Below, in pieces: positions 1 through 64,000 of a stretch of DNA of 64,000 bases. The DNA is from Betaproteobacteria bacterium. GTDB taxonomy: Bacteria > Pseudomonadota > Gammaproteobacteria > Burkholderiales > SG8-41. Made by a program: the position numbers and the translations under genes. Every line of letters begins with the position of its first letter. Within the stretch, counting starts at the first letter, position 1. The stretch spans positions 4,405 through 68,404 of the forward strand of contig CANKUB010000002.1 of assembly GCA_947486575.1 (NCBI GenBank). The letters are read 5' to 3'. A model generated the notes under the pieces. That model was not told the origin of the DNA and made no database searches. It saw nothing but the letters and a program-made list of their open reading frames with translations.

Positions 1-2
1 AT

Positions 3-185
3 GCAAAATTGCCGCCACCGCCTCCGGTTGATCCGGAGAAAGCCGCGGAAGCTAAAGCAAAAGCCGCTGACGCCACCAAGAAGGCGCGCGAGCTTGAAGA
101 GAAATATATGGATCGCGCAGTAGAGCGCTACAAAAAAGAAAAGGGCGTCAAATCCGCTGTCGCGCCGATTGCTACAAAAAAATAG
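3..185 (+). CDS. 3' part of a small Ala/Lys/Pro-rich protein, truncated by the window edge; resembles the small exported protein found after formate dehydrogenase gamma-subunit genes in Betaproteobacteria
   Basis: Frame 3 is open from position 3 to TAG at 183-185: AKLPPPPPVDPEKAAEAKAKAA...YMDRAVERYKKEK. Not in the ORF track; family resemblance is from memory. Confidence 0.6.
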   Translation, partial: AKLPPPPPVDPEKAAEAKAKAADATKKARELEEKYMDRAVERYKKEKGVKSAVAPIATKK

Positions 186-319
186 ACGGCCATTTCTGTA
201 GCTTCTGCAGCATTGGTGAATTACTCCAGGTTGTTGCTCTGGTTGGCGTTTAGTTGCAGTCGAGAATAAGTCGGCATTAGCGCCGCAATAGAGAAGCCTG
301 TGTAGAATGAGCGGCTTCC

Positions 320-1024
320 ATGAATGACTTATCACAGGCGCTGGCCGCCGCTACCCATTTGGTTGTCAGTGCAGACGCGAATCTGCTTGTGATCGTCAGT
401 CGCAGTCTTCAGGTCAGCTTTGCAGCCGTCTTGATTGCTGCAGCCATAGGCCTGCCAGCGGGCGCAATTCTCGCGACCACACGAATCCCCGGACGCCAGG
501 CGGTGGTTGCGCTGCTCAATGCTTTGATGGGTTTGCCACCGGTGGTGGTAGGACTGCTTGTCTATCTGCTGCTTTCACGTGCCGGGCCACTGGGTGAATT
601 GGGTTTGCTGTTCACGCCGACGGCAATGATCATTGCGCAGGCCGTATTGATTACACCCATTGTTGCAGCCTTGTCGCGACAAGTGATTGAAGACGCGTGG
701 CGTGAGTATGAAGAGCAGCTGCGATCACTCGGTGCAGGCACGATGGCGGCCGCCATAACATTGCTATGGGACACGCGTTTCGCCCTGGCGACGGTGGTAC
801 TGGCAGGGTTCGGCCGCGCGGCTGCGGAAGTGGGTGCCGTGATGATCGTTGGCGGCAATATCGATGGTGTGACACGCGTAATGACCACCGCCATTGCGCT
901 GGAAACCAGCAAAGGGGATTTGCCGCTGGCATTGGCCCTGGGCATTGTTTTGGTGGCGATTATTCTCAGCGTGAATCTGCTGGCCCATTGGGTCAAGCTG
1001 ATTGCGCAGCGACACTACGGGTAA
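320..1024 (+). CDS. tupB: Tungstate ABC transporter permease
   Basis: Hydrophobic ABC permease with LMGLPPVVVGL and EVGAVMIVGGNIDGVTRVMTTAIALETSKG motifs; in an operon with TupC and TupA. Confidence 0.9.
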   Translation: MNDLSQALAAATHLVVSADANLLVIVSRSLQVSFAAVLIAAAIGLPAGAILATTRIPGRQAVVALLNALMGLPPVVVGLLVYLLLSRAGPLGELGLLFTPTAMIIAQAVLITPIVAALSRQVIEDAWREYEEQLRSLGAGTMAAAITLLWDTRFALATVVLAGFGRAAAEVGAVMIVGGNIDGVTRVMTTAIALETSKGDLPLALALGIVLVAIILSVNLLAHWVKLIAQRHYG

Positions 1025-1030
1025 TTCACG

Positions 1031-1735
1031 ATGTTGCCTCTGAAACTTGAAGCGCTGGGCTTTGCCGCGGGTGGGCGTGAGATCATAAAATCGATCACGT
1101 GTGAAATCCATTCAGGTACGCGCACCGTCATTCTGGGGCCTAATGGTGCAGGCAAGAGTGTTCTGATGCGGTTGTGCCACGGCTTGCTGCAACCTACCGC
1201 AGGCCTCGTCACCTGGATGCAGGAAGGCGCCATTCGACGGGTGCGCAGACAGGCGATGGTATTTCAGCGGCCCGTCATGTTGCGCCGCTCCGCTATGGGC
1301 AATGTCATTTACGCCCTCAAACTCGCGGGCATTGCCGCAGAAGAAAGCCGATTGCGGGCTGAAGACGTGCTCGAAGCCGTGGGCCTTGCCAATGTAGCCA
1401 CACGTCCCGCGCGTGTGTTATCCGGCGGCGAACAGCAGCGCCTGGCACTCGCACGTGCATGGGCGCTGGGGCCGGAAGTATTGTTTCTCGACGAGCCGAC
1501 CGCGAACCTGGACCCGAACGCCACACGCGATATTGAAAGCATCATCAGCGCCATACATGCCAGCGGCACCAAGATTATTATGACAACACACAGCCTGGGG
1601 CAAGCGCGCAGGCTCGGTGATGAAATTCTGTTTTTGAGTGATGGGCAGCTGGTAGAGCGTGCGTCGGTCGAAATATTTTTCAGGCAGCCGCAGTCACTCG
1701 AAGCAATAGCTTTTTTGCGCGGGGAACTACCTTGA
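1031..1735 (+). CDS. tupC: Tungstate ABC transporter ATP-binding protein
   Basis: Walker A GPNGAGKS, signature LSGGEQQR, Walker B LFLDEPT. Confidence 0.9.
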   Translation: MLPLKLEALGFAAGGREIIKSITCEIHSGTRTVILGPNGAGKSVLMRLCHGLLQPTAGLVTWMQEGAIRRVRRQAMVFQRPVMLRRSAMGNVIYALKLAGIAAEESRLRAEDVLEAVGLANVATRPARVLSGGEQQRLALARAWALGPEVLFLDEPTANLDPNATRDIESIISAIHASGTKIIMTTHSLGQARRLGDEILFLSDGQLVERASVEIFFRQPQSLEAIAFLRGELP

Positions 1736-2559
1736 TGCTGAAAAATATATCATTTAAAAACATATACTTATGTTTGTTTTTGTTAATCGTGATGAGTGCG
1801 CAGGCGCAGGATAAATTCATCACCGTAGCTTCAACCACATCCACCGAGCAATCTGGTTTATTCAAACATCTGCTGCCGATGTTCGAGAAAAAATCCGGCA
1901 TACAAGTGCGCGTGGTCGCGCTCGGCACCGGGCAGGCACTCGACATGGCGCGGCGCGGCGATGCGGACGTGGTGTTTGTTCACGACAAAGACGCTGAAGA
2001 AAAGTTTCTTGCCGATGGCTTTGGCGTAAGGCGCTTTGAAGTGATGTACAACGATTTTGTATTGGTCGGCCCCAAAAGTGACGCTGCCAGGATTGCAGGC
2101 AGCAAAGACATCATCGCTGCCTATAAAAAACTCGCCGATGCCAAAACACCGTTCACCTCACGCGGCGATAAAAGTGGTACGCACGCCGCCGAGATACGTC
2201 TGTGGAAAGCGGCGAATGTCGATCCGCAATCCGGCAAAGGATCGTGGTATCGCGAAACCGGCTCAGGCATGGGGCCGACGTTGAATACGGCGTCGGCGAT
2301 GAACGCGTATGCGTTTACGGATCGCGGCACATGGCTCGCGTTCAAGAATCGCGGCGAACTTGTGATCGTGGTTGAAGGCGATCAGCGCCTGTTCAATCAA
2401 TACGGCGTGATGCTGGTGAATCCGGCGAAGCACGCGCACGTAAAAAAAGAATTGGGGCAGGCGTTTATCGACTGGCTGGTTTCAGCCGAAGGCCAGCAGA
2501 CGATTGCGAGTTATAAAATCGGCAGCGATCAATTGTTTTTTTCGAACGCAAAAAAATAG
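1735..2559 (+). CDS. tupA: Tungstate-binding periplasmic protein
   Basis: Signal peptide ending AQA; ASTTSTEQSGL, GTGQAL..ARRGDADV.FVH and SRGDKSGTH motifs. ATG overlaps the tupC stop (TGATG). Confidence 0.9.
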   Translation: MLKNISFKNIYLCLFLLIVMSAQAQDKFITVASTTSTEQSGLFKHLLPMFEKKSGIQVRVVALGTGQALDMARRGDADVVFVHDKDAEEKFLADGFGVRRFEVMYNDFVLVGPKSDAARIAGSKDIIAAYKKLADAKTPFTSRGDKSGTHAAEIRLWKAANVDPQSGKGSWYRETGSGMGPTLNTASAMNAYAFTDRGTWLAFKNRGELVIVVEGDQRLFNQYGVMLVNPAKHAHVKKELGQAFIDWLVSAEGQQTIASYKIGSDQLFFSNAKK

Positions 2560-2579
2560 TGCGTCTGGTGGTGAGGTGG

Positions 2580-3230
2580 TTAGGTGAGCAGCGCTTCTTT
2601 CGGTCGCATGCCTTGTTTTTCCATCACGGATTGCAGCACTTCGTAGTAGTGCCAGCCGTTGATGCGGGTTCTGCCCAGAAATAGGGTGGGCGTGCTGGTG
2701 ATGCCGATGCGTTGCGCCTGCTTGACGGCATCCAGCGCACGCTCGGCGTAGTGACCTTCAGCCAATGCCGTTTCAAGTTCGGATGCATCCAGGCCCACGC
2801 GTTCTGCGGCAGAGAGCAGGGTATCGATTTCGCCGATGTCGCCACCTTCTGTCCACATAACATCGTAAATAGCTGTTTTATATGGGAAATCAAGGCCGTA
2901 GTCGCAGGCGAATTCAAGCGCTTCAAAGGCGTGGAAGCTGTATTGCCGCTTTTCGGGATACTGTCGTATGCGCGCAAACTGGTCGGGCGCCATTTCCTTC
3001 ATCCACGCATTGCGGCGCTCGGCTTTGGCTGTAGCATCGGCGCTGTTGTCGCGCGCGCAGCCTTCGGGTGGCGTATCCGGGTGCAGCCAGTGTGGGCGCC
3101 ACATCGGCGTGACGCCGTACTCGCTGGCCAGGCGGTCGATTTGCTCGACTGCCAGAAAGCTGTAGGGGCATACAAAATCCGCAAAAACAGCTACACGAAA
3201 CGGTTCTTTGATTTCAACGGTTGTTGTCAT
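2580..3230 (-). CDS. DsbA/FrnE-like thioredoxin-fold protein (DSBA / HCCA-isomerase family) with CxxS motif
   Basis: FADFVCPYSF near the N-terminus, WRPHWLHP, C-terminal GITSTPTL cis-Pro loop; no signal peptide; GGAG 7 nt before the ATG at 3230. Confidence 0.75.
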   Translation of the reverse strand: MTTTVEIKEPFRVAVFADFVCPYSFLAVEQIDRLASEYGVTPMWRPHWLHPDTPPEGCARDNSADATAKAERRNAWMKEMAPDQFARIRQYPEKRQYSFHAFEALEFACDYGLDFPYKTAIYDVMWTEGGDIGEIDTLLSAAERVGLDASELETALAEGHYAERALDAVKQAQRIGITSTPTLFLGRTRINGWHYYEVLQSVMEKQGMRPKEALLT

Positions 3231-3244
3231 CACATGTCTCCAGT

Positions 3245-4015
3245 TTAAATGGCTCTGGCCATGGCGGCTGCAGCTTCTACCGCGAGACCTTCGCCGGTTA
3301 TACCGCCTTCGAGTGCATCTTTGTCAAACGTCAAGAATGCCACGCTTGCCCCCGCATAGCCAGTGATAATCGGTTCAACGGCCTCGTTACTGCGTACATA
3401 ACGAAATCCCGGCGGGCCGATTTCCTGCCCGCCCACGATAACGGAACCTTCAAGCACAACCTCGTAGCGCCCGAAAACCGGCGCGGGCATTGACAGTGCC
3501 GCGTGCGCTGGCGTGCGCGTAACCACTGCAGCAGGACCAAAATCCGGCGGCATCAACAGTTTGAATGTTCCATCCTCCAGGCCAGGAAATGGCTGCCACT
3601 GACTATCCGACGCCAGTGACGCAAACAGCCGACCGCTCAAATTGATCTGACGCCGCGCGTCGTGATTGGTCATCGCAATAATGCCGCCGGCGCGAGGGTG
3701 CAGCACCAGCATATCGTGGCTGCCCGACACCGCGAACGGGCCGTACGGCATTTTGTGATCGGTATAGTGAATCGCCAGCGATTCCAGATGTTTAACGCCG
3801 CGCGGAAAATCCATCGCGCCGTTGAGCAGCAGTTGAAACTGCGACGTCAGATGCATGTGCGCATAAACGGATGGACAATCGTCGAAGCGGAATCGCATCG
3901 CCTCCGGGCCGCCATCATCGCCGGGCAGCAGCACCTGGCAGGCGAACGCAACGCCTTCGGAAACACTGCGTTTCCAGGGGGCGTTCGCGGAATCGACGAT
4001 GTAGCTTTGTTGCAC
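3245..4015 (-). CDS. Hypothetical cupin-like protein, probably two cupin barrels
   Basis: AHMHLTSQFQLLLNG (HxH) and IHYTDHKMPYGPF in the first half; degenerate second repeat GRYEVVLEGSV; GTG start. Confidence 0.6.
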   Translation of the reverse strand: MQQSYIVDSANAPWKRSVSEGVAFACQVLLPGDDGGPEAMRFRFDDCPSVYAHMHLTSQFQLLLNGAMDFPRGVKHLESLAIHYTDHKMPYGPFAVSGSHDMLVLHPRAGGIIAMTNHDARRQINLSGRLFASLASDSQWQPFPGLEDGTFKLLMPPDFGPAAVVTRTPAHAALSMPAPVFGRYEVVLEGSVIVGGQEIGPPGFRYVRSNEAVEPIITGYAGASVAFLTFDKDALEGGITGEGLAVEAAAAMARAI

Positions 4016-4108
4016 TTGACAGGCGATTTTGATGAGTAAAAACGTATTGTATGTAACCTATGCGATGATTGCAAAAGCAGAAAATTCCAATGGACAGAGA
4101 GGCAGACG

Positions 4109-4489
4109 ATGCGTTATCCAGGACTCACGTTACGCATTCTGGGCGCGGGTAATCCGGCGATGGGGCCCGCAATGGGGCCAGGCAAGGCCGCACTGATTTC
4201 TCAGATCGTAGCCAGTGGTTCGATTTCAGCCGCCGCGCGCAACATGGGCATGTCATATCGACGCGCGTGGCAACTGGTAGAAGCCATCAACGCCAGTTTC
4301 ACTGAGCCGGTGGTGCTGACGGCGATTGGCGGCAAGCGCGGTGGTGGCGCGTCCGTGACAGACTTCGGGCGGCAATTGGTGGCGCAATTTCATGCTATGG
4401 AAGACAAAGCTTCGGCAGCGATTGCGGATGATATCGCCCGGCTGTCGCAGCAATTGCGCAAGCCCATTGCGCGAGGCAAGGTTCGCTAG
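4109..4489 (+). CDS. modE: ModE-family winged-helix regulator (HTH only, no TOBE domains)
   Basis: GPGKAALI...GSISAAARNMGMSYRRAWQLV...GGKRGGGASVT; directly upstream of modA. Confidence 0.85.
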   Translation: MRYPGLTLRILGAGNPAMGPAMGPGKAALISQIVASGSISAAARNMGMSYRRAWQLVEAINASFTEPVVLTAIGGKRGGGASVTDFGRQLVAQFHAMEDKASAAIADDIARLSQQLRKPIARGKVR

Positions 4490-4526
4490 CCCGCACCGCG
4501 TTTTTGATTGCACAATGACAGGGAAC

Positions 4527-4552
4527 TCGTTATATTCTTTTATATATAACGA
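4527..4552. promoter_or_regulatory. ModE operator
   Basis: Perfect inverted repeat TCGTTATAT-N8-ATATAACGA ending 23 bp before modA; matches the established ModE box CGTTATAT...ATATAACG. Confidence 0.9.
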
Positions 4553-4575
4553 TAACGACGGCAACAGATAACTGT

Positions 4576-5370
4576 ATGTTTTTATTGAATAAAGTTTTAT
4601 CTCCTTTATCAGATATATCACTCCTGGCAGCCCTGTGGGTGTTTACCTTGCCTGGCGCATTTGCACAGACAGGCGCGGACACGACCATTTACGCGGCAGC
4701 CAGCCTGAAGGAAGGTCTCGATACTTTGGCCCGGCAATTCGCAAGGCAGGGCGGAGGCAGCGTGCGCATGTCGTATGGCGCCAGTTCTGCGCTTGCACGG
4801 CAAATTGAAAAAGGCGCACCAGCGGATATGTTTATTTCCGCTGATCTTGAGTGGATGTATTATCTCGATCAACGCAAGCTTATACTTGCGGGTTCACGGG
4901 TAAACCTGTTGTCGAACCGGCTGGTGCTGATTGCGCCTGCCGACAGCAAAACGGTTTTGACGATTGCACCAGATTTTCCGCTCGCGGTGGCGCTGGGTGT
5001 GAATCGGCTGGCGATGGCCGATCCAGCCAGCGTGCCCGCCGGCAAGTATGCCAGGGCCGCGCTGCAGAAGCTTGGTGTGTGGCCTGCGATTGCGCCCAAG
5101 CTGGCTCCGGCTGAAAACGTGCGTGCCGCGTTGGCGCTGGTAGCCCGCGGCGAAGCACCGTACGGCATTGTTTATCGCACCGATGCGATTGCCGAGCGCA
5201 AGGTGCGTGTGGTTGGCGAGTTCCCGGCAAACTTGCATCCGCCGATTGTTTATCCGGCAGCGTTGCTCGCCGACAGGCGCTCCAAATCCATTGATGAATT
5301 ACTGCGTTTTTTGCAATCACCCGGAGCGCGCGCGGTGTGGCGTGAGTATGGTTTTGTGGTTGAAGGGTAG
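4576..5370 (+). CDS. modA: Molybdate ABC transporter substrate-binding protein
   Basis: YAAASL, GASSALARQIEKGAPADMFISA, DPASVPAGKYA, AENVRAAL, GIVYRTDA. Confidence 0.95.
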   Translation: MFLLNKVLSPLSDISLLAALWVFTLPGAFAQTGADTTIYAAASLKEGLDTLARQFARQGGGSVRMSYGASSALARQIEKGAPADMFISADLEWMYYLDQRKLILAGSRVNLLSNRLVLIAPADSKTVLTIAPDFPLAVALGVNRLAMADPASVPAGKYARAALQKLGVWPAIAPKLAPAENVRAALALVARGEAPYGIVYRTDAIAERKVRVVGEFPANLHPPIVYPAALLADRRSKSIDELLRFLQSPGARAVWREYGFVVEG

Positions 5371-5372
5371 CC

Positions 5373-6080
5373 GTGATATCGGGCGAAGAAATCGGCATCA
5401 TTTTACTCAGCCTGAAGGTCGCGCTGTGGAGCGTGGCCATCAGCGTGCCGTTCGGTCTTGCGGCGGCGCATGTGTTGGCGCGCCGTGATTTCTGGGGCAA
5501 AAGTCTGTTCGATGCGCTGGTGCATTTGCCGCTGGTGTTGCCGCCAGTGGTGGTGGGTTACTGGTTGTTGCTGCTGTTCGGGCGGCGCGGACCGTTGGGT
5601 GCATTTCTCGAAGAATGGTTTGGTATTGCGGTGGCGTTTCGCTGGAGTGGCGCGGCGATTGCCAGTGCGATCATGAGCTTTCCGTTGATGGTGCGCGCGA
5701 TGCGTTTGTCGATGGAAGCAATTGACCCCAAGCTTGAAGCGGCCGCGCAAACGCTGGGCGCGGGGCGCCTGGGCGTTTTGCTCACCATTACGCTGCCGCT
5801 GGCGATGCCGGGTATTTTGACCGGCATGCTACTGGCGTTTGCGCGTAGCCTCGGCGAATTTGGCGCAACGATTACCTTTGTCTCCAACATTCCGGGCGAA
5901 ACGCAAACGTTGCCGCTGGCGATTTACGCTTTATGGCAGGTGCCGGGTGGCGAATCAGCGGCGCAGCGCTTGTGCGTGTTGTCGTTGATACTCTCGCTGG
6001 CGGCGTTGCTGTTTTCCGAAGCATTGGTGCGTCGCGCAAATCGCCGCATCAAGGGTTACGATGCTGTCCGTCGAAATTAA
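5373..6080 (+). CDS. modB: Molybdate ABC transporter permease
   Basis: HLPLVLPPVVVGY and FARSLGEFGATITFVSNIPGETQTLPLAIY. Confidence 0.95.
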   Translation: MISGEEIGIILLSLKVALWSVAISVPFGLAAAHVLARRDFWGKSLFDALVHLPLVLPPVVVGYWLLLLFGRRGPLGAFLEEWFGIAVAFRWSGAAIASAIMSFPLMVRAMRLSMEAIDPKLEAAAQTLGAGRLGVLLTITLPLAMPGILTGMLLAFARSLGEFGATITFVSNIPGETQTLPLAIYALWQVPGGESAAQRLCVLSLILSLAALLFSEALVRRANRRIKGYDAVRRN

Positions 6081-7140
6081 TCACGAGCAAGGCGACTTCA
6101 GCCTCGACGCTGTGTTTGAATGCGGCGCGGGTGTGACGGCGCTTTTTGGTCGTTCAGGTGCGGGCAAAAGCAGTCTGGTCAACGCCATCGCGGGGCTGAT
6201 ACGTCCGCGCAAAGGCCACGTCGTGTTCGACGGTGAAACGTTGTTTGATTCAGCGCATGGCATCCACGTCCGCGCGGGAAAGCGGCGCTTTGGTTACGTG
6301 TTTCAGGAAGGGCGTTTGTTTCCGCATTTCACTGTTCAGCAAAATCTTGTTTATTCTCACTGGTTTGATCGCGCGTTGTATTCGGCGAGTGATTTCGCAC
6401 ATGTGGTTGAACTGCTGGGCATCGGCGAATTATTGCAGCGTCGCCCAGCGCAATTATCCGGCGGCGAAAAGCAGCGCGTCGCCATTGGCCGCGCGCTGCT
6501 GGCCAAACCTCGCTTGCTGTTGCTGGATGAGCCGCTGGCCTCGCTCGACGCCGAACGCAAGCATGAAATTTTGCGCTATCTGCGTTTGCTGCGCGACGAG
6601 ACGCGCATCCCGATGATTTACGTCAGCCACGCGGTCGAGGAGGTGCTGGAGCTTGCCGATCAAGTGGTGCTGCTGGCGTCGGGCCGCGTGGTTGCTAGCG
6701 GTAGTGTAGAAGCGGTGATGGGACGGCCTGATCTGCGCCCATCGTCTGGCGTGTTTGAAGGCGGCGCGGTGATTGAGACGCACGTTATCGGCATTGATCT
6801 CGAAGACGGTCTTGCCACGCTGGGTTTTGATGGCGGCACGCTGACGGTTGGCAATTTTGATGCACAAGCGGGTGAGCGTGTGCGGGTGCGCATACGCGCA
6901 CGCGAAGTGTCAATTGCGCTGGTGCCGCCGCAGCAGATCAGCATTCAGAATATTTTGCGTGGCAGGATTGCTGCGATTGATGAAGCGCGCAGTGGTCGCG
7001 TCACGGTGATGATTGCAGTGGGTGCCGCAATGCTGCGTTCAGGCATTACACGGCGCTCCGCGCGCCAGCTTGCGTTGGTGCCGGGAATGGATGTCTACGC
7101 GTTGATCAAGGCGATATCCCTTGACCGGCACAGTGGATAG
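6061..7140 (+). CDS. modC: Molybdate ABC transporter ATP-binding protein with C-terminal TOBE domain
   Basis: GRSGAGKS, GYVFQEGRLFPH, LSGGEKQR, LLLDEPLASLD, C-terminal ITRRS...L.PG..VYALIKA. Confidence 0.95.
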   Translation: MLSVEINHEQGDFSLDAVFECGAGVTALFGRSGAGKSSLVNAIAGLIRPRKGHVVFDGETLFDSAHGIHVRAGKRRFGYVFQEGRLFPHFTVQQNLVYSHWFDRALYSASDFAHVVELLGIGELLQRRPAQLSGGEKQRVAIGRALLAKPRLLLLDEPLASLDAERKHEILRYLRLLRDETRIPMIYVSHAVEEVLELADQVVLLASGRVVASGSVEAVMGRPDLRPSSGVFEGGAVIETHVIGIDLEDGLATLGFDGGTLTVGNFDAQAGERVRVRIRAREVSIALVPPQQISIQNILRGRIAAIDEARSGRVTVMIAVGAAMLRSGITRRSARQLALVPGMDVYALIKAISLDRHSG

Positions 7141-7149
7141 CCGTAGAAT

Positions 7150-7175
7150 AATAATCAATAAAAACAAATACTTAC
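7150..7175 (+). repeat. Copy of the dispersed AT-rich IHF-box-like junction motif
   Basis: AATAATCAATAAAAACAAATACTTAC; 23/26 identical to the copies at 43502-43527 (-) and 60345-60370 (+). Confidence 0.7.
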
Positions 7176-7189
7176 ATTCACTTCTTGTC

Positions 7190-7687
7190 ATGAAAATATT
7201 TGGCTTTGCCGGTTACAGCGGCAGTGGCAAAACCACGCTGATCGAGAAATTGATTCCGTTATTCACGGCGCGCAATCTTAAAGTGTCGTTAATCAAGCAC
7301 GCGCATCACACCTTTGATGTGGATACGCCGGGCAAAGATTCATATCGTCATCGGCACGCGGGTTGCGCTGAAGTGCTGGTCACGTCGTCGCGGCGCTGGG
7401 TACTGATGCACGAATTGCGCGGCGAGGCCGAACCGGATTTGAATGAGCAGATCATGCACTTGTCGCCGTGCGATTTGCTGCTGGTTGAGGGTTTCAAGCA
7501 TGATCCGATTCCAAAGATCGAGGTCTATCGTGCGGTGACGGATGAGCCGTTGTTGCATCCGCATGACGCAAACGTGGTGGCGGTGGCGAGTGACGCGCCG
7601 TTAAACACTGCGCTGCCGCAGCTTGATCTTAACCAGCCGCAGCAAATTGCAGACTTTATGTTGAAGCATCTGGGATTTGACGCATAA
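7190..7687 (+). CDS. mobB: Molybdopterin-guanine dinucleotide biosynthesis protein B
   Basis: MKIFGFAGYSGSGKTTLIEKL, IKHAHH.FDVD.PGKDSYRHR, DLLLVEGFK; start moved to ATG 7190. Confidence 0.93.
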   Translation: MKIFGFAGYSGSGKTTLIEKLIPLFTARNLKVSLIKHAHHTFDVDTPGKDSYRHRHAGCAEVLVTSSRRWVLMHELRGEAEPDLNEQIMHLSPCDLLLVEGFKHDPIPKIEVYRAVTDEPLLHPHDANVVAVASDAPLNTALPQLDLNQPQQIADFMLKHLGFDA

Positions 7688-7694
7688 TATCGAT

Positions 7695-7949
7695 ATGATT
7701 ACCTTGCTTTATTTTGCACGACTGCGTGAAGCCTTTGGCATGGCGTCTGAACGAATCGTATTGTCTGCGGATACCCGTACGCTTGAAGGCGTACGCACAA
7801 TGCTGGCGGCACGCGGCGGCGCGTGGGCGCACGAGTTAACCGCGGGGCGTGCATTTCGTGCGGCGGTTAATCAATCGATTGCCAGCGGCGATACACCGAT
7901 AAAAGACGGTGATGAAGTGGCGTTTTTTCCGCCGGTGACAGGGGGCTGA
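7695..7949 (+). CDS. moaD: Molybdopterin synthase sulfur carrier subunit
   Basis: LYFARLRE at the N-terminus and DGDEVAFFPPVTGG (C-terminal Gly-Gly). Confidence 0.95.
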   Translation: MITLLYFARLREAFGMASERIVLSADTRTLEGVRTMLAARGGAWAHELTAGRAFRAAVNQSIASGDTPIKDGDEVAFFPPVTGG

Positions 7950-7955
7950 GAAAAC

Positions 7956-8417
7956 ATGGCTGTTCGTGTGCAAGCCGAAGATTTTGATGTCAGCGCGGAA
8001 ATCGCCACGCTGCGCAAAGATAATCCGCGCATCGGTGCGATTGCGAGCTTCATTGGCGTGGTGCGGGATTTGAACGAAGGCGACAGCGTTGCGGAGATGA
8101 CGCTGGAGCATTATCCCGGCATGACGGAAAAATCCGTCGAGGAAATTATCATGCAGGCGCGTGGCAGCTGGCAGGTAATGGATGCGCTGGTAATCCATCG
8201 CATTGGCACATTAAAGCCGCTGGATCAGATTGTGCTGGTGGTGGTGACCAGCGCCCATCGAGGCGACGCGTTTGCAGCCTGCGAGTTCATCATGGATTTT
8301 CTGAAAACGCGCGCGCCATTCTGGAAAAAAGAACAAACCGGCAAGGGTGCGCGCTGGGTTGATGCGCGGGCCGCTGACGATGCAGCGGCGGAACGCTGGC
8401 AGAAACAAGGTGAGTAG
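7956..8417 (+). CDS. moaE: Molybdopterin synthase catalytic subunit
   Basis: LEHYPGMTEK, HRIG.L, SAHRGDAF.ACEFIMDFLKTRAPFWKKE. Confidence 0.95.
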   Translation: MAVRVQAEDFDVSAEIATLRKDNPRIGAIASFIGVVRDLNEGDSVAEMTLEHYPGMTEKSVEEIIMQARGSWQVMDALVIHRIGTLKPLDQIVLVVVTSAHRGDAFAACEFIMDFLKTRAPFWKKEQTGKGARWVDARAADDAAAERWQKQGE

Positions 8418-8420
8418 TCC

Positions 8421-8807
8421 GTGAACGCCACGGGGTTGATGGCGGTAGGCGCAGGTGCCGCGATCGGCGCGTGGCTACGCTGGGTGCTAAGTTTGGGCCT
8501 GAACGCCCTTCTGCCCAATTTGCCGCTGGGTACTTTGACTGCAAATCTCGTGGGCGGTTTTTTGATCGGTGTGGCAGTTGAATTGTTTACCTTGCACCCG
8601 GTGCTTGCGCCCGAGATTCGGCTGTTTGTGATCACCGGGTTTCTGGGCGGGCTGACTACCTTCTCGACGTTTTCGGCCGAAGCGGTCAGCCTGATACAAC
8701 GTGATCAATACGGCTGGGCCTTCGCATTGATCGGCACGCATTTGCTGGGGTCGCTGCTGATGACCTTGTTGGGTATTGCTGTAGTGCGGGCGTTTATAAA
8801 TTATTGA
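8421..8807 (+). CDS. crcB: Fluoride efflux channel (CrcB/Fluc)
   Basis: [37 protein letters not shown]. Confidence 0.93.
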
Positions 8808-8850
8808 ATAAAAACAATAACTTATAATAAATGCAATACCCAATTTTCAG

Positions 8851-11800
8851 CTAAGGTTTACGTGACTTAGAGGCTGTAGTTTGCCATTCGCCGTCGAGTC
8901 GTAACTTCAGCGGGGTAGTGGGGCCAAGGTCGATGGCTGGCTTACCTGCTGGCGACGTAAGCGCCGTGCCTGCAACACCTGCAACAGGCACCGGCGCTTT
9001 GGATGCGGCAAAGTAGGCGCCACCACCGACAGCGGCCACCAAGGCAGCAGCGGCCAATACTCGCTTGGACAGCGCGCGCCGCCTGTCACCCGCCAAAAGG
9101 TCGCGTGGTTTTCCGAGCAGTGCCTTTTCAGCCTTTTCGCGGCTTGCCGTTGCTTTTGCCAAAGTTTGCTGGGCACGGATGCGAGCCTGTTCTTCCGTGT
9201 AAGCGCGGTCTTTCGCCTCTTTCGCCTGACGCGCGACTTCTTCCGCAGCAGCTTCTTCCTTGCTGCGCTCTTCAGCGGCCATGCGCGCCTGCTCATCCGC
9301 CGCTTCCCGTTCTACAGCCAGGTGTGAGGCGCTGGATTCAGCTTGAAAGCGCTGCTCTGCTGCCAGTTTTGCGGCTTCTTCTTCGATCTGCCTTTGTCTG
9401 GCAGCATCGATGGCAGCGGTTTCCGCATCCGCACGCGCCTGAGCTTGTGAGCGCAACGCTTCTTCTGCATTTTTTGTTGCGAGTGCGGCAGCCGCAAGCG
9501 CGTGCTCGGCCTCGGCACGTGTGGTGGCGGCTTGCGTGGCTTCTGCTTCAGCGGCTACCAGCGCGCTGGATTTTGCGGCAGTTTCCTGCTCGGCGGCTAT
9601 GCGCGCGGCGGTGGCGCGCTGTGCCGCAACCTCAACTTCTGCAAGCGCCAGAGACTGTTCGGCGGCAGTAATTTCGGCGGCTGCACGCTGTGCTACGGCG
9701 TCCTGCGCCGCTTGTTCGCTTGCTTCGCGATGGCGCAACGCTTCAATCGCTGTTGCTTCAGCATTAACGCGAGTCTGTATTGCTGCGTGCAGCGTTTCTT
9801 CGGCGTTTTTCGCTTTGAGCGCAGCGGCTGCAAGCGCGTGATCGGCCGCCGCTCGGGCTGTGGCAGCTTGCGTCGCTTCTGCTTCGGCGGCAATCAGCGA
9901 GCTCGAACTTGCGGCAGTGTTCTGCTCGGCGGCTATGCGCGCAGTGGTGGCTTGTTGCACAGCGGCTTCCGCTTCTGCAAGCGCTCTAGACTGTTCAGCG
10001 GCCATAATTTCGGCGGCTGCACGCTGTGCAGCGGCGTCCAGCGCCGCCCGTTCCCTGGCCTCGCGTTGGCGCAACGCTTCAATCGCTGTTGCTTCTGCAT
10101 TGACGCGAATTTGTATTGCCGTGTGCAGCGTTTCTTCGGCGTTTTTCGTTTCGAGTGCAGCGGCTGCAAGCGCGTGATCGGCGTCCGCTCGGGCTGTGGC
10201 AGCTTGCGTGGCTGCTGCTTCAGCATCTATCAGCAATGTGGATTTTGCGGCGGTTTCCTGCTCAGCGGCTATGCGTGCTGCTGTGGCATGTTGTGCCGCG
10301 GCCTCTGCATCGGCACGCGCCCTGGCTTGGTCGGTGGCGGCACGTTCGGCTACCGCGCGTTGCTCCGCAACGTGCTGCGCGGCGCGTTCGCCGGCCTCGC
10401 GCTGGTGGGCGGCTTCAAGCGCCTGGGCTTCCACGGCTGAGCGTTCCTGCGCTTGCAGGAGCAAGGCTTCTTCTTCGGCTTTGTGTTCAGCTGCCAGGCG
10501 TTCAAGTTCCTGTTCAGCTGCCAGCTTTTGCTGTGCGGTATGTTGTAACTCTGCTTCGGCTTTGGCCTGCGTTTTTGTCGCGCGTTTCGCTGCCGCGTTT
10601 TCTGAGATGATTTTCTGCGTGGAGTCGAGCGCCAACAGGTTGGATTGCGTGGCGCTCTTGGCTTCTTCAACCAAACGCCGTGTTTGCGCAATGATCGCTT
10701 CCACCTTGGCGCGTGCGCTCATGCTTTGATGCGCTTCGGCTTCGGCTGCTTCGCGCTGCTGTAGCAGTTGCAGCGCTTCGTTCTCGTTGTGCGCGCGCGT
10801 TTCGGCGGCACGCGCGGCTTCGGCCTCTGCAGCGGCACGGGCTTGCGCCTGCTCGGTGGCGGCACGTTCGGCTTCCACGCGCCGCGCAGCCTGAAGCTCA
10901 GCCTCTTGTTCCACGTGGGCGCGCGCCTGAGCCAGTTCCGTGGCATCACGCTCAGCCTCGGCCCGCTCCTTGGCATGGCGTTCGGCTTCCTGTTCGCTTT
11001 GCTGTCGTGCTTCGGCGGACTGAATGGCAGCTTGTTCGAGATGTTCGCGTTCTTTCGCCGCCGTCAGCAGACTGGCTTCGGCATCGGCGCGTTTTTGCGC
11101 TTCTATGCGTAGCGCGTCTTCGGCTTGCTGGCGCTCAGCCGCCGCTATGGCAGCGGCACGTTCGGCCTCTGCCCGTTGTTGAATGGTGCGGGCGGTTTCG
11201 GCTTCTGCCTGGGCTTGTTGTTGTACCAGTGCCTGCGCCTCGGCTTCTTTGTCGGTGAGTTGTGTTGCCTCTTGCAACGCGAGCAAATTGGTTTGTGTGC
11301 GGCTGTTGGCGCGTTCGATTTGCGCCAGGGCATGGGCAATGATGGCCTCGGCCTTGTTGCGCGCTTCTACGTGTTCTGTGGTTTGCTTTTCAGCGGCCTG
11401 ACGCGCTGTGGATAGGCGGGCTGCTTCGATTTCGGCGGTAGCGCGTTCTTCGGCGGCTTTTCTTGCGGCAGCCTCGGCAGTTGCGCGTGCCTGGGCCTGG
11501 TCAAGCAAGGCTTGTTCGGCTTCAGCGCGTTTGTGCGCCAGCCGTGCGGCTTCTTGTTCGGCAGTAGTACGGGCTTCGGCCGTCCGCTTGAAGGCTTCTT
11601 CGGCCAGTTGTTTTTCGCTTGCTGAACGCACAGCCTCAAGCTCGGCTTGATTCCGTTGACGCGCGATACGCAAGGCGCGTTCTTCGTCGGCGGTGGCTTT
11701 TTGCAGCTTTGCCACGCCTTCGGGGTCGCGGTTTGCTGCTGGATTGACTGGCGCTAATGAACGCTTGTCGGGCGCACTTGGCGAAGCAAAATCCAGGTCA

Positions 11801-12849
11801 ACGAGATCCCCCAGCTGATCGGCGTAGGTGTCGCGTATCGAACGCATCTCGGGCAGCACTTGCTTGAGGGCTGTAACGATTTGCGGGTCGAATTGCGTGC
11901 CCGACGCACGCTCAATCAGCGAGACAGCGCCATCGATGGGCAGTGGTTCCTGGTGAAAGCGAGTGACGGTCAACGCCTCGAAGGTATCCACCAAAGCCAT
12001 CACGCGGCCCGGCCACGGAATATCTTCGCCTTTGAGTCCCTTGGGATAGCCGTTGCCATCCCAGCGCTCGTGGTGGGTGAGCGCGAGCGTGCGCGCCAGC
12101 GCCAGCAGCGGGTCGTCGTGTACGCCGATGATTTCAGCGCCGATTTCCGCATGTTTTTTCATCTGCTCCCACTCGGGGGCGGAAAGGCCGCTGCTTTTGT
12201 GGAGTACCTGCGCAGGCACGCCGAGCTTGCCGATGTCGTGCAGCGGCGCAGCCTTCATCATCAAATCGGACAGCGTTGGCTGGGCACCGGCGGCGTCGGC
12301 GAGCAGGCGCGCATAGTGGCCTAGACGAACCACGCGGTTGCCGACGGCTGTGCTTTCGTGGTACTCCATGGTGCGCGCCAGACGGCGCACTAGTTGCACG
12401 CGGGCGGTTTCGAGCTCGGCGGTACGCTCGCGCACGAGGGATTCCTGCTCACGGCGGCGGTACGATAGCTCAAGGTGGTTGCGTACGCGTGCGCGCAGCA
12501 CCTCGGCGTTAAGGGGTTTGATGATGTAATCGGCGGCGCCCAGCTGGAAGCCTTTGACGATATCGGCGGGCTCATCTTTGGAGGTCAGAAAGATGACCGG
12601 TATTTCAGCGGTGGCAGCGGTAATCTTCAATGCCCTGCAGACGTCATGCCCGCTGGCACCGGGCATTTCCACATCAAGCAGGACCAGATCGGGAACGGGT
12701 TTTTCGAGTGCGCGCTTTAACGCCGAGCGACCATCTGAAGCGGGGCGGATAGTGTAGGTATCCTGCAGCACTGACGTGACCAGATCACGGATGTCTTCCG
12801 TATCGTCGACGACGAGAATGGTGAGTTTTGCGGGTGACTCATTCGCCAT
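8851..12849 (-). CDS. Receiver + HD-GYP domain protein fused to a very long Ala/Glu/Gln/Arg-rich helical stalk and a C-terminal transmembrane anchor
   Basis: REC motifs ILVVDD, DLVLLDVEMP, FLTS, YIIKP; HD-GYP motifs LHDIGK and HHERWDGNGYPKGLKGEDIP; about 860 low-complexity helical residues; RRRALSKR followed by VLAAAALVAAVGGGAYFAA. Confidence 0.85.
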   Translation of the reverse strand: MANESPAKLTILVVDDTEDIRDLVTSVLQDTYTIRPASDGRSALKRALEKPVPDLVLLDVEMPGASGHDVCRALKITAATAEIPVIFLTSKDEPADIVKGFQLGAADYIIKPLNAEVLRARVRNHLELSYRRREQESLVRERTAELETARVQLVRRLARTMEYHESTAVGNRVVRLGHYARLLADAAGAQPTLSDLMMKAAPLHDIGKLGVPAQVLHKSSGLSAPEWEQMKKHAEIGAEIIGVHDDPLLALARTLALTHHERWDGNGYPKGLKGEDIPWPGRVMALVDTFEALTVTRFHQEPLPIDGAVSLIERASGTQFDPQIVTALKQVLPEMRSIRDTYADQLGDLVDLDFASPSAPDKRSLAPVNPAANRDPEGVAKLQKATADEERALRIARQRNQAELEAVRSASEKQLAEEAFKRTAEARTTAEQEAARLAHKRAEAEQALLDQAQARATAEAAARKAAEERATAEIEAARLSTARQAAEKQTTEHVEARNKAEAIIAHALAQIERANSRTQTNLLALQEATQLTDKEAEAQALVQQQAQAEAETARTIQQRAEAERAAAIAAAERQQAEDALRIEAQKRADAEASLLTAAKEREHLEQAAIQSAEARQQSEQEAERHAKERAEAERDATELAQARAHVEQEAELQAARRVEAERAATEQAQARAAAEAEAARAAETRAHNENEALQLLQQREAAEAEAHQSMSARAKVEAIIAQTRRLVEEAKSATQSNLLALDSTQKIISENAAAKRATKTQAKAEAELQHTAQQKLAAEQELERLAAEHKAEEEALLLQAQERSAVEAQALEAAHQREAGERAAQHVAEQRAVAERAATDQARARADAEAAAQHATAARIAAEQETAAKSTLLIDAEAAATQAATARADADHALAAAALETKNAEETLHTAIQIRVNAEATAIEALRQREARERAALDAAAQRAAAEIMAAEQSRALAEAEAAVQQATTARIAAEQNTAASSSSLIAAEAEATQAATARAAADHALAAAALKAKNAEETLHAAIQTRVNAEATAIEALRHREASEQAAQDAVAQRAAAEITAAEQSLALAEVEVAAQRATAARIAAEQETAAKSSALVAAEAEATQAATTRAEAEHALAAAALATKNAEEALRSQAQARADAETAAIDAARQRQIEEEAAKLAAEQRFQAESSASHLAVEREAADEQARMAAEERSKEEAAAEEVARQAKEAKDRAYTEEQARIRAQQTLAKATASREKAEKALLGKPRDLLAGDRRRALSKRVLAAAALVAAVGGGAYFAASKAPVPVAGVAGTALTSPAGKPAIDLGPTTPLKLRLDGEWQTTASKSRKP
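9400..10310. repeat. Intragenic tandem repeat, 336-bp (112-aa) unit, about 2.7 copies; boundaries approximate
   Basis: GCAAGCGCGTG(A/C)TCGGC recurs at 9494, 9830 and 10166, exactly 336 bp apart; the peptide AT(A/T)ARIAAEQ...HALAAAAL..KNAEE occurs three times. Confidence 0.85.
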
Positions 12850-12898
12850 GGCGTTTTTTCATCAATAAACCAATATTTTCAAACGCAACCCGGCTGGA

Positions 12899-13450
12899 TC
12901 AACGTACGGCGGCGGCAATTTTTTGTTCAATTTGCGTGCGCCACTGTTCACGCGTGGTGAATCCGGGGGTATCGCGACAATGTTTTTCGATACTGGACCA
13001 TAGTTGATCGTCGGGCTGATCGAGATCAACCGCCAGGCGATGCGGTTGCGGCACGTACCAGGGCGTATCGATCAGCAATTCCACGCGATTTTTTTCCGGA
13101 TCAAGAAAATATACCGACAGTGCATTGCCATGCGTAATCGGGCCAAGCATGGTGATCGCTTCGTGTTTCAAACCGTGAAACATTTCACGCAACGTGGTTA
13201 GACTATCCACGCGAAATGAAATTTGATTGATCACGTTGAAACCAAGTTCGGCTGGCTTGCCCGTGGCGAACACCAGTTGATGATGTTCTCGCGGATCACG
13301 CGTCATGAATACAATCGAGCCGCCGTCATCGCGGTCGCCACGATCAGACACGACAAACTTGAGAAAGCGTGTGTAAAAATCCACCATTTTGGCAATATCG
13401 GTGACGAAGTACCCGACGTGGCTGAGCGCCAGCGAAAATCCTTGTGCCAT
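12899..13450 (-). CDS. VOC (glyoxalase/extradiol dioxygenase) family protein
   Basis: LSHVGYFVTDI..MVDFY, EHHQLV, INQISF, HGNALSVYFLDPEKNRVEL. Confidence 0.85.
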   Translation of the reverse strand: MAQGFSLALSHVGYFVTDIAKMVDFYTRFLKFVVSDRGDRDDGGSIVFMTRDPREHHQLVFATGKPAELGFNVINQISFRVDSLTTLREMFHGLKHEAITMLGPITHGNALSVYFLDPEKNRVELLIDTPWYVPQPHRLAVDLDQPDDQLWSSIEKHCRDTPGFTTREQWRTQIEQKIAAAVR

Positions 13451-13528
13451 GGTTACTTGCCCAGGAAATGTAGATGAGAGAATGTATCATACCAACTACC
13501 GCTCAGGTCGCGCGATCTCATTGAAAAT

Positions 13529-14581
13529 ATGCGAGTTATTCTACATTTTGCCAGGTGCTGTAACGCGCACGCGGTCGCGCGTTTATGCACCCGGTTGGCG
13601 GGTCAGGCGCTGCTGGTGGCGGGGATAGGCGTGTGTCCGACAGCGGGCTTTGCTCAGCCGCAGGCGCAATCTGTAACAGAAGGTTTACGTTCGCGTCCGA
13701 TACGTATCATTGTCGCGTCAGGTGCAGGTGGCGGCACTGACATTACGGGGCGGCATGTGGCAAAAACCATGGGCGAGCTGATGCGCCATACCGTGTTGGT
13801 GGAAAATCGCCCCGGCGCAGGGTCGGCTACCGGTACAGAGTTCGCGGCCAAGGCCACACCTGACGGACATACGCTGCTGGTGTCGAGTGGCAGTTCGATG
13901 GTGATGAACGGCATCTTGTACAAAAATCTGCCCTACAACGCGCAACGCGATTTTGTGGCAGTGGGTTTCATTGCCGCCTATCCATTTTTGTTGATTGCAC
14001 GCGCGGATTTGCCTGTGGATAGTCTGGCCGATCTGATGAAATACGCCAAAGAGCGTCCCGGCAAACTGACGTTTGGTTCTGCCGGCGTGGGTTCCGTGCA
14101 GCACGTGTGGGGCGCGCTGCTTTTTAGAAGCATGGGCCTGGACCTGCTGCATGTGCCGTACAAAGGCGCGGCAATGGCGGCGCAGGAGATTATCGGTGGC
14201 CGTATCGATTTGATGTTTGACAACCTGTCAGCCGCACGTATTCCGGCGGGCGCAGGACGCGTGAAAGCGCTGGCGGTATCGTCCACGCGGCGTGCGAGTC
14301 AAATGCCCGCAGTAGCGACGGTGAACGAGAGTGGCGTTGCCCGTTTTGACGGCGAAAGCTGGATGGGCATGTTCGCACCGGCTGCGACGCCCGTTGCGAC
14401 CGTGAACGCGTTGCGCAAAATTATTGCAGATGTGGTGCGCGATGCGCAGTTTGCCGCACGTATTGAAGCCGCCGGTGGACGCACGATGAACATACCGCCG
14501 CAACAGCAACAAGCGTTTCTGCGCAACGAAATCGAACGCTGGGGCGCGTTAATCAGGCAATATGGCGTTTCAGCGGAATGA
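13529..14581 (+). CDS. Bug/TctC family tripartite tricarboxylate transporter substrate-binding protein (true start may be downstream)
   Basis: RPIRIIV..GAGGGTD, VENRPGAG, PDGHTLL, FGSAGVGS..H, HVPYKG. Confidence 0.88.
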   Translation: MRVILHFARCCNAHAVARLCTRLAGQALLVAGIGVCPTAGFAQPQAQSVTEGLRSRPIRIIVASGAGGGTDITGRHVAKTMGELMRHTVLVENRPGAGSATGTEFAAKATPDGHTLLVSSGSSMVMNGILYKNLPYNAQRDFVAVGFIAAYPFLLIARADLPVDSLADLMKYAKERPGKLTFGSAGVGSVQHVWGALLFRSMGLDLLHVPYKGAAMAAQEIIGGRIDLMFDNLSAARIPAGAGRVKALAVSSTRRASQMPAVATVNESGVARFDGESWMGMFAPAATPVATVNALRKIIADVVRDAQFAARIEAAGGRTMNIPPQQQQAFLRNEIERWGALIRQYGVSAE

Positions 14582-14656
14582 TGTTGCTCGCTGAAGGCGT
14601 ACGCGGTTAATTCGTAACTATTTGTTTTAAATGACAATTTTCAATATGCAACCTAT

Positions 14657-15718
14657 GTGATAAGCCCCATGATCGATCTTGCAGAAATTTTGCGACGTGT
14701 GCCTTTGTTCGCCGGACTGGATGCCGACGACTTGCGCTATGTGTTGAGTGTCGCGCGGCAGATCAGCTATGCGCCGGGCGTGTTGCTGGTGCGTCAGGGG
14801 CAACCTGCCGATAGCGCGCTAATCATGGAGCGTGGCCATGCGCAAGTGGTCAATGCTTTGCCCGGCGGTGGCGAAACGGTGGTGGCTGATGTCGGGCCCG
14901 GCAGTGTGCTGGGCGAGACCGCGCTGCTCGATAGCGGGGTGCGCATGGCCAATGTGGTGGCGCGCGCGCCGACCGCGTGTTTGAGCATGGAACGCGACGC
15001 TTTCCGCATGCTGATCGCGCAGGGGAATCAGGCGGTGCTGGCGATTAATCATCGCATTACGCTGACGTTGTGCCAACGGTTGCGCGAATTGAACGGCAAA
15101 ATACTGGCAGTGAGCGCACCGGAAAATCTGCCCCTGGCAGCAGTGCGCCATACGCACGAGCGGCGTGCCTGTGATTTTGACTATCGCGCTTTTCTCGGCG
15201 TGCTGCCCGCCTTGCATCATTTCAGCCCGGAAGATATTGATGAATTGCTGAGTGCCGCTCAGGTGTTTGACGTGCCGCGTGGCGCGCGCTTGTTTGAAGC
15301 GGGCACACCGAGTGAGGCGTGTTATGTGGTGGTGCGTGGTGCGCTAGAAATCAGCCGTGATCAAAACGGCGCGCACCGGCGTATCGGCATACTGGGGCCG
15401 GGGCGCCTGTGCGGTGTGCTCGGCTTGATCGAGGGGCAGCGGCATAGCATGTCCGCAACGGCGCGTGAGCATGCGACGCTGCTGGAGTTGCCGCGTGCTG
15501 CATTTATGCGGTACTACAAAAATGAGTACAGCGGCGGCGCGCGTGGCGCGCTCAAATTCCAGCGGGTGATTAATCAGGAATTATTACAATCGCTGTCGCG
15601 CACCAACAATCACTTGACGAGTTTGATCAGTCAGGCGCGCATCCGCAATCACGTGCAGCATGCGGATGACCTGCAACTTGCGCTGGTGGAGCAGGAGTGT
15701 CGCACCGGCGTGCGCTGA
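14657..15718 (+). CDS. Stand-alone protein with two cyclic-nucleotide-binding domains
   Basis: Domain 1: LRRVPLFAGL...LVRQGQPAD...GPGSVLGETALLDSGVRMANV. Domain 2: LFEAGTPSE.CYVVVRG...LGPGRLCG. No HTH or catalytic domain seen. Confidence 0.8.
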   Translation: MISPMIDLAEILRRVPLFAGLDADDLRYVLSVARQISYAPGVLLVRQGQPADSALIMERGHAQVVNALPGGGETVVADVGPGSVLGETALLDSGVRMANVVARAPTACLSMERDAFRMLIAQGNQAVLAINHRITLTLCQRLRELNGKILAVSAPENLPLAAVRHTHERRACDFDYRAFLGVLPALHHFSPEDIDELLSAAQVFDVPRGARLFEAGTPSEACYVVVRGALEISRDQNGAHRRIGILGPGRLCGVLGLIEGQRHSMSATAREHATLLELPRAAFMRYYKNEYSGGARGALKFQRVINQELLQSLSRTNNHLTSLISQARIRNHVQHADDLQLALVEQECRTGVR

Positions 15719-15725
15719 CCACCCG

Positions 15726-16616
15726 CTAATTTTTTTTGCGTCGCCGCCGCAGTTCCTGAATCACGACCGAATTATCCAGCTGACCTTCGCCATGGGCGAT
15801 GCAGCTTTCAACAAGCTGGACGTATTGCGTGGCCAGCGGTAGTTCCTGCCCTATGCGCGCGGCAACTTCGTGCATCAGCTTGAAGTCTTTCAGCGATTGC
15901 GTCAGCCACGCGTGCGGCGTGAAATCGCTCTCGACCATTTTCATGCCGCGCGTGTCCATGGCGCGCGAATAGACGGCAGAGCTTTTCATCACTTCGAGCA
16001 GTGGCGCCAGTTCCAGCCCCATCGATTCGGCGAAGGCGAGGCCTTCTGCCATGACGGCTCGGTTCAGTCCGCCGACGAGATTGATCGCAAGTTTGGCGCG
16101 TCCGCCGGAGCCGGCCGGGCCCAGGTAAAAGTGTTGCCTGCACAAGGCATTGAGCACCGATGCTGCGATGTCCATCGTGGCGCGATCACCGCCAACCAGT
16201 GCCACGCCGTTGCCTTTGGCGATCTGGTCACTGTTGCCGGAGAGCGGTGATTCGAGGAAGCGTATGCCGCGTTTTTCGACGCGTGCGGCGAGGGCTTCAA
16301 TGCGGTCAGGATCGCAGGTGCTGGTGCAGATAACAAGTTGATCGCTGCCTAGCGCGGCGCCGCCTTGTGCGACCGGCGATTCCAGCAAGGCTTCTACCTG
16401 ATCGGTATTGAACACCGCAAGCACAATAATCCTGCAACGTTCGCCGACCGCTTGCGCGGAGGTGCAGGCCACGCCGCCCATTTGCGCAAGATTGTCTCGA
16501 CGCTCAGCGGCGACGTCATATCCGGCCACTGAAAATCCGGCATGCAGCAAGCGTTTTGCGAGCGCAGTGCCGATCAATCCAAGGCCGATGACACCGGTTA
16601 TTTCCGCTGGGGCCAT
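15726..16616 (-). CDS. NAD(P)-dependent oxidoreductase, 3-hydroxyisobutyrate dehydrogenase family
   Basis: GVIGLGLIG Rossmann motif, ICTSTCDP, LESPLSG, catalytic AKLAINL, KDF. Confidence 0.85.
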   Translation of the reverse strand: MAPAEITGVIGLGLIGTALAKRLLHAGFSVAGYDVAAERRDNLAQMGGVACTSAQAVGERCRIIVLAVFNTDQVEALLESPVAQGGAALGSDQLVICTSTCDPDRIEALAARVEKRGIRFLESPLSGNSDQIAKGNGVALVGGDRATMDIAASVLNALCRQHFYLGPAGSGGRAKLAINLVGGLNRAVMAEGLAFAESMGLELAPLLEVMKSSAVYSRAMDTRGMKMVESDFTPHAWLTQSLKDFKLMHEVAARIGQELPLATQYVQLVESCIAHGEGQLDNSVVIQELRRRRKKN

Positions 16617-16644
16617 TTTCTGTAACTATTTGTTTTTATTAAGT

Positions 16645-17640
16645 TTATTGGGGCTCTATTTTTGCTGTCTTGATGATTTCAGCAAATCGTTTGAGATCGG
16701 CTTTGAACAGTTTGGCAAACTCCGCCGGTGTAGCTGCGGCAGGGTCATAGCCTGTGCTGGTGAAGGTTTCGCGCAATGAACCACTGGCGTCAAAGGCCTT
16801 GCGTACTTCGGCTTGATAACGATTGATGATGGTTGCAGGTGTTTTAGCTGGTGCAAACATGGCGTGCCAGCCCGTGTCGAAGGTGTAGTCAGGAAGGCCG
16901 CTTTCCATGATGGTGGGTAAATCCGGCAGCGACGAAATTCGCTTTGCTCCGGTAAATCCGATGCCGCGCAGTTTGCTTGATTTAATATGCGTTACTGCCA
17001 CCGTTGCACCGGGGAAGTTCAGGTGCACTTCGCCACCCAAAATGGCAGTCAGCACCGGTCCGCCCCCCTTGTAGGGCACATGCAGCAGTTCGATGCCCGC
17101 TTTCTGCGAGAGCAATTCACCGGCCAGATGCTGGCCGTTGCCGATGCCTGCCGAGCCGTAGCGCAAGCGCTGCTTTTTCGCGAGCGCGACCAGTTCCTTG
17201 ATATTACTGGCTGCCACCGATGGATGTGCCGCCAGTATGTAACCCAGGCCATTGGCGTAGTTGGTAATCGGGACGAAATCTTTTTCGCTGTCGTAGGGCA
17301 GCTTTTTATACATCGCCGGATTCACTGCAAACGCGATTGACGTGGCGAGCAGGGTGTAGCCATCCGGTGCGGCTTTGGCCACAATGTCGCAGCCCACGAT
17401 ACCGTTGGCGCCGCCGCGATTGTCAACCACCAGCGGTTGCCCCATCGATATTTCCATCTGCCGTGCGAGCTGGCGAATATAAGTGTCTACGTTGCCACCG
17501 GCGGGAAAGGGCACCACTACGCGAATGGGGCGCGTGGGGAAAGCCTGTCCTGAGCCGGGCGAAGGGTTTTGTGCATGCACACTGGCAATACAAAGGGCGC
17601 AAAGGGCGCCAACACTTTGCGCGATTAGATACGAACGCAT
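16645..17640 (-). CDS. Bug/TctC family substrate-binding protein
   Basis: Signal peptide ending VHA; FPTRPIRVVVPFPAGG, VVDNRGGANG, APDGYTLL, YGSAGIG..QHL, HVPYKGG. Confidence 0.92.
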   Translation of the reverse strand: MRSYLIAQSVGALCALCIASVHAQNPSPGSGQAFPTRPIRVVVPFPAGGNVDTYIRQLARQMEISMGQPLVVDNRGGANGIVGCDIVAKAAPDGYTLLATSIAFAVNPAMYKKLPYDSEKDFVPITNYANGLGYILAAHPSVAASNIKELVALAKKQRLRYGSAGIGNGQHLAGELLSQKAGIELLHVPYKGGGPVLTAILGGEVHLNFPGATVAVTHIKSSKLRGIGFTGAKRISSLPDLPTIMESGLPDYTFDTGWHAMFAPAKTPATIINRYQAEVRKAFDASGSLRETFTSTGYDPAAATPAEFAKLFKADLKRFAEIIKTAKIEPQ

Positions 17641-17761
17641 GATTTTTCTCCGAGGATGAGCTTGCTGCTGCGCGCCGACGTGAACTCAAAGTGGCGCATT
17701 TTTCGTGAGAAAATGATACCACGCACCAATGCGGCTTAAGTGAAATTTCCGGGAAAATTAC

Positions 17762-18682
17762 GTGACGACGATACTCAAATTTGGCGGCTATCAAAAACCC
17801 GCTTCGATACACAATCTGGCAGCGACACGGTTTGGTGAATTGCTGCGCGAGCGTCTGGGCGCTTCGCTTGATTTTCAGTTGATCGGCGACGTGCTGGCGC
17901 TCGGTCGCAAATCCGGCGACCTGCCGGGCATGGTCGAAAGCGGCGAGTTGTCGTGTTGCTACATTTCGACCGTGCGCTTTACACGCTGGGTACCAGAACT
18001 GGCAGTGATTGACCTGCCGTTCGTGGTGCGCGACCGGGCCACGATTCAGCGGGCCATCAATGGCGCGTTGGGTGCTTATTTCAGGCAGCGTTTTGCCGAA
18101 TCGTCGCCGTTCCGTTTGCTGGGCCTGTGGGATAACGGCTTCAGGCATTTGACCAACCGGGTGCGCCCGATCCACACGCCAGCCGATTGCAAAGGCCTCA
18201 AAATACGCACGCAGATGAGCGCCTCGCACGGCGAAGCGCTGTCGGCACTGGGCTTTGTGCCGATACCGGCAGACGTCAAGGAATTCACCGAACAGATTGG
18301 TGATGACCGCTTTGATGCGCAGGACAACCCGCTGACCAATACCTACAACTTTGGTGTTCACAAGTTTCACCGGTACATCACGATGAGCGGCCATTTCTTT
18401 GGCGCGTCCGCAATGATCTGTAACGCGGCGCACTATGCGGCTTGGCCCGCTGAGGTGCGCACGGCGGTCGATGAATGTGCGGTCATTGCCACTGCCTACC
18501 AGCACAAGCGCGCGGGGGAAGAAGATGTCGTAATACGCGCCAAGCTGGATCCGCGTGAAAATGAAATCGTGGAACTAACACCTGCGGAACATGCCGCATT
18601 TGTCGCGGCGATGGAACCGGTGCTGGCGAAGTATCGTGGCACGCTCGACACGAAGCTGTTCAATATGCTGGCAGGTGCCTGA
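17762..18682 (+). CDS. TRAP transporter DctP-like solute-binding protein without a signal peptide
   Basis: DLPFV, WDNGFRHLTN, DCKGLKIR, DAQDNPL, SGHFF motifs; an in-frame TGA at 17741-17743 prevents N-terminal extension. Confidence 0.8.
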   Translation: MTTILKFGGYQKPASIHNLAATRFGELLRERLGASLDFQLIGDVLALGRKSGDLPGMVESGELSCCYISTVRFTRWVPELAVIDLPFVVRDRATIQRAINGALGAYFRQRFAESSPFRLLGLWDNGFRHLTNRVRPIHTPADCKGLKIRTQMSASHGEALSALGFVPIPADVKEFTEQIGDDRFDAQDNPLTNTYNFGVHKFHRYITMSGHFFGASAMICNAAHYAAWPAEVRTAVDECAVIATAYQHKRAGEEDVVIRAKLDPRENEIVELTPAEHAAFVAAMEPVLAKYRGTLDTKLFNMLAGA

Positions 18683-18683
18683 C

Positions 18684-19643
18684 ATGATCAATGCGGCCAT
18701 CGTAGGCATCGGTTGGTGGGGCCAGAAAATTGTCAGTGCCGTGCAGGGGAATAGTACGCGTAGCACGCGCATGCGATTCATTCGCGGGGTGAGCAAAGAG
18801 CCGGATTCGGTTCGGGAATTCACCCAGCGGCACGGCATTCTTCTCTCGACCGAGCTGGAAGATGTGTTGCGCGACCCAGCGGTGCAAGCGGTCGTGCTCG
18901 CTACACCACATTCATTGCATACCGAGCAGATTGTTGCCTGCGCCAAGGCAGGCAAGGCGGTGTTTTGCGAAAAGCCGCTGGCATTGCACAAGGCCGATGC
19001 GGAACGTTCTGTTACCGCCTGCGAAGCGGCGGGCGTTTTGCTCGGCATAGGTACCAACAAGCGCTTCTGGCCCTGCATGCGGGAACTGCGGCGTGTGGTG
19101 GATAGAGGCGTGCTGGGCCGCTTGCTGCATGTCGAAGGTCACTACAGCAATGAAAATACCGGCAAACATTTTTCGTCATGGCGCACTAATCCTGACGAAG
19201 CACCGGCCGCCGGACTCACCGGGTCGGGCATACACGTGCTTGATGCGCTGGTGAGTTACGCCGGGCCCGCGCGCCGTGTGCATGCGCAGGTGCTTTCGCT
19301 GCAACCGCAACCGAGCCCGCTGGATACCGTTACCGTACTGTTTGAGTTTGAGCGTGGGCTGAGCGGCACTCTGGCGGCTATTCGTTCAACGCCGTTTTAC
19401 TGGCGCATCCACGTGTTTGGCAATGAAGGCTCAGCCGAGGCGCTGGGCGAAACCGAATTGGTGGTGCGGCTTAACGGTAAAGCGCCGCAGCGATTTACCT
19501 ATGAGCCGGTGGATTCGCTGGCGGCAGAGTTCGAGGCGTTTGCCGACGCGGTGGCAGGGCGTGCGACCTACCCGATTTCTGGCGAGGAAATGATTGCCAC
19601 CATTGCCGCGTTTGAGGCAGTGGTGGCGTCGGTCAAAGCCTAA
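18684..19643 (+). CDS. Gfo/Idh/MocA family oxidoreductase
   Basis: MINAAIVGIGWWG, VVLATPHSLH, GKAVFCEKPLA, GIHVLD; starts 1 nt after the dctP stop. Confidence 0.9.
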   Translation: MINAAIVGIGWWGQKIVSAVQGNSTRSTRMRFIRGVSKEPDSVREFTQRHGILLSTELEDVLRDPAVQAVVLATPHSLHTEQIVACAKAGKAVFCEKPLALHKADAERSVTACEAAGVLLGIGTNKRFWPCMRELRRVVDRGVLGRLLHVEGHYSNENTGKHFSSWRTNPDEAPAAGLTGSGIHVLDALVSYAGPARRVHAQVLSLQPQPSPLDTVTVLFEFERGLSGTLAAIRSTPFYWRIHVFGNEGSAEALGETELVVRLNGKAPQRFTYEPVDSLAAEFEAFADAVAGRATYPISGEEMIATIAAFEAVVASVKA

Positions 19644-19674
19644 TTGTTTTATAGGTTATTGTTTTTATTGAACT

Positions 19675-20733
19675 TTATTTCATCGCTGTCACAACGGCAT
19701 CACCCATCTGGGTGGTGCTGGCTTTGCCGCCCAGATCGCCGGTGAGATGCTTGCCCTCTGCAATAACTTTTTCCATGGCGTCATCCATGATTTTGGACGC
19801 GGCTGTTGCGGCGGCATCGCCGCGCTTGCGGCCGAGCCATTCCAGCAGCATCTTGCCCGACATAATCATGGCATAAGGGTTGGCGATATTTTGGCCCGCG
19901 ATGTCGGGTGCGGAGCCGTGGGTGGCTTGCGCCATCGCTTGTGTGTGTCCGGCAACCAGACCGGGTGCCAGCCCCAGCCCACCTACAAGACCTGCGCCTT
20001 CGTCCGTAAGAATGTCACCGAACTGATTGGTGGTGACCACCACGTCAAACATCTGCGGCTTCATCACCAGCTTCATCGCGAAGCCGTCGACCAGCACTTC
20101 GTTCAGCGTCACATCGGGATACTCCGCCTGTAACTTGCGATGCTCCTCGGCGAACATACCGCACACCAGGCGATACACCGGCTCCTTGTGTACGCAGGTG
20201 ACGATTTTTTTCTTGCGCGTGCGGGCGATTTCGAAGGCCTCGCGTGCGACGCGGTTGGCGCCCTTGCGTGTGACCACGCGCATGCCGATCGAAATGTCAT
20301 CGTTGGGCCGAAACTCACCTGCGCCCGCGACTACCAGGCTGGATGACATCATGCCTTCCGTAGTTTCGCGCAGGAAAACGATATCTACATCTTTGTGCAG
20401 CGACGGCAGGTTCGGGTAGGATTTCACCGGCTTGATGTTGGCGAACAACTCAAATTTTTTGCGCAGCGCGGGCATCACCCAAGTGGGGTCATTGCGAGGA
20501 TACGCGTTATGGCCAATCGGGCCGCAAATCCAGCCGTCGCAGGTTTTTAGCGTTTCGAGCGTGATTTTCGGCGACGCGTCACCATGCAATTCGTGTCCGC
20601 GCTTGCCGATGGGCAAGTCTATCCACTCAGCCTGCATGCCTGTTTTGGCGGCAGCCGCTTTCATGCACTTGACGGCTTCGGGAACCACTTCCAGGCCGAT
20701 ATCGTCGCCCAGCAATACGCCAATTTTTAACAC
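19675..20733 (-). CDS. Isocitrate/isopropylmalate dehydrogenase family protein with atypical active site
   Basis: LLGDDIGLEV, FDVVVTTNQFGDILTDE, THGSAPDIAGQNIANP; GTG start at 20733 preceded by AAGGAG. Confidence 0.85.
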   Translation of the reverse strand: MLKIGVLLGDDIGLEVVPEAVKCMKAAAAKTGMQAEWIDLPIGKRGHELHGDASPKITLETLKTCDGWICGPIGHNAYPRNDPTWVMPALRKKFELFANIKPVKSYPNLPSLHKDVDIVFLRETTEGMMSSSLVVAGAGEFRPNDDISIGMRVVTRKGANRVAREAFEIARTRKKKIVTCVHKEPVYRLVCGMFAEEHRKLQAEYPDVTLNEVLVDGFAMKLVMKPQMFDVVVTTNQFGDILTDEGAGLVGGLGLAPGLVAGHTQAMAQATHGSAPDIAGQNIANPYAMIMSGKMLLEWLGRKRGDAAATAASKIMDDAMEKVIAEGKHLTGDLGGKASTTQMGDAVVTAMK

Positions 20734-20831
20734 TGCGTTCTCCTTGAGTACTGATGACTGAAAGTTACAGAACCCGGATGATTTCATTTCACGCGCTTTC
20801 GCGCAATACTTGTCTGATGCACAATACCGAT

Positions 20832-21668
20832 ATGACGACACTAAAACTAGCCTGTCTGCAGGCCAACACCGGCAATGATCTCGCCGCCAACCTCACCACC
20901 GTGCGCGCCATGATCCGCGAGGCCGCAACCAACGGCGCGCAATGGATACTCACCCCCGAATACACGCTGATGATGGATGGCAGCGGCCGTGTAATGCGCG
21001 AGCAAGCCTTGCCTGCCGATGGCGGTGCTTCGCTGGCAGAATTGAAGTCGATGGCGAAAGAACTAAACGTGTGGCTGTTGATTGGCTCGCTCACGCTACG
21101 TACCGGTGAAGAAGGGGAAGGCGCCGACACCCGCATCGTCAACCGTTCATTCCTGATCAATGACGAAGGCGAAACCGTCGCCACCTACGACAAGATACAC
21201 ATGTTCGATGTCACACTGCCCGACGGCAAGGTGATCCGCGAATCGTCGGCGTATCGGCCGGGTGGCACGGCGGTGACGGTAGACACGCCGCTGGGCAAAG
21301 TGGGGCTGACGATTTGTTACGACTTGCGCTTCCCGCAACTGTTTCGCACGCTGGCGCAGGCCGGCGCGCAAATCATCACCGTGCCGTCATCGTTTCAGCG
21401 CCAGACCGGCAAGGCGCACTGGCACCCGCTGCTGCAGGCGCGCGCGATTGAAAACGGCTGTTACATCATCGCGCCGGCGATGTGCGGCGAACATGCGGGC
21501 AACCGGCAGACCTTCGGCCATTCGCTGGTGGTGAATCCATGGGGCGAGGTGATTGCCGATGGCGGGGAAGGGCCGGGGATTGTTTATGCAGAGATTGATG
21601 TGGAGCGGGTGGCTGAGGTGCGCGGGATGATTCCTTCGTTGACGCATGATCGGGAATTCAAAATGTAG
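20832..21668 (+). CDS. Carbon-nitrogen hydrolase (Nit1 / deaminated-glutathione amidase-like)
   Basis: E-K-C triad: TPEY, YDKIHMFDV, ICYDLRFP; also TGKAHWHPLLQARAIEN. Confidence 0.88.
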   Translation: MTTLKLACLQANTGNDLAANLTTVRAMIREAATNGAQWILTPEYTLMMDGSGRVMREQALPADGGASLAELKSMAKELNVWLLIGSLTLRTGEEGEGADTRIVNRSFLINDEGETVATYDKIHMFDVTLPDGKVIRESSAYRPGGTAVTVDTPLGKVGLTICYDLRFPQLFRTLAQAGAQIITVPSSFQRQTGKAHWHPLLQARAIENGCYIIAPAMCGEHAGNRQTFGHSLVVNPWGEVIADGGEGPGIVYAEIDVERVAEVRGMIPSLTHDREFKM

Positions 21669-21737
21669 CTTGCAATAAGCGAAGCGTAGTGAACGCGGGC
21701 ATTCCTACCTTGCGCGTGGCTTGCAGAACTGTAGTCG

Positions 21738-22429
21738 CTAGTTTGGCTGAGTTGTATTTTTTGAAACCAGATTGTGAAACCCAGTGTCCGCCATAAGATT
21801 CCGAACGTTGGCGGCAAAGGCATTTCTTAGAAAAATTGGAAACCCGCCGTTAATCGTTTCCTCACTACGATACGAACCTTCTGTTGTTACTTCATAGATC
21901 ACCTTGCTGACGCTGCGGCTATAGATTTGCCAAGCCACACGCATTAACGTCGCCCCCTTTGCCGCAGTAGTATTTCCAATATTCGCATTTGGACTACCGG
22001 AAAAAGGGAAACAAAGTTGGTTCTCGACTTTAGTTATCAATCCAGCAACGATAAATTCTGCTTTTTCAACAGTGGAATCCCCAAACAAGGCGTATGGATC
22101 TCCTACTACCGGATATTTGCGTAGTTCTAGTTCTTTTCTGAGGGCGTCGGTGAATTCTTCGTCAGTAACATTAAGTTGTCCACCGCGCCACCCAAGGGTT
22201 CTTCCTGGGAAACAGCCCCATCCATATTGAATTTGACCAGTAATTTCCCCGAGAGGAAGTTTGGCAATTACTTTTCGAAATGAAATGGGTTGCGCGTTAG
22301 TCACCTCTTTGATCTCAAGTGGCTTTTTGTTTCGACCGTAGTAACGGTGCCGCCAGGAACGCCACAACCGCTTAATAGGAACAACGTAAAGCTCGCAATG
22401 TATCGTTGTCGATAAGTCTCTAATTTCAT
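21738..22429 (-). pseudogene. AT-rich lipoprotein gene split by a 1-nt frameshift (or sequencing error)
   Basis: GGAGG then ATG 22429 gives MKLETYRQRYIASFTLFLLSGC (lipobox) GVPGGTVTTVETK. The roughly 195-aa body continues in the -1 frame from the A5 run at 22324-22328. Confidence 0.7.
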
Positions 22430-22471
22430 TGTATTTACACCTCCCTTTTGGAGCTATAGACGCTATACAAT

Positions 22472-22613
22472 TTAGTAAGACTTGGGCAACCCAACACCTT
22501 CTCCGCAATAAAACAAAAAATCATCTGCGAGCTAACCGGCACCAGCCGCAGAATCATCGCTTCCCGGAAATACCGTTCGATGTGAAATTCCTTGGTTTAG
22601 CCCATGTCGCCGT
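22472..22613 (-). repeat. Decayed second copy of the last ~47 codons of the acyl-CoA dehydrogenase gene (direct repeat of 23156-23298)
   Basis: Manual alignment gives 16 substitutions and 1 gap over 143 nt, including a premature TAA and a frameshift. Confidence 0.9.
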
Positions 22614-22618
22614 ACATC

Positions 22619-22846
22619 CTACGCCACCGCATATCGTCTAACGTCAACCTGAGCACCCGCCTGCGACAACCGTTCTGCGGTATTTAGCAGCTCGGTAGTG
22701 ACCTTTGAATCGACGTAGTCTTCACCACAGTTCGGGCAAACCTGCGCGGGCACTTCGCGTATCACAAAGGTCGCGCCGTCACGCTCCAATGTAACCGTGG
22801 TGATGCCTGGTCGAGTATCCGCTTGTTTGCACACTACGCATTTCAT
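22619..22846 (-). CDS. YgiT-type zinc-finger protein (MqsA N-terminal-like antitoxin)
   Basis: MKCVVCK...VIREVPAQVCPNCGEDY; ATGA overlap with the upstream toxin gene. Confidence 0.85.
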   Translation of the reverse strand: MKCVVCKQADTRPGITTVTLERDGATFVIREVPAQVCPNCGEDYVDSKVTTELLNTAERLSQAGAQVDVRRYAVA

Positions 22847-23118
22847 GGCTTTCTCCTTCGAAATTCGTCGTCCCATAGCGTGGGATCGGGTTCATAAACG
22901 GTAACGATAATTTTTTCATCTTCAACGGCATTATAGGCTGCTACTACGTGCAACGGACGGTTGCTGCGCCAGCCGAGCAGCAGTCGGCTTGGATACGGTT
23001 GGTCGTCGGGATAAGCTGCGATTTCCTCCCCTTCGGTCAGCAACTCGGCAACGTCCGCATCCGTGATGCGTCGCTCGAACATGCGTCGGACGGCATGCAC
23101 GCGATAGGTTATTTTCAT
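22843..23118 (-). CDS. DUF4258 family putative toxin
   Basis: HAVRRMFERRI, YPDDQPYPSRLLLG, RPLHVV, IIVTVYEPDP..W; start ATG 23118. Confidence 0.85.
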   Translation of the reverse strand: MKITYRVHAVRRMFERRITDADVAELLTEGEEIAAYPDDQPYPSRLLLGWRSNRPLHVVAAYNAVEDEKIIVTVYEPDPTLWDDEFRRRKP

Positions 23119-23155
23119 CGAGCGGTATCTTGTCTGCGCATTTGTAAGTAGTAGG

Positions 23156-24322
23156 TTAATAAGACTTCGGTAACCCCAACACCTTCTCCGCAATAAAACA
23201 AAGTATCATCTGCGAGCTTACCGGCGCCAGCCGCGGAATCATCGCCTCGCGAAAATAACGCTCGATGTGAAATTCCTTGGCATAGCCCATGCCGCCGTGG
23301 GTGAGCATTGCGGTTTCGCAGGCTTTGAAGCCCGCTTCGCCTGCCAGATATTTCGAGGCGTTGGCTTCGGCGCCGCAGGGTTGCTGGGTGTCGTAGAGCC
23401 AAGCCGCTTTGTAAGTCATCAGTTCGGCGGCTTCGAGTTCCATCCAGCGTGCGGCCAGCGGGTGCTGTATGCCCTGATTCTGGCCGATAGGGCGGTCGAA
23501 CACGATACGTTCCCGCGCATACGCCGCGCCGCGCTTTAAGGCCGCTTTGCCCAACCCCACGGCTTCGGCTGCGACCAGGATACGCTCCGGGTTGAGGCTG
23601 TGCAGGATGTAGCGGAAGCCTTTGCCTTCTTCGCCAATGCGATCTTCGACTGGCACCTTGAGGCCGTCGATGAACACTTGATTGGAGTCGACGGCTTTGC
23701 GGCCCATTTTTTCGATTTCGTGCACTTCGACGTGCTTGCGATCCATGTCGGTGTAGAACAGGGTGAGGCCGTCGATGGGGCGCTGGCTTTCTTCAATCGG
23801 CGTGGTGCGCGCGAGCAGCAGAATTTTATTGGTGACCTGCGCGGTGGTGGTCCAGATTTTCTGGCCCGACACGATGTAGTGATCGCCGTGGCGCGTGGCC
23901 TTGGTTTTGAGCATGGCCGTATTGAGCCCGGTATTGGGCTCGGTGACGCCGAAGCAGGCTTTGTCTTTGCCCTCGATCATCGGTGGCAGAAAGCGCTTTT
24001 TCTGCTCTTCGCTGCCGTAGACCACCACGGAATGCAGGCCGAAGATGTTCATGTGCAAGGCCGACGCGCCGGAAAATCCTGCGCCGGATTCGGAAATGGC
24101 TTGCATCATCAGCGCGGCTTCGGTGATGCCAAGGCCCGCGCCGCCGTACTCCTGAGGCATGGCAATGCCGAGCCAGCCGTCACGCGCGAAGGCGGCGTGG
24201 AAGTCCTGCGGGAAACCGCCTTCGCGGTCTTTTTTCAGCCAGTAGGCGTCATCGAAATGCGCGCAGATTTTTTCGATGGCGGCGCGGATGGTGCGCTGGT
24301 CTTCGGTTAGGGAAAAATTCAT
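23156..24322 (-). CDS. Acyl-CoA dehydrogenase family protein
   Basis: MNFSLTEDQ, PQEYGGAGLG, FGVTEPNTG, GQKIWTT, LNPERI, HGGMGYAKEFHIERYFRE. Confidence 0.93.
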   Translation of the reverse strand: MNFSLTEDQRTIRAAIEKICAHFDDAYWLKKDREGGFPQDFHAAFARDGWLGIAMPQEYGGAGLGITEAALMMQAISESGAGFSGASALHMNIFGLHSVVVYGSEEQKKRFLPPMIEGKDKACFGVTEPNTGLNTAMLKTKATRHGDHYIVSGQKIWTTTAQVTNKILLLARTTPIEESQRPIDGLTLFYTDMDRKHVEVHEIEKMGRKAVDSNQVFIDGLKVPVEDRIGEEGKGFRYILHSLNPERILVAAEAVGLGKAALKRGAAYARERIVFDRPIGQNQGIQHPLAARWMELEAAELMTYKAAWLYDTQQPCGAEANASKYLAGEAGFKACETAMLTHGGMGYAKEFHIERYFREAMIPRLAPVSSQMILCFIAEKVLGLPKSY

Positions 24323-24335
24323 ATAAATCAATTAA

Positions 24336-24379
24336 TTATGGGTTGGCTATAGGTTAGCTATAGGTTGGCTATGGGTTGG
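24336..24379. repeat. Four tandem 11-bp units, consensus CTATRGGTTRG
   Basis: TTATGGGTTGG, CTATAGGTTAG, CTATAGGTTGG, CTATGGGTTGG; the last unit contains the CoA-transferase stop codon. Confidence 0.85.
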
Positions 24380-25565
24380 TTACGCCTGCGGCGCGAAGCG
24401 CCTCGATGTCAGCGACACTGTAACCCGCTTCTCGCAAGACTTCCGCACTATGCTGCCCCAGCTGTGGCGCGTGCATGCGTATCTCCGGCTGCGACCTGGA
24501 CCACGTGGTCGGTATATCCATCTCGCGAATCGTGCCTTCGGTGGGGTGCTCCATCACTTTGAAAAACCCCGTCGCAGCGTGATGCGGATCGTCCAGTAAG
24601 TCATCCAGCGAATTTAACGGCATCACGGGAATGTCGGCTTCGGTCAGTGCCTGTAGCCATTCAGCAGACGTTCGCGTGGAAATTTCCTGTGCGACCCAGG
24701 CATAGAGCGCGTCGAAATGTTTGGCGCGGTTGGTGTGCGAATTGACGCGTTCATCCGTCGCAAATTCATGCTCGCGGCCCAGCAGTCTGTAAAAACTGCG
24801 CCATTGCTTGTCGTTGTAGACCAGCGCGCACAAATAGCCGTCGCGCGTTTTGTACGGGTTACGATGGGGCGTCAGCAGGCGCGGGTAACCCATCGCAGCA
24901 ATCGGTGGATCAAAGGTGCGCCCGCCCATGTGATCACTCAAAATAAACTGCGTGAGACCTTCAAACATGGGGATTTCAATCGCCTGACCTTGGCCGCTGC
25001 GTTCACGGTAAAACAATGCGGCCAGTATGGCGTGTACGGTATTCAGTCCGGTTATACGATCGGTGACAGTGGAAGGTACAAATCGCGGCTTATCCGCGCC
25101 GGCTTGTGCAAACAATGAAGGCAGTGCGACCATGCCCTGAATGATATCGTCGTATGCTGCCTTGGCGGCGTAGGGGCCGCTTTGCCGGAAGCCGGTGGAG
25201 CCGGCGTAAATGAGGCGCGGGTTGACCTTGCACACATCTTCGTACGAGAGCTTCAGGCGCGCCATCGCAGCCGGGCGCACGTTGTAGGCCAGCACGTCGG
25301 CGGTTTTCAACAAACGCAGCAGCGCGGCGTGGCCTTCGGGTTTTTTGAGATTTAAAACAATACTGCGCTTGTTGCGGTTCAAATGCAGGAAATTCGCCCC
25401 CATGCCGGGGTTGCGCTGCGCGGCGACGTAACGCGTATTGTCGCCTTCGGGTGCCTCGACTTTGATTACGTCAGCACCGTAATCGGCGAGGATCTGCGTG
25501 GCATACGGGCCGAGGATGACCGAGGTCAAGTCGATAATGCGCACGCCGTGAAGGGGGCCGCTCAT
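24369..25565 (-). CDS. CaiB/BaiF family III CoA-transferase
   Basis: MSGPLHGVRIIDLT, LADYGADVIKVE, NRNKRSI, AAYDDIIQ, APQLGQHS; start ATG 25565. Confidence 0.92.
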   Translation of the reverse strand: MSGPLHGVRIIDLTSVILGPYATQILADYGADVIKVEAPEGDNTRYVAAQRNPGMGANFLHLNRNKRSIVLNLKKPEGHAALLRLLKTADVLAYNVRPAAMARLKLSYEDVCKVNPRLIYAGSTGFRQSGPYAAKAAYDDIIQGMVALPSLFAQAGADKPRFVPSTVTDRITGLNTVHAILAALFYRERSGQGQAIEIPMFEGLTQFILSDHMGGRTFDPPIAAMGYPRLLTPHRNPYKTRDGYLCALVYNDKQWRSFYRLLGREHEFATDERVNSHTNRAKHFDALYAWVAQEISTRTSAEWLQALTEADIPVMPLNSLDDLLDDPHHAATGFFKVMEHPTEGTIREMDIPTTWSRSQPEIRMHAPQLGQHSAEVLREAGYSVADIEALRAAGVTNP

Positions 25566-25733
25566 GGGTAATACCACTCCGGAAATTCGTCCGCCGCCGG
25601 ACGCAGTCGCAATCGTAACAGTACCGAGAAACGCGGTGAGACGGGCTGGGGTGAATGTTATAATCTGCATGATGAACAAAGCGCTCAATCTTATTCGCAT
25701 GACTCGTCTATCTATTGTGTCCGCAGATTGCTG

Positions 25734-26483
25734 ATGCGCATACTCATCAGCAACGACGACGGTTATTTCTCGCCTGGTATTGCCGCGCTGGCACAGGCGC
25801 TATCGGCTTTGGGCACGGTGACGGTTGTTGCGCCGGAGCGTGATCGCAGCGGCGCGAGCAATTCACTCACGCTGGATCGTCCGTTGTCGGTGCGCACTGC
25901 TGCCAACGGGTTTCGTTATGTGAATGGCACGCCTACCGATTGCGTGCATCTGGCAGTGACAGGTTTGCTCGATACCCTGCCGGATATTGTGGTGTCTGGC
26001 ATCAATCACGGTGCCAACATGGGGGACGACACCATTTATTCTGGGACGGTGGCGGCAGCGACAGAGGGTTTTTTGCTGGGCATACCCTCGATGGCGATTT
26101 CACTGGTAGCGGCGGGCAACGATCATTACGCCACGGCAGCCGAGGTTGCGTGCAAATTGGTTGAGCGTTATGTTCGCGCGCCGTTGGGTGAACCCATGCT
26201 GTTGAATGTAAACGTGCCTGACGTGGCTGCGCGCGATCTCAACGGAATTGAAGTGACGCGCCTGGGTAAACGCCACAAGGCAGAGCCGGTGATTAAGGCG
26301 CAGAATCCACGCGGCGACGCGATTTACTGGGTGGGTGCAGCGGGCAGTGCGCAAGATGCGGGCGAGGGCACGGATTTTTACGCGGTGGCGAATCGCCGCG
26401 TATCGATTACACCGCTGCAAGTCGATCTGACGCGTTTTACGCAAATGATGCGCGTGACGGATTGGTTGAACGCAGGTGGCTGA
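25734..26483 (+). CDS. surE: 5'/3'-nucleotidase SurE
   Basis: [44 protein letters not shown]. Confidence 0.97.
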
Positions 26484-27159
26484 ACGCCTGATGAACACCA
26501 GCTATTCCGGCATCGGCATGACGTCGCAGCGTACGCGCATGCGCATGGTGGAGCGCTTGCGCCAGCAGGGCATACGTGACGAAATCGTGTTGTCGGTGAT
26601 GGGGGAAGTGCCGCGTCACTTGTTTTTGGACGAAGCGCTGGCGGATCGTGCCTATGATGATAAATCGCTGCCCATAGGTTTTGGTCAAACCATTTCGCTG
26701 CCGTTTACCGTTGCACGAATGACAGAACTTGCTCGCGCCCGTGGTGATCAAAGTGATCTGAACAAGGTTTTGGAGATCGGCACGGGGTGTGGATACCAGT
26801 GCGCGGTGCTGGCTCGCGTGGCCAAAGTGGTGCATTCGATTGAGCGGCTGGTGCAGTTGACGGCACGCGCACGCAAGAATTTGCTGAATGCGCGTGTGAC
26901 CAATGCCCGATTGCGGCATGGCGATGGGCATAAGGGTATGCCGACTGAAGCGCCGTTTGATGTGATTGTGATGACAGCAGCGGCGACGCATGTGCCCAAG
27001 GCGCTGCTGGAGCAATTGGCAGTGGGTGGTAGAATGATTTTTCCGATGGTGAAGGGTGAAGAACAGCATTTGTGGTTGATCGAACGCACGGCGCAGGGCC
27101 TGCGTGAAAAGCGCATGGACGCGGTAAAGTTTGTGCCGCTGTTGCCGGGCACCGGTTGA
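26476..27159 (+). CDS. pcm: Protein-L-isoaspartate O-methyltransferase
   Basis: [42 protein letters not shown]. Confidence 0.95.
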
Positions 27160-27174
27160 TGCGAATCTGGATCT

Positions 27175-28176
27175 TTGGATAAATACGTGAGCCGTCAATT
27201 TTCGAAATGGTTTGTTGTGTTGACCGCTGTCGCAGCAGGGTTGCTTGCGGGCTGTGCCGCTACACGCCCTGCGCCGGTGTTTGAACGTGAGTCGCCTATT
27301 GCAGGGGCCAAGGTGCCGCCGAAGGCGAAAGAGGTGGTTATTGCGCCCCAGCCTCAGTCAGCGCCGGGTGCTGCTGTGGTGGTTACGCCACTGGGCGGTG
27401 CAGATGGGGCTTCGCTGTATACGGTCAAGCAGGGCGATACGCTGTTCAGCATCGCTAAAGCCAACGCTGTGGCAGTACGCGATGTGGCGGCGTGGAACAA
27501 TATCGAAGACCCTGCCAGCATACGTGTAGGCCAGCAATTGCGCCTTACCCCGCCGGGCGGTGTAATCGTTACGCCTGCGCCATCGCCATCCGTTGCTACG
27601 GCAGAGGCACGCCCTGCAGAAAGTGCTGTGGCTGATCCGAATATGAAAACGCAGCCGTTGGGACAGCGCGTGCCGTATAGCGAGCAGGCTTATGCGCAGA
27701 TGTCCAAATCGACTGTGGCGGCTACGCCGGAAACCAAGACCGATGTAAAGCCCGAAACCAAGGCCGACGCCAAGCCTGATGGGAAGCCCGAGGCACCGCG
27801 TGCCGATGGCGAAGTCGATTGGTCGTGGCCCACGGAAGGCAAAGTCATTGCAAACTTTAATGACGGCTCGAACAAGGGGATTGTGATTTCGGGTAAGCGC
27901 GGGCAAGCCGTAAACGCGAGTGCAGCAGGGCGCGTGATTTTCAGCGGCACCGGCATACGCGGCCTCGGCAAGCTGGTGGTGATCCGTCACAACAGCAACT
28001 ATCTCAGCGTTTATGCGCATAACGACAATCTGCTGGTGAAAGAAGGCCAAACCGTGCGTAAAGGTCAGCGCATCGCGGAAATGGGCAATTCTGATGCCGA
28101 TCAGGTCAAGCTGCATTTCGAAATTCGGCGACAGGGCAAGCCGGTTGATCCGGCAAAATTATTGCCTGCGACCTAA
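27175..28176 (+). CDS. nlpD: LysM/M23 lipoprotein NlpD
   Basis: Lipobox LAGC, LysM YTVKQGDTLFSIA, M23 WSWP...YAHN...LHFEIR; follows surE-pcm. Confidence 0.92.
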   Translation: MDKYVSRQFSKWFVVLTAVAAGLLAGCAATRPAPVFERESPIAGAKVPPKAKEVVIAPQPQSAPGAAVVVTPLGGADGASLYTVKQGDTLFSIAKANAVAVRDVAAWNNIEDPASIRVGQQLRLTPPGGVIVTPAPSPSVATAEARPAESAVADPNMKTQPLGQRVPYSEQAYAQMSKSTVAATPETKTDVKPETKADAKPDGKPEAPRADGEVDWSWPTEGKVIANFNDGSNKGIVISGKRGQAVNASAAGRVIFSGTGIRGLGKLVVIRHNSNYLSVYAHNDNLLVKEGQTVRKGQRIAEMGNSDADQVKLHFEIRRQGKPVDPAKLLPAT

Positions 28177-28258
28177 TCGGTTTAGCCTGATTAAAATGCT
28201 TTTATAAATCAATAAGTTACTGGGAATAGGCCAAATTCCTGTACACTGCACAACTTAT

Positions 28259-28357
28259 GGCGGGCCTCCCCGCATTGCATGGTAGTGAACCTGGTCAGGT
28301 CCGGAAGGAAGCAGCCAAAGCTATTCTCTGCAAGTGCCGGGGGTCAGGCTCGCCACC
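28259..28357 (+). ncRNA. ffs: Signal recognition particle RNA (4.5S)
   Basis: Conserved core GGTCAGGTCCGGAAGGAAGCAGCC; ends pair (GGCGGGCCT / AGGCTCGCC); lies upstream of dnaX. Confidence 0.95.
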
Positions 28358-28401
28358 CTCTTTTTAGATGCACCCTTGCTTGATTTACGGACTATCGTTC
28401 G

Positions 28402-30039
28402 ATGGTGACTCAAGTCCTCGCCCGCAAGTGGCGTCCCAAATCGTTTGCTGAACTCGTCGGACAAGAGCATGTTGTCCGCGCGCTGGGCAATGCGCTGAAG
28501 CAACAGCGGCTGCATCACGCGTATCTATTCACCGGCACGCGTGGCGTGGGCAAAACCACACTGGCACGCATTATCGCCAAGGCGCTGAACTGCGAAACCG
28601 GTATCACCGACACGCCCTGCGGCCAATGCACCGCCTGCACAGAAATTGATGCAGGCCGCTTTGTTGACTTGGTGGAGCTGGATGCCGCGTCGAACACGCA
28701 GGTGGACAACATGCGCGAGCTGCTTGAAACCGCGATGTACGCGCCATCGAGCGGGCGCTTCAAGGTCTACATCATTGACGAAGTGCATATGCTGTCGAAA
28801 AACGCGTTCAACGCGATGCTGAAAACGCTGGAAGAGCCGCCTGCACACGTTAAATTTATTCTCGCCACGACCGATCCGCAAAAAATTCCGGTGACGGTGT
28901 TGTCGCGCTGCCTGCAATTCAATCTGAAGCAGATTCCGCAGCAGCAGATTGCTGGCCGTCTGGCGTATGTGCTTGAAGCCGAACAAGTAGCGTTTGAAGC
29001 GCCCGCGCTGGCATTGATCGCACGCGCGGCGCAGGGCAGCCTGCGTGATTCACTGTCGCTGCTGGATCAGGCGATTGCGCATGGCGGTGGCAAGGTGGAT
29101 GAGGCATCCACGCGCGCCATGTTGGGCGCGGTGGATCAACAGCATTTATTCGATATTCTGGATGCGCTCGCGCGTGGCGACGGCGCGGCCATGATCCAAA
29201 AAGCGGATGACATGGCGGCGCGCAGTTTGTCCTTTGAATCCGCGCTGATTGATCTGGGCACGCTGCTGCACCGGCTGGCGCTGGCACAGCGCATACCCGC
29301 CACCGTGGCAGACGATGATCCTGATCGCGATACGCTGCTGGCGCTGTCAGCACAATTCGGTGCGGATGACATTCAGCTTTATTACCAGATCGTGACCCAG
29401 GGCCGCAGTGACATCGGGCTGGCACCGGACGAATATGCCGGTTTCACCATGAGCCTGTTGCGCATGCTGGCGTTTGCGCCGGGTGCGGTACCTGCGGCGC
29501 CGGTTGCCATGGCGAGTGCGCCTAGGGCACAAAGTGCGGTGCGAGCGGTCGCGCCGCCAGCAATCCGCGTTACGGCGACGGCGGCTCCGGCAGCGCCAGC
29601 AGGGGCAGCATCCGTTGCGTCAACGCCCGTAGTATCCATTCCCGCGAGTACAACGCTCACCTGGGAAGAACTGGTGCAGCACCTGGGTATTGTGGGTCTG
29701 ACCAAACAACTGGCGCAGCACTGTGAAATGGCCGTGCTGGACGCGACGCAAATTGAGTTGAATCTGCCCAAAGCGCAGGAGCATTTGCTGGCCGGTGCGC
29801 ATCAAGGCAAATTGCGGGCGGCGCTGCAGCAACGCTATGGCGCGGCGTTCAAGGTGAATATCAATGTTGCCAACGTTGCACAGAACGAAATCAACTCGCC
29901 GGTGGCGATCGCCAACCGCGAGCAGCAGGAGCGTCAGGCGCAAGCTGTTCAGGAAATCCAGCGAGACCCATTCGTGCGCGAACTGGTTGATAGCTTTGGT
30001 GCGCGCGTGAAAGAATCATCGATTAAACCGAATACTTGA
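28402..30039 (+). CDS. dnaX: DNA polymerase III subunit gamma/tau
   Basis: VLARKWRP, GTRGVGKTT, Zn-binding Cys cluster, IIDEVHML, SRC motif. Confidence 0.97.
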   Translation: MVTQVLARKWRPKSFAELVGQEHVVRALGNALKQQRLHHAYLFTGTRGVGKTTLARIIAKALNCETGITDTPCGQCTACTEIDAGRFVDLVELDAASNTQVDNMRELLETAMYAPSSGRFKVYIIDEVHMLSKNAFNAMLKTLEEPPAHVKFILATTDPQKIPVTVLSRCLQFNLKQIPQQQIAGRLAYVLEAEQVAFEAPALALIARAAQGSLRDSLSLLDQAIAHGGGKVDEASTRAMLGAVDQQHLFDILDALARGDGAAMIQKADDMAARSLSFESALIDLGTLLHRLALAQRIPATVADDDPDRDTLLALSAQFGADDIQLYYQIVTQGRSDIGLAPDEYAGFTMSLLRMLAFAPGAVPAAPVAMASAPRAQSAVRAVAPPAIRVTATAAPAAPAGAASVASTPVVSIPASTTLTWEELVQHLGIVGLTKQLAQHCEMAVLDATQIELNLPKAQEHLLAGAHQGKLRAALQQRYGAAFKVNINVANVAQNEINSPVAIANREQQERQAQAVQEIQRDPFVRELVDSFGARVKESSIKPNT

Positions 30040-30067
30040 ATATTCAATAAAATCAAAGAGATAGAAT

Positions 30068-30403
30068 ATGATGAAGAATCAATTGGCGGGGCTGATGAAG
30101 CAGGCCCAGCAGATGCAGGAAAATATGAAGAAGATGCAGGATCAGCTCGGCACGATTGAAGTCGAAGGACAGGCGGGTGCGGGCATGGTGAAGATTACGA
30201 TGAATTGCCACTACGGCGTGCGCCGCGTGGCGATTGACGATAGCCTGTTAAAAGGCGACAAAGACGACAAGGAAATGCTCGAAGACCTGATCGCAGCGGC
30301 AATGAACGATGCCGTGCGGCGTGCGGAATCCACCAAGCAGGAAAAGATGGCTGGCATGACAGCGGGTATGCCGCTGCCGCCGGGCTTCAAGATGCCGTTT
30401 TGA
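30068..30403 (+). CDS. ybaB: YbaB/EbfC nucleoid-associated protein
   Basis: [29 protein letters not shown]; between dnaX and recR. Confidence 0.95.
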
Positions 30404-30425
30404 AGTGTTACGGGTCTGCTGAGGC

Positions 30426-31022
30426 ATGAAAGCACCCTCTGCTCTCGCAGAACTGATGATGGCGCTGCGTTGCCTGCCCGGCGTCGGCCCGAAATCGGCG
30501 CAGCGCATGGCGTATCACCTGTTGCAGCGTGATCAGGCAGGCGCTTCGCGCTTGTCAGGTGCCTTGCGTGCGGCGCTTGATCGCATACGCCATTGCGAAA
30601 AATGCAATTCGTTTGCCGAAGAAGCGCTGTGCGATTTGTGTTCGTCCACGCGGCGCGATGCCAGGCTGTTGTGCGTGGTGGAGTCGCCTGCCGATCTGTT
30701 GATGATCGAGCAGACGCAGAGTTTCAGGGGCATGTATTTTGTACTGGCCGGTGTATTGTCACCGCTGGATGGTGTAGGGCCCAAGGAGATTCATTTGGAT
30801 CGATTGCTCATACGTGCCACCGATGGCGCGGTCAACGAAGTGGTGCTGGCCACCAACTTTACCGCCGAAGGTGAGGCCACCGCGCACTACGTTGGCGAAT
30901 TGCTGACCGCGCGCGGACTTAAAGTCACACGTATCGCGCGCGGGTTGCCGGTGGGCGGCGAGCTGGATCATGTGGATATCGGCACCTTGGCACAAGCCGT
31001 GATTGAACGCCGTGCGGTCTGA
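30426..31022 (+). CDS. recR: Recombination mediator RecR
   Basis: [12 protein letters not shown]4 zinc finger, [19 protein letters not shown]. Confidence 0.97.
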
Positions 31023-31971
31023 TAAAAAGCGCGGCCCGCCGCGCTCGCCACGTGTCAAGCCGCGCAGACCGATGGCAGCTGCGCGCACGCCATTTGCTGC
31101 TGAAGCGGAGCAGGAACCGCGCGACGAGGACGCGGTGCTTGCGCCGCGTGCACCGCGTGGACAGCGCGGACCGCGGGCCGATGCCGCGGCGGAAAGCCAA
31201 AAGCTGCAAAAAATTCTGGCGCAAGCGGGGCTGGGTTCACGCCGCTTGATGGAAACCTGGATTGAGGCAGGGCGCATCACCGTCAACGGCAAGGTCGCAG
31301 GCATCGGCACGCGCGTAACGCCCGAGGATCGCATACACGCCGATGGCCGTGCAGTGCAGATTGCCGCAGTGGCGCAGACGCCGCGCGTGCTGCTCTATCA
31401 CAAACCGGACGGTGAGATCGTTACGCGTGATGATCCGCAAGGGCGTGAAACCGTCTTCACGCGCCTGCCAAAATTGCGTGGTGCACGCTGGCTATCGATC
31501 GGGCGGCTGGATGTCAGCACCAGCGGCCTGTTGATTTTTACCACGTCGGGCGCGCTTGCCAACACCATGATGCACCCGCGTTTTGCGGTGGAGCGCGAGT
31601 ATGCCGCACGCGTTTTCGGTCAGCTTACGCAGGAGCAGGGCGCGCAGTTGCTGGAAGGCGTGGCACTGGAGGACGGTCTGGCACGCTTCGATAAAATTGA
31701 TGACGAAGGTGGCGAAGGGTCAAATCACTGGTACCGGCTGGTTGTGAGCGAAGGTCGCAATCGCGTGGTGCGCCGTTTGTTTGAAGCGGTAGGTTTTACG
31801 GTGAGCCGTTTGATGCGCGTGCGCTTTGGCGCGATACAGTTGCCGCCACGACTGAAGCGCGGGCAGATTGAAGAGTTGCCGCCTGCGGATGTTAAGCGGC
31901 TTTTGGCGTGGCTGGAAAAACCCGTTCGTGCTGAAGCTCAAACGCCTCACCGCAACGGCAGGCAGACATAG
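31012..31971 (+). CDS. rluB: 23S rRNA pseudouridine synthase, RluB-like (start uncertain)
   Basis: S4 domain [39 protein letters not shown]. Confidence 0.85.
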
Positions 31972-32019
31972 AGATATAGCGTCACAAAGATCACGCAAAG
32001 AAATTCTACCGGCTTGCGG

Positions 32020-32943
32020 TCATTCAGAATTGTTACCGGTTTTCTTTGCGTTTTTGCGTTGTAGGGGTTGTAGTTCCTCGCGCGTCAGAACAAATACGCA
32101 ATCGTCGCCACCCGAAGTCTCCGCCCACAAAAACGGCAATTTCGGCCAGGTGCGCTCCACCAGCGCGCGTGCATGTCCGCATTCCACCACCAGCACGCCA
32201 CCGGGATTGAGGTGGCTTGCGGCCTTGGTCAATATCACGCGCAGCGCATCCAGACCATCGTGGCCGGCGGCCAGTGCTAATGCGGGTTCGGCCTGGTATT
32301 CGCTTGGCAAGGTGCGCATGACGGCGCTGCGCACGTAGGGCGGGTTGCTGATGATGAGATCGTAGCGGCGTTGATTCAGCCTGGAAAAGTAGTTTGAAAA
32401 CAATAAGTTAACGCGTTTTTTTAACCGGTGTTTTTTAACGTTGATGGCCGCTACTTGCAGCGCGCCCGGCGAAACATCAGTGGCATCCACCATGGCCTGG
32501 CGAAAGCGTTTGGCGAGCAGAATGGCGAGGCAACCCGAGCCGGTACACAGATCGAGTGCCGTGTGTACGTCGCTGACTGCCGGCAGAAAGGGAAAATCAT
32601 CGTCGAACAATAGTTCAGCAATATAGGAACGCGGCACGAGCACGCGTTCATCGACAAAAAACTGTTGAGTTCCCAGCCACGCCTCCTGCGTAATATACGC
32701 GGCGGGCTTGCGTTCCTTGATGCGCCGTTCGAACAGGGCGAGCACACGCGCTGCATCCGCTGCGACCACCGTGCGTGCAAGCGGCAACTCATCGAGCGGC
32801 AATTTGAGTGCGTGCAGCGTCAGGTAAATGGCTTCGTCGCGCGCATTGGTTACGCCATGGCCAAACGCGAGGTTGGCTTGTGTGAACGACTTTATGCCAC
32901 GATTGACCAAACTGCCCACCGTAGTGGGCGCGACCGTGGGCAC
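32020..32943 (-). CDS. prmB: Ribosomal protein L3 N5-glutamine methyltransferase
   Basis: FGHG..NA.DEA, VDERVLVPRSYIAELL, LDLCTGSGC, ISNPPYV. Confidence 0.93.
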   Translation of the reverse strand: MPTVAPTTVGSLVNRGIKSFTQANLAFGHGVTNARDEAIYLTLHALKLPLDELPLARTVVAADAARVLALFERRIKERKPAAYITQEAWLGTQQFFVDERVLVPRSYIAELLFDDDFPFLPAVSDVHTALDLCTGSGCLAILLAKRFRQAMVDATDVSPGALQVAAINVKKHRLKKRVNLLFSNYFSRLNQRRYDLIISNPPYVRSAVMRTLPSEYQAEPALALAAGHDGLDALRVILTKAASHLNPGGVLVVECGHARALVERTWPKLPFLWAETSGGDDCVFVLTREELQPLQRKNAKKTGNNSE

Positions 32944-32950
32944 GACGGGC

Positions 32951-34135
32951 CTAATTCAATGCATCAAGATTGAGCTTGATGCTTGAGATGTCTTGCGGCG
33001 GCTTGGGCATGCCTTGCGGCGATTCGCCTGCTGGCGTGGGCTTGGATTTATCGTTTTTGTTGGCCATGGCATTGTCGATCAGCCAGCGCAGGTTGGTAGG
33101 GGAATCTGAGTTGGCGAGTGCTTCGTCGAGCGTAATCGTGCCTGCGACGTAATGCTTGAACAGCGCTTGTTCAAAGGTTTGCGAGCCGGGCGCCATGCTT
33201 TGTTCCATGGCTTCCTTGATTGCGCCAATTTCGCCTTTGTTGATCAATTCCTGAATGAACTTGGTGTTCAGCATCACTTCCACTGCAGGCACACGACGCC
33301 CGTCGGCGGTGCGCACCAGACGCTGCGATATCACGCAGCGCACACCGATGGCGAGATCTGAAAGCACGGCATCGCGCATATCGCGCGGGAAAAAGTTAAT
33401 GATGCGGTTCAGTGCGTTGTAACTGTTGTTGGCGTGCAGCGTGGTCATGCACAGGTGGCCCGTTTGTGCAAACAGGAGCGCACTTTGCAGTGTGTCCTTG
33501 TCGCGCACTTCGCCGATCATAAGCAGATCGGGGGCTTCACGCATGGCACTGATCAGTGCCGCTTCATACGAGAGCGTATCGACGCGCACTTCGCGCTGAT
33601 TGACGATGGATTTTTTGTGCTTGAAGGCAAATTCCACCGGGTCTTCAATCGTGAGTATGTGGCCGGGGCGTGTGGCGTTGCGATAATCGATCATCGACGC
33701 CATCGTGGTGGATTTACCCGAGCCGGTTGATCCCACGATCAGGATCAGCCCGAGTTTTTCCATGATCACTTCTTTCAGCACATCCGGCAGACCCAGTGAA
33801 TCGAATGCGGGAATTTCCGGTTTGACGTAGCGAATCACCATCGCGGTGGTGTTGCGCTGCTGAAAAATATTGATACGGTAGTTGCCCATCGCACCGTCGG
33901 GGCCGGGTTCGCCGCGCCGTGCGAAGTTCATTTCGTGAATTTCGTTGAATTCCTTGGTTTGCTGCGGATTCATCAATTCGTAGCAGATGGCATGCACCTG
34001 ATCAGGCATGAGCCGTTGATCGTTTATCGGCATCACCACGCCATTGATCTTGATCTGTATCGGCGCGCCACAGGTGAAGAACATGTCCGATGCCTGCTTA
34101 TCGGCCATCAGTTTGAATAGCGGCGTAACAAACAT
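32951..34135 (-). CDS. pilU: PilT/PilU family type IV pilus retraction ATPase
   Basis: GSTGSGKSTT, TIEDPVEF, NQREV, REAPD...GEVRD, TGHL..TTLHAN. Confidence 0.85.
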   Translation of the reverse strand: MFVTPLFKLMADKQASDMFFTCGAPIQIKINGVVMPINDQRLMPDQVHAICYELMNPQQTKEFNEIHEMNFARRGEPGPDGAMGNYRINIFQQRNTTAMVIRYVKPEIPAFDSLGLPDVLKEVIMEKLGLILIVGSTGSGKSTTMASMIDYRNATRPGHILTIEDPVEFAFKHKKSIVNQREVRVDTLSYEAALISAMREAPDLLMIGEVRDKDTLQSALLFAQTGHLCMTTLHANNSYNALNRIINFFPRDMRDAVLSDLAIGVRCVISQRLVRTADGRRVPAVEVMLNTKFIQELINKGEIGAIKEAMEQSMAPGSQTFEQALFKHYVAGTITLDEALANSDSPTNLRWLIDNAMANKNDKSKPTPAGESPQGMPKPPQDISSIKLNLDALN

Positions 34136-34183
34136 GATTTTTCTCCCGGTGTGTGGCGTCTGCTATGAAACGATACGGAATCG

Positions 34184-35005
34184 CTAGTCTGCCCGCAATA
34201 GATCGTTGATGCTGGTTTTGGCTCGAGTCTGCGCATCAACCTGTTTCACAATGACGGCGCAGTATAAATTGCATTTGCCGTCGGAAGAAGGCAGCGATCC
34301 GGGCACCACCACTGAGCCTGCCGGCACGCGGCCATACAACACTTGCCCCGTCTCGCGATGAAATATTTTCGTGCTTTGCCCGATGAATACGCCCATCGAA
34401 ATCACGGCACCGGTTTCAACGATCACGCCTTCGACGATTTCGGAGCGCGCGCCGACAAAGCAATTGTCTTCGATAATGGTCGGATTCGCTTGCAACGGCT
34501 CCAGCACACCGCCGATACCTACGCCGCCGGAGAGGTGCACATTCTTGCCGATTTGCGCACATGAGCCGACGGTGGCCCAGGTATCGACCATCGTGCCCTC
34601 GTCAACGTACGCACCGATGTTGACGAACGACGGCATGAGAATGACGTTTTTGGCAATGTATGCGCCACGGCGTGCGGCAGCGGGCGGCACCACGCGATAG
34701 CCTGCCTGCTGAAAGTCTGCCGCAGAAAAATTGCTGAATTTCGACGGCACTTTGTCGTAGTACTGCGAGTACCCGTCTTTCAACACGGCGTTGTCTTGCA
34801 GTCTGAACGATAACAGCACGGCCTTTTTCGCCCATTGTTGCGTTACCCACTCGCCGTTAATTTTTTCGGCCACGCGTAACTTGCCGCAGTCGATTTGATC
34901 AATGGTTTCGTTAACCGCATCGCGTACCGCTTTGCTGGCGCTGGCGGGCGAGATATTAGCGCGGTCATCCCACGCCTGCTCGATGGTAGTCTGTAAGGTT
35001 GACAT
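34184..35005 (-). CDS. dapD: Tetrahydrodipicolinate N-succinyltransferase
   Basis: [39 protein letters not shown]; start ATG 35005 preceded by AAGGAG. Confidence 0.97.
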
Positions 35006-35024
35006 TGTAACTCCTTGTTTTTGT

Positions 35025-36215
35025 TTACAATTTTTCAATAAAATCACGTATGCGGCGAGCGCTTTCGGCGCACTCATCGAGTGATGAAACCAGCGCGACG
35101 CGTACACGATTCTTGCCGGGATTAACCCCCTGCGATTCGCGTGCGAGGTAGCTGCCGGGCAACACCGTGACATTCTTGTCGATAAACAGCCGCCGCGCAA
35201 ATGCTGTGTCGCTGATGGATGTGGGCAGCCACAAATAAAATGCTGCATCGGGCAGCGTAACATCGCATACCGGTTGCAGTATCGATAGCGCCACGTCGAA
35301 TTTTTCGCGATACAAACGGCGATTTTCGATGACATGATTTTCGTCACCCCACGCTGTTGCGCTGGCCATTTGCACCGGCCCGCTCATGGCGCAGCCGTGG
35401 TAAGTGCGATAGTGCAGGTATTTTTGAATGATTTCCGCGTCACCCGCGACAAAGCCAGAGCGCATGCCCGGCACATTGGAGCGTTTGGACAAGCTCGAAA
35501 ACATCACCAGCCGCTTGAAATCACTGCGTCCGAGTTGTTGCGCAGCAGCCAGCGCGCCCAGCGGCGGCTGGCCTTCCTGAAAATAAATTTCAGAATAACA
35601 TTCGTCCGAAGCAATGATAAAGCCGTATTGGTCTGACAACTCAAACAATGCTTTCCATTGCGCCAGCGGCATCACCGCGCCGGTAGGGTTGCCCGGCGAG
35701 CAGGTAAAAATCAATTGCGTGCGCTGCCACACCGATTCAGGCAAATCACTGAAGTTCGCCGCATAATGGTTTTCAGCCAGACTATTCAAAAACAGCGGCG
35801 TCGCGCGGCCCAGCAGCGCCGCCCCTTCGTAAATTTGATAAAACGGGTTGGGGCAGATCACCACGGGATCCGGCTTGCGCGGATCAATCACCGCTTGTGC
35901 AAACGCGAACAATGCTTCGCGGCTGCCGTTTACCGGTATTATTTGTGTGGTTGCATCCAGATCAACGTGATAACGGCCCTTGGCCCATCGTGCAATGGCG
36001 TTGCGTAACTCAGGCACACCGGCGGTCAACGGATAGCTGGCCATGCCGGCAAGGTTATCGATCAGCGACTGCTTGATGAAATCCGGCGTGGGATGGCGCG
36101 GCTCGCCGATGTAGAGTGAAATCGGCGAAAGATCAGGATTTGGCTTTGCGCCGTCAAGCAGAGCGATGAGCTTCTGAAACGGATAGCTCTGTAGTTTTTC
36201 CAGGTCGGGATTCAA
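35025..36215 (-). CDS. dapC: Succinyldiaminopimelate aminotransferase
   Basis: [43 protein letters not shown]; TTG start. Confidence 0.93.
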
Positions 36216-36304
36216 CGATAACTTTCGAATGGTCGCGCTGCCTGCGTGCGCGATTGAGGCCGTGAATTTAATGCAAGGTGCGGATTATAAAGCGATTTTA
36301 CAGG

Positions 36305-36733
36305 CTATCGTGTATTCGCATTCGGTGCGGACGACGCTAATGCGGGCAAACGGCCAACGCGCCATCCACGTGCTGCATGTTCGGCAACCACCGTCGTAAA
36401 TATGCCGCCGCGAACGTAAAAATGTGCGGTAAGGCGCATGAAACGCGGGGCCAGCGCCGTGACCAGATCATCCAGTATGCGATTCGTCACAGCTTCGTGA
36501 AATGTGCCTTCGTTGCGAAACGCCCCCATATACAGTTTGAGACTCTTCAGTTCAACACAGTGCTTTTCCGGCACATAATCCAGCATCAGGGTGGCGAAAT
36601 CCGGCTGCCCGGTTTTTGGGCAAAGGCATGTAAATTCAGGGATTTCCATGTGAATGCGATAATCGCGGCGCGGTGCCGGATTGGGAAATGTTTCAATCGG
36701 CCTGAAATCGTTTTTTGGAGGCTGGCGTGGCAT
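36305..36733 (-). CDS. queF: PreQ1 synthase (7-cyano-7-deazaguanine reductase), short single-domain type
   Basis: [33 protein letters not shown]. Confidence 0.93.
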
Positions 36734-36828
36734 TTTCGACAAGAGGTATACTGGTAAATCAGTTAGAATTGCGCGCTAAATTCGGTAACGGATTATAACC
36801 CCCGCTCAACTCTAGTCGAAGTAAGAAA

Positions 36829-39800
36829 TTGCGCCTCACACATATTAATCTTGCCGGTTTTAAATCGTTTGTAGACCCCACCCAGATCCCGGTGCCGGGC
36901 CAACTGGTTGGCATTGTCGGGCCGAATGGCTGCGGCAAATCCAACGTCATTGATGCAGTGCGTTGGGTACTGGGTGAGACCTCGGCGCGGCATTTGCGCG
37001 GCACCACCATGCAGGACGTGCTGTTCAACGGTTCCGGCAACCGCAAACCGGTTAATCGCGCGAGCGTCGAATTGTTGTTTGACAACAGTCTGGGCAAAGC
37101 CGCGGGGCAGTGGTCGTCATACGGCGAAATTTCCGTCAAGCGTGTGCTGGAGCGGGAGGGTGATTCGACGTATTACATCAACAATATTGTGGTGCGTCGC
37201 CGCGATATCGCCGATATATTTCTCGGTACCGGCCTCGGTGCGCGGGCGTACGCGATCATTGAACAGGGCATGATTTCGCGCGTTATCGAAGCCAAGCCTG
37301 AAGAATTGCGCGTGTTTCTTGAAGAAGCGGCTGGCGTATCGAAATATCGTGAGCGTCGCAAGGAAACCGAAGCGCGGCTGCGTGACACGCGCGAAAACCT
37401 GCTGCGTGTGGATGACATCCGGCAGGAACTGACCAAGCAACTTGAACATCTGGGCGAGCAGGCCGAAGTTGCCCGTAAATACCACGAGTTGCAAGGTGAG
37501 TTGGCGACTTCACAGAATCTGCTGTGGTTTACACGCAAGAAAGAAGCCGTATCCGCACGGGCGCGCCACGCACGGGAAATCGAACGCAGTGGTATCGAAC
37601 TCGAAGCAGAAACCGCGCGTTTGCGCGAGGCGGAAAAGCGACTCGAAGAATTGCGCAGTGAACATTACAAAGCGGGCGATGCGCTGCATGCCTGTCAGGG
37701 CGCACTCTATGAGGCCAATGCCGAAGTGGCGAGGCTTGAGCAGCAGATCACGCATGTGCGCGACAATCGCGGGCGTATCGAACATCACATTTCAACGCTG
37801 CGCGCGCAGCACGATGACAATCAATCGCAATTGATTGCCGCGCAGCGCGGGCTGGATGAATCGCGCGAAGTACGTGCGCAAGCGGACGAGCGCGTACACA
37901 CAAGCGAAGCCGAAGCGCAGGCACAAGGTCAAAAATTGCCACTGGCAGAAGAAGCGCATCGCGCCAGTTACAACCGGCGCGAAGAAGTGCAGCGCAGTCT
38001 CGCGCAAGTGCAACAGCGTTTGCAGGTGGAGCAAACACAAAGCGGGCACGCGGTGCGGCTGCTTGAGCAATTTGCGCTGCGCCAATCGCGACTGACCGAT
38101 GAACGTGCGGCGTTGCCCGTGGCGGATGGCGATGCACTGGCGCAATTGACCGAGCGCACAGCGCAATGCGAGCAACAACTCGAAGAATGGCGTGAGCGCC
38201 TGCAGGCGAGTGAAGCGCAAATTCCGGCCCTGGAGCAAGCCGTCAACGAGCGACAGGCGGAACTTGGGGCGGCGATGCGCACACGGGCTTCAGTGGAGGC
38301 GCGCATCAATGCCTTGTCGCAATTGCAGGCACGGTTGGCGAAAGGCGCCAACGGTGCGGACATGGAAAGCTGGCTTGCCGCACGCAATCTGGATAAAGCG
38401 CCGCGCTTCTGGCAGGGCATCGAAATTGCAGCGGGCTGGGAAGATGCGCTTGAAGCCGTGTTGCGTGAGCGATTGAATGGTATTGCGCCGGGTCATGTGG
38501 ACAGTGCCGCTGATTGGTTGACGCAGCCGCCTCCCGGAAAATTAACGATGGTGGATGCCGCTGCACAACCCGTTGCGTCAACAGAGGTGACGGGCCTTGA
38601 ACCCTTGAAGCGCCACGTGACCTGCCGTAACGTCAATCTTGAGGCCGTGGTTGACGATTGGCTGCACGACGTTTATACCGTGCCGGATACCGCAACGGGC
38701 ATGGCGTGTCGCGCGCAATTACCGCCGGGCGGCATGCTGGTGTCGGCCAATGGTTATGTATTTTCCCGACACAGCGTGACGTTTCATGCCCCTGATAGCG
38801 AATTGCACGGGGTGCTGTCGCGCCAGCGCGAAATCGAAAAACTACAAGGTGAATTTGAAGCCGAAAGCGCCATTGTTGAAAACCTCAATTACGCGGTGGC
38901 CGATGCCCGCGAGGCCGTTGAGCGGTGCCGCAGCGAAGCGGTTGAATTGCGCAGTGGCGTTAACAACGCGCAGAACGAGTTTCATGCGGTGCAGGTCGAG
39001 GCGGTGCGATTGTCAGAGCAGGCGCAGCGTGCCACGCAACGCGGCGAACAAATTGCCTCTGAAATCGCCGAAATCGTGGCGCTGGTATTGACCGAAACAC
39101 AAAATCGCAACGCTGCGGATTCCGCGATGGCGCAGTTGCAGCATGAGCGTACCGCGTTTGCCGCGCAGGTTGAGCAATCCGCTGAGGACTACCGCAACGC
39201 AGAAACAGCCCTTAACGCGCAGCGTCAAATGGCGGAACAGGCGCGGCGTGCGCATCAAGAGTCGTTATTTTCGCAGAAGACAATTATCAATAGAATTAAT
39301 GAGATAGATCAATCCATTCAACGCTTGAGCACGTCAATTTCGGCGCTTGAATCGAGCATCAGCGAATCTGAAACCGACTTGAATGGTTACGATGAAGCGC
39401 CGTGGCAGGAGCAGCTTCAAGCCATGCTTGAAACGCGCGTGACGCGTGAGCAGGCGCTGGCGCTGGCACGAGATGCGCTGGAAGGCATGGATACGCAGTT
39501 GCGGGGTATTGAGCAGGAACGTGTGACGTCCGAAGAAAAACTGGGGCCGTTACGCGAGCGTATCGCCGAAGTGCGACTGAAGGAACAAGAGGCTCGCCTG
39601 ACCGAAGAGCAATATGCACAGCAGCTGGTAGAGGCGGGCGCGGACGAAGTGGCGTTGGCCGATTTGCTGGAAAAAGGTACGCGCTCGAATGCGCTGCAAA
39701 CCGAAATCAACCGCATCAACGAAGAAATTCGCGCGTTGGGGGCGGTCAATCTGGCAGCACTGGAAGAATTAAAGGCCGCGTCTGAGCGCCGTGATTATCT

Positions 39801-40353
39801 GGACGCGCAATCCAAAGATTTAACCGAAGCGATGGCTACACTGGAAGACGCCATCAAGCGCATTGATCGTGACACGCGTGAAAGGCTGCAAGCGACGTTT
39901 GATGAAGTGAACCGGCATTTCAGTGAGATGTTCCCTGTTTTGTTCGGGGGTGGGCAAGCCAGGCTCACACTCACGGGTGAAGAAATTCTCGATTGCGGTG
40001 TGCATGTCACTGCGCAACCCCCGGGTAAGAAAAATGCATCGATTCATTTGCTGTCGGGCGGCGAAAAGGCGCTGACGGCGTTGTCGCTGGTATTCGCCAT
40101 GTTCCGCTTGAATCCGGCGCCGTTTTGTTTGCTCGACGAGGTGGATGCGCCGCTGGATGATTCCAACACCGAACGCTTCTGCGAACTGGTGAAAAAAATG
40201 TCGGATAATTCGCAATTCCTGTTTATCAGTCACAACAAAATTACGATGGAAATGGCCAATCAATTGCTGGGTATTACCATGCAGGAGCCTGGCATCTCGC
40301 GTGTGGTGGCGGTGGATATCGAAGAAGCGTTGAAGTTGTCCGAGGCGGCGTAA
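36829..40353 (+). CDS. smc: Chromosome segregation protein SMC
   Basis: GFKSF, GPNGCGKSN, coiled coils and hinge, LSGGEK, LLDEVDAPLD. Confidence 0.97.
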   Translation: MRLTHINLAGFKSFVDPTQIPVPGQLVGIVGPNGCGKSNVIDAVRWVLGETSARHLRGTTMQDVLFNGSGNRKPVNRASVELLFDNSLGKAAGQWSSYGEISVKRVLEREGDSTYYINNIVVRRRDIADIFLGTGLGARAYAIIEQGMISRVIEAKPEELRVFLEEAAGVSKYRERRKETEARLRDTRENLLRVDDIRQELTKQLEHLGEQAEVARKYHELQGELATSQNLLWFTRKKEAVSARARHAREIERSGIELEAETARLREAEKRLEELRSEHYKAGDALHACQGALYEANAEVARLEQQITHVRDNRGRIEHHISTLRAQHDDNQSQLIAAQRGLDESREVRAQADERVHTSEAEAQAQGQKLPLAEEAHRASYNRREEVQRSLAQVQQRLQVEQTQSGHAVRLLEQFALRQSRLTDERAALPVADGDALAQLTERTAQCEQQLEEWRERLQASEAQIPALEQAVNERQAELGAAMRTRASVEARINALSQLQARLAKGANGADMESWLAARNLDKAPRFWQGIEIAAGWEDALEAVLRERLNGIAPGHVDSAADWLTQPPPGKLTMVDAAAQPVASTEVTGLEPLKRHVTCRNVNLEAVVDDWLHDVYTVPDTATGMACRAQLPPGGMLVSANGYVFSRHSVTFHAPDSELHGVLSRQREIEKLQGEFEAESAIVENLNYAVADAREAVERCRSEAVELRSGVNNAQNEFHAVQVEAVRLSEQAQRATQRGEQIASEIAEIVALVLTETQNRNAADSAMAQLQHERTAFAAQVEQSAEDYRNAETALNAQRQMAEQARRAHQESLFSQKTIINRINEIDQSIQRLSTSISALESSISESETDLNGYDEAPWQEQLQAMLETRVTREQALALARDALEGMDTQLRGIEQERVTSEEKLGPLRERIAEVRLKEQEARLTEEQYAQQLVEAGADEVALADLLEKGTRSNALQTEINRINEEIRALGAVNLAALEELKAASERRDYLDAQSKDLTEAMATLEDAIKRIDRDTRERLQATFDEVNRHFSEMFPVLFGGGQARLTLTGEEILDCGVHVTAQPPGKKNASIHLLSGGEKALTALSLVFAMFRLNPAPFCLLDEVDAPLDDSNTERFCELVKKMSDNSQFLFISHNKITMEMANQLLGITMQEPGISRVVAVDIEEALKLSEAA

Positions 40354-40368
40354 CAGGGCGATGGGGTT

Positions 40369-43527
<3,159 letters not shown>

Positions 43528-43546
43528 TTAAAGCACACTCACAGCC

Positions 43547-44311
43547 ATGTTAGCCATAATCGGTGGCAGCAGTCTTGATCGCTTGAGCGCGCTCGCCGAT
43601 GTGCGGCGTGTTGAAATGGCTACGCCCTCTACACCATACGGTGCGCCGTCAGGTCCATTGATTTTCGGCAAACTGGCTGGACGCGATATTGTTTTTCTGG
43701 CGCGCCACGGCGAAAATCACAGTGTGCCGCCGCACAAAATCAATTATCGCGCCAATCTGTGGGCGTTACAGGCGCACGCTGTTACACAGGTTGTTGCGGT
43801 AGTGACGGTTGGTGGTATCGGCGCACATTTCACAGCGGGGGCGTTGGCCGTGCCCGATCAAATTATAGATTACACGTGGGGGCGTGCAGCGACCTTTTTC
43901 GATGGTGAAGTTGGCGGCGATCGTGCGCTTGTCAAGCACATCGACTTCACAAAACCGTACGATGAGCCGCTACGCCAATGCATTCTGCGCGCGGCACAGC
44001 GTGTTGAAATACCACTGCACGATGGCGGCACGTACGCCACTACGCAAGGGCCGCGCCTCGAAACGGCAGCAGAGATACAGCGTCTGGCGCGCGATGGTGC
44101 GCACATGGTCGGCATGACGGGCATGCCTGAAGCCGCGCTGGCGCGCGAATTGAATCTGCAGTACGCGGCGCTGGCGCTGGTGGTCAACGCCGCCGCTGGT
44201 ACTGGCACAAGTGCGCAGGCGATTGATCTACCGGCTGCCGAAGCGCTGGCGCGCACGGCGATGGCACAAGTGGTGCACATACTGAGTGAGGTGGCAAACG
44301 TTGGCAATTAA
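43547..44311 (+). CDS. S-methyl-5'-thioinosine/MTA phosphorylase (PNP/MTAP family)
   Basis: [41 protein letters not shown]; VVNAAAG suggests 6-oxopurine (MTI) preference. Confidence 0.88.
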
Positions 44312-44834
44312 ACCGGTACTGCGCATGGGTGACCCACGGTTGCTGGAGCCGTCAAAGCCGATCAAAAAATTCCGCACAGCAGAATTGCGTAATCTCATCA
44401 CTGACATGCGCGACACCATGGCATCGCTCAAGGGCGCGGGTTTGGCCGCACCGCAAATCGGCGTAAATTTGCAGGTGGTGATTTTCGGTATTGAATCAAA
44501 TCCCCGCTACCCTGATGCTGAATCGGTGCCGTTCACGATTTTGGTTAATCCGAAGCTCACCCCTGTCGACAAAGAGATCGAGGAGGGCTGGGAAGGCTGC
44601 CTTTCCGTGCCGGGGATGCGCGGGCTGGTGCCGCGTTTTCTCAATCTGCGGTATCAGGGCTTTGACGAGAACGGAAAAAAAATAGACCGTACGGTTGACG
44701 ATTTTCATGCGCGCGTGGTGCAGCACGAGTGCGATCATCTGGCGGGTATTTTGTACCCGATGCGCATACGCGACATGCGCAATTTCGGCTATACGGCGGA
44801 ATTGTTTCCCGACGAAGATATTGCTGACGATTAA
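44301..44834 (+). CDS. def: Peptide deformylase
   Basis: [25 protein letters not shown]; likely TTG start at 44301. Confidence 0.95.
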
Positions 44835-47419
44835 ATTTTCAGCGTCTCAATCAAATCGTTTTCCATGCGCACGACCTTTTTCGGATCGTTAAGCGCCTCG
44901 CCAGTAATCAAAAACGTGTCTTCGGCGCGCGAACCCAGCGTGTTGATTTTAGCGGTGTGCAGGTCAATGCCATAGGCCAGAAATACGCGTGCAATGCGCG
45001 ACAGTAGTCCCGGGCGATCACCCGCAATGATAGAGAGCACCTGATACACGCCGCGATCATCTTTTTGAATACGGACTTCGGGCGAGATCGGAAAGTGCTT
45101 TAACTGGCGCGACAGACGTGGTTTGGTCAGCGGCGGCAGCGGTGCTTTCAAGCGCAGGCGTTCGCCTAACTCGTGCTCGATATAGGCTGTGAGATCGCGA
45201 TAATCTATATCGGCGTTGCCTGCATCCTGCACCTGAAAAGTATCGAGTGCGTAGCCATAGTGTGCGGTGTAGATACGCGCTTCGTGGATGTTGTAGCGGA
45301 TGCTTTCGAAAAATCCGCAGATGCGCGCAAAAAGCGCTTCTTGATCTTGCACATACACCATCACCTGCAGGCCTTCACCTGCGCGCGAGGGGCGTGCCTT
45401 GATGATGGGCTCGGGGACTTGCGCGCGGTAATAGAGCGTGCGGGTGTGCCAGGCGATTTCCTGAGGGTCGTGGCGCAGAAAATACGCTGTGTCGAGTTTC
45501 GCCCAGAACGTATCGATGGATTCGTCGGCAATGCCATACAGACGCAAATTGGCGCGGGCTTCATCCTGGCGTGCGCGCTGACTGTTTTCAACCGTCGGAG
45601 CGTTGCCCGCGAGCTGGCGTTGCGTCACGAGGAACAGATCTTCCAGTAGTTTGCCTTTCCAGGCATTCCAGACTTTGGGGCTGGTGCCGCGGATGTCGGC
45701 TACCGTCAGCAGGTAAAGCGCGATAAGCCGACGCTCAGTGATAACTTTGCCTGAAAAAGAATGAATGATTTCGGGGTCCGACAAATCCTGCTTTTGCGCG
45801 GTGCTCGACATCATCAAGTGCTGCTCAACCAGCCACACCACCAAGGTGCAATCATCGCTGGACAAGCCGTGTGCTTTGCAGAATTTTGCAGCGTCGGCTT
45901 TGCCCAGGGTGGAGTGGTCGCCGCCCCGGCCTTTGGCGATGTCGTGGAAAAGCCCGGCCAGATACAGCACTTCGGGTTTGTCGAATTCCGACATCAAGCG
46001 GCTGCATAGCGGAAACTCATGGGCGAGCTCCGGCACCGCAAAACGGCGCAAATTGCGAATCACGCGCAGAATATGTTCGTCAACCGTGTAGACGTGATAC
46101 AGATCATGCTGCATCTGGCCGACGATTTTGCCAAACGCAGGCAGGATGCTGCCCAGAATGCCGAGTTGATTCATGCGGCGTAGTTCGCGGATGACGCGAT
46201 CGGGGCTGCGAAAAATGTTGAGGAATTGCTCGCGATGCGTGGCATTGCGACGATAGGCTGGGCCGATGGATTTTCGCGCGCGCCATAGCGCGCGCTGCGT
46301 GTTGGCGCCAATGCCTTTGAGTTCGGAGTGCTGTTGCAGCAGCAGAAATGTTTCGAGTATGGCTTCCGGATGTTTTTCAAACGTGTCGTCGTGTTGCATG
46401 GACAGCACTTCATTGCGCAGGCCAAATCGCTCGTTCAGCGGTTGCAGTTTGATGTTGCGCACACCGGTCAGCCGCGCACGGATGTTCTGCAGCACAATAT
46501 TGTCGATCTGCGAAACCGCTTTGGCACTTTGGTAGTAGCGTTGCATGAGTTGCTCGCTGGCCAGGCGATGTGCGCGATTGCTCAGGCCAAATTTCTCGGC
46601 GAGTGCCGATTGCAAATCAAAAATCAGACGGTCTTCACGTCGCCCAGCCAGATAATGCAGGCGGATGCGCAGCATGTGCAGAAATCGTTCGTGCCGCTGA
46701 ATTTCGCGCGATTCGGTTTCGGTGATGAGGCCGCGGCGTACCAGATCGGCCCAGCTTTTGCCAAAACCGGTGGCGCGCGCAATCCACAAAATGTGATGTA
46801 AATCGCGCAGTCCACCCGCGCTTTCCTTGACGTTGGGCTCAAGATTGGTTTCGCCAAAACGCACATGGCGTTGCTGCTGCTCCAGGCGCTTGGCCTGCAT
46901 GAAAACCATGGGTTCCAGCGCTTCAGTGGTGGCTGTTACATATTGCTTATAGCGCTTGCGATTGCCCGCCAGCCAACGGGATTCCAGCATGCTGGTTTGC
47001 GCAGTAATATCCTGGCGCGCGATTTCAACGCATTCTTCTATGGTGCGCACACTGTGACCGGTGTCGAGACCGATATCCCACCAAGCGCCGACCAGTGCCT
47101 GCAATTTTTCCTGTAACGCTTCGTCTGCCGGCGCATCCAGAAGGATCAGCAAATCAATGTCAGAGTAGGGGAAAAGTTGCCCACGCGCATAGCCGCCCAC
47201 TGCGACCAGCGCCAGACCTTCCGGGATATCGTGCGCCTGCCACACCGCTCGCAGCAATTGATCGACCAGGACACAGTGTTGGCGTAATAAATCGGGTGCC
47301 GATGGCCGGGATTCAAATGCGCTGCGCAGGGTGAGGCGGCCCGCGTCGAGCAATTTCTTGAAATGATGCGTCGGTTGCAGCGGGCTAACTTCCGTCGAAC
47401 CTGGCAGTGCGTCAGGCAT
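44831..47419 (-). CDS. glnD: [Protein-PII] uridylyltransferase
   Basis: [45 protein letters not shown]-terminal ACT domains. Confidence 0.97.
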
Positions 47420-47424
47420 AGTTG

Positions 47425-48222
47425 TCAGGCGACGGCAGGTGGCGCGGGCATGCCCGGAGAAACCGTCAGCACTTCAAAGCCGGTTTCGGTGACCAGTATC
47501 GTGTGCTCCCACTGCGCCGACAGGCTGTGATCCTTGGTGACAATGGTCCAGCCATCCGCAAGCCCGCGTATATCTGCACGACCCGCGTTGATCATCGGCT
47601 CGATAGTGAATGTCATGCCCGCTGACAAAGGCACGCCAGTGCCGGGCCGCCCGTAATGCACTACCTGGGGATCTTCGTGAAATTTTTTGCCGATACCGTG
47701 CCCGCAGAATTCGCGCACCACGCTGAAACCGTTGCCTTCGGCGTAGCTTTGAATCGCGTGGCCCACATCGCCCAGTCGTGCGCCGGGTGCAACCTTGCGG
47801 ATGCCGCGCCACATGCATTCATAGGTAATTTCGCACAGCCGTTTGGCCTGTATCGACGGCATGCCGACATAAAACATGCGGCTGGTGTCACCGTGATAAC
47901 CGTCTTTGATGACGGTGATATCCACGTTGACCACATCGCCGTTCTTGAGTTTTTTCTCGCCCGGAATGCCGTGGCAGATTACGTGGTTAACTGACGTGCA
48001 AATCGATTTTGGATAGGGTGAGTAACCCGGCGGACAATAGTTCAGCGGCGCCGGGATGGTTTTCTGTTCGTTCACCATGTAATCGTGACAGAGCTGGTCG
48101 ATTTCGTTGGTGGTTCGTCCTGCGACGATATAGGGCGCGATAAAATCGAGTACTTCGGCGGCGAGCTTGCCCGCGACGCGCATTTTTTCAATGTCTTGAG
48201 GGGATTTAAGTTCTATGGGCAT
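47425..48222 (-). CDS. map: Methionine aminopeptidase type I
   Basis: CTSVNHVICHGIP, DGYHGDTSRM, FCGHGIG, FTIEPMIN, SAQWEHT; start ATG 48222. Confidence 0.97.
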   Translation of the reverse strand: MPIELKSPQDIEKMRVAGKLAAEVLDFIAPYIVAGRTTNEIDQLCHDYMVNEQKTIPAPLNYCPPGYSPYPKSICTSVNHVICHGIPGEKKLKNGDVVNVDITVIKDGYHGDTSRMFYVGMPSIQAKRLCEITYECMWRGIRKVAPGARLGDVGHAIQSYAEGNGFSVVREFCGHGIGKKFHEDPQVVHYGRPGTGVPLSAGMTFTIEPMINAGRADIRGLADGWTIVTKDHSLSAQWEHTILVTETGFEVLTVSPGMPAPPAVA

Positions 48223-48504
48223 GCTGTGACCGTGCGGCGCACGGTAAGTCCTTGTTTTTATGATAGGTGTTGGGAACGCTTGGACATGAACCGAGGTAGC
48301 CATTGTAATTCAGGATGACGCAACCTGAATCCAGTAAAACGGGATTATCCATAAGTATCTGTTTTTACTCGAAAAGTTAAACATCCCTGGTTATTGCCCC
48401 GCTAAACGCTTCGTTTGAAATAGGTACAATTTCCATGTTAAAATAACGAGTTAGCTGAATTCGGCATTGTCGGTTTTCGCCGGGAACTGGAATTAGCTAC
48501 CAAT

Positions 48505-48590
48505 ACCCACATCCGCCCCGTAATGTTTACATTTGGGTGTTCAAAGAATGATGTTTGTCTTTGAATATTGGTGGATGGAGGCTCAACCCA
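48505..48590 (+). ncRNA. rpsB leader (t44-type, S2 autoregulatory element)
   Basis: CCCACATCC...GGGTG...hairpin TTCAAAGA/TCTTTGAA...GGATGGAGGCTCAACCC directly before rpsB, matching the conserved leader layout. Confidence 0.75.
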
Positions 48591-48604
48591 AACAGGAGTA
48601 GTTT

Positions 48605-49348
48605 ATGTCAGTCACTATGCGTGAAATGCTGGAATGCGGCGTTCACTTCGGGCACCAAACCCGGTTCTGGAACCCGCGCATGGCCCCGTATATCTTCGGC
48701 CATCGTAATAAAATTCATATTGTCAATCTTGAGAAAACGCTTGAGATGTATCAGGCGGCGATCAAGTTTGTGCGTCAATTGACTGCCAATCGCGGCACCA
48801 TATTGTTTGTTGCTACCAAGCGTCAGGCGCGCGAGATTATCCGCGAAGAAGCGCTGCGTTGCGCCACACCGTTTGTTGATGACCGTTGGCTGGGCGGCAT
48901 GCTCACCAACTATAAAACCGTCAAGCAATCGATCAAGCGTCTTAAAGACATGCAGGCGATTGTTGCCGATGGCTCGGTTGAAAAACTCATCAAAAAAGAA
49001 GCGCTGATGTTTCAGCGTGAGTTGATCAAACTTGAGCGCAGCCTGGGCGGCATTAAAGATATGGATGGCCTGCCGGATGCGTTGTTCGTGATCGACGTGG
49101 GCTATCAAAAAAATGCCATCGCGGAAGCGAACAAGCTGGGCATTCCGGTGATTGGCATTGTCGATACCAATCACACACCCATCGGTGTGGATTACGTGAT
49201 TCCGGGTAACGACGACTCCAGCCGCGCGATTCGTTTGTATGCGCGCGGTATGGCCGATGCCATTCTCGAGGGCCGTAACGACAGCTTGCAGGAAATTGTG
49301 GCGCCAGCCGGCGGCGAAGAATTCGTCGAAGTCGAAGAAGCCAAGTAA
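48605..49348 (+). CDS. rpsB: 30S ribosomal protein S2
   Basis: [29 protein letters not shown]. Confidence 0.98.
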
Positions 49349-49367
49349 CTCGGGTGCTCACATGATC

Positions 49368-49403
49368 AGGGGCAGCTCGAATACGTGAGCGCCCCTTTTT
49401 TTT
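49368..49403 (+). terminator. Rho-independent terminator/attenuator between rpsB and tsf
   Basis: AGGGGC-A-GCTC-loop-GAGC-GCCCC followed by T8. Confidence 0.8.
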
Positions 49404-49420
49404 AACGGATGGAGTTTGTA

Positions 49421-50326
49421 ATGGCTGAAATTACCGCAGGTATGGTGAAAGAATTGCGCGAGAAGACCGACGCGCCGATGATGGAATGCAAAAAAGCGCT
49501 GACCGAAGCTGCTGGTGACATGAGCAAGGCGGAAGAAATTCTGCGCGTAAAGCTCGGTAACAAGGCAACCAAGGCCGCTTCGCGTGTAGCCGCTGAAGGC
49601 GTGGTGGCGATGTTTATCGCAGCAGATGGCAAGTTGGGCGCGATGCTTGAAGTGAATTGCGAAACCGATTTTGTGGCGAAGAACACGGATTTCCTGGCGT
49701 TCTCTGGCGCGTTGGCCAGCATGATTGCGGACAAAAATCCGGCAGACGTTGCTGCGTTGTCGGCACTGGATCTGAAAGGCACGTCAGTCGAAGAAACCCG
49801 CAAGGCGCTGGTTGGAAAGCTCGGCGAAAACGTCAGTCTGCGGCGCTTCACGCGCGTGGCGGCGAAGGGGCAACTGGCGAACTATATTCACGGAGGCGCA
49901 AAAATCGGTGTGATGGTCGACTTGGTGGGGGGCGCTGACGGCATGGGCAAGGATCTCGCCATGCACATCGCTGCGAGCAAACCCAAGGCGTTGGATGCGT
50001 CTGGTGTGGCGGCCGATGTGATTGAAACCGAGCGTCGTATCGCGACAGAGAAAGCAGCCGAGGACGCGGCCAAGTCGGGCAAGCCGATTACGCCTGATAT
50101 TTTGTCCAAGCGCGTGGAGGGCTCGGTGCAGAAAGTTCTCAAGGAGCTCACACTGCTCGGTCAGCCATTCGTCAAAAACGACAAGCAAACGGTGGAGCAA
50201 TTGCTCAAGGCGAACAATGCTTCTGTTGCCTCTTTCACGCTGTATATCGTGGGTGAAGGGCTTGAGAAAAAGAAGGACGATTTTGCGGCAGAGGTTGCAG
50301 CCGCGGTCAGCGCCGCCAGTAAATAG
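49421..50326 (+). CDS. tsf: Elongation factor Ts
   Basis: [35 protein letters not shown]. Confidence 0.98.
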
Positions 50327-50360
50327 TATTTAAAAGCAAAAACTTACAGGATATCTGAAA

Positions 50361-51080
50361 ATGCCGGACAAACCCGTCTACAAGCGCATACTCGTCAAAC
50401 TGAGCGGCGAGGCGTTAATGGGCGAGGATAGTTATGGCATTAATCAGGGCGTGATTGAGCGTATTGTTGGCGAAATTGGCGACGTGGCGAAACTCGGCGT
50501 TGAAATTGCAGTGGTGATAGGCGGCGGCAATATTTTTCGAGGTGTGGCGCCGGCAGCCGCGCACATGGATCGCGCGACAGCTGATTACATGGGCATGCTC
50601 GCAACTATCATGAACGCATTGGCATTGCAGGATGCGATGCGCCGCGCCAACATTATCAGCCGTGTGCAATCGGCGTTGAATGTTGAGGCCGTAGTTGAGC
50701 CTTATATTCGCGGCAAAGCGATGCGCTATCTTGAAGAAGGCAAAATCGTGATTTTTGCGGCGGGTACAGGTAACCCGTTTTTTACTACCGATACAGCAGC
50801 AGCGTTGCGTGGTATGGAAATCAACGCCGAGTTGGTGTTGAAGGCGACCAAGGTGGATGGCGTCTATAGCGCTGACCCAAAAAAAGACCCCACGGCGGTG
50901 CGCTATAAAAAGCTCACGTTTGATGAGGCGATCATCAAAAATCTCAAGGTGATGGATGCCACGGCGCTGACGTTGTGCCGTGATCAAAGGCTGCCGATCA
51001 ATGTGTTCAGCATTTTTGAAGCGGGTGCGTTAAAGCGCGTAGTGACGGGTGCGGACGAAGGCACGATGGTTGTTGCTTAA
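50361..51080 (+). CDS. pyrH: UMP kinase
   Basis: [25 protein letters not shown]. Confidence 0.98.
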
Positions 51081-51109
51081 AAAATAAGGTTGAATCAGCG
51101 GAGAAAATC

Positions 51110-51667
51110 ATGATCGCCGATATCAAGAAAATTGCCGAACAGAAAATGAAAAAGTCGCTGGAGTCGCTGAAAATGGACTTGGCGAAAGTGCGTACGGGCC
51201 GCGCGCATGCGGGCATACTCGATCATGTGATGGTGGATTACTACGGCACGCCGACGGCGATTCCGGGTGTGGCCAGCGTGACATTGATTGACGCGCGCAC
51301 CATTGGCGTCACACCGTGGGAAAAAAAGATGACCAACGTGATCGAAAAAGCCATCCGTGACGCCGATCTGGGGTTGAACCCCAGCACTACCGGCGAAATC
51401 GTGCGCGTGCCGATGCCTTCGCTGACGGAAGAACGCCGCCGTGATCTGACCAAAATCGTAAAAGGCGAAGGCGAAAATGCAAAGGTGGCGGTGCGCAATG
51501 TACGTCGTGATGCCAACACGCAATTAAAAGACCTGCTCAAGAAAAAATCCATCGCGGAAGACGATGAACGCCGCGCGCAAGAGGATATCCAAAAGCTGAC
51601 CGACCGCCACATCGCTGATATCGACAAGGCGTTGCAGGTGAAGGAAGCTGAATTGATGGCGGTTTAA
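51110..51667 (+). CDS. frr: Ribosome recycling factor
   Basis: RTGRA, VDYYG, LTEERR, VRNVRRD. Confidence 0.98.
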
Positions 51668-51672
51668 TCGCT

Positions 51673-52452
51673 GTGGCCACGCTTCCCAGCTCCACGCAAA
51701 TTGTGCCTGATGCGCCGCAGATTCCGCGGCACATTGCTGTCATCATGGATGGCAACGGACGCTGGGCAAAAAATCGATTCATGCCGCGCATTGCAGGGCA
51801 CAAGCGCGGTGTGGAATCCGTGCGTAACGCCGTGCGTGCGTGTGCTGAGCGTGGTGTGCAATACCTGACGTTATTCGCTTTCAGCAGCGAAAACTGGCGG
51901 CGGCCTAAAGATGAAGTCAAATTCCTGATGCAGTTGTTTATGCACGTGCTTGAAGCAGAAGTATCCAAGTTACACCGGAATAATATTCGTTTGAAAATCG
52001 TCGGCGATCTCTCCCAGTTTGATGAAAGGCTGGTGCAGCTGGTTCGTGAGGCAGAAGAAAAAACTAAAAATAATCAACAGCTTACGTTAACTGTGGCAGC
52101 CAATTACGGTGGTCGTTGGGATATTCTTCAGGCGCTGAATCACCTGGTGCGAGCACATCCCGAAAAAGCGGGTAACTATAGCGAGAGTGATTTCGCGCCG
52201 TATTTGTCGATGCAAGACGCGCCAGAGCCGGATCTCTTCATACGAACTGGTGGCGAAAAGCGCGTGAGCAATTTTTTGTTGTGGCAACTGGCGTATACCG
52301 AACTGTATTTCACCGACATGCTGTGGCCCGATTTTGATGCGGCAGCACTGGATACTGCTATCGCTTCCTATCAGCAGCGCGAACGCCGCTATGGGCGAAC
52401 CAGTGAGCAGTTGCAGGGCGACGTACCACAGCGCGGCATGGCTGGTGGCTGA
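51673..52452 (+). CDS. uppS: Undecaprenyl diphosphate synthase
   Basis: [32 protein letters not shown]. Confidence 0.97.
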
Positions 52453-52491
52453 TTTTCATCCGCTGTTATTGGCGCGTACTGGCTGAGGTAG

Positions 52492-53301
52492 ATGCTTAAA
52501 ACGCGCGTTCTTACCGTTGCAATACTACTGCCGCTGTTTATTGTGGCATTGTTTTATTTTCCCGTTACGGTGTGGGCGCTATTTGTGGCATTGCTGGCGT
52601 TAATCGCCGCTTGGGAGTGGGGCGGGCTTGCGGGGTGGGGCGCCATGGCACGCATGGCATACGTCGGCCTTATTGCGGGATGCGGTGTGCTGCTGTGGCA
52701 GTTTGGTTACGTTGATCCGCGCAGTGGGGACATGGTGTATCCAGTAGTGCTTGGCGTTTCATTGATATTCTGGATGGTGTTGGCACCGCTGTGGCTCGCG
52801 CGCAATTGGCGTATTCAGTCGTCTGTTGTACTCGCAGTAACTGGTGCCATTCTGTTGCTGCCGCTGTGGCTGGCCCTGGTGTGGTGGCAGCAAAAGCCCA
52901 TGCTGCTGTTGATGCTTATGTCCATCGCGTGGGTGTCTGACACCGCAGCGTATTTATGTGGTCGGCGTTGGGGGCGGCGCAAACTGGCAGTAACCATTAG
53001 TCCGGGCAAGACCTGGGAGGGCGTCTTTGGTGCGGTCGTGGCCGTCAGCGCCTATTATTTTATTTTGCAGGTGACCGCCCCGGGGCTTCCGGTGTTGCTG
53101 CAGGGCATCGCGGGATTCGGCTTGTTTTTATTCAGCATGGTGCTGGGCATAGAGGGCGATTTGTTTGAATCGTGGATCAAGCGCACTGCGGGCGTAAAAG
53201 ACAGCGGCAGTATTTTTCCAGGGCATGGCGGTGCGCTCGATCGCATTGACGCGCTGACCGCGAGTATGCCACCGGTAACGTTGCTGCTGCTGATGCTTTA
53301 A
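52492..53301 (+). CDS. cdsA: Phosphatidate cytidylyltransferase
   Basis: ISPGKTWEG, GDLFES.IKR..GVKDSG, PGHGG.LDRID. Confidence 0.96.
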   Translation: MLKTRVLTVAILLPLFIVALFYFPVTVWALFVALLALIAAWEWGGLAGWGAMARMAYVGLIAGCGVLLWQFGYVDPRSGDMVYPVVLGVSLIFWMVLAPLWLARNWRIQSSVVLAVTGAILLLPLWLALVWWQQKPMLLLMLMSIAWVSDTAAYLCGRRWGRRKLAVTISPGKTWEGVFGAVVAVSAYYFILQVTAPGLPVLLQGIAGFGLFLFSMVLGIEGDLFESWIKRTAGVKDSGSIFPGHGGALDRIDALTASMPPVTLLLLML

Positions 53302-53313
53302 ACTCCCTTCCGC

Positions 53314-54543
53314 ATGCAAAATCTGACTATTCTCGGATCTACAGGCAGCATCGGCGTAAATACGCTGGATGTAGTTGCGCGCCATCCGCAACGCTTTCGC
53401 ATTGTTGCGCTGACAGCAAAATCGCGCACAGATGTACTGCTTCGACAGTGCAAACAGTTTACACCGCAGTTCGCTGTTTTGACCGATGCGGAAGCGGCAA
53501 AAGCCTTTGAGCAAAGTGTGAAAGAAGCAGGCTTGTCCACGCGTGTGTTGTGTGGTGTTGAAGCGCTGGAAAAAGTAGCGCGCCTGCCGCAAGTGGATAC
53601 CGTGATGGCTGCAATCGTCGGCATTGCGGGCTTGCGGCCCACATTGGCGGCGGCGGGCAGCGGCAAAAAAGTACTGCTGGCAAATAAAGAGTCGCTGGTC
53701 ACAGCGGGTGGTTTGTTCATGGATACCGTGCGTAGCCACGGCGCGACCTTGCTGCCGATTGATAGCGAACACAATGCGGTGTTTCAATCGCTGCCGCGTG
53801 ATTTTGATGGCAATCTTGCGCGCTGTGGCGTGCGACGAATCTTGCTGACTGCTTCGGGTGGCCCGTTTCGCACGCTACCGCTGGATCAATTTGAGGGCAT
53901 CACGCCGGATCAAGCGTGCGCGCACCCCAATTGGGTTATGGGGCGCAAAATTTCCGTCGATTCAGCCACCATGATGAACAAGGGGCTGGAGGTCATAGAA
54001 GCGCATTGGCTATTTGGCGCGCCGCCGCAAAGCATTGAAGTGGTAGTACATCCTGAGAGCATTGTGCATTCAATGGTTGCCTACGTGGATGGCTCGGTGA
54101 TCGCGCAACTCGGTAATCCGGATATGCGCACACCTATCGCACATGCGCTGGCCTACCCGGAGCGCATCACCAACGGCGTTGATATTCTTGATCTAACGGC
54201 AGCAGGCACGCTGCATTTTGAAAAGCCTGACTGGGGACGTTTTCCCTGTCTGGCGCTGGCGTTCGAGGCGTTGCGCGCGGGCAATGGTGCTGCCACGGTG
54301 CTGAATGCAGCCAATGAGGTAGCCGTGGAACGTTTTCTCGAACAGAAGTTGAAATATCTGGATATTCCGCACCTGATCGAGGCTGTGCTGACCACGGTAC
54401 ATGCGTCAGCAGCGCATAGCCTCGATGATGTGCTCGCGCTTGACCATGAAGCGCGCGAACAGGCGTGGCAGTGGGGGCGCCCCAGTAACACGGCCATAGG
54501 CGGTCGAGTTGCGGGAACCATTGCGGTGGTGGTGCAGTCCTAA
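53314..54543 (+). CDS. dxr: 1-deoxy-D-xylulose-5-phosphate reductoisomerase
   Basis: [44 protein letters not shown]. Confidence 0.98.
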
Positions 54544-54556
54544 CAAGCTGATTATC

Positions 54557-55930
54557 ATGGGCATCATACTTTTCAAATTTGCGGCGTTTTTGCTGGCACT
54601 GGGCGTGCTGGTAGTGATTCATGAGCTGGGCCATTACTGGGTGGCACGCTGGTGCAACGTCAAGGTGCTGCGATTTTCAGTAGGCTTCGGCAAGCCACTG
54701 AAAACGTGGGTGCGCGGGGCCGACAACACCGAGTGGGTGTTAGCAGCTGTGCCGCTGGGTGGCTACGTCAAAATGCTCGATGAGCGTGAATCGCCGGTTG
54801 CGCCCAAGGAATTGCCGCGAGCGTTTAACCGGCAAACCGTGTGGAAGCGTATCGCCATTGTGCTGGCAGGGCCCGTAGCCAATCTGCTGTTGGCAATTGC
54901 CCTGTACTGGGGGCTATTCATGCACGGCGTGCCGGGCGTGCGACCCGTCGTGGGTGCGCCAGTGGCTTCAAGCGCTTCGGCAAAAGCGGGTTTTGTCACA
55001 GGCGATACGATTACCAGCGTGGCTGGCGAGCGGGTGTCTACCTGGCAGGATGCGCGCTGGGTATTGCTGAAAAATGCTGTGCATAAGCAGGTTGTAGCCG
55101 TGCAAGTCACGACGGATACCGACGATACGGCAACACGCAACCTCGATATGTCAGGGCTGACTGCGGCTGATCTCGATGGCGATTTTCTCAAGGTGCTGGG
55201 GGTAACGCCCTTTCAGCTCAAGGCGCCACCGGAAATCGCACGTATCGCGGCAGGCAGCGCGTCGGAGCGCGCAGGCTTAAAAGCGGGTGACGAAATCGTC
55301 GCGTTGAACAATGTGCGTTTGGAATCGGTTGAGCATGCCATAAAAATCATTCAAGCGCATGCAGGCAAGGTGTTGATCGCTGAAATTCGTCGCGATGGCA
55401 TTGTATTGCCGCCTCTGGAAGTTACCCCCGAAGCGACTGCCGAAGCAGACGGACGTCAGATGGGGCGTATTGGCGCGATGTTGCAGCCGCTGCAAAAAGT
55501 GTTCAGTAAATACCGCGTGGAAGTGCGCTATGGCCCCATCGATGGCCTGGGCCAGGCGATAATGAAAACTTGGGACACATCGATATTCAGTCTGAAAATG
55601 CTGGGCAAAATGGTGACGGGAGAAGTCTCGCTGAAAAATCTCAGCGGGCCGATAACCATAGCCGATTATGCGGGGCAATCCGCGCAACATGGCTGGATTG
55701 CCTATCTGGTGTTTCTGGCACTGATCAGCATCAGTCTCGGCGTGTTGAATCTGCTGCCGATCCCGTTATTGGATGGGGGGCATTTGATGTATTATATCGT
55801 TGAGGTTTTCAAGGGCACTCCGGTGTCGGAGCAAGTCATGGAAATCGGGCAGCGTGTTGGCATGGGTCTGCTGTTACTCATGATGGCATTTGCGCTCTTC
55901 AATGATGTTAATCGACTGATAAGCGGCTAG
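54557..55930 (+). CDS. rseP: RIP metalloprotease RseP
   Basis: HELGH, PLGGYVKM, two PDZ domains, NLLPIPLLDGGH. Confidence 0.97.
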   Translation: MGIILFKFAAFLLALGVLVVIHELGHYWVARWCNVKVLRFSVGFGKPLKTWVRGADNTEWVLAAVPLGGYVKMLDERESPVAPKELPRAFNRQTVWKRIAIVLAGPVANLLLAIALYWGLFMHGVPGVRPVVGAPVASSASAKAGFVTGDTITSVAGERVSTWQDARWVLLKNAVHKQVVAVQVTTDTDDTATRNLDMSGLTAADLDGDFLKVLGVTPFQLKAPPEIARIAAGSASERAGLKAGDEIVALNNVRLESVEHAIKIIQAHAGKVLIAEIRRDGIVLPPLEVTPEATAEADGRQMGRIGAMLQPLQKVFSKYRVEVRYGPIDGLGQAIMKTWDTSIFSLKMLGKMVTGEVSLKNLSGPITIADYAGQSAQHGWIAYLVFLALISISLGVLNLLPIPLLDGGHLMYYIVEVFKGTPVSEQVMEIGQRVGMGLLLLMMAFALFNDVNRLISG

Positions 55931-55933
55931 TTC

Positions 55934-58237
55934 ATGGCATTTAGCTTTTTGCACTCATGGCGTTTCAATTTCTGCCTGATCTGCGCTGCCCTATGCACCT
56001 CACTTAACGCCCCGGCTGCGCTGGCAATGGATCCTTTCGTCATCAAGGACATCCGGGTCGAGGGCCTGCAACGCACCGAAGCCGGCACCATTTTCAGCTA
56101 TCTGCCCGTGCGTGTGGGCGACACGCTTACTGACGAAAAATCTTCCGAGGCGATTCGTTCGTTGTTTGCCACCGGGTTTTTCAAGGACGTTACGCTGGAA
56201 GTTGATGGCAACGTGCTGGTTGTGGTGATTCAAGAGCGGCCCTCGATTGCGCAAGTTGATTTTACCGGTGTCAAGGAATTCGACAAAGAAACCCTGAACA
56301 AAGCCATGCGGCAAATCGGTTTGGCCGAAGGCCGTATTTTTGATCGCGGCACGGCAGATCGTGCAGAGCAGGAGTTAAAACGCCAATACCTGACGCGCGG
56401 TAAATACGCGGCTGAAGTTACGACAACCGTCACCCCGCTGGAGCGCAATCGCGTATCGGTGAATTTCACTGTGGTGGAAGGCGACTCCTCTAAAATCCGC
56501 CAGATTTCAATTATTGGCGCCAAGGCATTTACCGAGAAACAGTTGTTGAGTCTGTTTGTGCTGCGTGAGCCTGGGTTGTTAACCTGGTATAGCAAACAGG
56601 ATCAATATTCTCGTCAAAAACTGTCAGCAGACCTGGAAACATTGCGTTCGTATTACCAGGATCGTGGCTACCTGGAATTCAACATTGATTCGACGCAGGT
56701 GTCGATTACACCTGATAAAAAAGATATTTATATCACCGTAAGTATTATCGAAGGTGAAAAATACAACGTTGCCGACGTCAAAATCGAAGGACAGTTGCTG
56801 ATACCCGAAGCGGAAATCCGCAAGCTGATAACGGTGAAGCAAGGTGACGTGTTTTCCAGGGTAAGGCTTAACGAATCAACCAAGAAAATTACCGAACGCC
56901 TAGGCAACGATGGTTATGCCTTTGCCAATGTAAACGCCGCGCCTGAGCTCAATAAAGAAAAGCGCGAAGCCATCTTTACTTTTTTCATCGATCCGGGTCG
57001 CCGTGTTTATGTGCGGCGCATCAACATTGGCGGCAATAGTCGCACTCGTGATGAAGTGATCCGTCGCGAGATGCGCCAAATGGAAAGCGCGTGGTATTCA
57101 GGCGAAAACATCACGACCTCCAAGCGTCGCGTTGACAAGCTGGGCTACTTTACCGAAGTGAATGTGGAAAACCCGGCAGTGCAGGGCACTACGGATCAGG
57201 TGGATGTGAATTTCACGGTGGTTGAAAGGCCTACCGGCAATATTTTGCTGGGTGCGGGATTCGGCAGCGGATCGGGTATTGTGTTGTCGGGGTCTATATC
57301 GCAAAATAATATCTTTGGCTCGGGCAAGCATCTGTCGGTTCAGGTCAGCGGCAGTCAATTCAATAAAATTTACTCGGTGTCCTTTACTGACCCCTATTTC
57401 ACTGCGGACGGTGTAAGTGTTGGTTATGATTTGTACCATCGCAAGATCGATGCACAAGGCAGTAATCTGGGTGAATATGTCACAAAGACCACTGGCGCTG
57501 GTGTGCGCTTCGGTGTGCCGATTAGCGAAATTGACACCATTCAATATGGTCTTGCGTTTGAGGAAACCAGCATTACGACTTTTCCCACAAGTCCATTGTT
57601 CTACACGGATTACGTGAGCTCGTTTGGACCGCGCAATACGGCGTTCATGCCCAGCGTGGGCTGGGTGCGGGATGGCCGTGACTCGCTGATTTATCCCATG
57701 TCAGGCACGTTTCAGCGTGCATTTGCTGATGGGGGCTTGCCGGGGGGCACGTTGCGGTATTACCGGATGAACTATCAGTACCAGCGCTATTTCCCGATGA
57801 CAAGAACGACGGCGCTGATGTGGAATGGCGAGATCGGTTATGGCGACGGTTATAGCGGTAAATCCCTGCCGTTTTTCAAGAATTACTTTGCAGGCGGCGT
57901 ATCGTCGTTGCGGGGTTACCGGCTGAATACGGTGGCACCGCGTGACGCCAACGGTGATCCGCGCGGCGGCAATCGTAAATTGTTGACCAATCTGGAATAC
58001 CTGTTTCCGTTTCCAGGGTTGAACAATGACAAGTCGGTCAGATTGAGCGCATTCTTTGATGCGGGTGGTGTGTCCGACAATAAATTTGATTCCAGCGCAC
58101 TGCGCTACTCAACCGGCGCGGCACTGGCCTGGGTGTCACCATTTGGCCCGCTGAAATTCAGCATCGGGGTACCTTTGATTAACAAGTTGAATGATAAGCG
58201 GCAAATATTTCAGTTCACGTTTGGTGGCGCGTTTTAG
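55934..58237 (+). CDS. bamA: Outer membrane protein assembly factor BamA
   Basis: POTRA DIRVEGLQR, RTRDEVIRRE, LRGY, SPFGPL, terminal Phe. Confidence 0.97.
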   Translation: MAFSFLHSWRFNFCLICAALCTSLNAPAALAMDPFVIKDIRVEGLQRTEAGTIFSYLPVRVGDTLTDEKSSEAIRSLFATGFFKDVTLEVDGNVLVVVIQERPSIAQVDFTGVKEFDKETLNKAMRQIGLAEGRIFDRGTADRAEQELKRQYLTRGKYAAEVTTTVTPLERNRVSVNFTVVEGDSSKIRQISIIGAKAFTEKQLLSLFVLREPGLLTWYSKQDQYSRQKLSADLETLRSYYQDRGYLEFNIDSTQVSITPDKKDIYITVSIIEGEKYNVADVKIEGQLLIPEAEIRKLITVKQGDVFSRVRLNESTKKITERLGNDGYAFANVNAAPELNKEKREAIFTFFIDPGRRVYVRRINIGGNSRTRDEVIRREMRQMESAWYSGENITTSKRRVDKLGYFTEVNVENPAVQGTTDQVDVNFTVVERPTGNILLGAGFGSGSGIVLSGSISQNNIFGSGKHLSVQVSGSQFNKIYSVSFTDPYFTADGVSVGYDLYHRKIDAQGSNLGEYVTKTTGAGVRFGVPISEIDTIQYGLAFEETSITTFPTSPLFYTDYVSSFGPRNTAFMPSVGWVRDGRDSLIYPMSGTFQRAFADGGLPGGTLRYYRMNYQYQRYFPMTRTTALMWNGEIGYGDGYSGKSLPFFKNYFAGGVSSLRGYRLNTVAPRDANGDPRGGNRKLLTNLEYLFPFPGLNNDKSVRLSAFFDAGGVSDNKFDSSALRYSTGAALAWVSPFGPLKFSIGVPLINKLNDKRQIFQFTFGGAF

Positions 58238-58264
58238 CGCTGTTTCAGTGCAAGGATAATAGGT

Positions 58265-58768
58265 ATGCGTAACCTGAAGATGACATCGGTTTTGATTTTC
58301 TCGCTGCTGCTGGTGTGCGGCGTTCAAGCGGCTGATCTGAAAGTCGGCTTTGTCGATGCCGAGCGCGTCAACCGTGAATCCGCGCCAGCTGATGAGGCCA
58401 GCAAGCGCCTCGAAAAAGAGTTTCAGCCGCGCGTGTCGGAAATCCAGCGTCGTGAAGGCCAGATCAAATCCGCGCAAGCACAGTTTGAGAAAGATGCGCT
58501 GACCATGAGCGAGAACGATCGTCGCAGCCGGGAGCAGGAAATGTCGCGGCAAATCGTGGACCTACAGCGCTTACAACGTGAGTTTCAGGAAGACCTGAAT
58601 CTGCGACGCAATCAAGAGCTTGGGGGGTTGCTTGAGCGTGCCAATAAAATCATTCGGCAGATCGCAGAATCCGAGAAATATGATCTTATTTTGCAGGAAG
58701 CCGTCTATCGCAGCCCGCGCATCGACATTACAGATCGGGTGTTGAAGGCACTTGCCGGCGGAAAATAG
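58265..58768 (+). CDS. skp: Periplasmic chaperone Skp/OmpH
   Basis: Signal peptide, KVGFVD, helical body, DITDRVL; follows bamA. Confidence 0.93.
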   Translation: MRNLKMTSVLIFSLLLVCGVQAADLKVGFVDAERVNRESAPADEASKRLEKEFQPRVSEIQRREGQIKSAQAQFEKDALTMSENDRRSREQEMSRQIVDLQRLQREFQEDLNLRRNQELGGLLERANKIIRQIAESEKYDLILQEAVYRSPRIDITDRVLKALAGGK

Positions 58769-58844
58769 CGTCGCTTGTCCAGCTTGCTCAATGGTTTCGC
58801 TCGCGGGGCCAATGTGCTCGTGACGAAATGCTGCGTATTTTCAC

Positions 58845-59903
58845 GTGACAGGGTCGGTACGCACCGTGATATCACTTAGCCTCGGCGAAATTGTTCGCAC
58901 ACTCGGTGGTAAAGTTGAAGGCAATGCCGAAACGCGAATTGAGAAAATTGGCACGCTGGAAGGTGCCGACGCATCGTCTATAGCCTATCTCGCCAACGAG
59001 CGATTTCTTGGCGCTCTGCATGCAACGCATGCTGGTGCTGTGATCCTGGCAACCGATCAGTGCAACGCAACGCAGTTGCCTCGTATAGTGTGCGGTAACC
59101 CGCATGCTTATTTTGCGCGCGTGACCGCGTTGCTGCATCCTGTCGCAAACGCTGTAGCGGGCATACATCCGCGCGCAACGGTAGATTCCTCGGCCACGCT
59201 GGGTAGCGGTGTTAGTGTCGGCCCCAACGTGGTTGTGGGCTGCGACGCGCACATCGGTGAGGGTGTGAGCATTGGTGCGAATTGTTATGTGGGCGATGGC
59301 GTTACTATCGGCGCTGGTACGCGACTATGGCCCGGTGTGGTGATCTATCACGAGTGCCGGATTGGCGAACGTGTTGTATTACATGCGGGGGTGGTAATCG
59401 GCGCAGATGGCTTTGGCAACGCGTGGGATATCGATCATTGGGTTAAAGTACCGCAAATAGGTCGTGCCATCATCGGTAACGACGTTGAGATTGGCGCAAA
59501 TACCACCGTCGACCGCGGAGCAATTGATGACACCGTGATCGAAGACGGCGTGAGGCTCGATAATCTCATCATGATCGCGCACAACGTACATGTGGGTGCG
59601 CATACGGCAATTGCCGCCTGCACCGGCATTGCCGGCAGCACGCGTATAGGCCGCAATTGTCGCATTGGCGGCGCAGTGGGCATCGCAGGACATTTGACGA
59701 TTTGCGACAATGTGGAAGTCGGAGGCAAAACGCTGATTACAAAATCCATCGCAGCGCCCGGCTCGTACAGTGGCGGTTATCCCTTTGAGGAAAGCCGCGC
59801 GTGGCGCCGCAACGCAATTCAAATTCGCCATCTTGACGAAATGGCCCGGCACATTAAACAGCTCGAAAAGCGCCTTGCGCTGCTGGAAAGGAAAGACCCA
59901 TGA
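58845..59903 (+). CDS. lpxD: UDP-3-O-acylglucosamine N-acyltransferase
   Basis: Hexapeptide repeats, [27 protein letters not shown]. Confidence 0.96.
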
Positions 59904-60349
59904 TCCAGATGAATCTTCATCAGGTGCTGGAGTATCTGCCGCATCGCTATCCGTTTTTGCTGGTGGATCGCGTGTTGTCGTGCGAGCCGGGCAAAGAAAT
60001 TTGCGCGCTGAAAAACGTCACCATCAACGAGCCATTTTTTAACGGGCACTTTCCACATTATCCCGTGATGCCCGGCGTGTTGATTATCGAAGCGCTGGCG
60101 CAGGCAGCGGCGATTCTTTCGTTTTTGACCATGAACGAAAAACCCGATCCTGACTCGTTGTATTATTTTGTTGGTATCGATAAAGCGCGTTTCAAGAAAC
60201 CCGTGTCGCCAGGCGACGCGCTGCATCTGCACGTGGCGCTGGATAAACACATGCGAGGCGTGTGGCGCTTTAACGCGCAGGCAAAAGTTGAAGGTGAGTT
60301 GGTGGCTGAAGCGCAGTTGTTGTGTGCCAAAAGAGCTGTTCAGAAATAA
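59900..60349 (+). CDS. fabZ: 3-hydroxyacyl-ACP dehydratase
   Basis: [32 protein letters not shown]. Confidence 0.97.
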
Positions 60350-60370
60350 TCAATAAAAACAAACAGTTAC
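60345..60370 (+). repeat. Copy of the dispersed AT-rich IHF-box-like junction motif
   Basis: AATAATCAATAAAAACAAACAGTTAC fills the whole interval from the fabZ stop to the lpxA start. Confidence 0.7.
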
Positions 60371-61150
60371 ATGAGCTCCCGTATTCACGCTACCTCTATT
60401 GTTGATTCCGCCGCGCGCATCGCCGCCGATGTGGAGATCGGGCCGTATTCCATTATCGGGCCGCACGTCGAAATCGGCGCGGGCTGCGTGATCGGCCCGC
60501 ATGCAGTGATTAAAGGCCACACACGCATTGGTATCAACAACCACATTTTTCAATTTGTATCGCTGGGCGAAATGCCGCAGGACAAAAAATACGCGGGCGA
60601 ACCCACGCGCCTTGAGATTGGCGACAACAATGTTATCCGCGAATTTTGCACCTTTAACATCGGCACCGCGCAGGATGTCGGGGTTACGCGACTGGGCAAT
60701 GATAACTGGATCATGGCTTACGTGCATCTCGCGCATGATTGCCAGATCGGCAACCACACCATTTTCGCCAACAATGCGCAACTCGCAGGCCACGTGCATA
60801 TCGGCGATTACGCCATCCTTGGCGGTTACACGGGGGTGCATCAATTCTGTCGCGTCGGCGCGCATGTCATCACCGGCATCGGCACGCATGTACTGAAAGA
60901 CGTGCCGCCGTTTGTTACGGCTTCCGGCAGTCCGGCAGCGCCGCACGGCATCAACGCTGAAGGGCTGAAGCGACGCGGTTACAGCGCTGAGGCGGTTAGC
61001 GAAATTCGCCGTGCTTACAAGACGCTATTTCGTTCGGGCGACACACTCGACGTCGCGCTGGCCGCACTTAAAACACAGGCGGCTGCGTGCGCGGAATTGC
61101 AACTGCTGGTTGATTTTCTGTTGGTGCCGGGCCGCGGCATTATCCGCTGA
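60371..61150 (+). CDS. lpxA: UDP-N-acetylglucosamine O-acyltransferase
   Basis: PQDKKY, IREF, MAYVHLAHDC, VHQFC, GINAEGLKRRG. Confidence 0.97.
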   Translation: MSSRIHATSIVDSAARIAADVEIGPYSIIGPHVEIGAGCVIGPHAVIKGHTRIGINNHIFQFVSLGEMPQDKKYAGEPTRLEIGDNNVIREFCTFNIGTAQDVGVTRLGNDNWIMAYVHLAHDCQIGNHTIFANNAQLAGHVHIGDYAILGGYTGVHQFCRVGAHVITGIGTHVLKDVPPFVTASGSPAAPHGINAEGLKRRGYSAEAVSEIRRAYKTLFRSGDTLDVALAALKTQAAACAELQLLVDFLLVPGRGIIR

Positions 61151-61155
61151 TTCGC

Positions 61156-62313
61156 ATGGCAAGCGCGCCAGTGATCGGGCTGGTGGCTGGAGAAGCCTCC
61201 GGCGATTTACTCGGTGCGCATCTGGTTGCGGCGCTCAAGGCGCGACGGCCTGATCTTCAATTCAAAGGCATCGCAGGGCCGCGTATGATCGCTGCGGGCG
61301 TTCAAGCCTTGTTCCCGATGGAAAAACTCGCCGTGCGCGGCTATGTTGAAGTGCTGCGCCACTACCCGGAGATTGCGGGTATACGGCGCAAACTCAAGCG
61401 CCATTTTCTGCAAAACCCGCCTGCGGTTTTTATCGGCATCGACGCGCCAGATTTTAACCTGGGCCTTGAGTTTGATCTCAAGCGGGCGGGCATCACCACC
61501 ATTCAATATGTCAGTCCGTCGATCTGGGCGTGGCGTGGCGAGCGCATTCATTTCATCAAACGTGCGGTGGATCGTGTGCTGGTGCTGTTTCCGTTTGAAA
61601 AAGCGATTTACGACAAAGCGTTAATTACGGCCAGCTACGTCGGCCACCCGCTCGCTGATATGCTTGCTGATTTTCCTGCGAAAGACGTGGTGCGTGCCTC
61701 GCTGAATCTCGCGGCTGACGCGCCGGTGTTTGCGCTGTTGCCCGGCAGCCGCGTCAGCGAATTGCAGGCGCTGGCCGATTTATTTGCCGCTACCGCAAAA
61801 CTTATACGTGATGCAATACCTGAAGCGCGCTTTGTTACGCCGCTAGTCAATGGTGAAACGCGCGCGCTGTTTGAAGCCGCTTTGCTTCGCACGCCAGGCA
61901 TCAGCGTGCAACTGCTCGACGGCCAATCACACGAAGTGCTGGCCGCGGCAGACGTGGTGCTGGTAGCTTCCGGCACCGCCACGCTGGAGACTGCACTGCT
62001 AAAACGCCCGATGGTGATTACCTATCGCATGCCGCGCTTAAGTGCGTGGCTGATGCGGCGGCGTGGTTATTTGCCGTATGTGGGCTTGCCAAATATTCTT
62101 GCAGGGGAGTTTGTCGTGCCCGAAATTTTGCAGGAGGCCGCTACACCGCAAGCGCTCGCGACAGCGCTGATTGAACTTTATAACGACGTACCGCGCCGTC
62201 AGCAAATTACAAAACGTTTCGAGACCTTGCTCACGGACCTCAGGCAAAACACCGCGCAAAAGGCTGCTGATGCCGTAATGTCGTATCTGGAAAAGCTGGA
62301 AAAGGCGCCATGA
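61156..62313 (+). CDS. lpxB: Lipid-A-disaccharide synthase
   Basis: [38 protein letters not shown]. Confidence 0.97.
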
Positions 62314-62888
62314 AAAAGATTTGGATAGCCGGTGTAGACGAAGCCGGGCGCGGCCCATGGGCGGGTGATGTTTATGCCGCAGCGGTGATACTCAACCCCG
62401 CGCGATCCATCACCGGTTTGGCCGATTCCAAAAAGCTGTCGGCAGCAAAACGTGAACAGTTATTTGATGTGATTCAGCGGGATGCATTATCGTGGGCCAT
62501 TGCCACCGCCAGCGTTGACGAAATTGATACGCTGAATATTTTGCAGGCGAGTTTGCTGGCAATGAAGCGCGCGGTTGAAACCCTTGCCACGCGGCCCGAT
62601 AAAATTATTGTCGATGGTTTGCACTGCCCCAAAGTTGCCATGCCCACACGCGCTATCGTCAAGGGCGACGCCAAAGAAGCGGCGATTTCTGCGGCATCGA
62701 TACTGGCCAAAGTAGCGCGTGATCGTGCCATGCACGCGCTGCATCAGCAGTATCCCGCGTACGGTTTTGACCGGCACAAGGGCTATGGCACAGCCATGCA
62801 CATGGCCACACTGGAGGCGCATGGCGTGTGCGCAGTGCATCGCAAGAGCTATGCGCCCATCAAGAAAATATTGTTTAAAAACATATAG
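62310..62888 (+). CDS. rnhB: Ribonuclease HII
   Basis: [38 protein letters not shown]. Confidence 0.97.
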
Positions 62889-62908
62889 TTACAATACATT
62901 AAGATGCG

Positions 62909-63856
62909 TTACACGATGTCTCGCAACACCCGATGCAGCGCGTTACGCTCACTCGCGTGTGTCACCAGTGGTTTTCGCGCACGACATTGCGCAGCGAGTT
63001 TGCGATAGAACGCGACATCCGTTTCAGCGCGCGATAGCAGCCGCGCTAACGCGCGCTCACCTTCCAGCGCGTAGTAACCCGCGTAATCGCGGCCCAACAA
63101 GCCGATATTGCCGGAGATACGCGAGGCAATCACCGGCACGTTATTCGCCAGCGCTTCGCTCACCACATTGGCACCGCCTTCCATGCGTGAACTGATGACC
63201 ATCAAGCGGCTGCGCGCTAGCAAGCGCAGCGCTTTGCCGTGTGTGACTTCACCTAGCCAGTGATAACGTTTATCGCGGGTCATCCAGTTTTTGGCCTGCT
63301 GCGCCATCTCGGATGACATCGCACCGCCGATGTGTGTGATGCGTATCCGCGATTCATCGGGCAGATGCGCCAGCGCGGCGGCTGCACGAAACGGGTCTTT
63401 TTCATCGCGCAGATGCCCGCTGACCACCACTTCAAAGCACGATTTCAGCGGCGGCGGGCGCTGCACCACCTGCGCGGATTGAACCACCACGCGCGTCTTG
63501 CGGCGCAGCGCGGAGGTAAGTTCCTGCAAGCCCATCTCCTGCAACACAATCATGCGCGTGGCGAGTTGCATCGAGGATTGTGCTTCTGCATCGGTGCGTA
63601 TGTCGCGATATAAATCGGTGCCGGTCAGCGCGAGTATCACGGGCTGATCGGGATAACACATTACGTAATTGCGGATTGATGCGTGACTCCGGCGTGCGTG
63701 CAACGCCAGCATCAGGTCTGTTGGTGCGCCGTCCCAATCGACTTGTATCGACACGGTGTGGCCCAACTCACGCAGCATGCCCGCCCAGCGTGTAGCAGTG
63801 CTGCGGTTGCCGTGGCGAGAGCCGGGTGCCGCAGGTGTGACGAGAGTGATTTTCAC
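62909..63856 (-). CDS. senB: SenB-like glycosyltransferase (TIGR04348 family; selenosugar synthase of selenoneine biosynthesis)
   Basis: GNRSTATRWA, MLALHARRSHASI, LTGTDLYRDI, GHLRDEKDP, SSRMEGGANV, GNIGLLGRDY.GY; GTG start at 63856. Confidence 0.85.
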   Translation of the reverse strand: MKITLVTPAAPGSRHGNRSTATRWAGMLRELGHTVSIQVDWDGAPTDLMLALHARRSHASIRNYVMCYPDQPVILALTGTDLYRDIRTDAEAQSSMQLATRMIVLQEMGLQELTSALRRKTRVVVQSAQVVQRPPPLKSCFEVVVSGHLRDEKDPFRAAAALAHLPDESRIRITHIGGAMSSEMAQQAKNWMTRDKRYHWLGEVTHGKALRLLARSRLMVISSRMEGGANVVSEALANNVPVIASRISGNIGLLGRDYAGYYALEGERALARLLSRAETDVAFYRKLAAQCRARKPLVTHASERNALHRVLRDIV

Positions 63857-63906
63857 TGAACGGCAATCAAGAGTACACTTGCGCGTAACTATAGCAAATG
63901 TTCCTG

Positions 63907-64000
63907 ATGACGACCGCGAATAATCAACCTGATGCCGCAGCGCTGTGTGAAATGTTGCAAGCCGCACGCGAACGCACGTTGGTATATGCCAACGCATTGC
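63907..64000 (+). CDS. 5' fragment of a probable SenA/EgtB-like sulfoxide/selenoxide synthase (DinB-like N-terminus), runs off the window
   Basis: ATG 63907 gives MTTANNQPDAAALCEMLQAARERTLVYANAL; the L...L..ARERTL helix resembles EgtB/SenA N-termini; divergent from senB. Only 31 codons are visible. Confidence 0.55.
   Translation, partial: MTTANNQPDAAALCEMLQAARERTLVYANAL

Follow-up and report, generated by a model that had tools for sequence, protein, structure and literature searches.

An altered REC-HD-GYP head joined to a predicted membrane-anchored coiled-coil rod in a betaproteobacterium

The gene and its signalling head

The minus strand of the window (the whole 64-kb stretch of DNA analysed) carries a gene, P0001, which by its sequence joins an altered c-di-GMP signalling head to a long rod, predicted to be a coiled coil and to end in a membrane anchor. 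Its neighbours are crcB, which is convergent, and a glyoxalase-family gene. In the 1332-aa protein Pfam finds Response_reg at aa 11-123 (E 7e-25) and HD_5 at aa 168-324 (E 8e-27), and no match in the rest. This agrees with the original prediction, which had placed an RpfG-like REC and HD-GYP module at the N-terminus and seen no adjacent histidine kinase: no kinase was found with Pfam among the five neighbours scanned, nor by eye among the remaining open reading frames of the window. The features of the locus are these:

8851..12849, minus strand: whole gene P0001, a single open frame of 1332 aa, with REC, altered HD-GYP, linker, 14-residue-repeat stalk, TM and tail
12481..12819, minus strand: receiver domain, aa 11-123 (Pfam); D15, D16, D59, T89 and K111 all present
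12364..12507, minus strand: long helix linking REC to HD-GYP, aa 115-162, in the signalling-helix position (AlphaFold2 model; overlaps the end of REC)
11827..12363, minus strand: HD-GYP domain, aa 163-341; HD, H233, HHExxDGxGYP and D288 kept, E-T-G-x-H loop changed to ESTAVGNR, Glu at the D308 position
12334..12336, minus strand: R172, at the position of the PmGH metal ligand H189 (alignment to 4mcw)
11788..11826, minus strand: post-HD-GYP motif Y-x-D-x-L-G-D-x-x-x-L-D-F, aa 342-354, kept in fused and split heads
11710..11787, minus strand: variable Pro-rich linker, aa 355-380, of low pLDDT, lying where the two genes meet in split relatives
9115..11709, minus strand: stalk, aa 381-1245, in which A-E-x-x-A/L-x-x-x-A-x-x-R-x-x recurs some 60 times; helical by prediction and probably a coiled coil
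11278..11352, minus strand: first register break, richer in Ile/Leu, aa ~500-524 (periodicity analysis)
10588..10704, minus strand: second register break, aa ~716-754, a repeat of the first (lag-216 peak)
9453..10405, minus strand: tandem super-repeat of 112 aa (8 x 14), 336 nt x 2.8 copies, 78% matches
9061..9084, minus strand: basic patch before the hydrophobic helix, aa 1256-1263 (sequence)
9004..9060, minus strand: predicted TM helix, aa 1264-1282, the best hydrophobic 19-mer (Kyte-Doolittle 1.93)
8854..9003, minus strand: Pro-rich 50-aa tail, predicted periplasmic (sequence, homologues)
8893..8913, minus strand: tail motif P-L-x-L-R-L-D/E, aa 1313-1319, common to fused, split and headless stalk proteins

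The receiver has the complete signature of a phosphorylatable domain, with acidic pair, Asp, Thr/Ser and Lys, and the phospho-acceptor D59 and K111 are kept in 111 of 111 family heads. The HHExh(D/N)GxGYP motif is present as HHERWDGNGYP (aa 259-269). With its N-terminal REC followed by HD-GYP, as seen in Pfam, the 4mcw alignment, the AlphaFold2 model and the fold match, the head belongs to the RpfG family, of which the protein as a whole is an extended form: it carries some 980 additional residues and a TM helix, where the usual layout has two soluble domains with HD-GYP at the C-terminus. The original prediction had noted as background that REC-HD-GYP proteins are normally small soluble c-di-GMP phosphodiesterases; the head here departs from an ordinary RpfG phosphodiesterase.

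Six of the eight PmGH metal ligands (E185, H189, H221, D222, H250, H276, H277 and D305) are kept, and the E185 loop and H189 are changed. At the H189 position 110 of 111 family heads have Arg, where all 8 canonical controls have His, the D308 position is Glu in all 111, and in the pocket alignment of family heads the E185 loop is gone and D183 has become Glu. The rest of the pocket is kept across the 111 heads (D205 and D288 in 111, H233 and K208 in 110, H259 in 109, H260 in 108), and a crude dN/dS of 0.02-0.07 against eight congeners points to purifying selection on the head. At the two guanine-binding positions there is usually one Arg, as R297/Q300 here and as Q/R in most others.

The stalk, the membrane helix and the tail

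Pro is absent between aa 376 and 1248, a stretch of about 865 residues, and Gly occurs in or near the stalk only at 378, 820 and 1246. The original prediction of some 860 residues with neither stands for Pro and is off for Gly by the one internal residue at 820; the predicted richness in Ala, Glu, Gln and Arg is borne out (33%, 15.5%, 9.5% and 9.2% over aa 386-1250). The repeat period is 14 residues: identity is 0.293 at lag 14 and 0.309 at lag 28, where 500 shuffled versions reach 0.20 at most. At lag 7 it is 0.133, which is below background, and lags 11 and 18 are at background. Ala recurs at repeat positions 1, 5, 8 and 9 together with an Arg-Glu pair, and 70 Arg-to-Glu i,i+4 pairs were observed against 19 expected. 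The stalk may well be a coiled coil, 14 residues being two heptads. A model of aa 1-550 as a single chain (pTM 0.37) makes aa 381-549 one helix, preceded by a disordered linker, and is silent on packing. The rod length of 130 nm is arithmetic, 870 residues at 0.15 nm each, and not a measurement.

Complete congeneric open frames run from 902 to 1459 aa, database homologues from 739 to 1379 aa, and free stalk genes from 597 to 897 aa (33 of 34 closed ORFs), and stalk length varies about threefold across relatives. This argues against a fixed spacer, and the suggestion that the head is held at a set distance from the membrane is not supported. The rod would not act as a ruler; it would tether the head and offer a surface for recruitment, with its length under loose constraint.

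Stalk proteins had no match in Pfam or NCBIfam. A word search found six proteins for the stalk N-terminus and one for the C-terminal region, both crowded by low complexity. The start motif of the stalk may resemble the N-termini of GspB/ExeB, and a rod of the same kind could conceivably carry other heads.

Beyond the stalk lie a basic patch, one hydrophobic helix and a tail of 50 aa, just as had been predicted. The patch suggests an N-in topology by the positive-inside rule, and the helix, which has an equivalent hydrophobic segment in 32 of 35 homologues, likely anchors the protein in the inner membrane. A tail profile gave 74 matches among 1.84 billion representatives, mostly short fragments; eight were inspected, and three are stalk ends and five are unrelated chance matches.

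Fused, split and headless relatives

The fused layout occurs in 9 of 20 congeneric genomes and in 32 of 35 database homologues inspected; 10 of the 20 congeners had no match. Fused copies in congeners adjoin crcB wherever the 3' end is on the contig, and homologue P0015 has the same layout on a 1.7-Mb contig. A misassembly of two genes, which the original prediction had flagged and for which the tandem repeats in the stalk speak, is refuted by these homologues and has a negligible probability; the junction between HD-GYP and stalk is also bridged by contigs from runs X10 and X11 and, with 14 differences, from X16, a run of another study.

Fused heads (47-90% identical) form one clade in a 56-row tree (support 96/89), in which fused and split groups are sisters, with a weak split-side node (81/25). 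A single in-frame TAG interrupts three of the nine congeneric copies, at aa 300, 363 and 397, two of the stops lying just after the head, and in the G012 copy 6 aa are deleted as well and the frame shifts further on. TAG recoding is unlikely behind stops that are single and differently placed, one of them accompanied by such damage. In record P0197 head and stalk are joined in frame with the stalk start motif intact, and in P0020 another head was fused, in an event of its own, with a coiled coil of another kind. Congeners and G000 C69 have headless paralogues of about 930-1590 aa that share start motif, repeat, TM and tail with the stalk. The stalk family was seen in uncultured soil and freshwater genomes labelled Burkholderiales. 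Within the genus there is no flagellin association (4 of 11 gene-bearing genomes against 4 of 10 others, by a model that also matches shorter-scoring paralogues). MshEN ATPases are present in 26 of 26 genomes and are uninformative.

Other relatives encode head and stalk separately. Among 95 unfused closed heads, 77 of which have at least 400 nt downstream, a stalk-like ORF comes next after 54. One of these loci was dropped as a frameshifted fusion, and in 50 of the other 53 the stalk starts at -4, in a 4-nt overlap with the head. Split stalks carry the same 14-mer profile and tail motif as the fused stalk; the profile match is 95% (E 4e-8) in low-complexity sequence, and the split-fused homology behind the head-stalk link rests on this compositionally biased sequence. 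The original prediction would have been refuted by homologues that are always two ORFs. This holds by half: they often are two, but as coupled pairs, and the coupling strengthens the link between head and stalk. Since many relatives encode the two as overlapping neighbours, head and stalk likely form one tethering module, which has no matching family in the libraries searched.

The split operon has the order PAS-kinase, REC, REC-GGDEF-EAL, head, stalk, kup. Upstream of split loci, PAS-kinase is present in 22 of 24, a single REC in 22 of 24 and GGDEF-EAL in 18 of 24, and kup lies downstream in 25 of 25; at fused loci, kinase, single REC, GGDEF-EAL and kup each number 0 of 9. The fused clade lies outside the operon, having moved as a unit, so its kinase must lie elsewhere. 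Genome G000 has no close orthologue of the operon kinase (best 33%) or of the single REC (best 34%). Several operons keep the head with the stalk reduced to a remnant, which, with the stops and the absences in congeners, indicates that the rod is dispensable.

Interpretation and likeness to known systems

The reading we favour, at roughly an even chance, is an RpfG-type head, one catalytic histidine short, that would bind nucleotides and regulate under the control of phosphorylation, its phosphodiesterase activity in bulk being weak or absent. It would sit on a predicted coiled-coil rod of two chains, which the C-terminal helix likely anchors in the inner membrane. Where head and stalk are separate genes, the head would dock on the N-terminal end of the rod, and fusion would make this tether permanent. 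With D59 phosphorylated, the head may dimerise or change its state; it would then bind c-di-GMP and regulate a GGDEF-EAL partner, much as HnoD, an inactive member of the RpfG family, does with HnoB. The alternating L-x-L-x-L strand of the tail may dock on a periplasmic or envelope partner and fix the site of signalling, and tethering to the inner membrane would serve local c-di-GMP signalling. A bolder version, which we consider doubtful, puts a c-di-GMP-sensing pseudo-enzyme on the cytoplasmic tip of a 50-150 nm rod of 14-residue repeats that crosses the inner membrane and is hooked to an envelope partner by a short strand. Gated by nucleotide and by phosphorylation, this strut or tether would couple the PAS-kinase/c-di-GMP operon with the envelope and, through Kup, with the uptake of potassium (turgor). 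In this version the rod proteins would make up a bacterial family of their own, new filaments anchored in the membrane, with several paralogues per genome.

The head could instead be an active two-metal phosphodiesterase (for c-di-GMP, pGpG or another dinucleotide), with Arg replacing one metal and the rod placing a local nucleotide sink at the membrane. Six metal ligands and the catalytic Lys are after all kept under purifying selection, and the inactive DvhD and HnoD lose HD and HHE, which this head keeps, as does most of its family. Against this, HD has further become YD in 13 of 25 lone heads, a bulky Arg is near-invariant at the ligand site, and the available text of PMC4159591 reports that H189A essentially abolished the activity of PmGH, with a similar effect of D183A and D308A. 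Xanthomonas RpfG, however, likewise has no equivalents of E185 and H189, a similar RpfG from Lysobacter is reported as robustly active, and RpfG-family proteins without the His are reported as weak or active, so loss of activity here is not proven. We judge an active enzyme to be somewhat unlikely. The head has lost one catalytic histidine and is probably more switch than bulk enzyme; it may work like HnoD or DvhD, though it has degenerated in another way.

Less probable is a reading in which the rod plays the leading part and assembles itself into a cytoskeletal or polar landmark like FrzS/AglZ or PodJ, with the head only gating assembly or recruiting clients. The headless paralogues fit this, as do the FrzS coiled coil, which gives polar localisation with the pseudo-receiver as dock (PMC9811614, accessible part), and the PodJ coiled coils, which recruit clients (PMC9684454, accessible part). 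The gene, however, is patchy and often lost, flagellin shows no association with it, and Pfam, NCBIfam and an atlas search with the stalk (hypothetical-protein clusters only, recognition score below the reliable range) give no link to coiled-coil polar landmarks such as FrzS, AglZ and PodJ. Least plausible of the biological readings is an incidental read-through over the 4-nt overlap of co-transcribed genes, with no physical partnership. P0197 is exactly such a join and two of the three stops fall just after the head, but the fused clade is deep, left the operon as a unit and kept the tail motif, and the P0020 head was joined independently to another coiled coil.

The rods, long, built of 14-residue repeats and with a predicted membrane anchor, are an unannotated family to which Pfam and NCBIfam are blind. 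The part of the review available describes few cases of local c-di-GMP signalling via HD-GYP. A literature search over titles and the openings of abstracts, with the review's Table 3, figures and supplements outside its scope, found no description of the architecture, and the original impression that it resembles no characterised protein held in the searches made. Since the split operon points to a likely kinase and a likely partner enzyme, it should be possible to reconstitute the system in a laboratory host. With Arg for His and Glu for Asp in about 110 of its 111 members, the family offers a direct test of the need for the first His and of the role of Arg.

Caulobacter PodJ has a large periplasmic part, whereas here that part is about 50 aa and a signalling head is fused or co-encoded; the likeness is analogy only. 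It lies in a coiled-coil scaffold with TM that recruits signalling clients, as the accessible part of PMC9684454 describes. Myxococcus FrzS and AglZ share an N-terminal receiver domain and an extended C-terminal coiled coil with the protein here, but in the accounts available their receivers are pseudo-receivers and neither HD-GYP nor a C-terminal TM is described.

Shewanella HnoD, an inactive REC-HD-GYP that inhibits the REC-EAL HnoB, and Desulfovibrio DvhD, an inactive HD-GYP c-di-GMP receptor, have an altered HD-GYP and belong to modules that also contain a kinase and another c-di-GMP enzyme, as the split operon does. Section 16 of the review (10.1101/2021.11.05.467447), in its accessible text, gives the precedent for inactive RpfG regulators. 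HnoD and DvhD lose HD and HHE, whereas the family here retains both and alters the first His, and the available descriptions of them mention no long rod, which is present here in predicted form. The head itself is closest to the RpfG family (Xanthomonas RpfG, Thermotoga TM0186, PmGH PDB 4mcw), with REC, helix, HD-GYP, HD, HHExxDGxGYP and RxxxxxD. Its best sequence and fold match is 4mcw, and with C210, an ordinary RpfG-type gene elsewhere in this genome, it shares 39% identity. It differs in H189 to Arg, D308 to Glu and the lost E-T-G loop. HD-GYP is typically C-terminal according to the part of the same review that treats it (10.1101/2021.11.05.467447), and here it is internal, followed by some 980 residues that include a predicted C-terminal membrane anchor.

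The fused gene and its spread

Protein P0001 carries its head, stalk, predicted membrane (TM) helix and tail in a single frame.

8851-12849, minus strand: fused gene, one open frame, 1332 aa
aa 11-123, minus strand: receiver domain (Pfam)
aa 168-324, minus strand: HD_5 (Pfam)
aa 1256-1263, minus strand: basic patch
aa 1264-1282, minus strand: hydrophobic helix, hydropathy 1.93
C-terminal end, after the hydrophobic helix, minus strand: tail, 50 aa

Beyond the receiver (REC) domain and HD_5, no Pfam match was found in the 1332 aa. Congeneric copies, database homologues and junction-bridging contigs agree that this is a single genuine gene and not a misassembly, as the original prediction had it. 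The head is present in 9 of 20 congeneric genomes, with 67-86% identity over head and stalk start; one more genome, G005, contains the gene's 3' end. Five congeners have complete open frames of 902, 970, 1214, 1333 and 1459 aa, the last including a run of N; in the remaining head-bearing congeners, one frame leaves its contig and three have a single in-frame TAG, at aa 363 (L023, genome G012), 397 (L024, G001) and 300 (L025, G019). Two of these stops sit directly behind the head and could release it in soluble form. Among the database homologues inspected (35 of 120 listed, chosen as REC + HD families only), 32 have the C-terminal hydrophobic helix, 18 of them with a P/A-L-x-L-R/K-L-D/E-type tail motif. 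Contigs from three runs, none of them flagged as source and one from a different study, bridge the HD-GYP-to-stalk junction, and one possible-source contig covers 8400-12657.

Within the order, the head was matched at E 1e-85 in 18 of 401 genomes drawn; seven matches were read, of which four have the altered pocket (one fused) and three are ordinary RpfG-type genes, and the family is therefore narrow. A divergent fused subgroup (proteins P0027-P0044, loci L069 and L072; 46-48% identity) has Ala for the REC Thr and a further decayed pocket, and most members have the TM helix at the extreme C-terminus, with the tail motif absent.

The neighbours of the fused gene are crcB, moa/mod genes, a glyoxalase-family gene and TctC-type binding proteins, most labels outside five Pfam-scanned genes being assigned by eye. 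As predicted, no histidine kinase is seen among these window neighbours, on the same labels. The region 320-8417 is a gene cluster for ABC transport of tungstate/molybdate and synthesis of molybdopterin (MoaE assigned by Pfam, other labels by eye); in congeners, the moa genes and also crcB show conserved synteny with the fused gene. A tandem cyclic-nucleotide-binding-domain protein (14657-15718) lies near the fused gene in five of nine head-bearing congeneric loci. A lower-GC stretch at 21738-23193 (48% at 22-23 kb) holds a 256-aa ORF without annotation and one of 116 aa that we take to resemble DUF4258-type small toxin-antitoxin genes.

An altered HD-GYP pocket

The best sequence and fold match of the head is PmGH (PDB 4mcw). 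In the alignment, the PmGH loop D183-x-E185-T-x-x-H189 becomes E165-S-T-A-V-G-N-R172 in P0001. The comparison took in 111 family heads, of which 36 are fused, 50 are split from a neighbouring stalk gene and 25 are lone, and eight canonical controls: at the H189 site 110 heads have Arg and every control has His, and at the D308 site all 111 heads have Glu and every control has Asp. D205 and D288 are invariant across the heads, H233, H259, H260 and K208 are retained in 108-110 and H204 in 96; the HD motif is YD in 13 of the 25 lone heads (e.g. L052, L056, L064, L166). The P0001 receiver retains the full set of phosphorylation residues, and head dN/dS against eight congeners is crudely estimated at 0.02-0.07. 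The PmGH study reports that H189A essentially abolishes activity, as do D183A and D308A, and that D308 hydrogen-bonds H189 (PMC4159591); because these mutants act alike and the two residues are bonded, the replacement of His by Arg seems to be coupled to that of Asp by Glu.

Stalk, split form and history

Compared with itself, the stalk reaches an identity of 0.293 at lag 14 and 0.309 at lag 28, and none of 500 shuffles exceeded 0.20; lags 7, 11 and 18 give values no higher than background. Its repeat unit reads A-E-x-x-A/L-x-x-x-A-x-x-R-x-x (Glu in 93%, Arg in 72%). There are 70 Arg-to-Glu i,i+4 pairs versus 19 expected, and the register breaks twice, near aa 503-524 and near 719-754. Ala makes up one third of the segment; of the predicted lack of Pro and Gly breaks, the Pro half stands (none in aa 377-1247), and one internal Gly lies at 820. 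Such a steady 14-residue phase is more in line with two heptads of a coiled coil than with a free helix, which suggests that the stalk may be a coiled coil. In the AlphaFold2 model, a disordered linker is followed by a single helix over aa 381-549. The idea that the stalk holds the head at a set distance is not supported: stalk length differs freely from one relative to the next, so the stalk is no conserved ruler.

Genome and metagenome contigs were scanned and yielded 160 loci, of which 120 belong to the altered-head family, with unfused heads in the majority. A stalk-like ORF lies behind 54 of 95 closed unfused heads (77 with at least 400 nt downstream), and once one frameshifted fusion was dropped, 50 of 53 split stalks start at -4, overlapping the head stop. 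Split stalk proteins have an M-S-K-L-x-D-x-L start motif, a hydrophobic helix, and the 14-mer profile and tail motif of the fused stalk; there was no Pfam match in four scanned and no NCBIfam match in one. Among 24 split loci with 5 kb flank, a multi-PAS histidine kinase and a single REC each lie upstream in 22 and a REC-GGDEF-EAL gene in 18, and kup is downstream in 25 of 25 split loci. Each of the four is absent from all nine fused loci, three of them the stop-bearing congeners. At four of nine lone loci read (L039, L042, L044, L058), the stalk gene has shrunk to a remnant with first and last residues in frame. Remnants right behind the head at these loci and L156 are 21-158 aa long and retain the overlapping start and a terminal L-x-L-E/D motif in frame.

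An IQ-TREE tree of 56 rows, from which rows >80% identical to another of their class had been taken out, unites the altered heads in one group (support 100/100) and 12 fused heads in one clade (96/89); FastTree on 119 rows agrees. The tree places P0020 among split heads, and P0020 and L129, which carry a split-clade head on a different, Lys/Glu-rich coiled coil without TM helix, are apparently an independent fusion. In P0197, a single record, the frame of a split-type head continues into a split-type stalk whose start motif is intact, by either recent fusion or assembly error. Because a fused copy and an unfused one coexist in genome G041 (one copy in each of four other genomes tested), the two kinds of head are paralogues.

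Headless stalk paralogues with start motif, repeat, TM helix and tail as in split stalks occur in G001, G009, G017, G012 (shortened there) and contig C69 of the window's genome, G000. The C69 gene (L200:71-4021) is a second 14-residue-repeat stalk gene, a headless 1317-aa frame with TM helix and P-V-L-R-L-D tail whose 5' end falls at the contig edge. Its congeneric counterparts L235 and L236 have the split-stalk start motif, and all three adjoin the same ABC-transporter and esterase-like genes. G000 also encodes P0122 (L201:6445-9855, contig C160; 1137 aa), whose small globular N-terminus is followed by a long Ala/Glu/Arg stalk, a TM helix and a beta-rich C-terminal domain of AsmA-like appearance; it has no Pfam match, TolA being weak and below cut-off.

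Proposed mechanism and known systems

We give an even chance to the mechanism, taken whole, in which the head is a phosphorylation-switched nucleotide-binding regulator tethered by a membrane-anchored stalk. By the positive-inside rule the protein would lie N-in with a short periplasmic tail, and the stalk would form a parallel dimer. Phosphorylation of D59 would switch the nucleotide-binding head, which would regulate a GGDEF-EAL partner, as HnoD does HnoB, and the tail motif may set localisation. In the split form a free head would dock on a free stalk, docking that fusion would make covalent.

That the head is instead an active local phosphodiesterase seems unlikely, but it is the rival to be taken most seriously. 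The pocket changes fall on residues that PmGH needs, yet an "inactive" call is not firm, since E185 and H189 are both missing from Xanthomonas RpfG, and activity has been reported for a similar Lysobacter protein (10.1101/2021.11.05.467447). A primarily structural landmark is rather improbable; no flagellin association of the fused gene was found in the congeneric genomes. We doubt strongly that the fusion is incidental, and an assembly artefact, with the junction bridged independently, is scarcely credible. Three of the nine congeneric copies carry interruptions, half of the 20 congeneric genomes have no match and no cognate kinase of the head was found in G000, which argues against a central role.

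An RpfG-type head variant is carried by an unannotated rod family. Domain order and motif place the P0001 head in the RpfG family, but it does not have all eight ligands of the PmGH-type enzymes; HnoD and DvhD are described as losing HD/HHE (PMC13090378), whereas this head does not. HnoD with HnoB, an inactive-type REC-HD-GYP regulating a partner, could serve as a model for the proposed head action, and the HD-GYP review describes the domain as typically C-terminal and does not use the word "coiled" in its main text (10.1101/2021.11.05.467447). Literature searches, mostly of titles and listings, showed no description of the layout, in keeping with the original view that it matches no characterised protein. 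As a whole, the protein resembles FrzS/AglZ (PMC9811614) and PodJ (PMC9684454), as those reports describe them, by analogy only.
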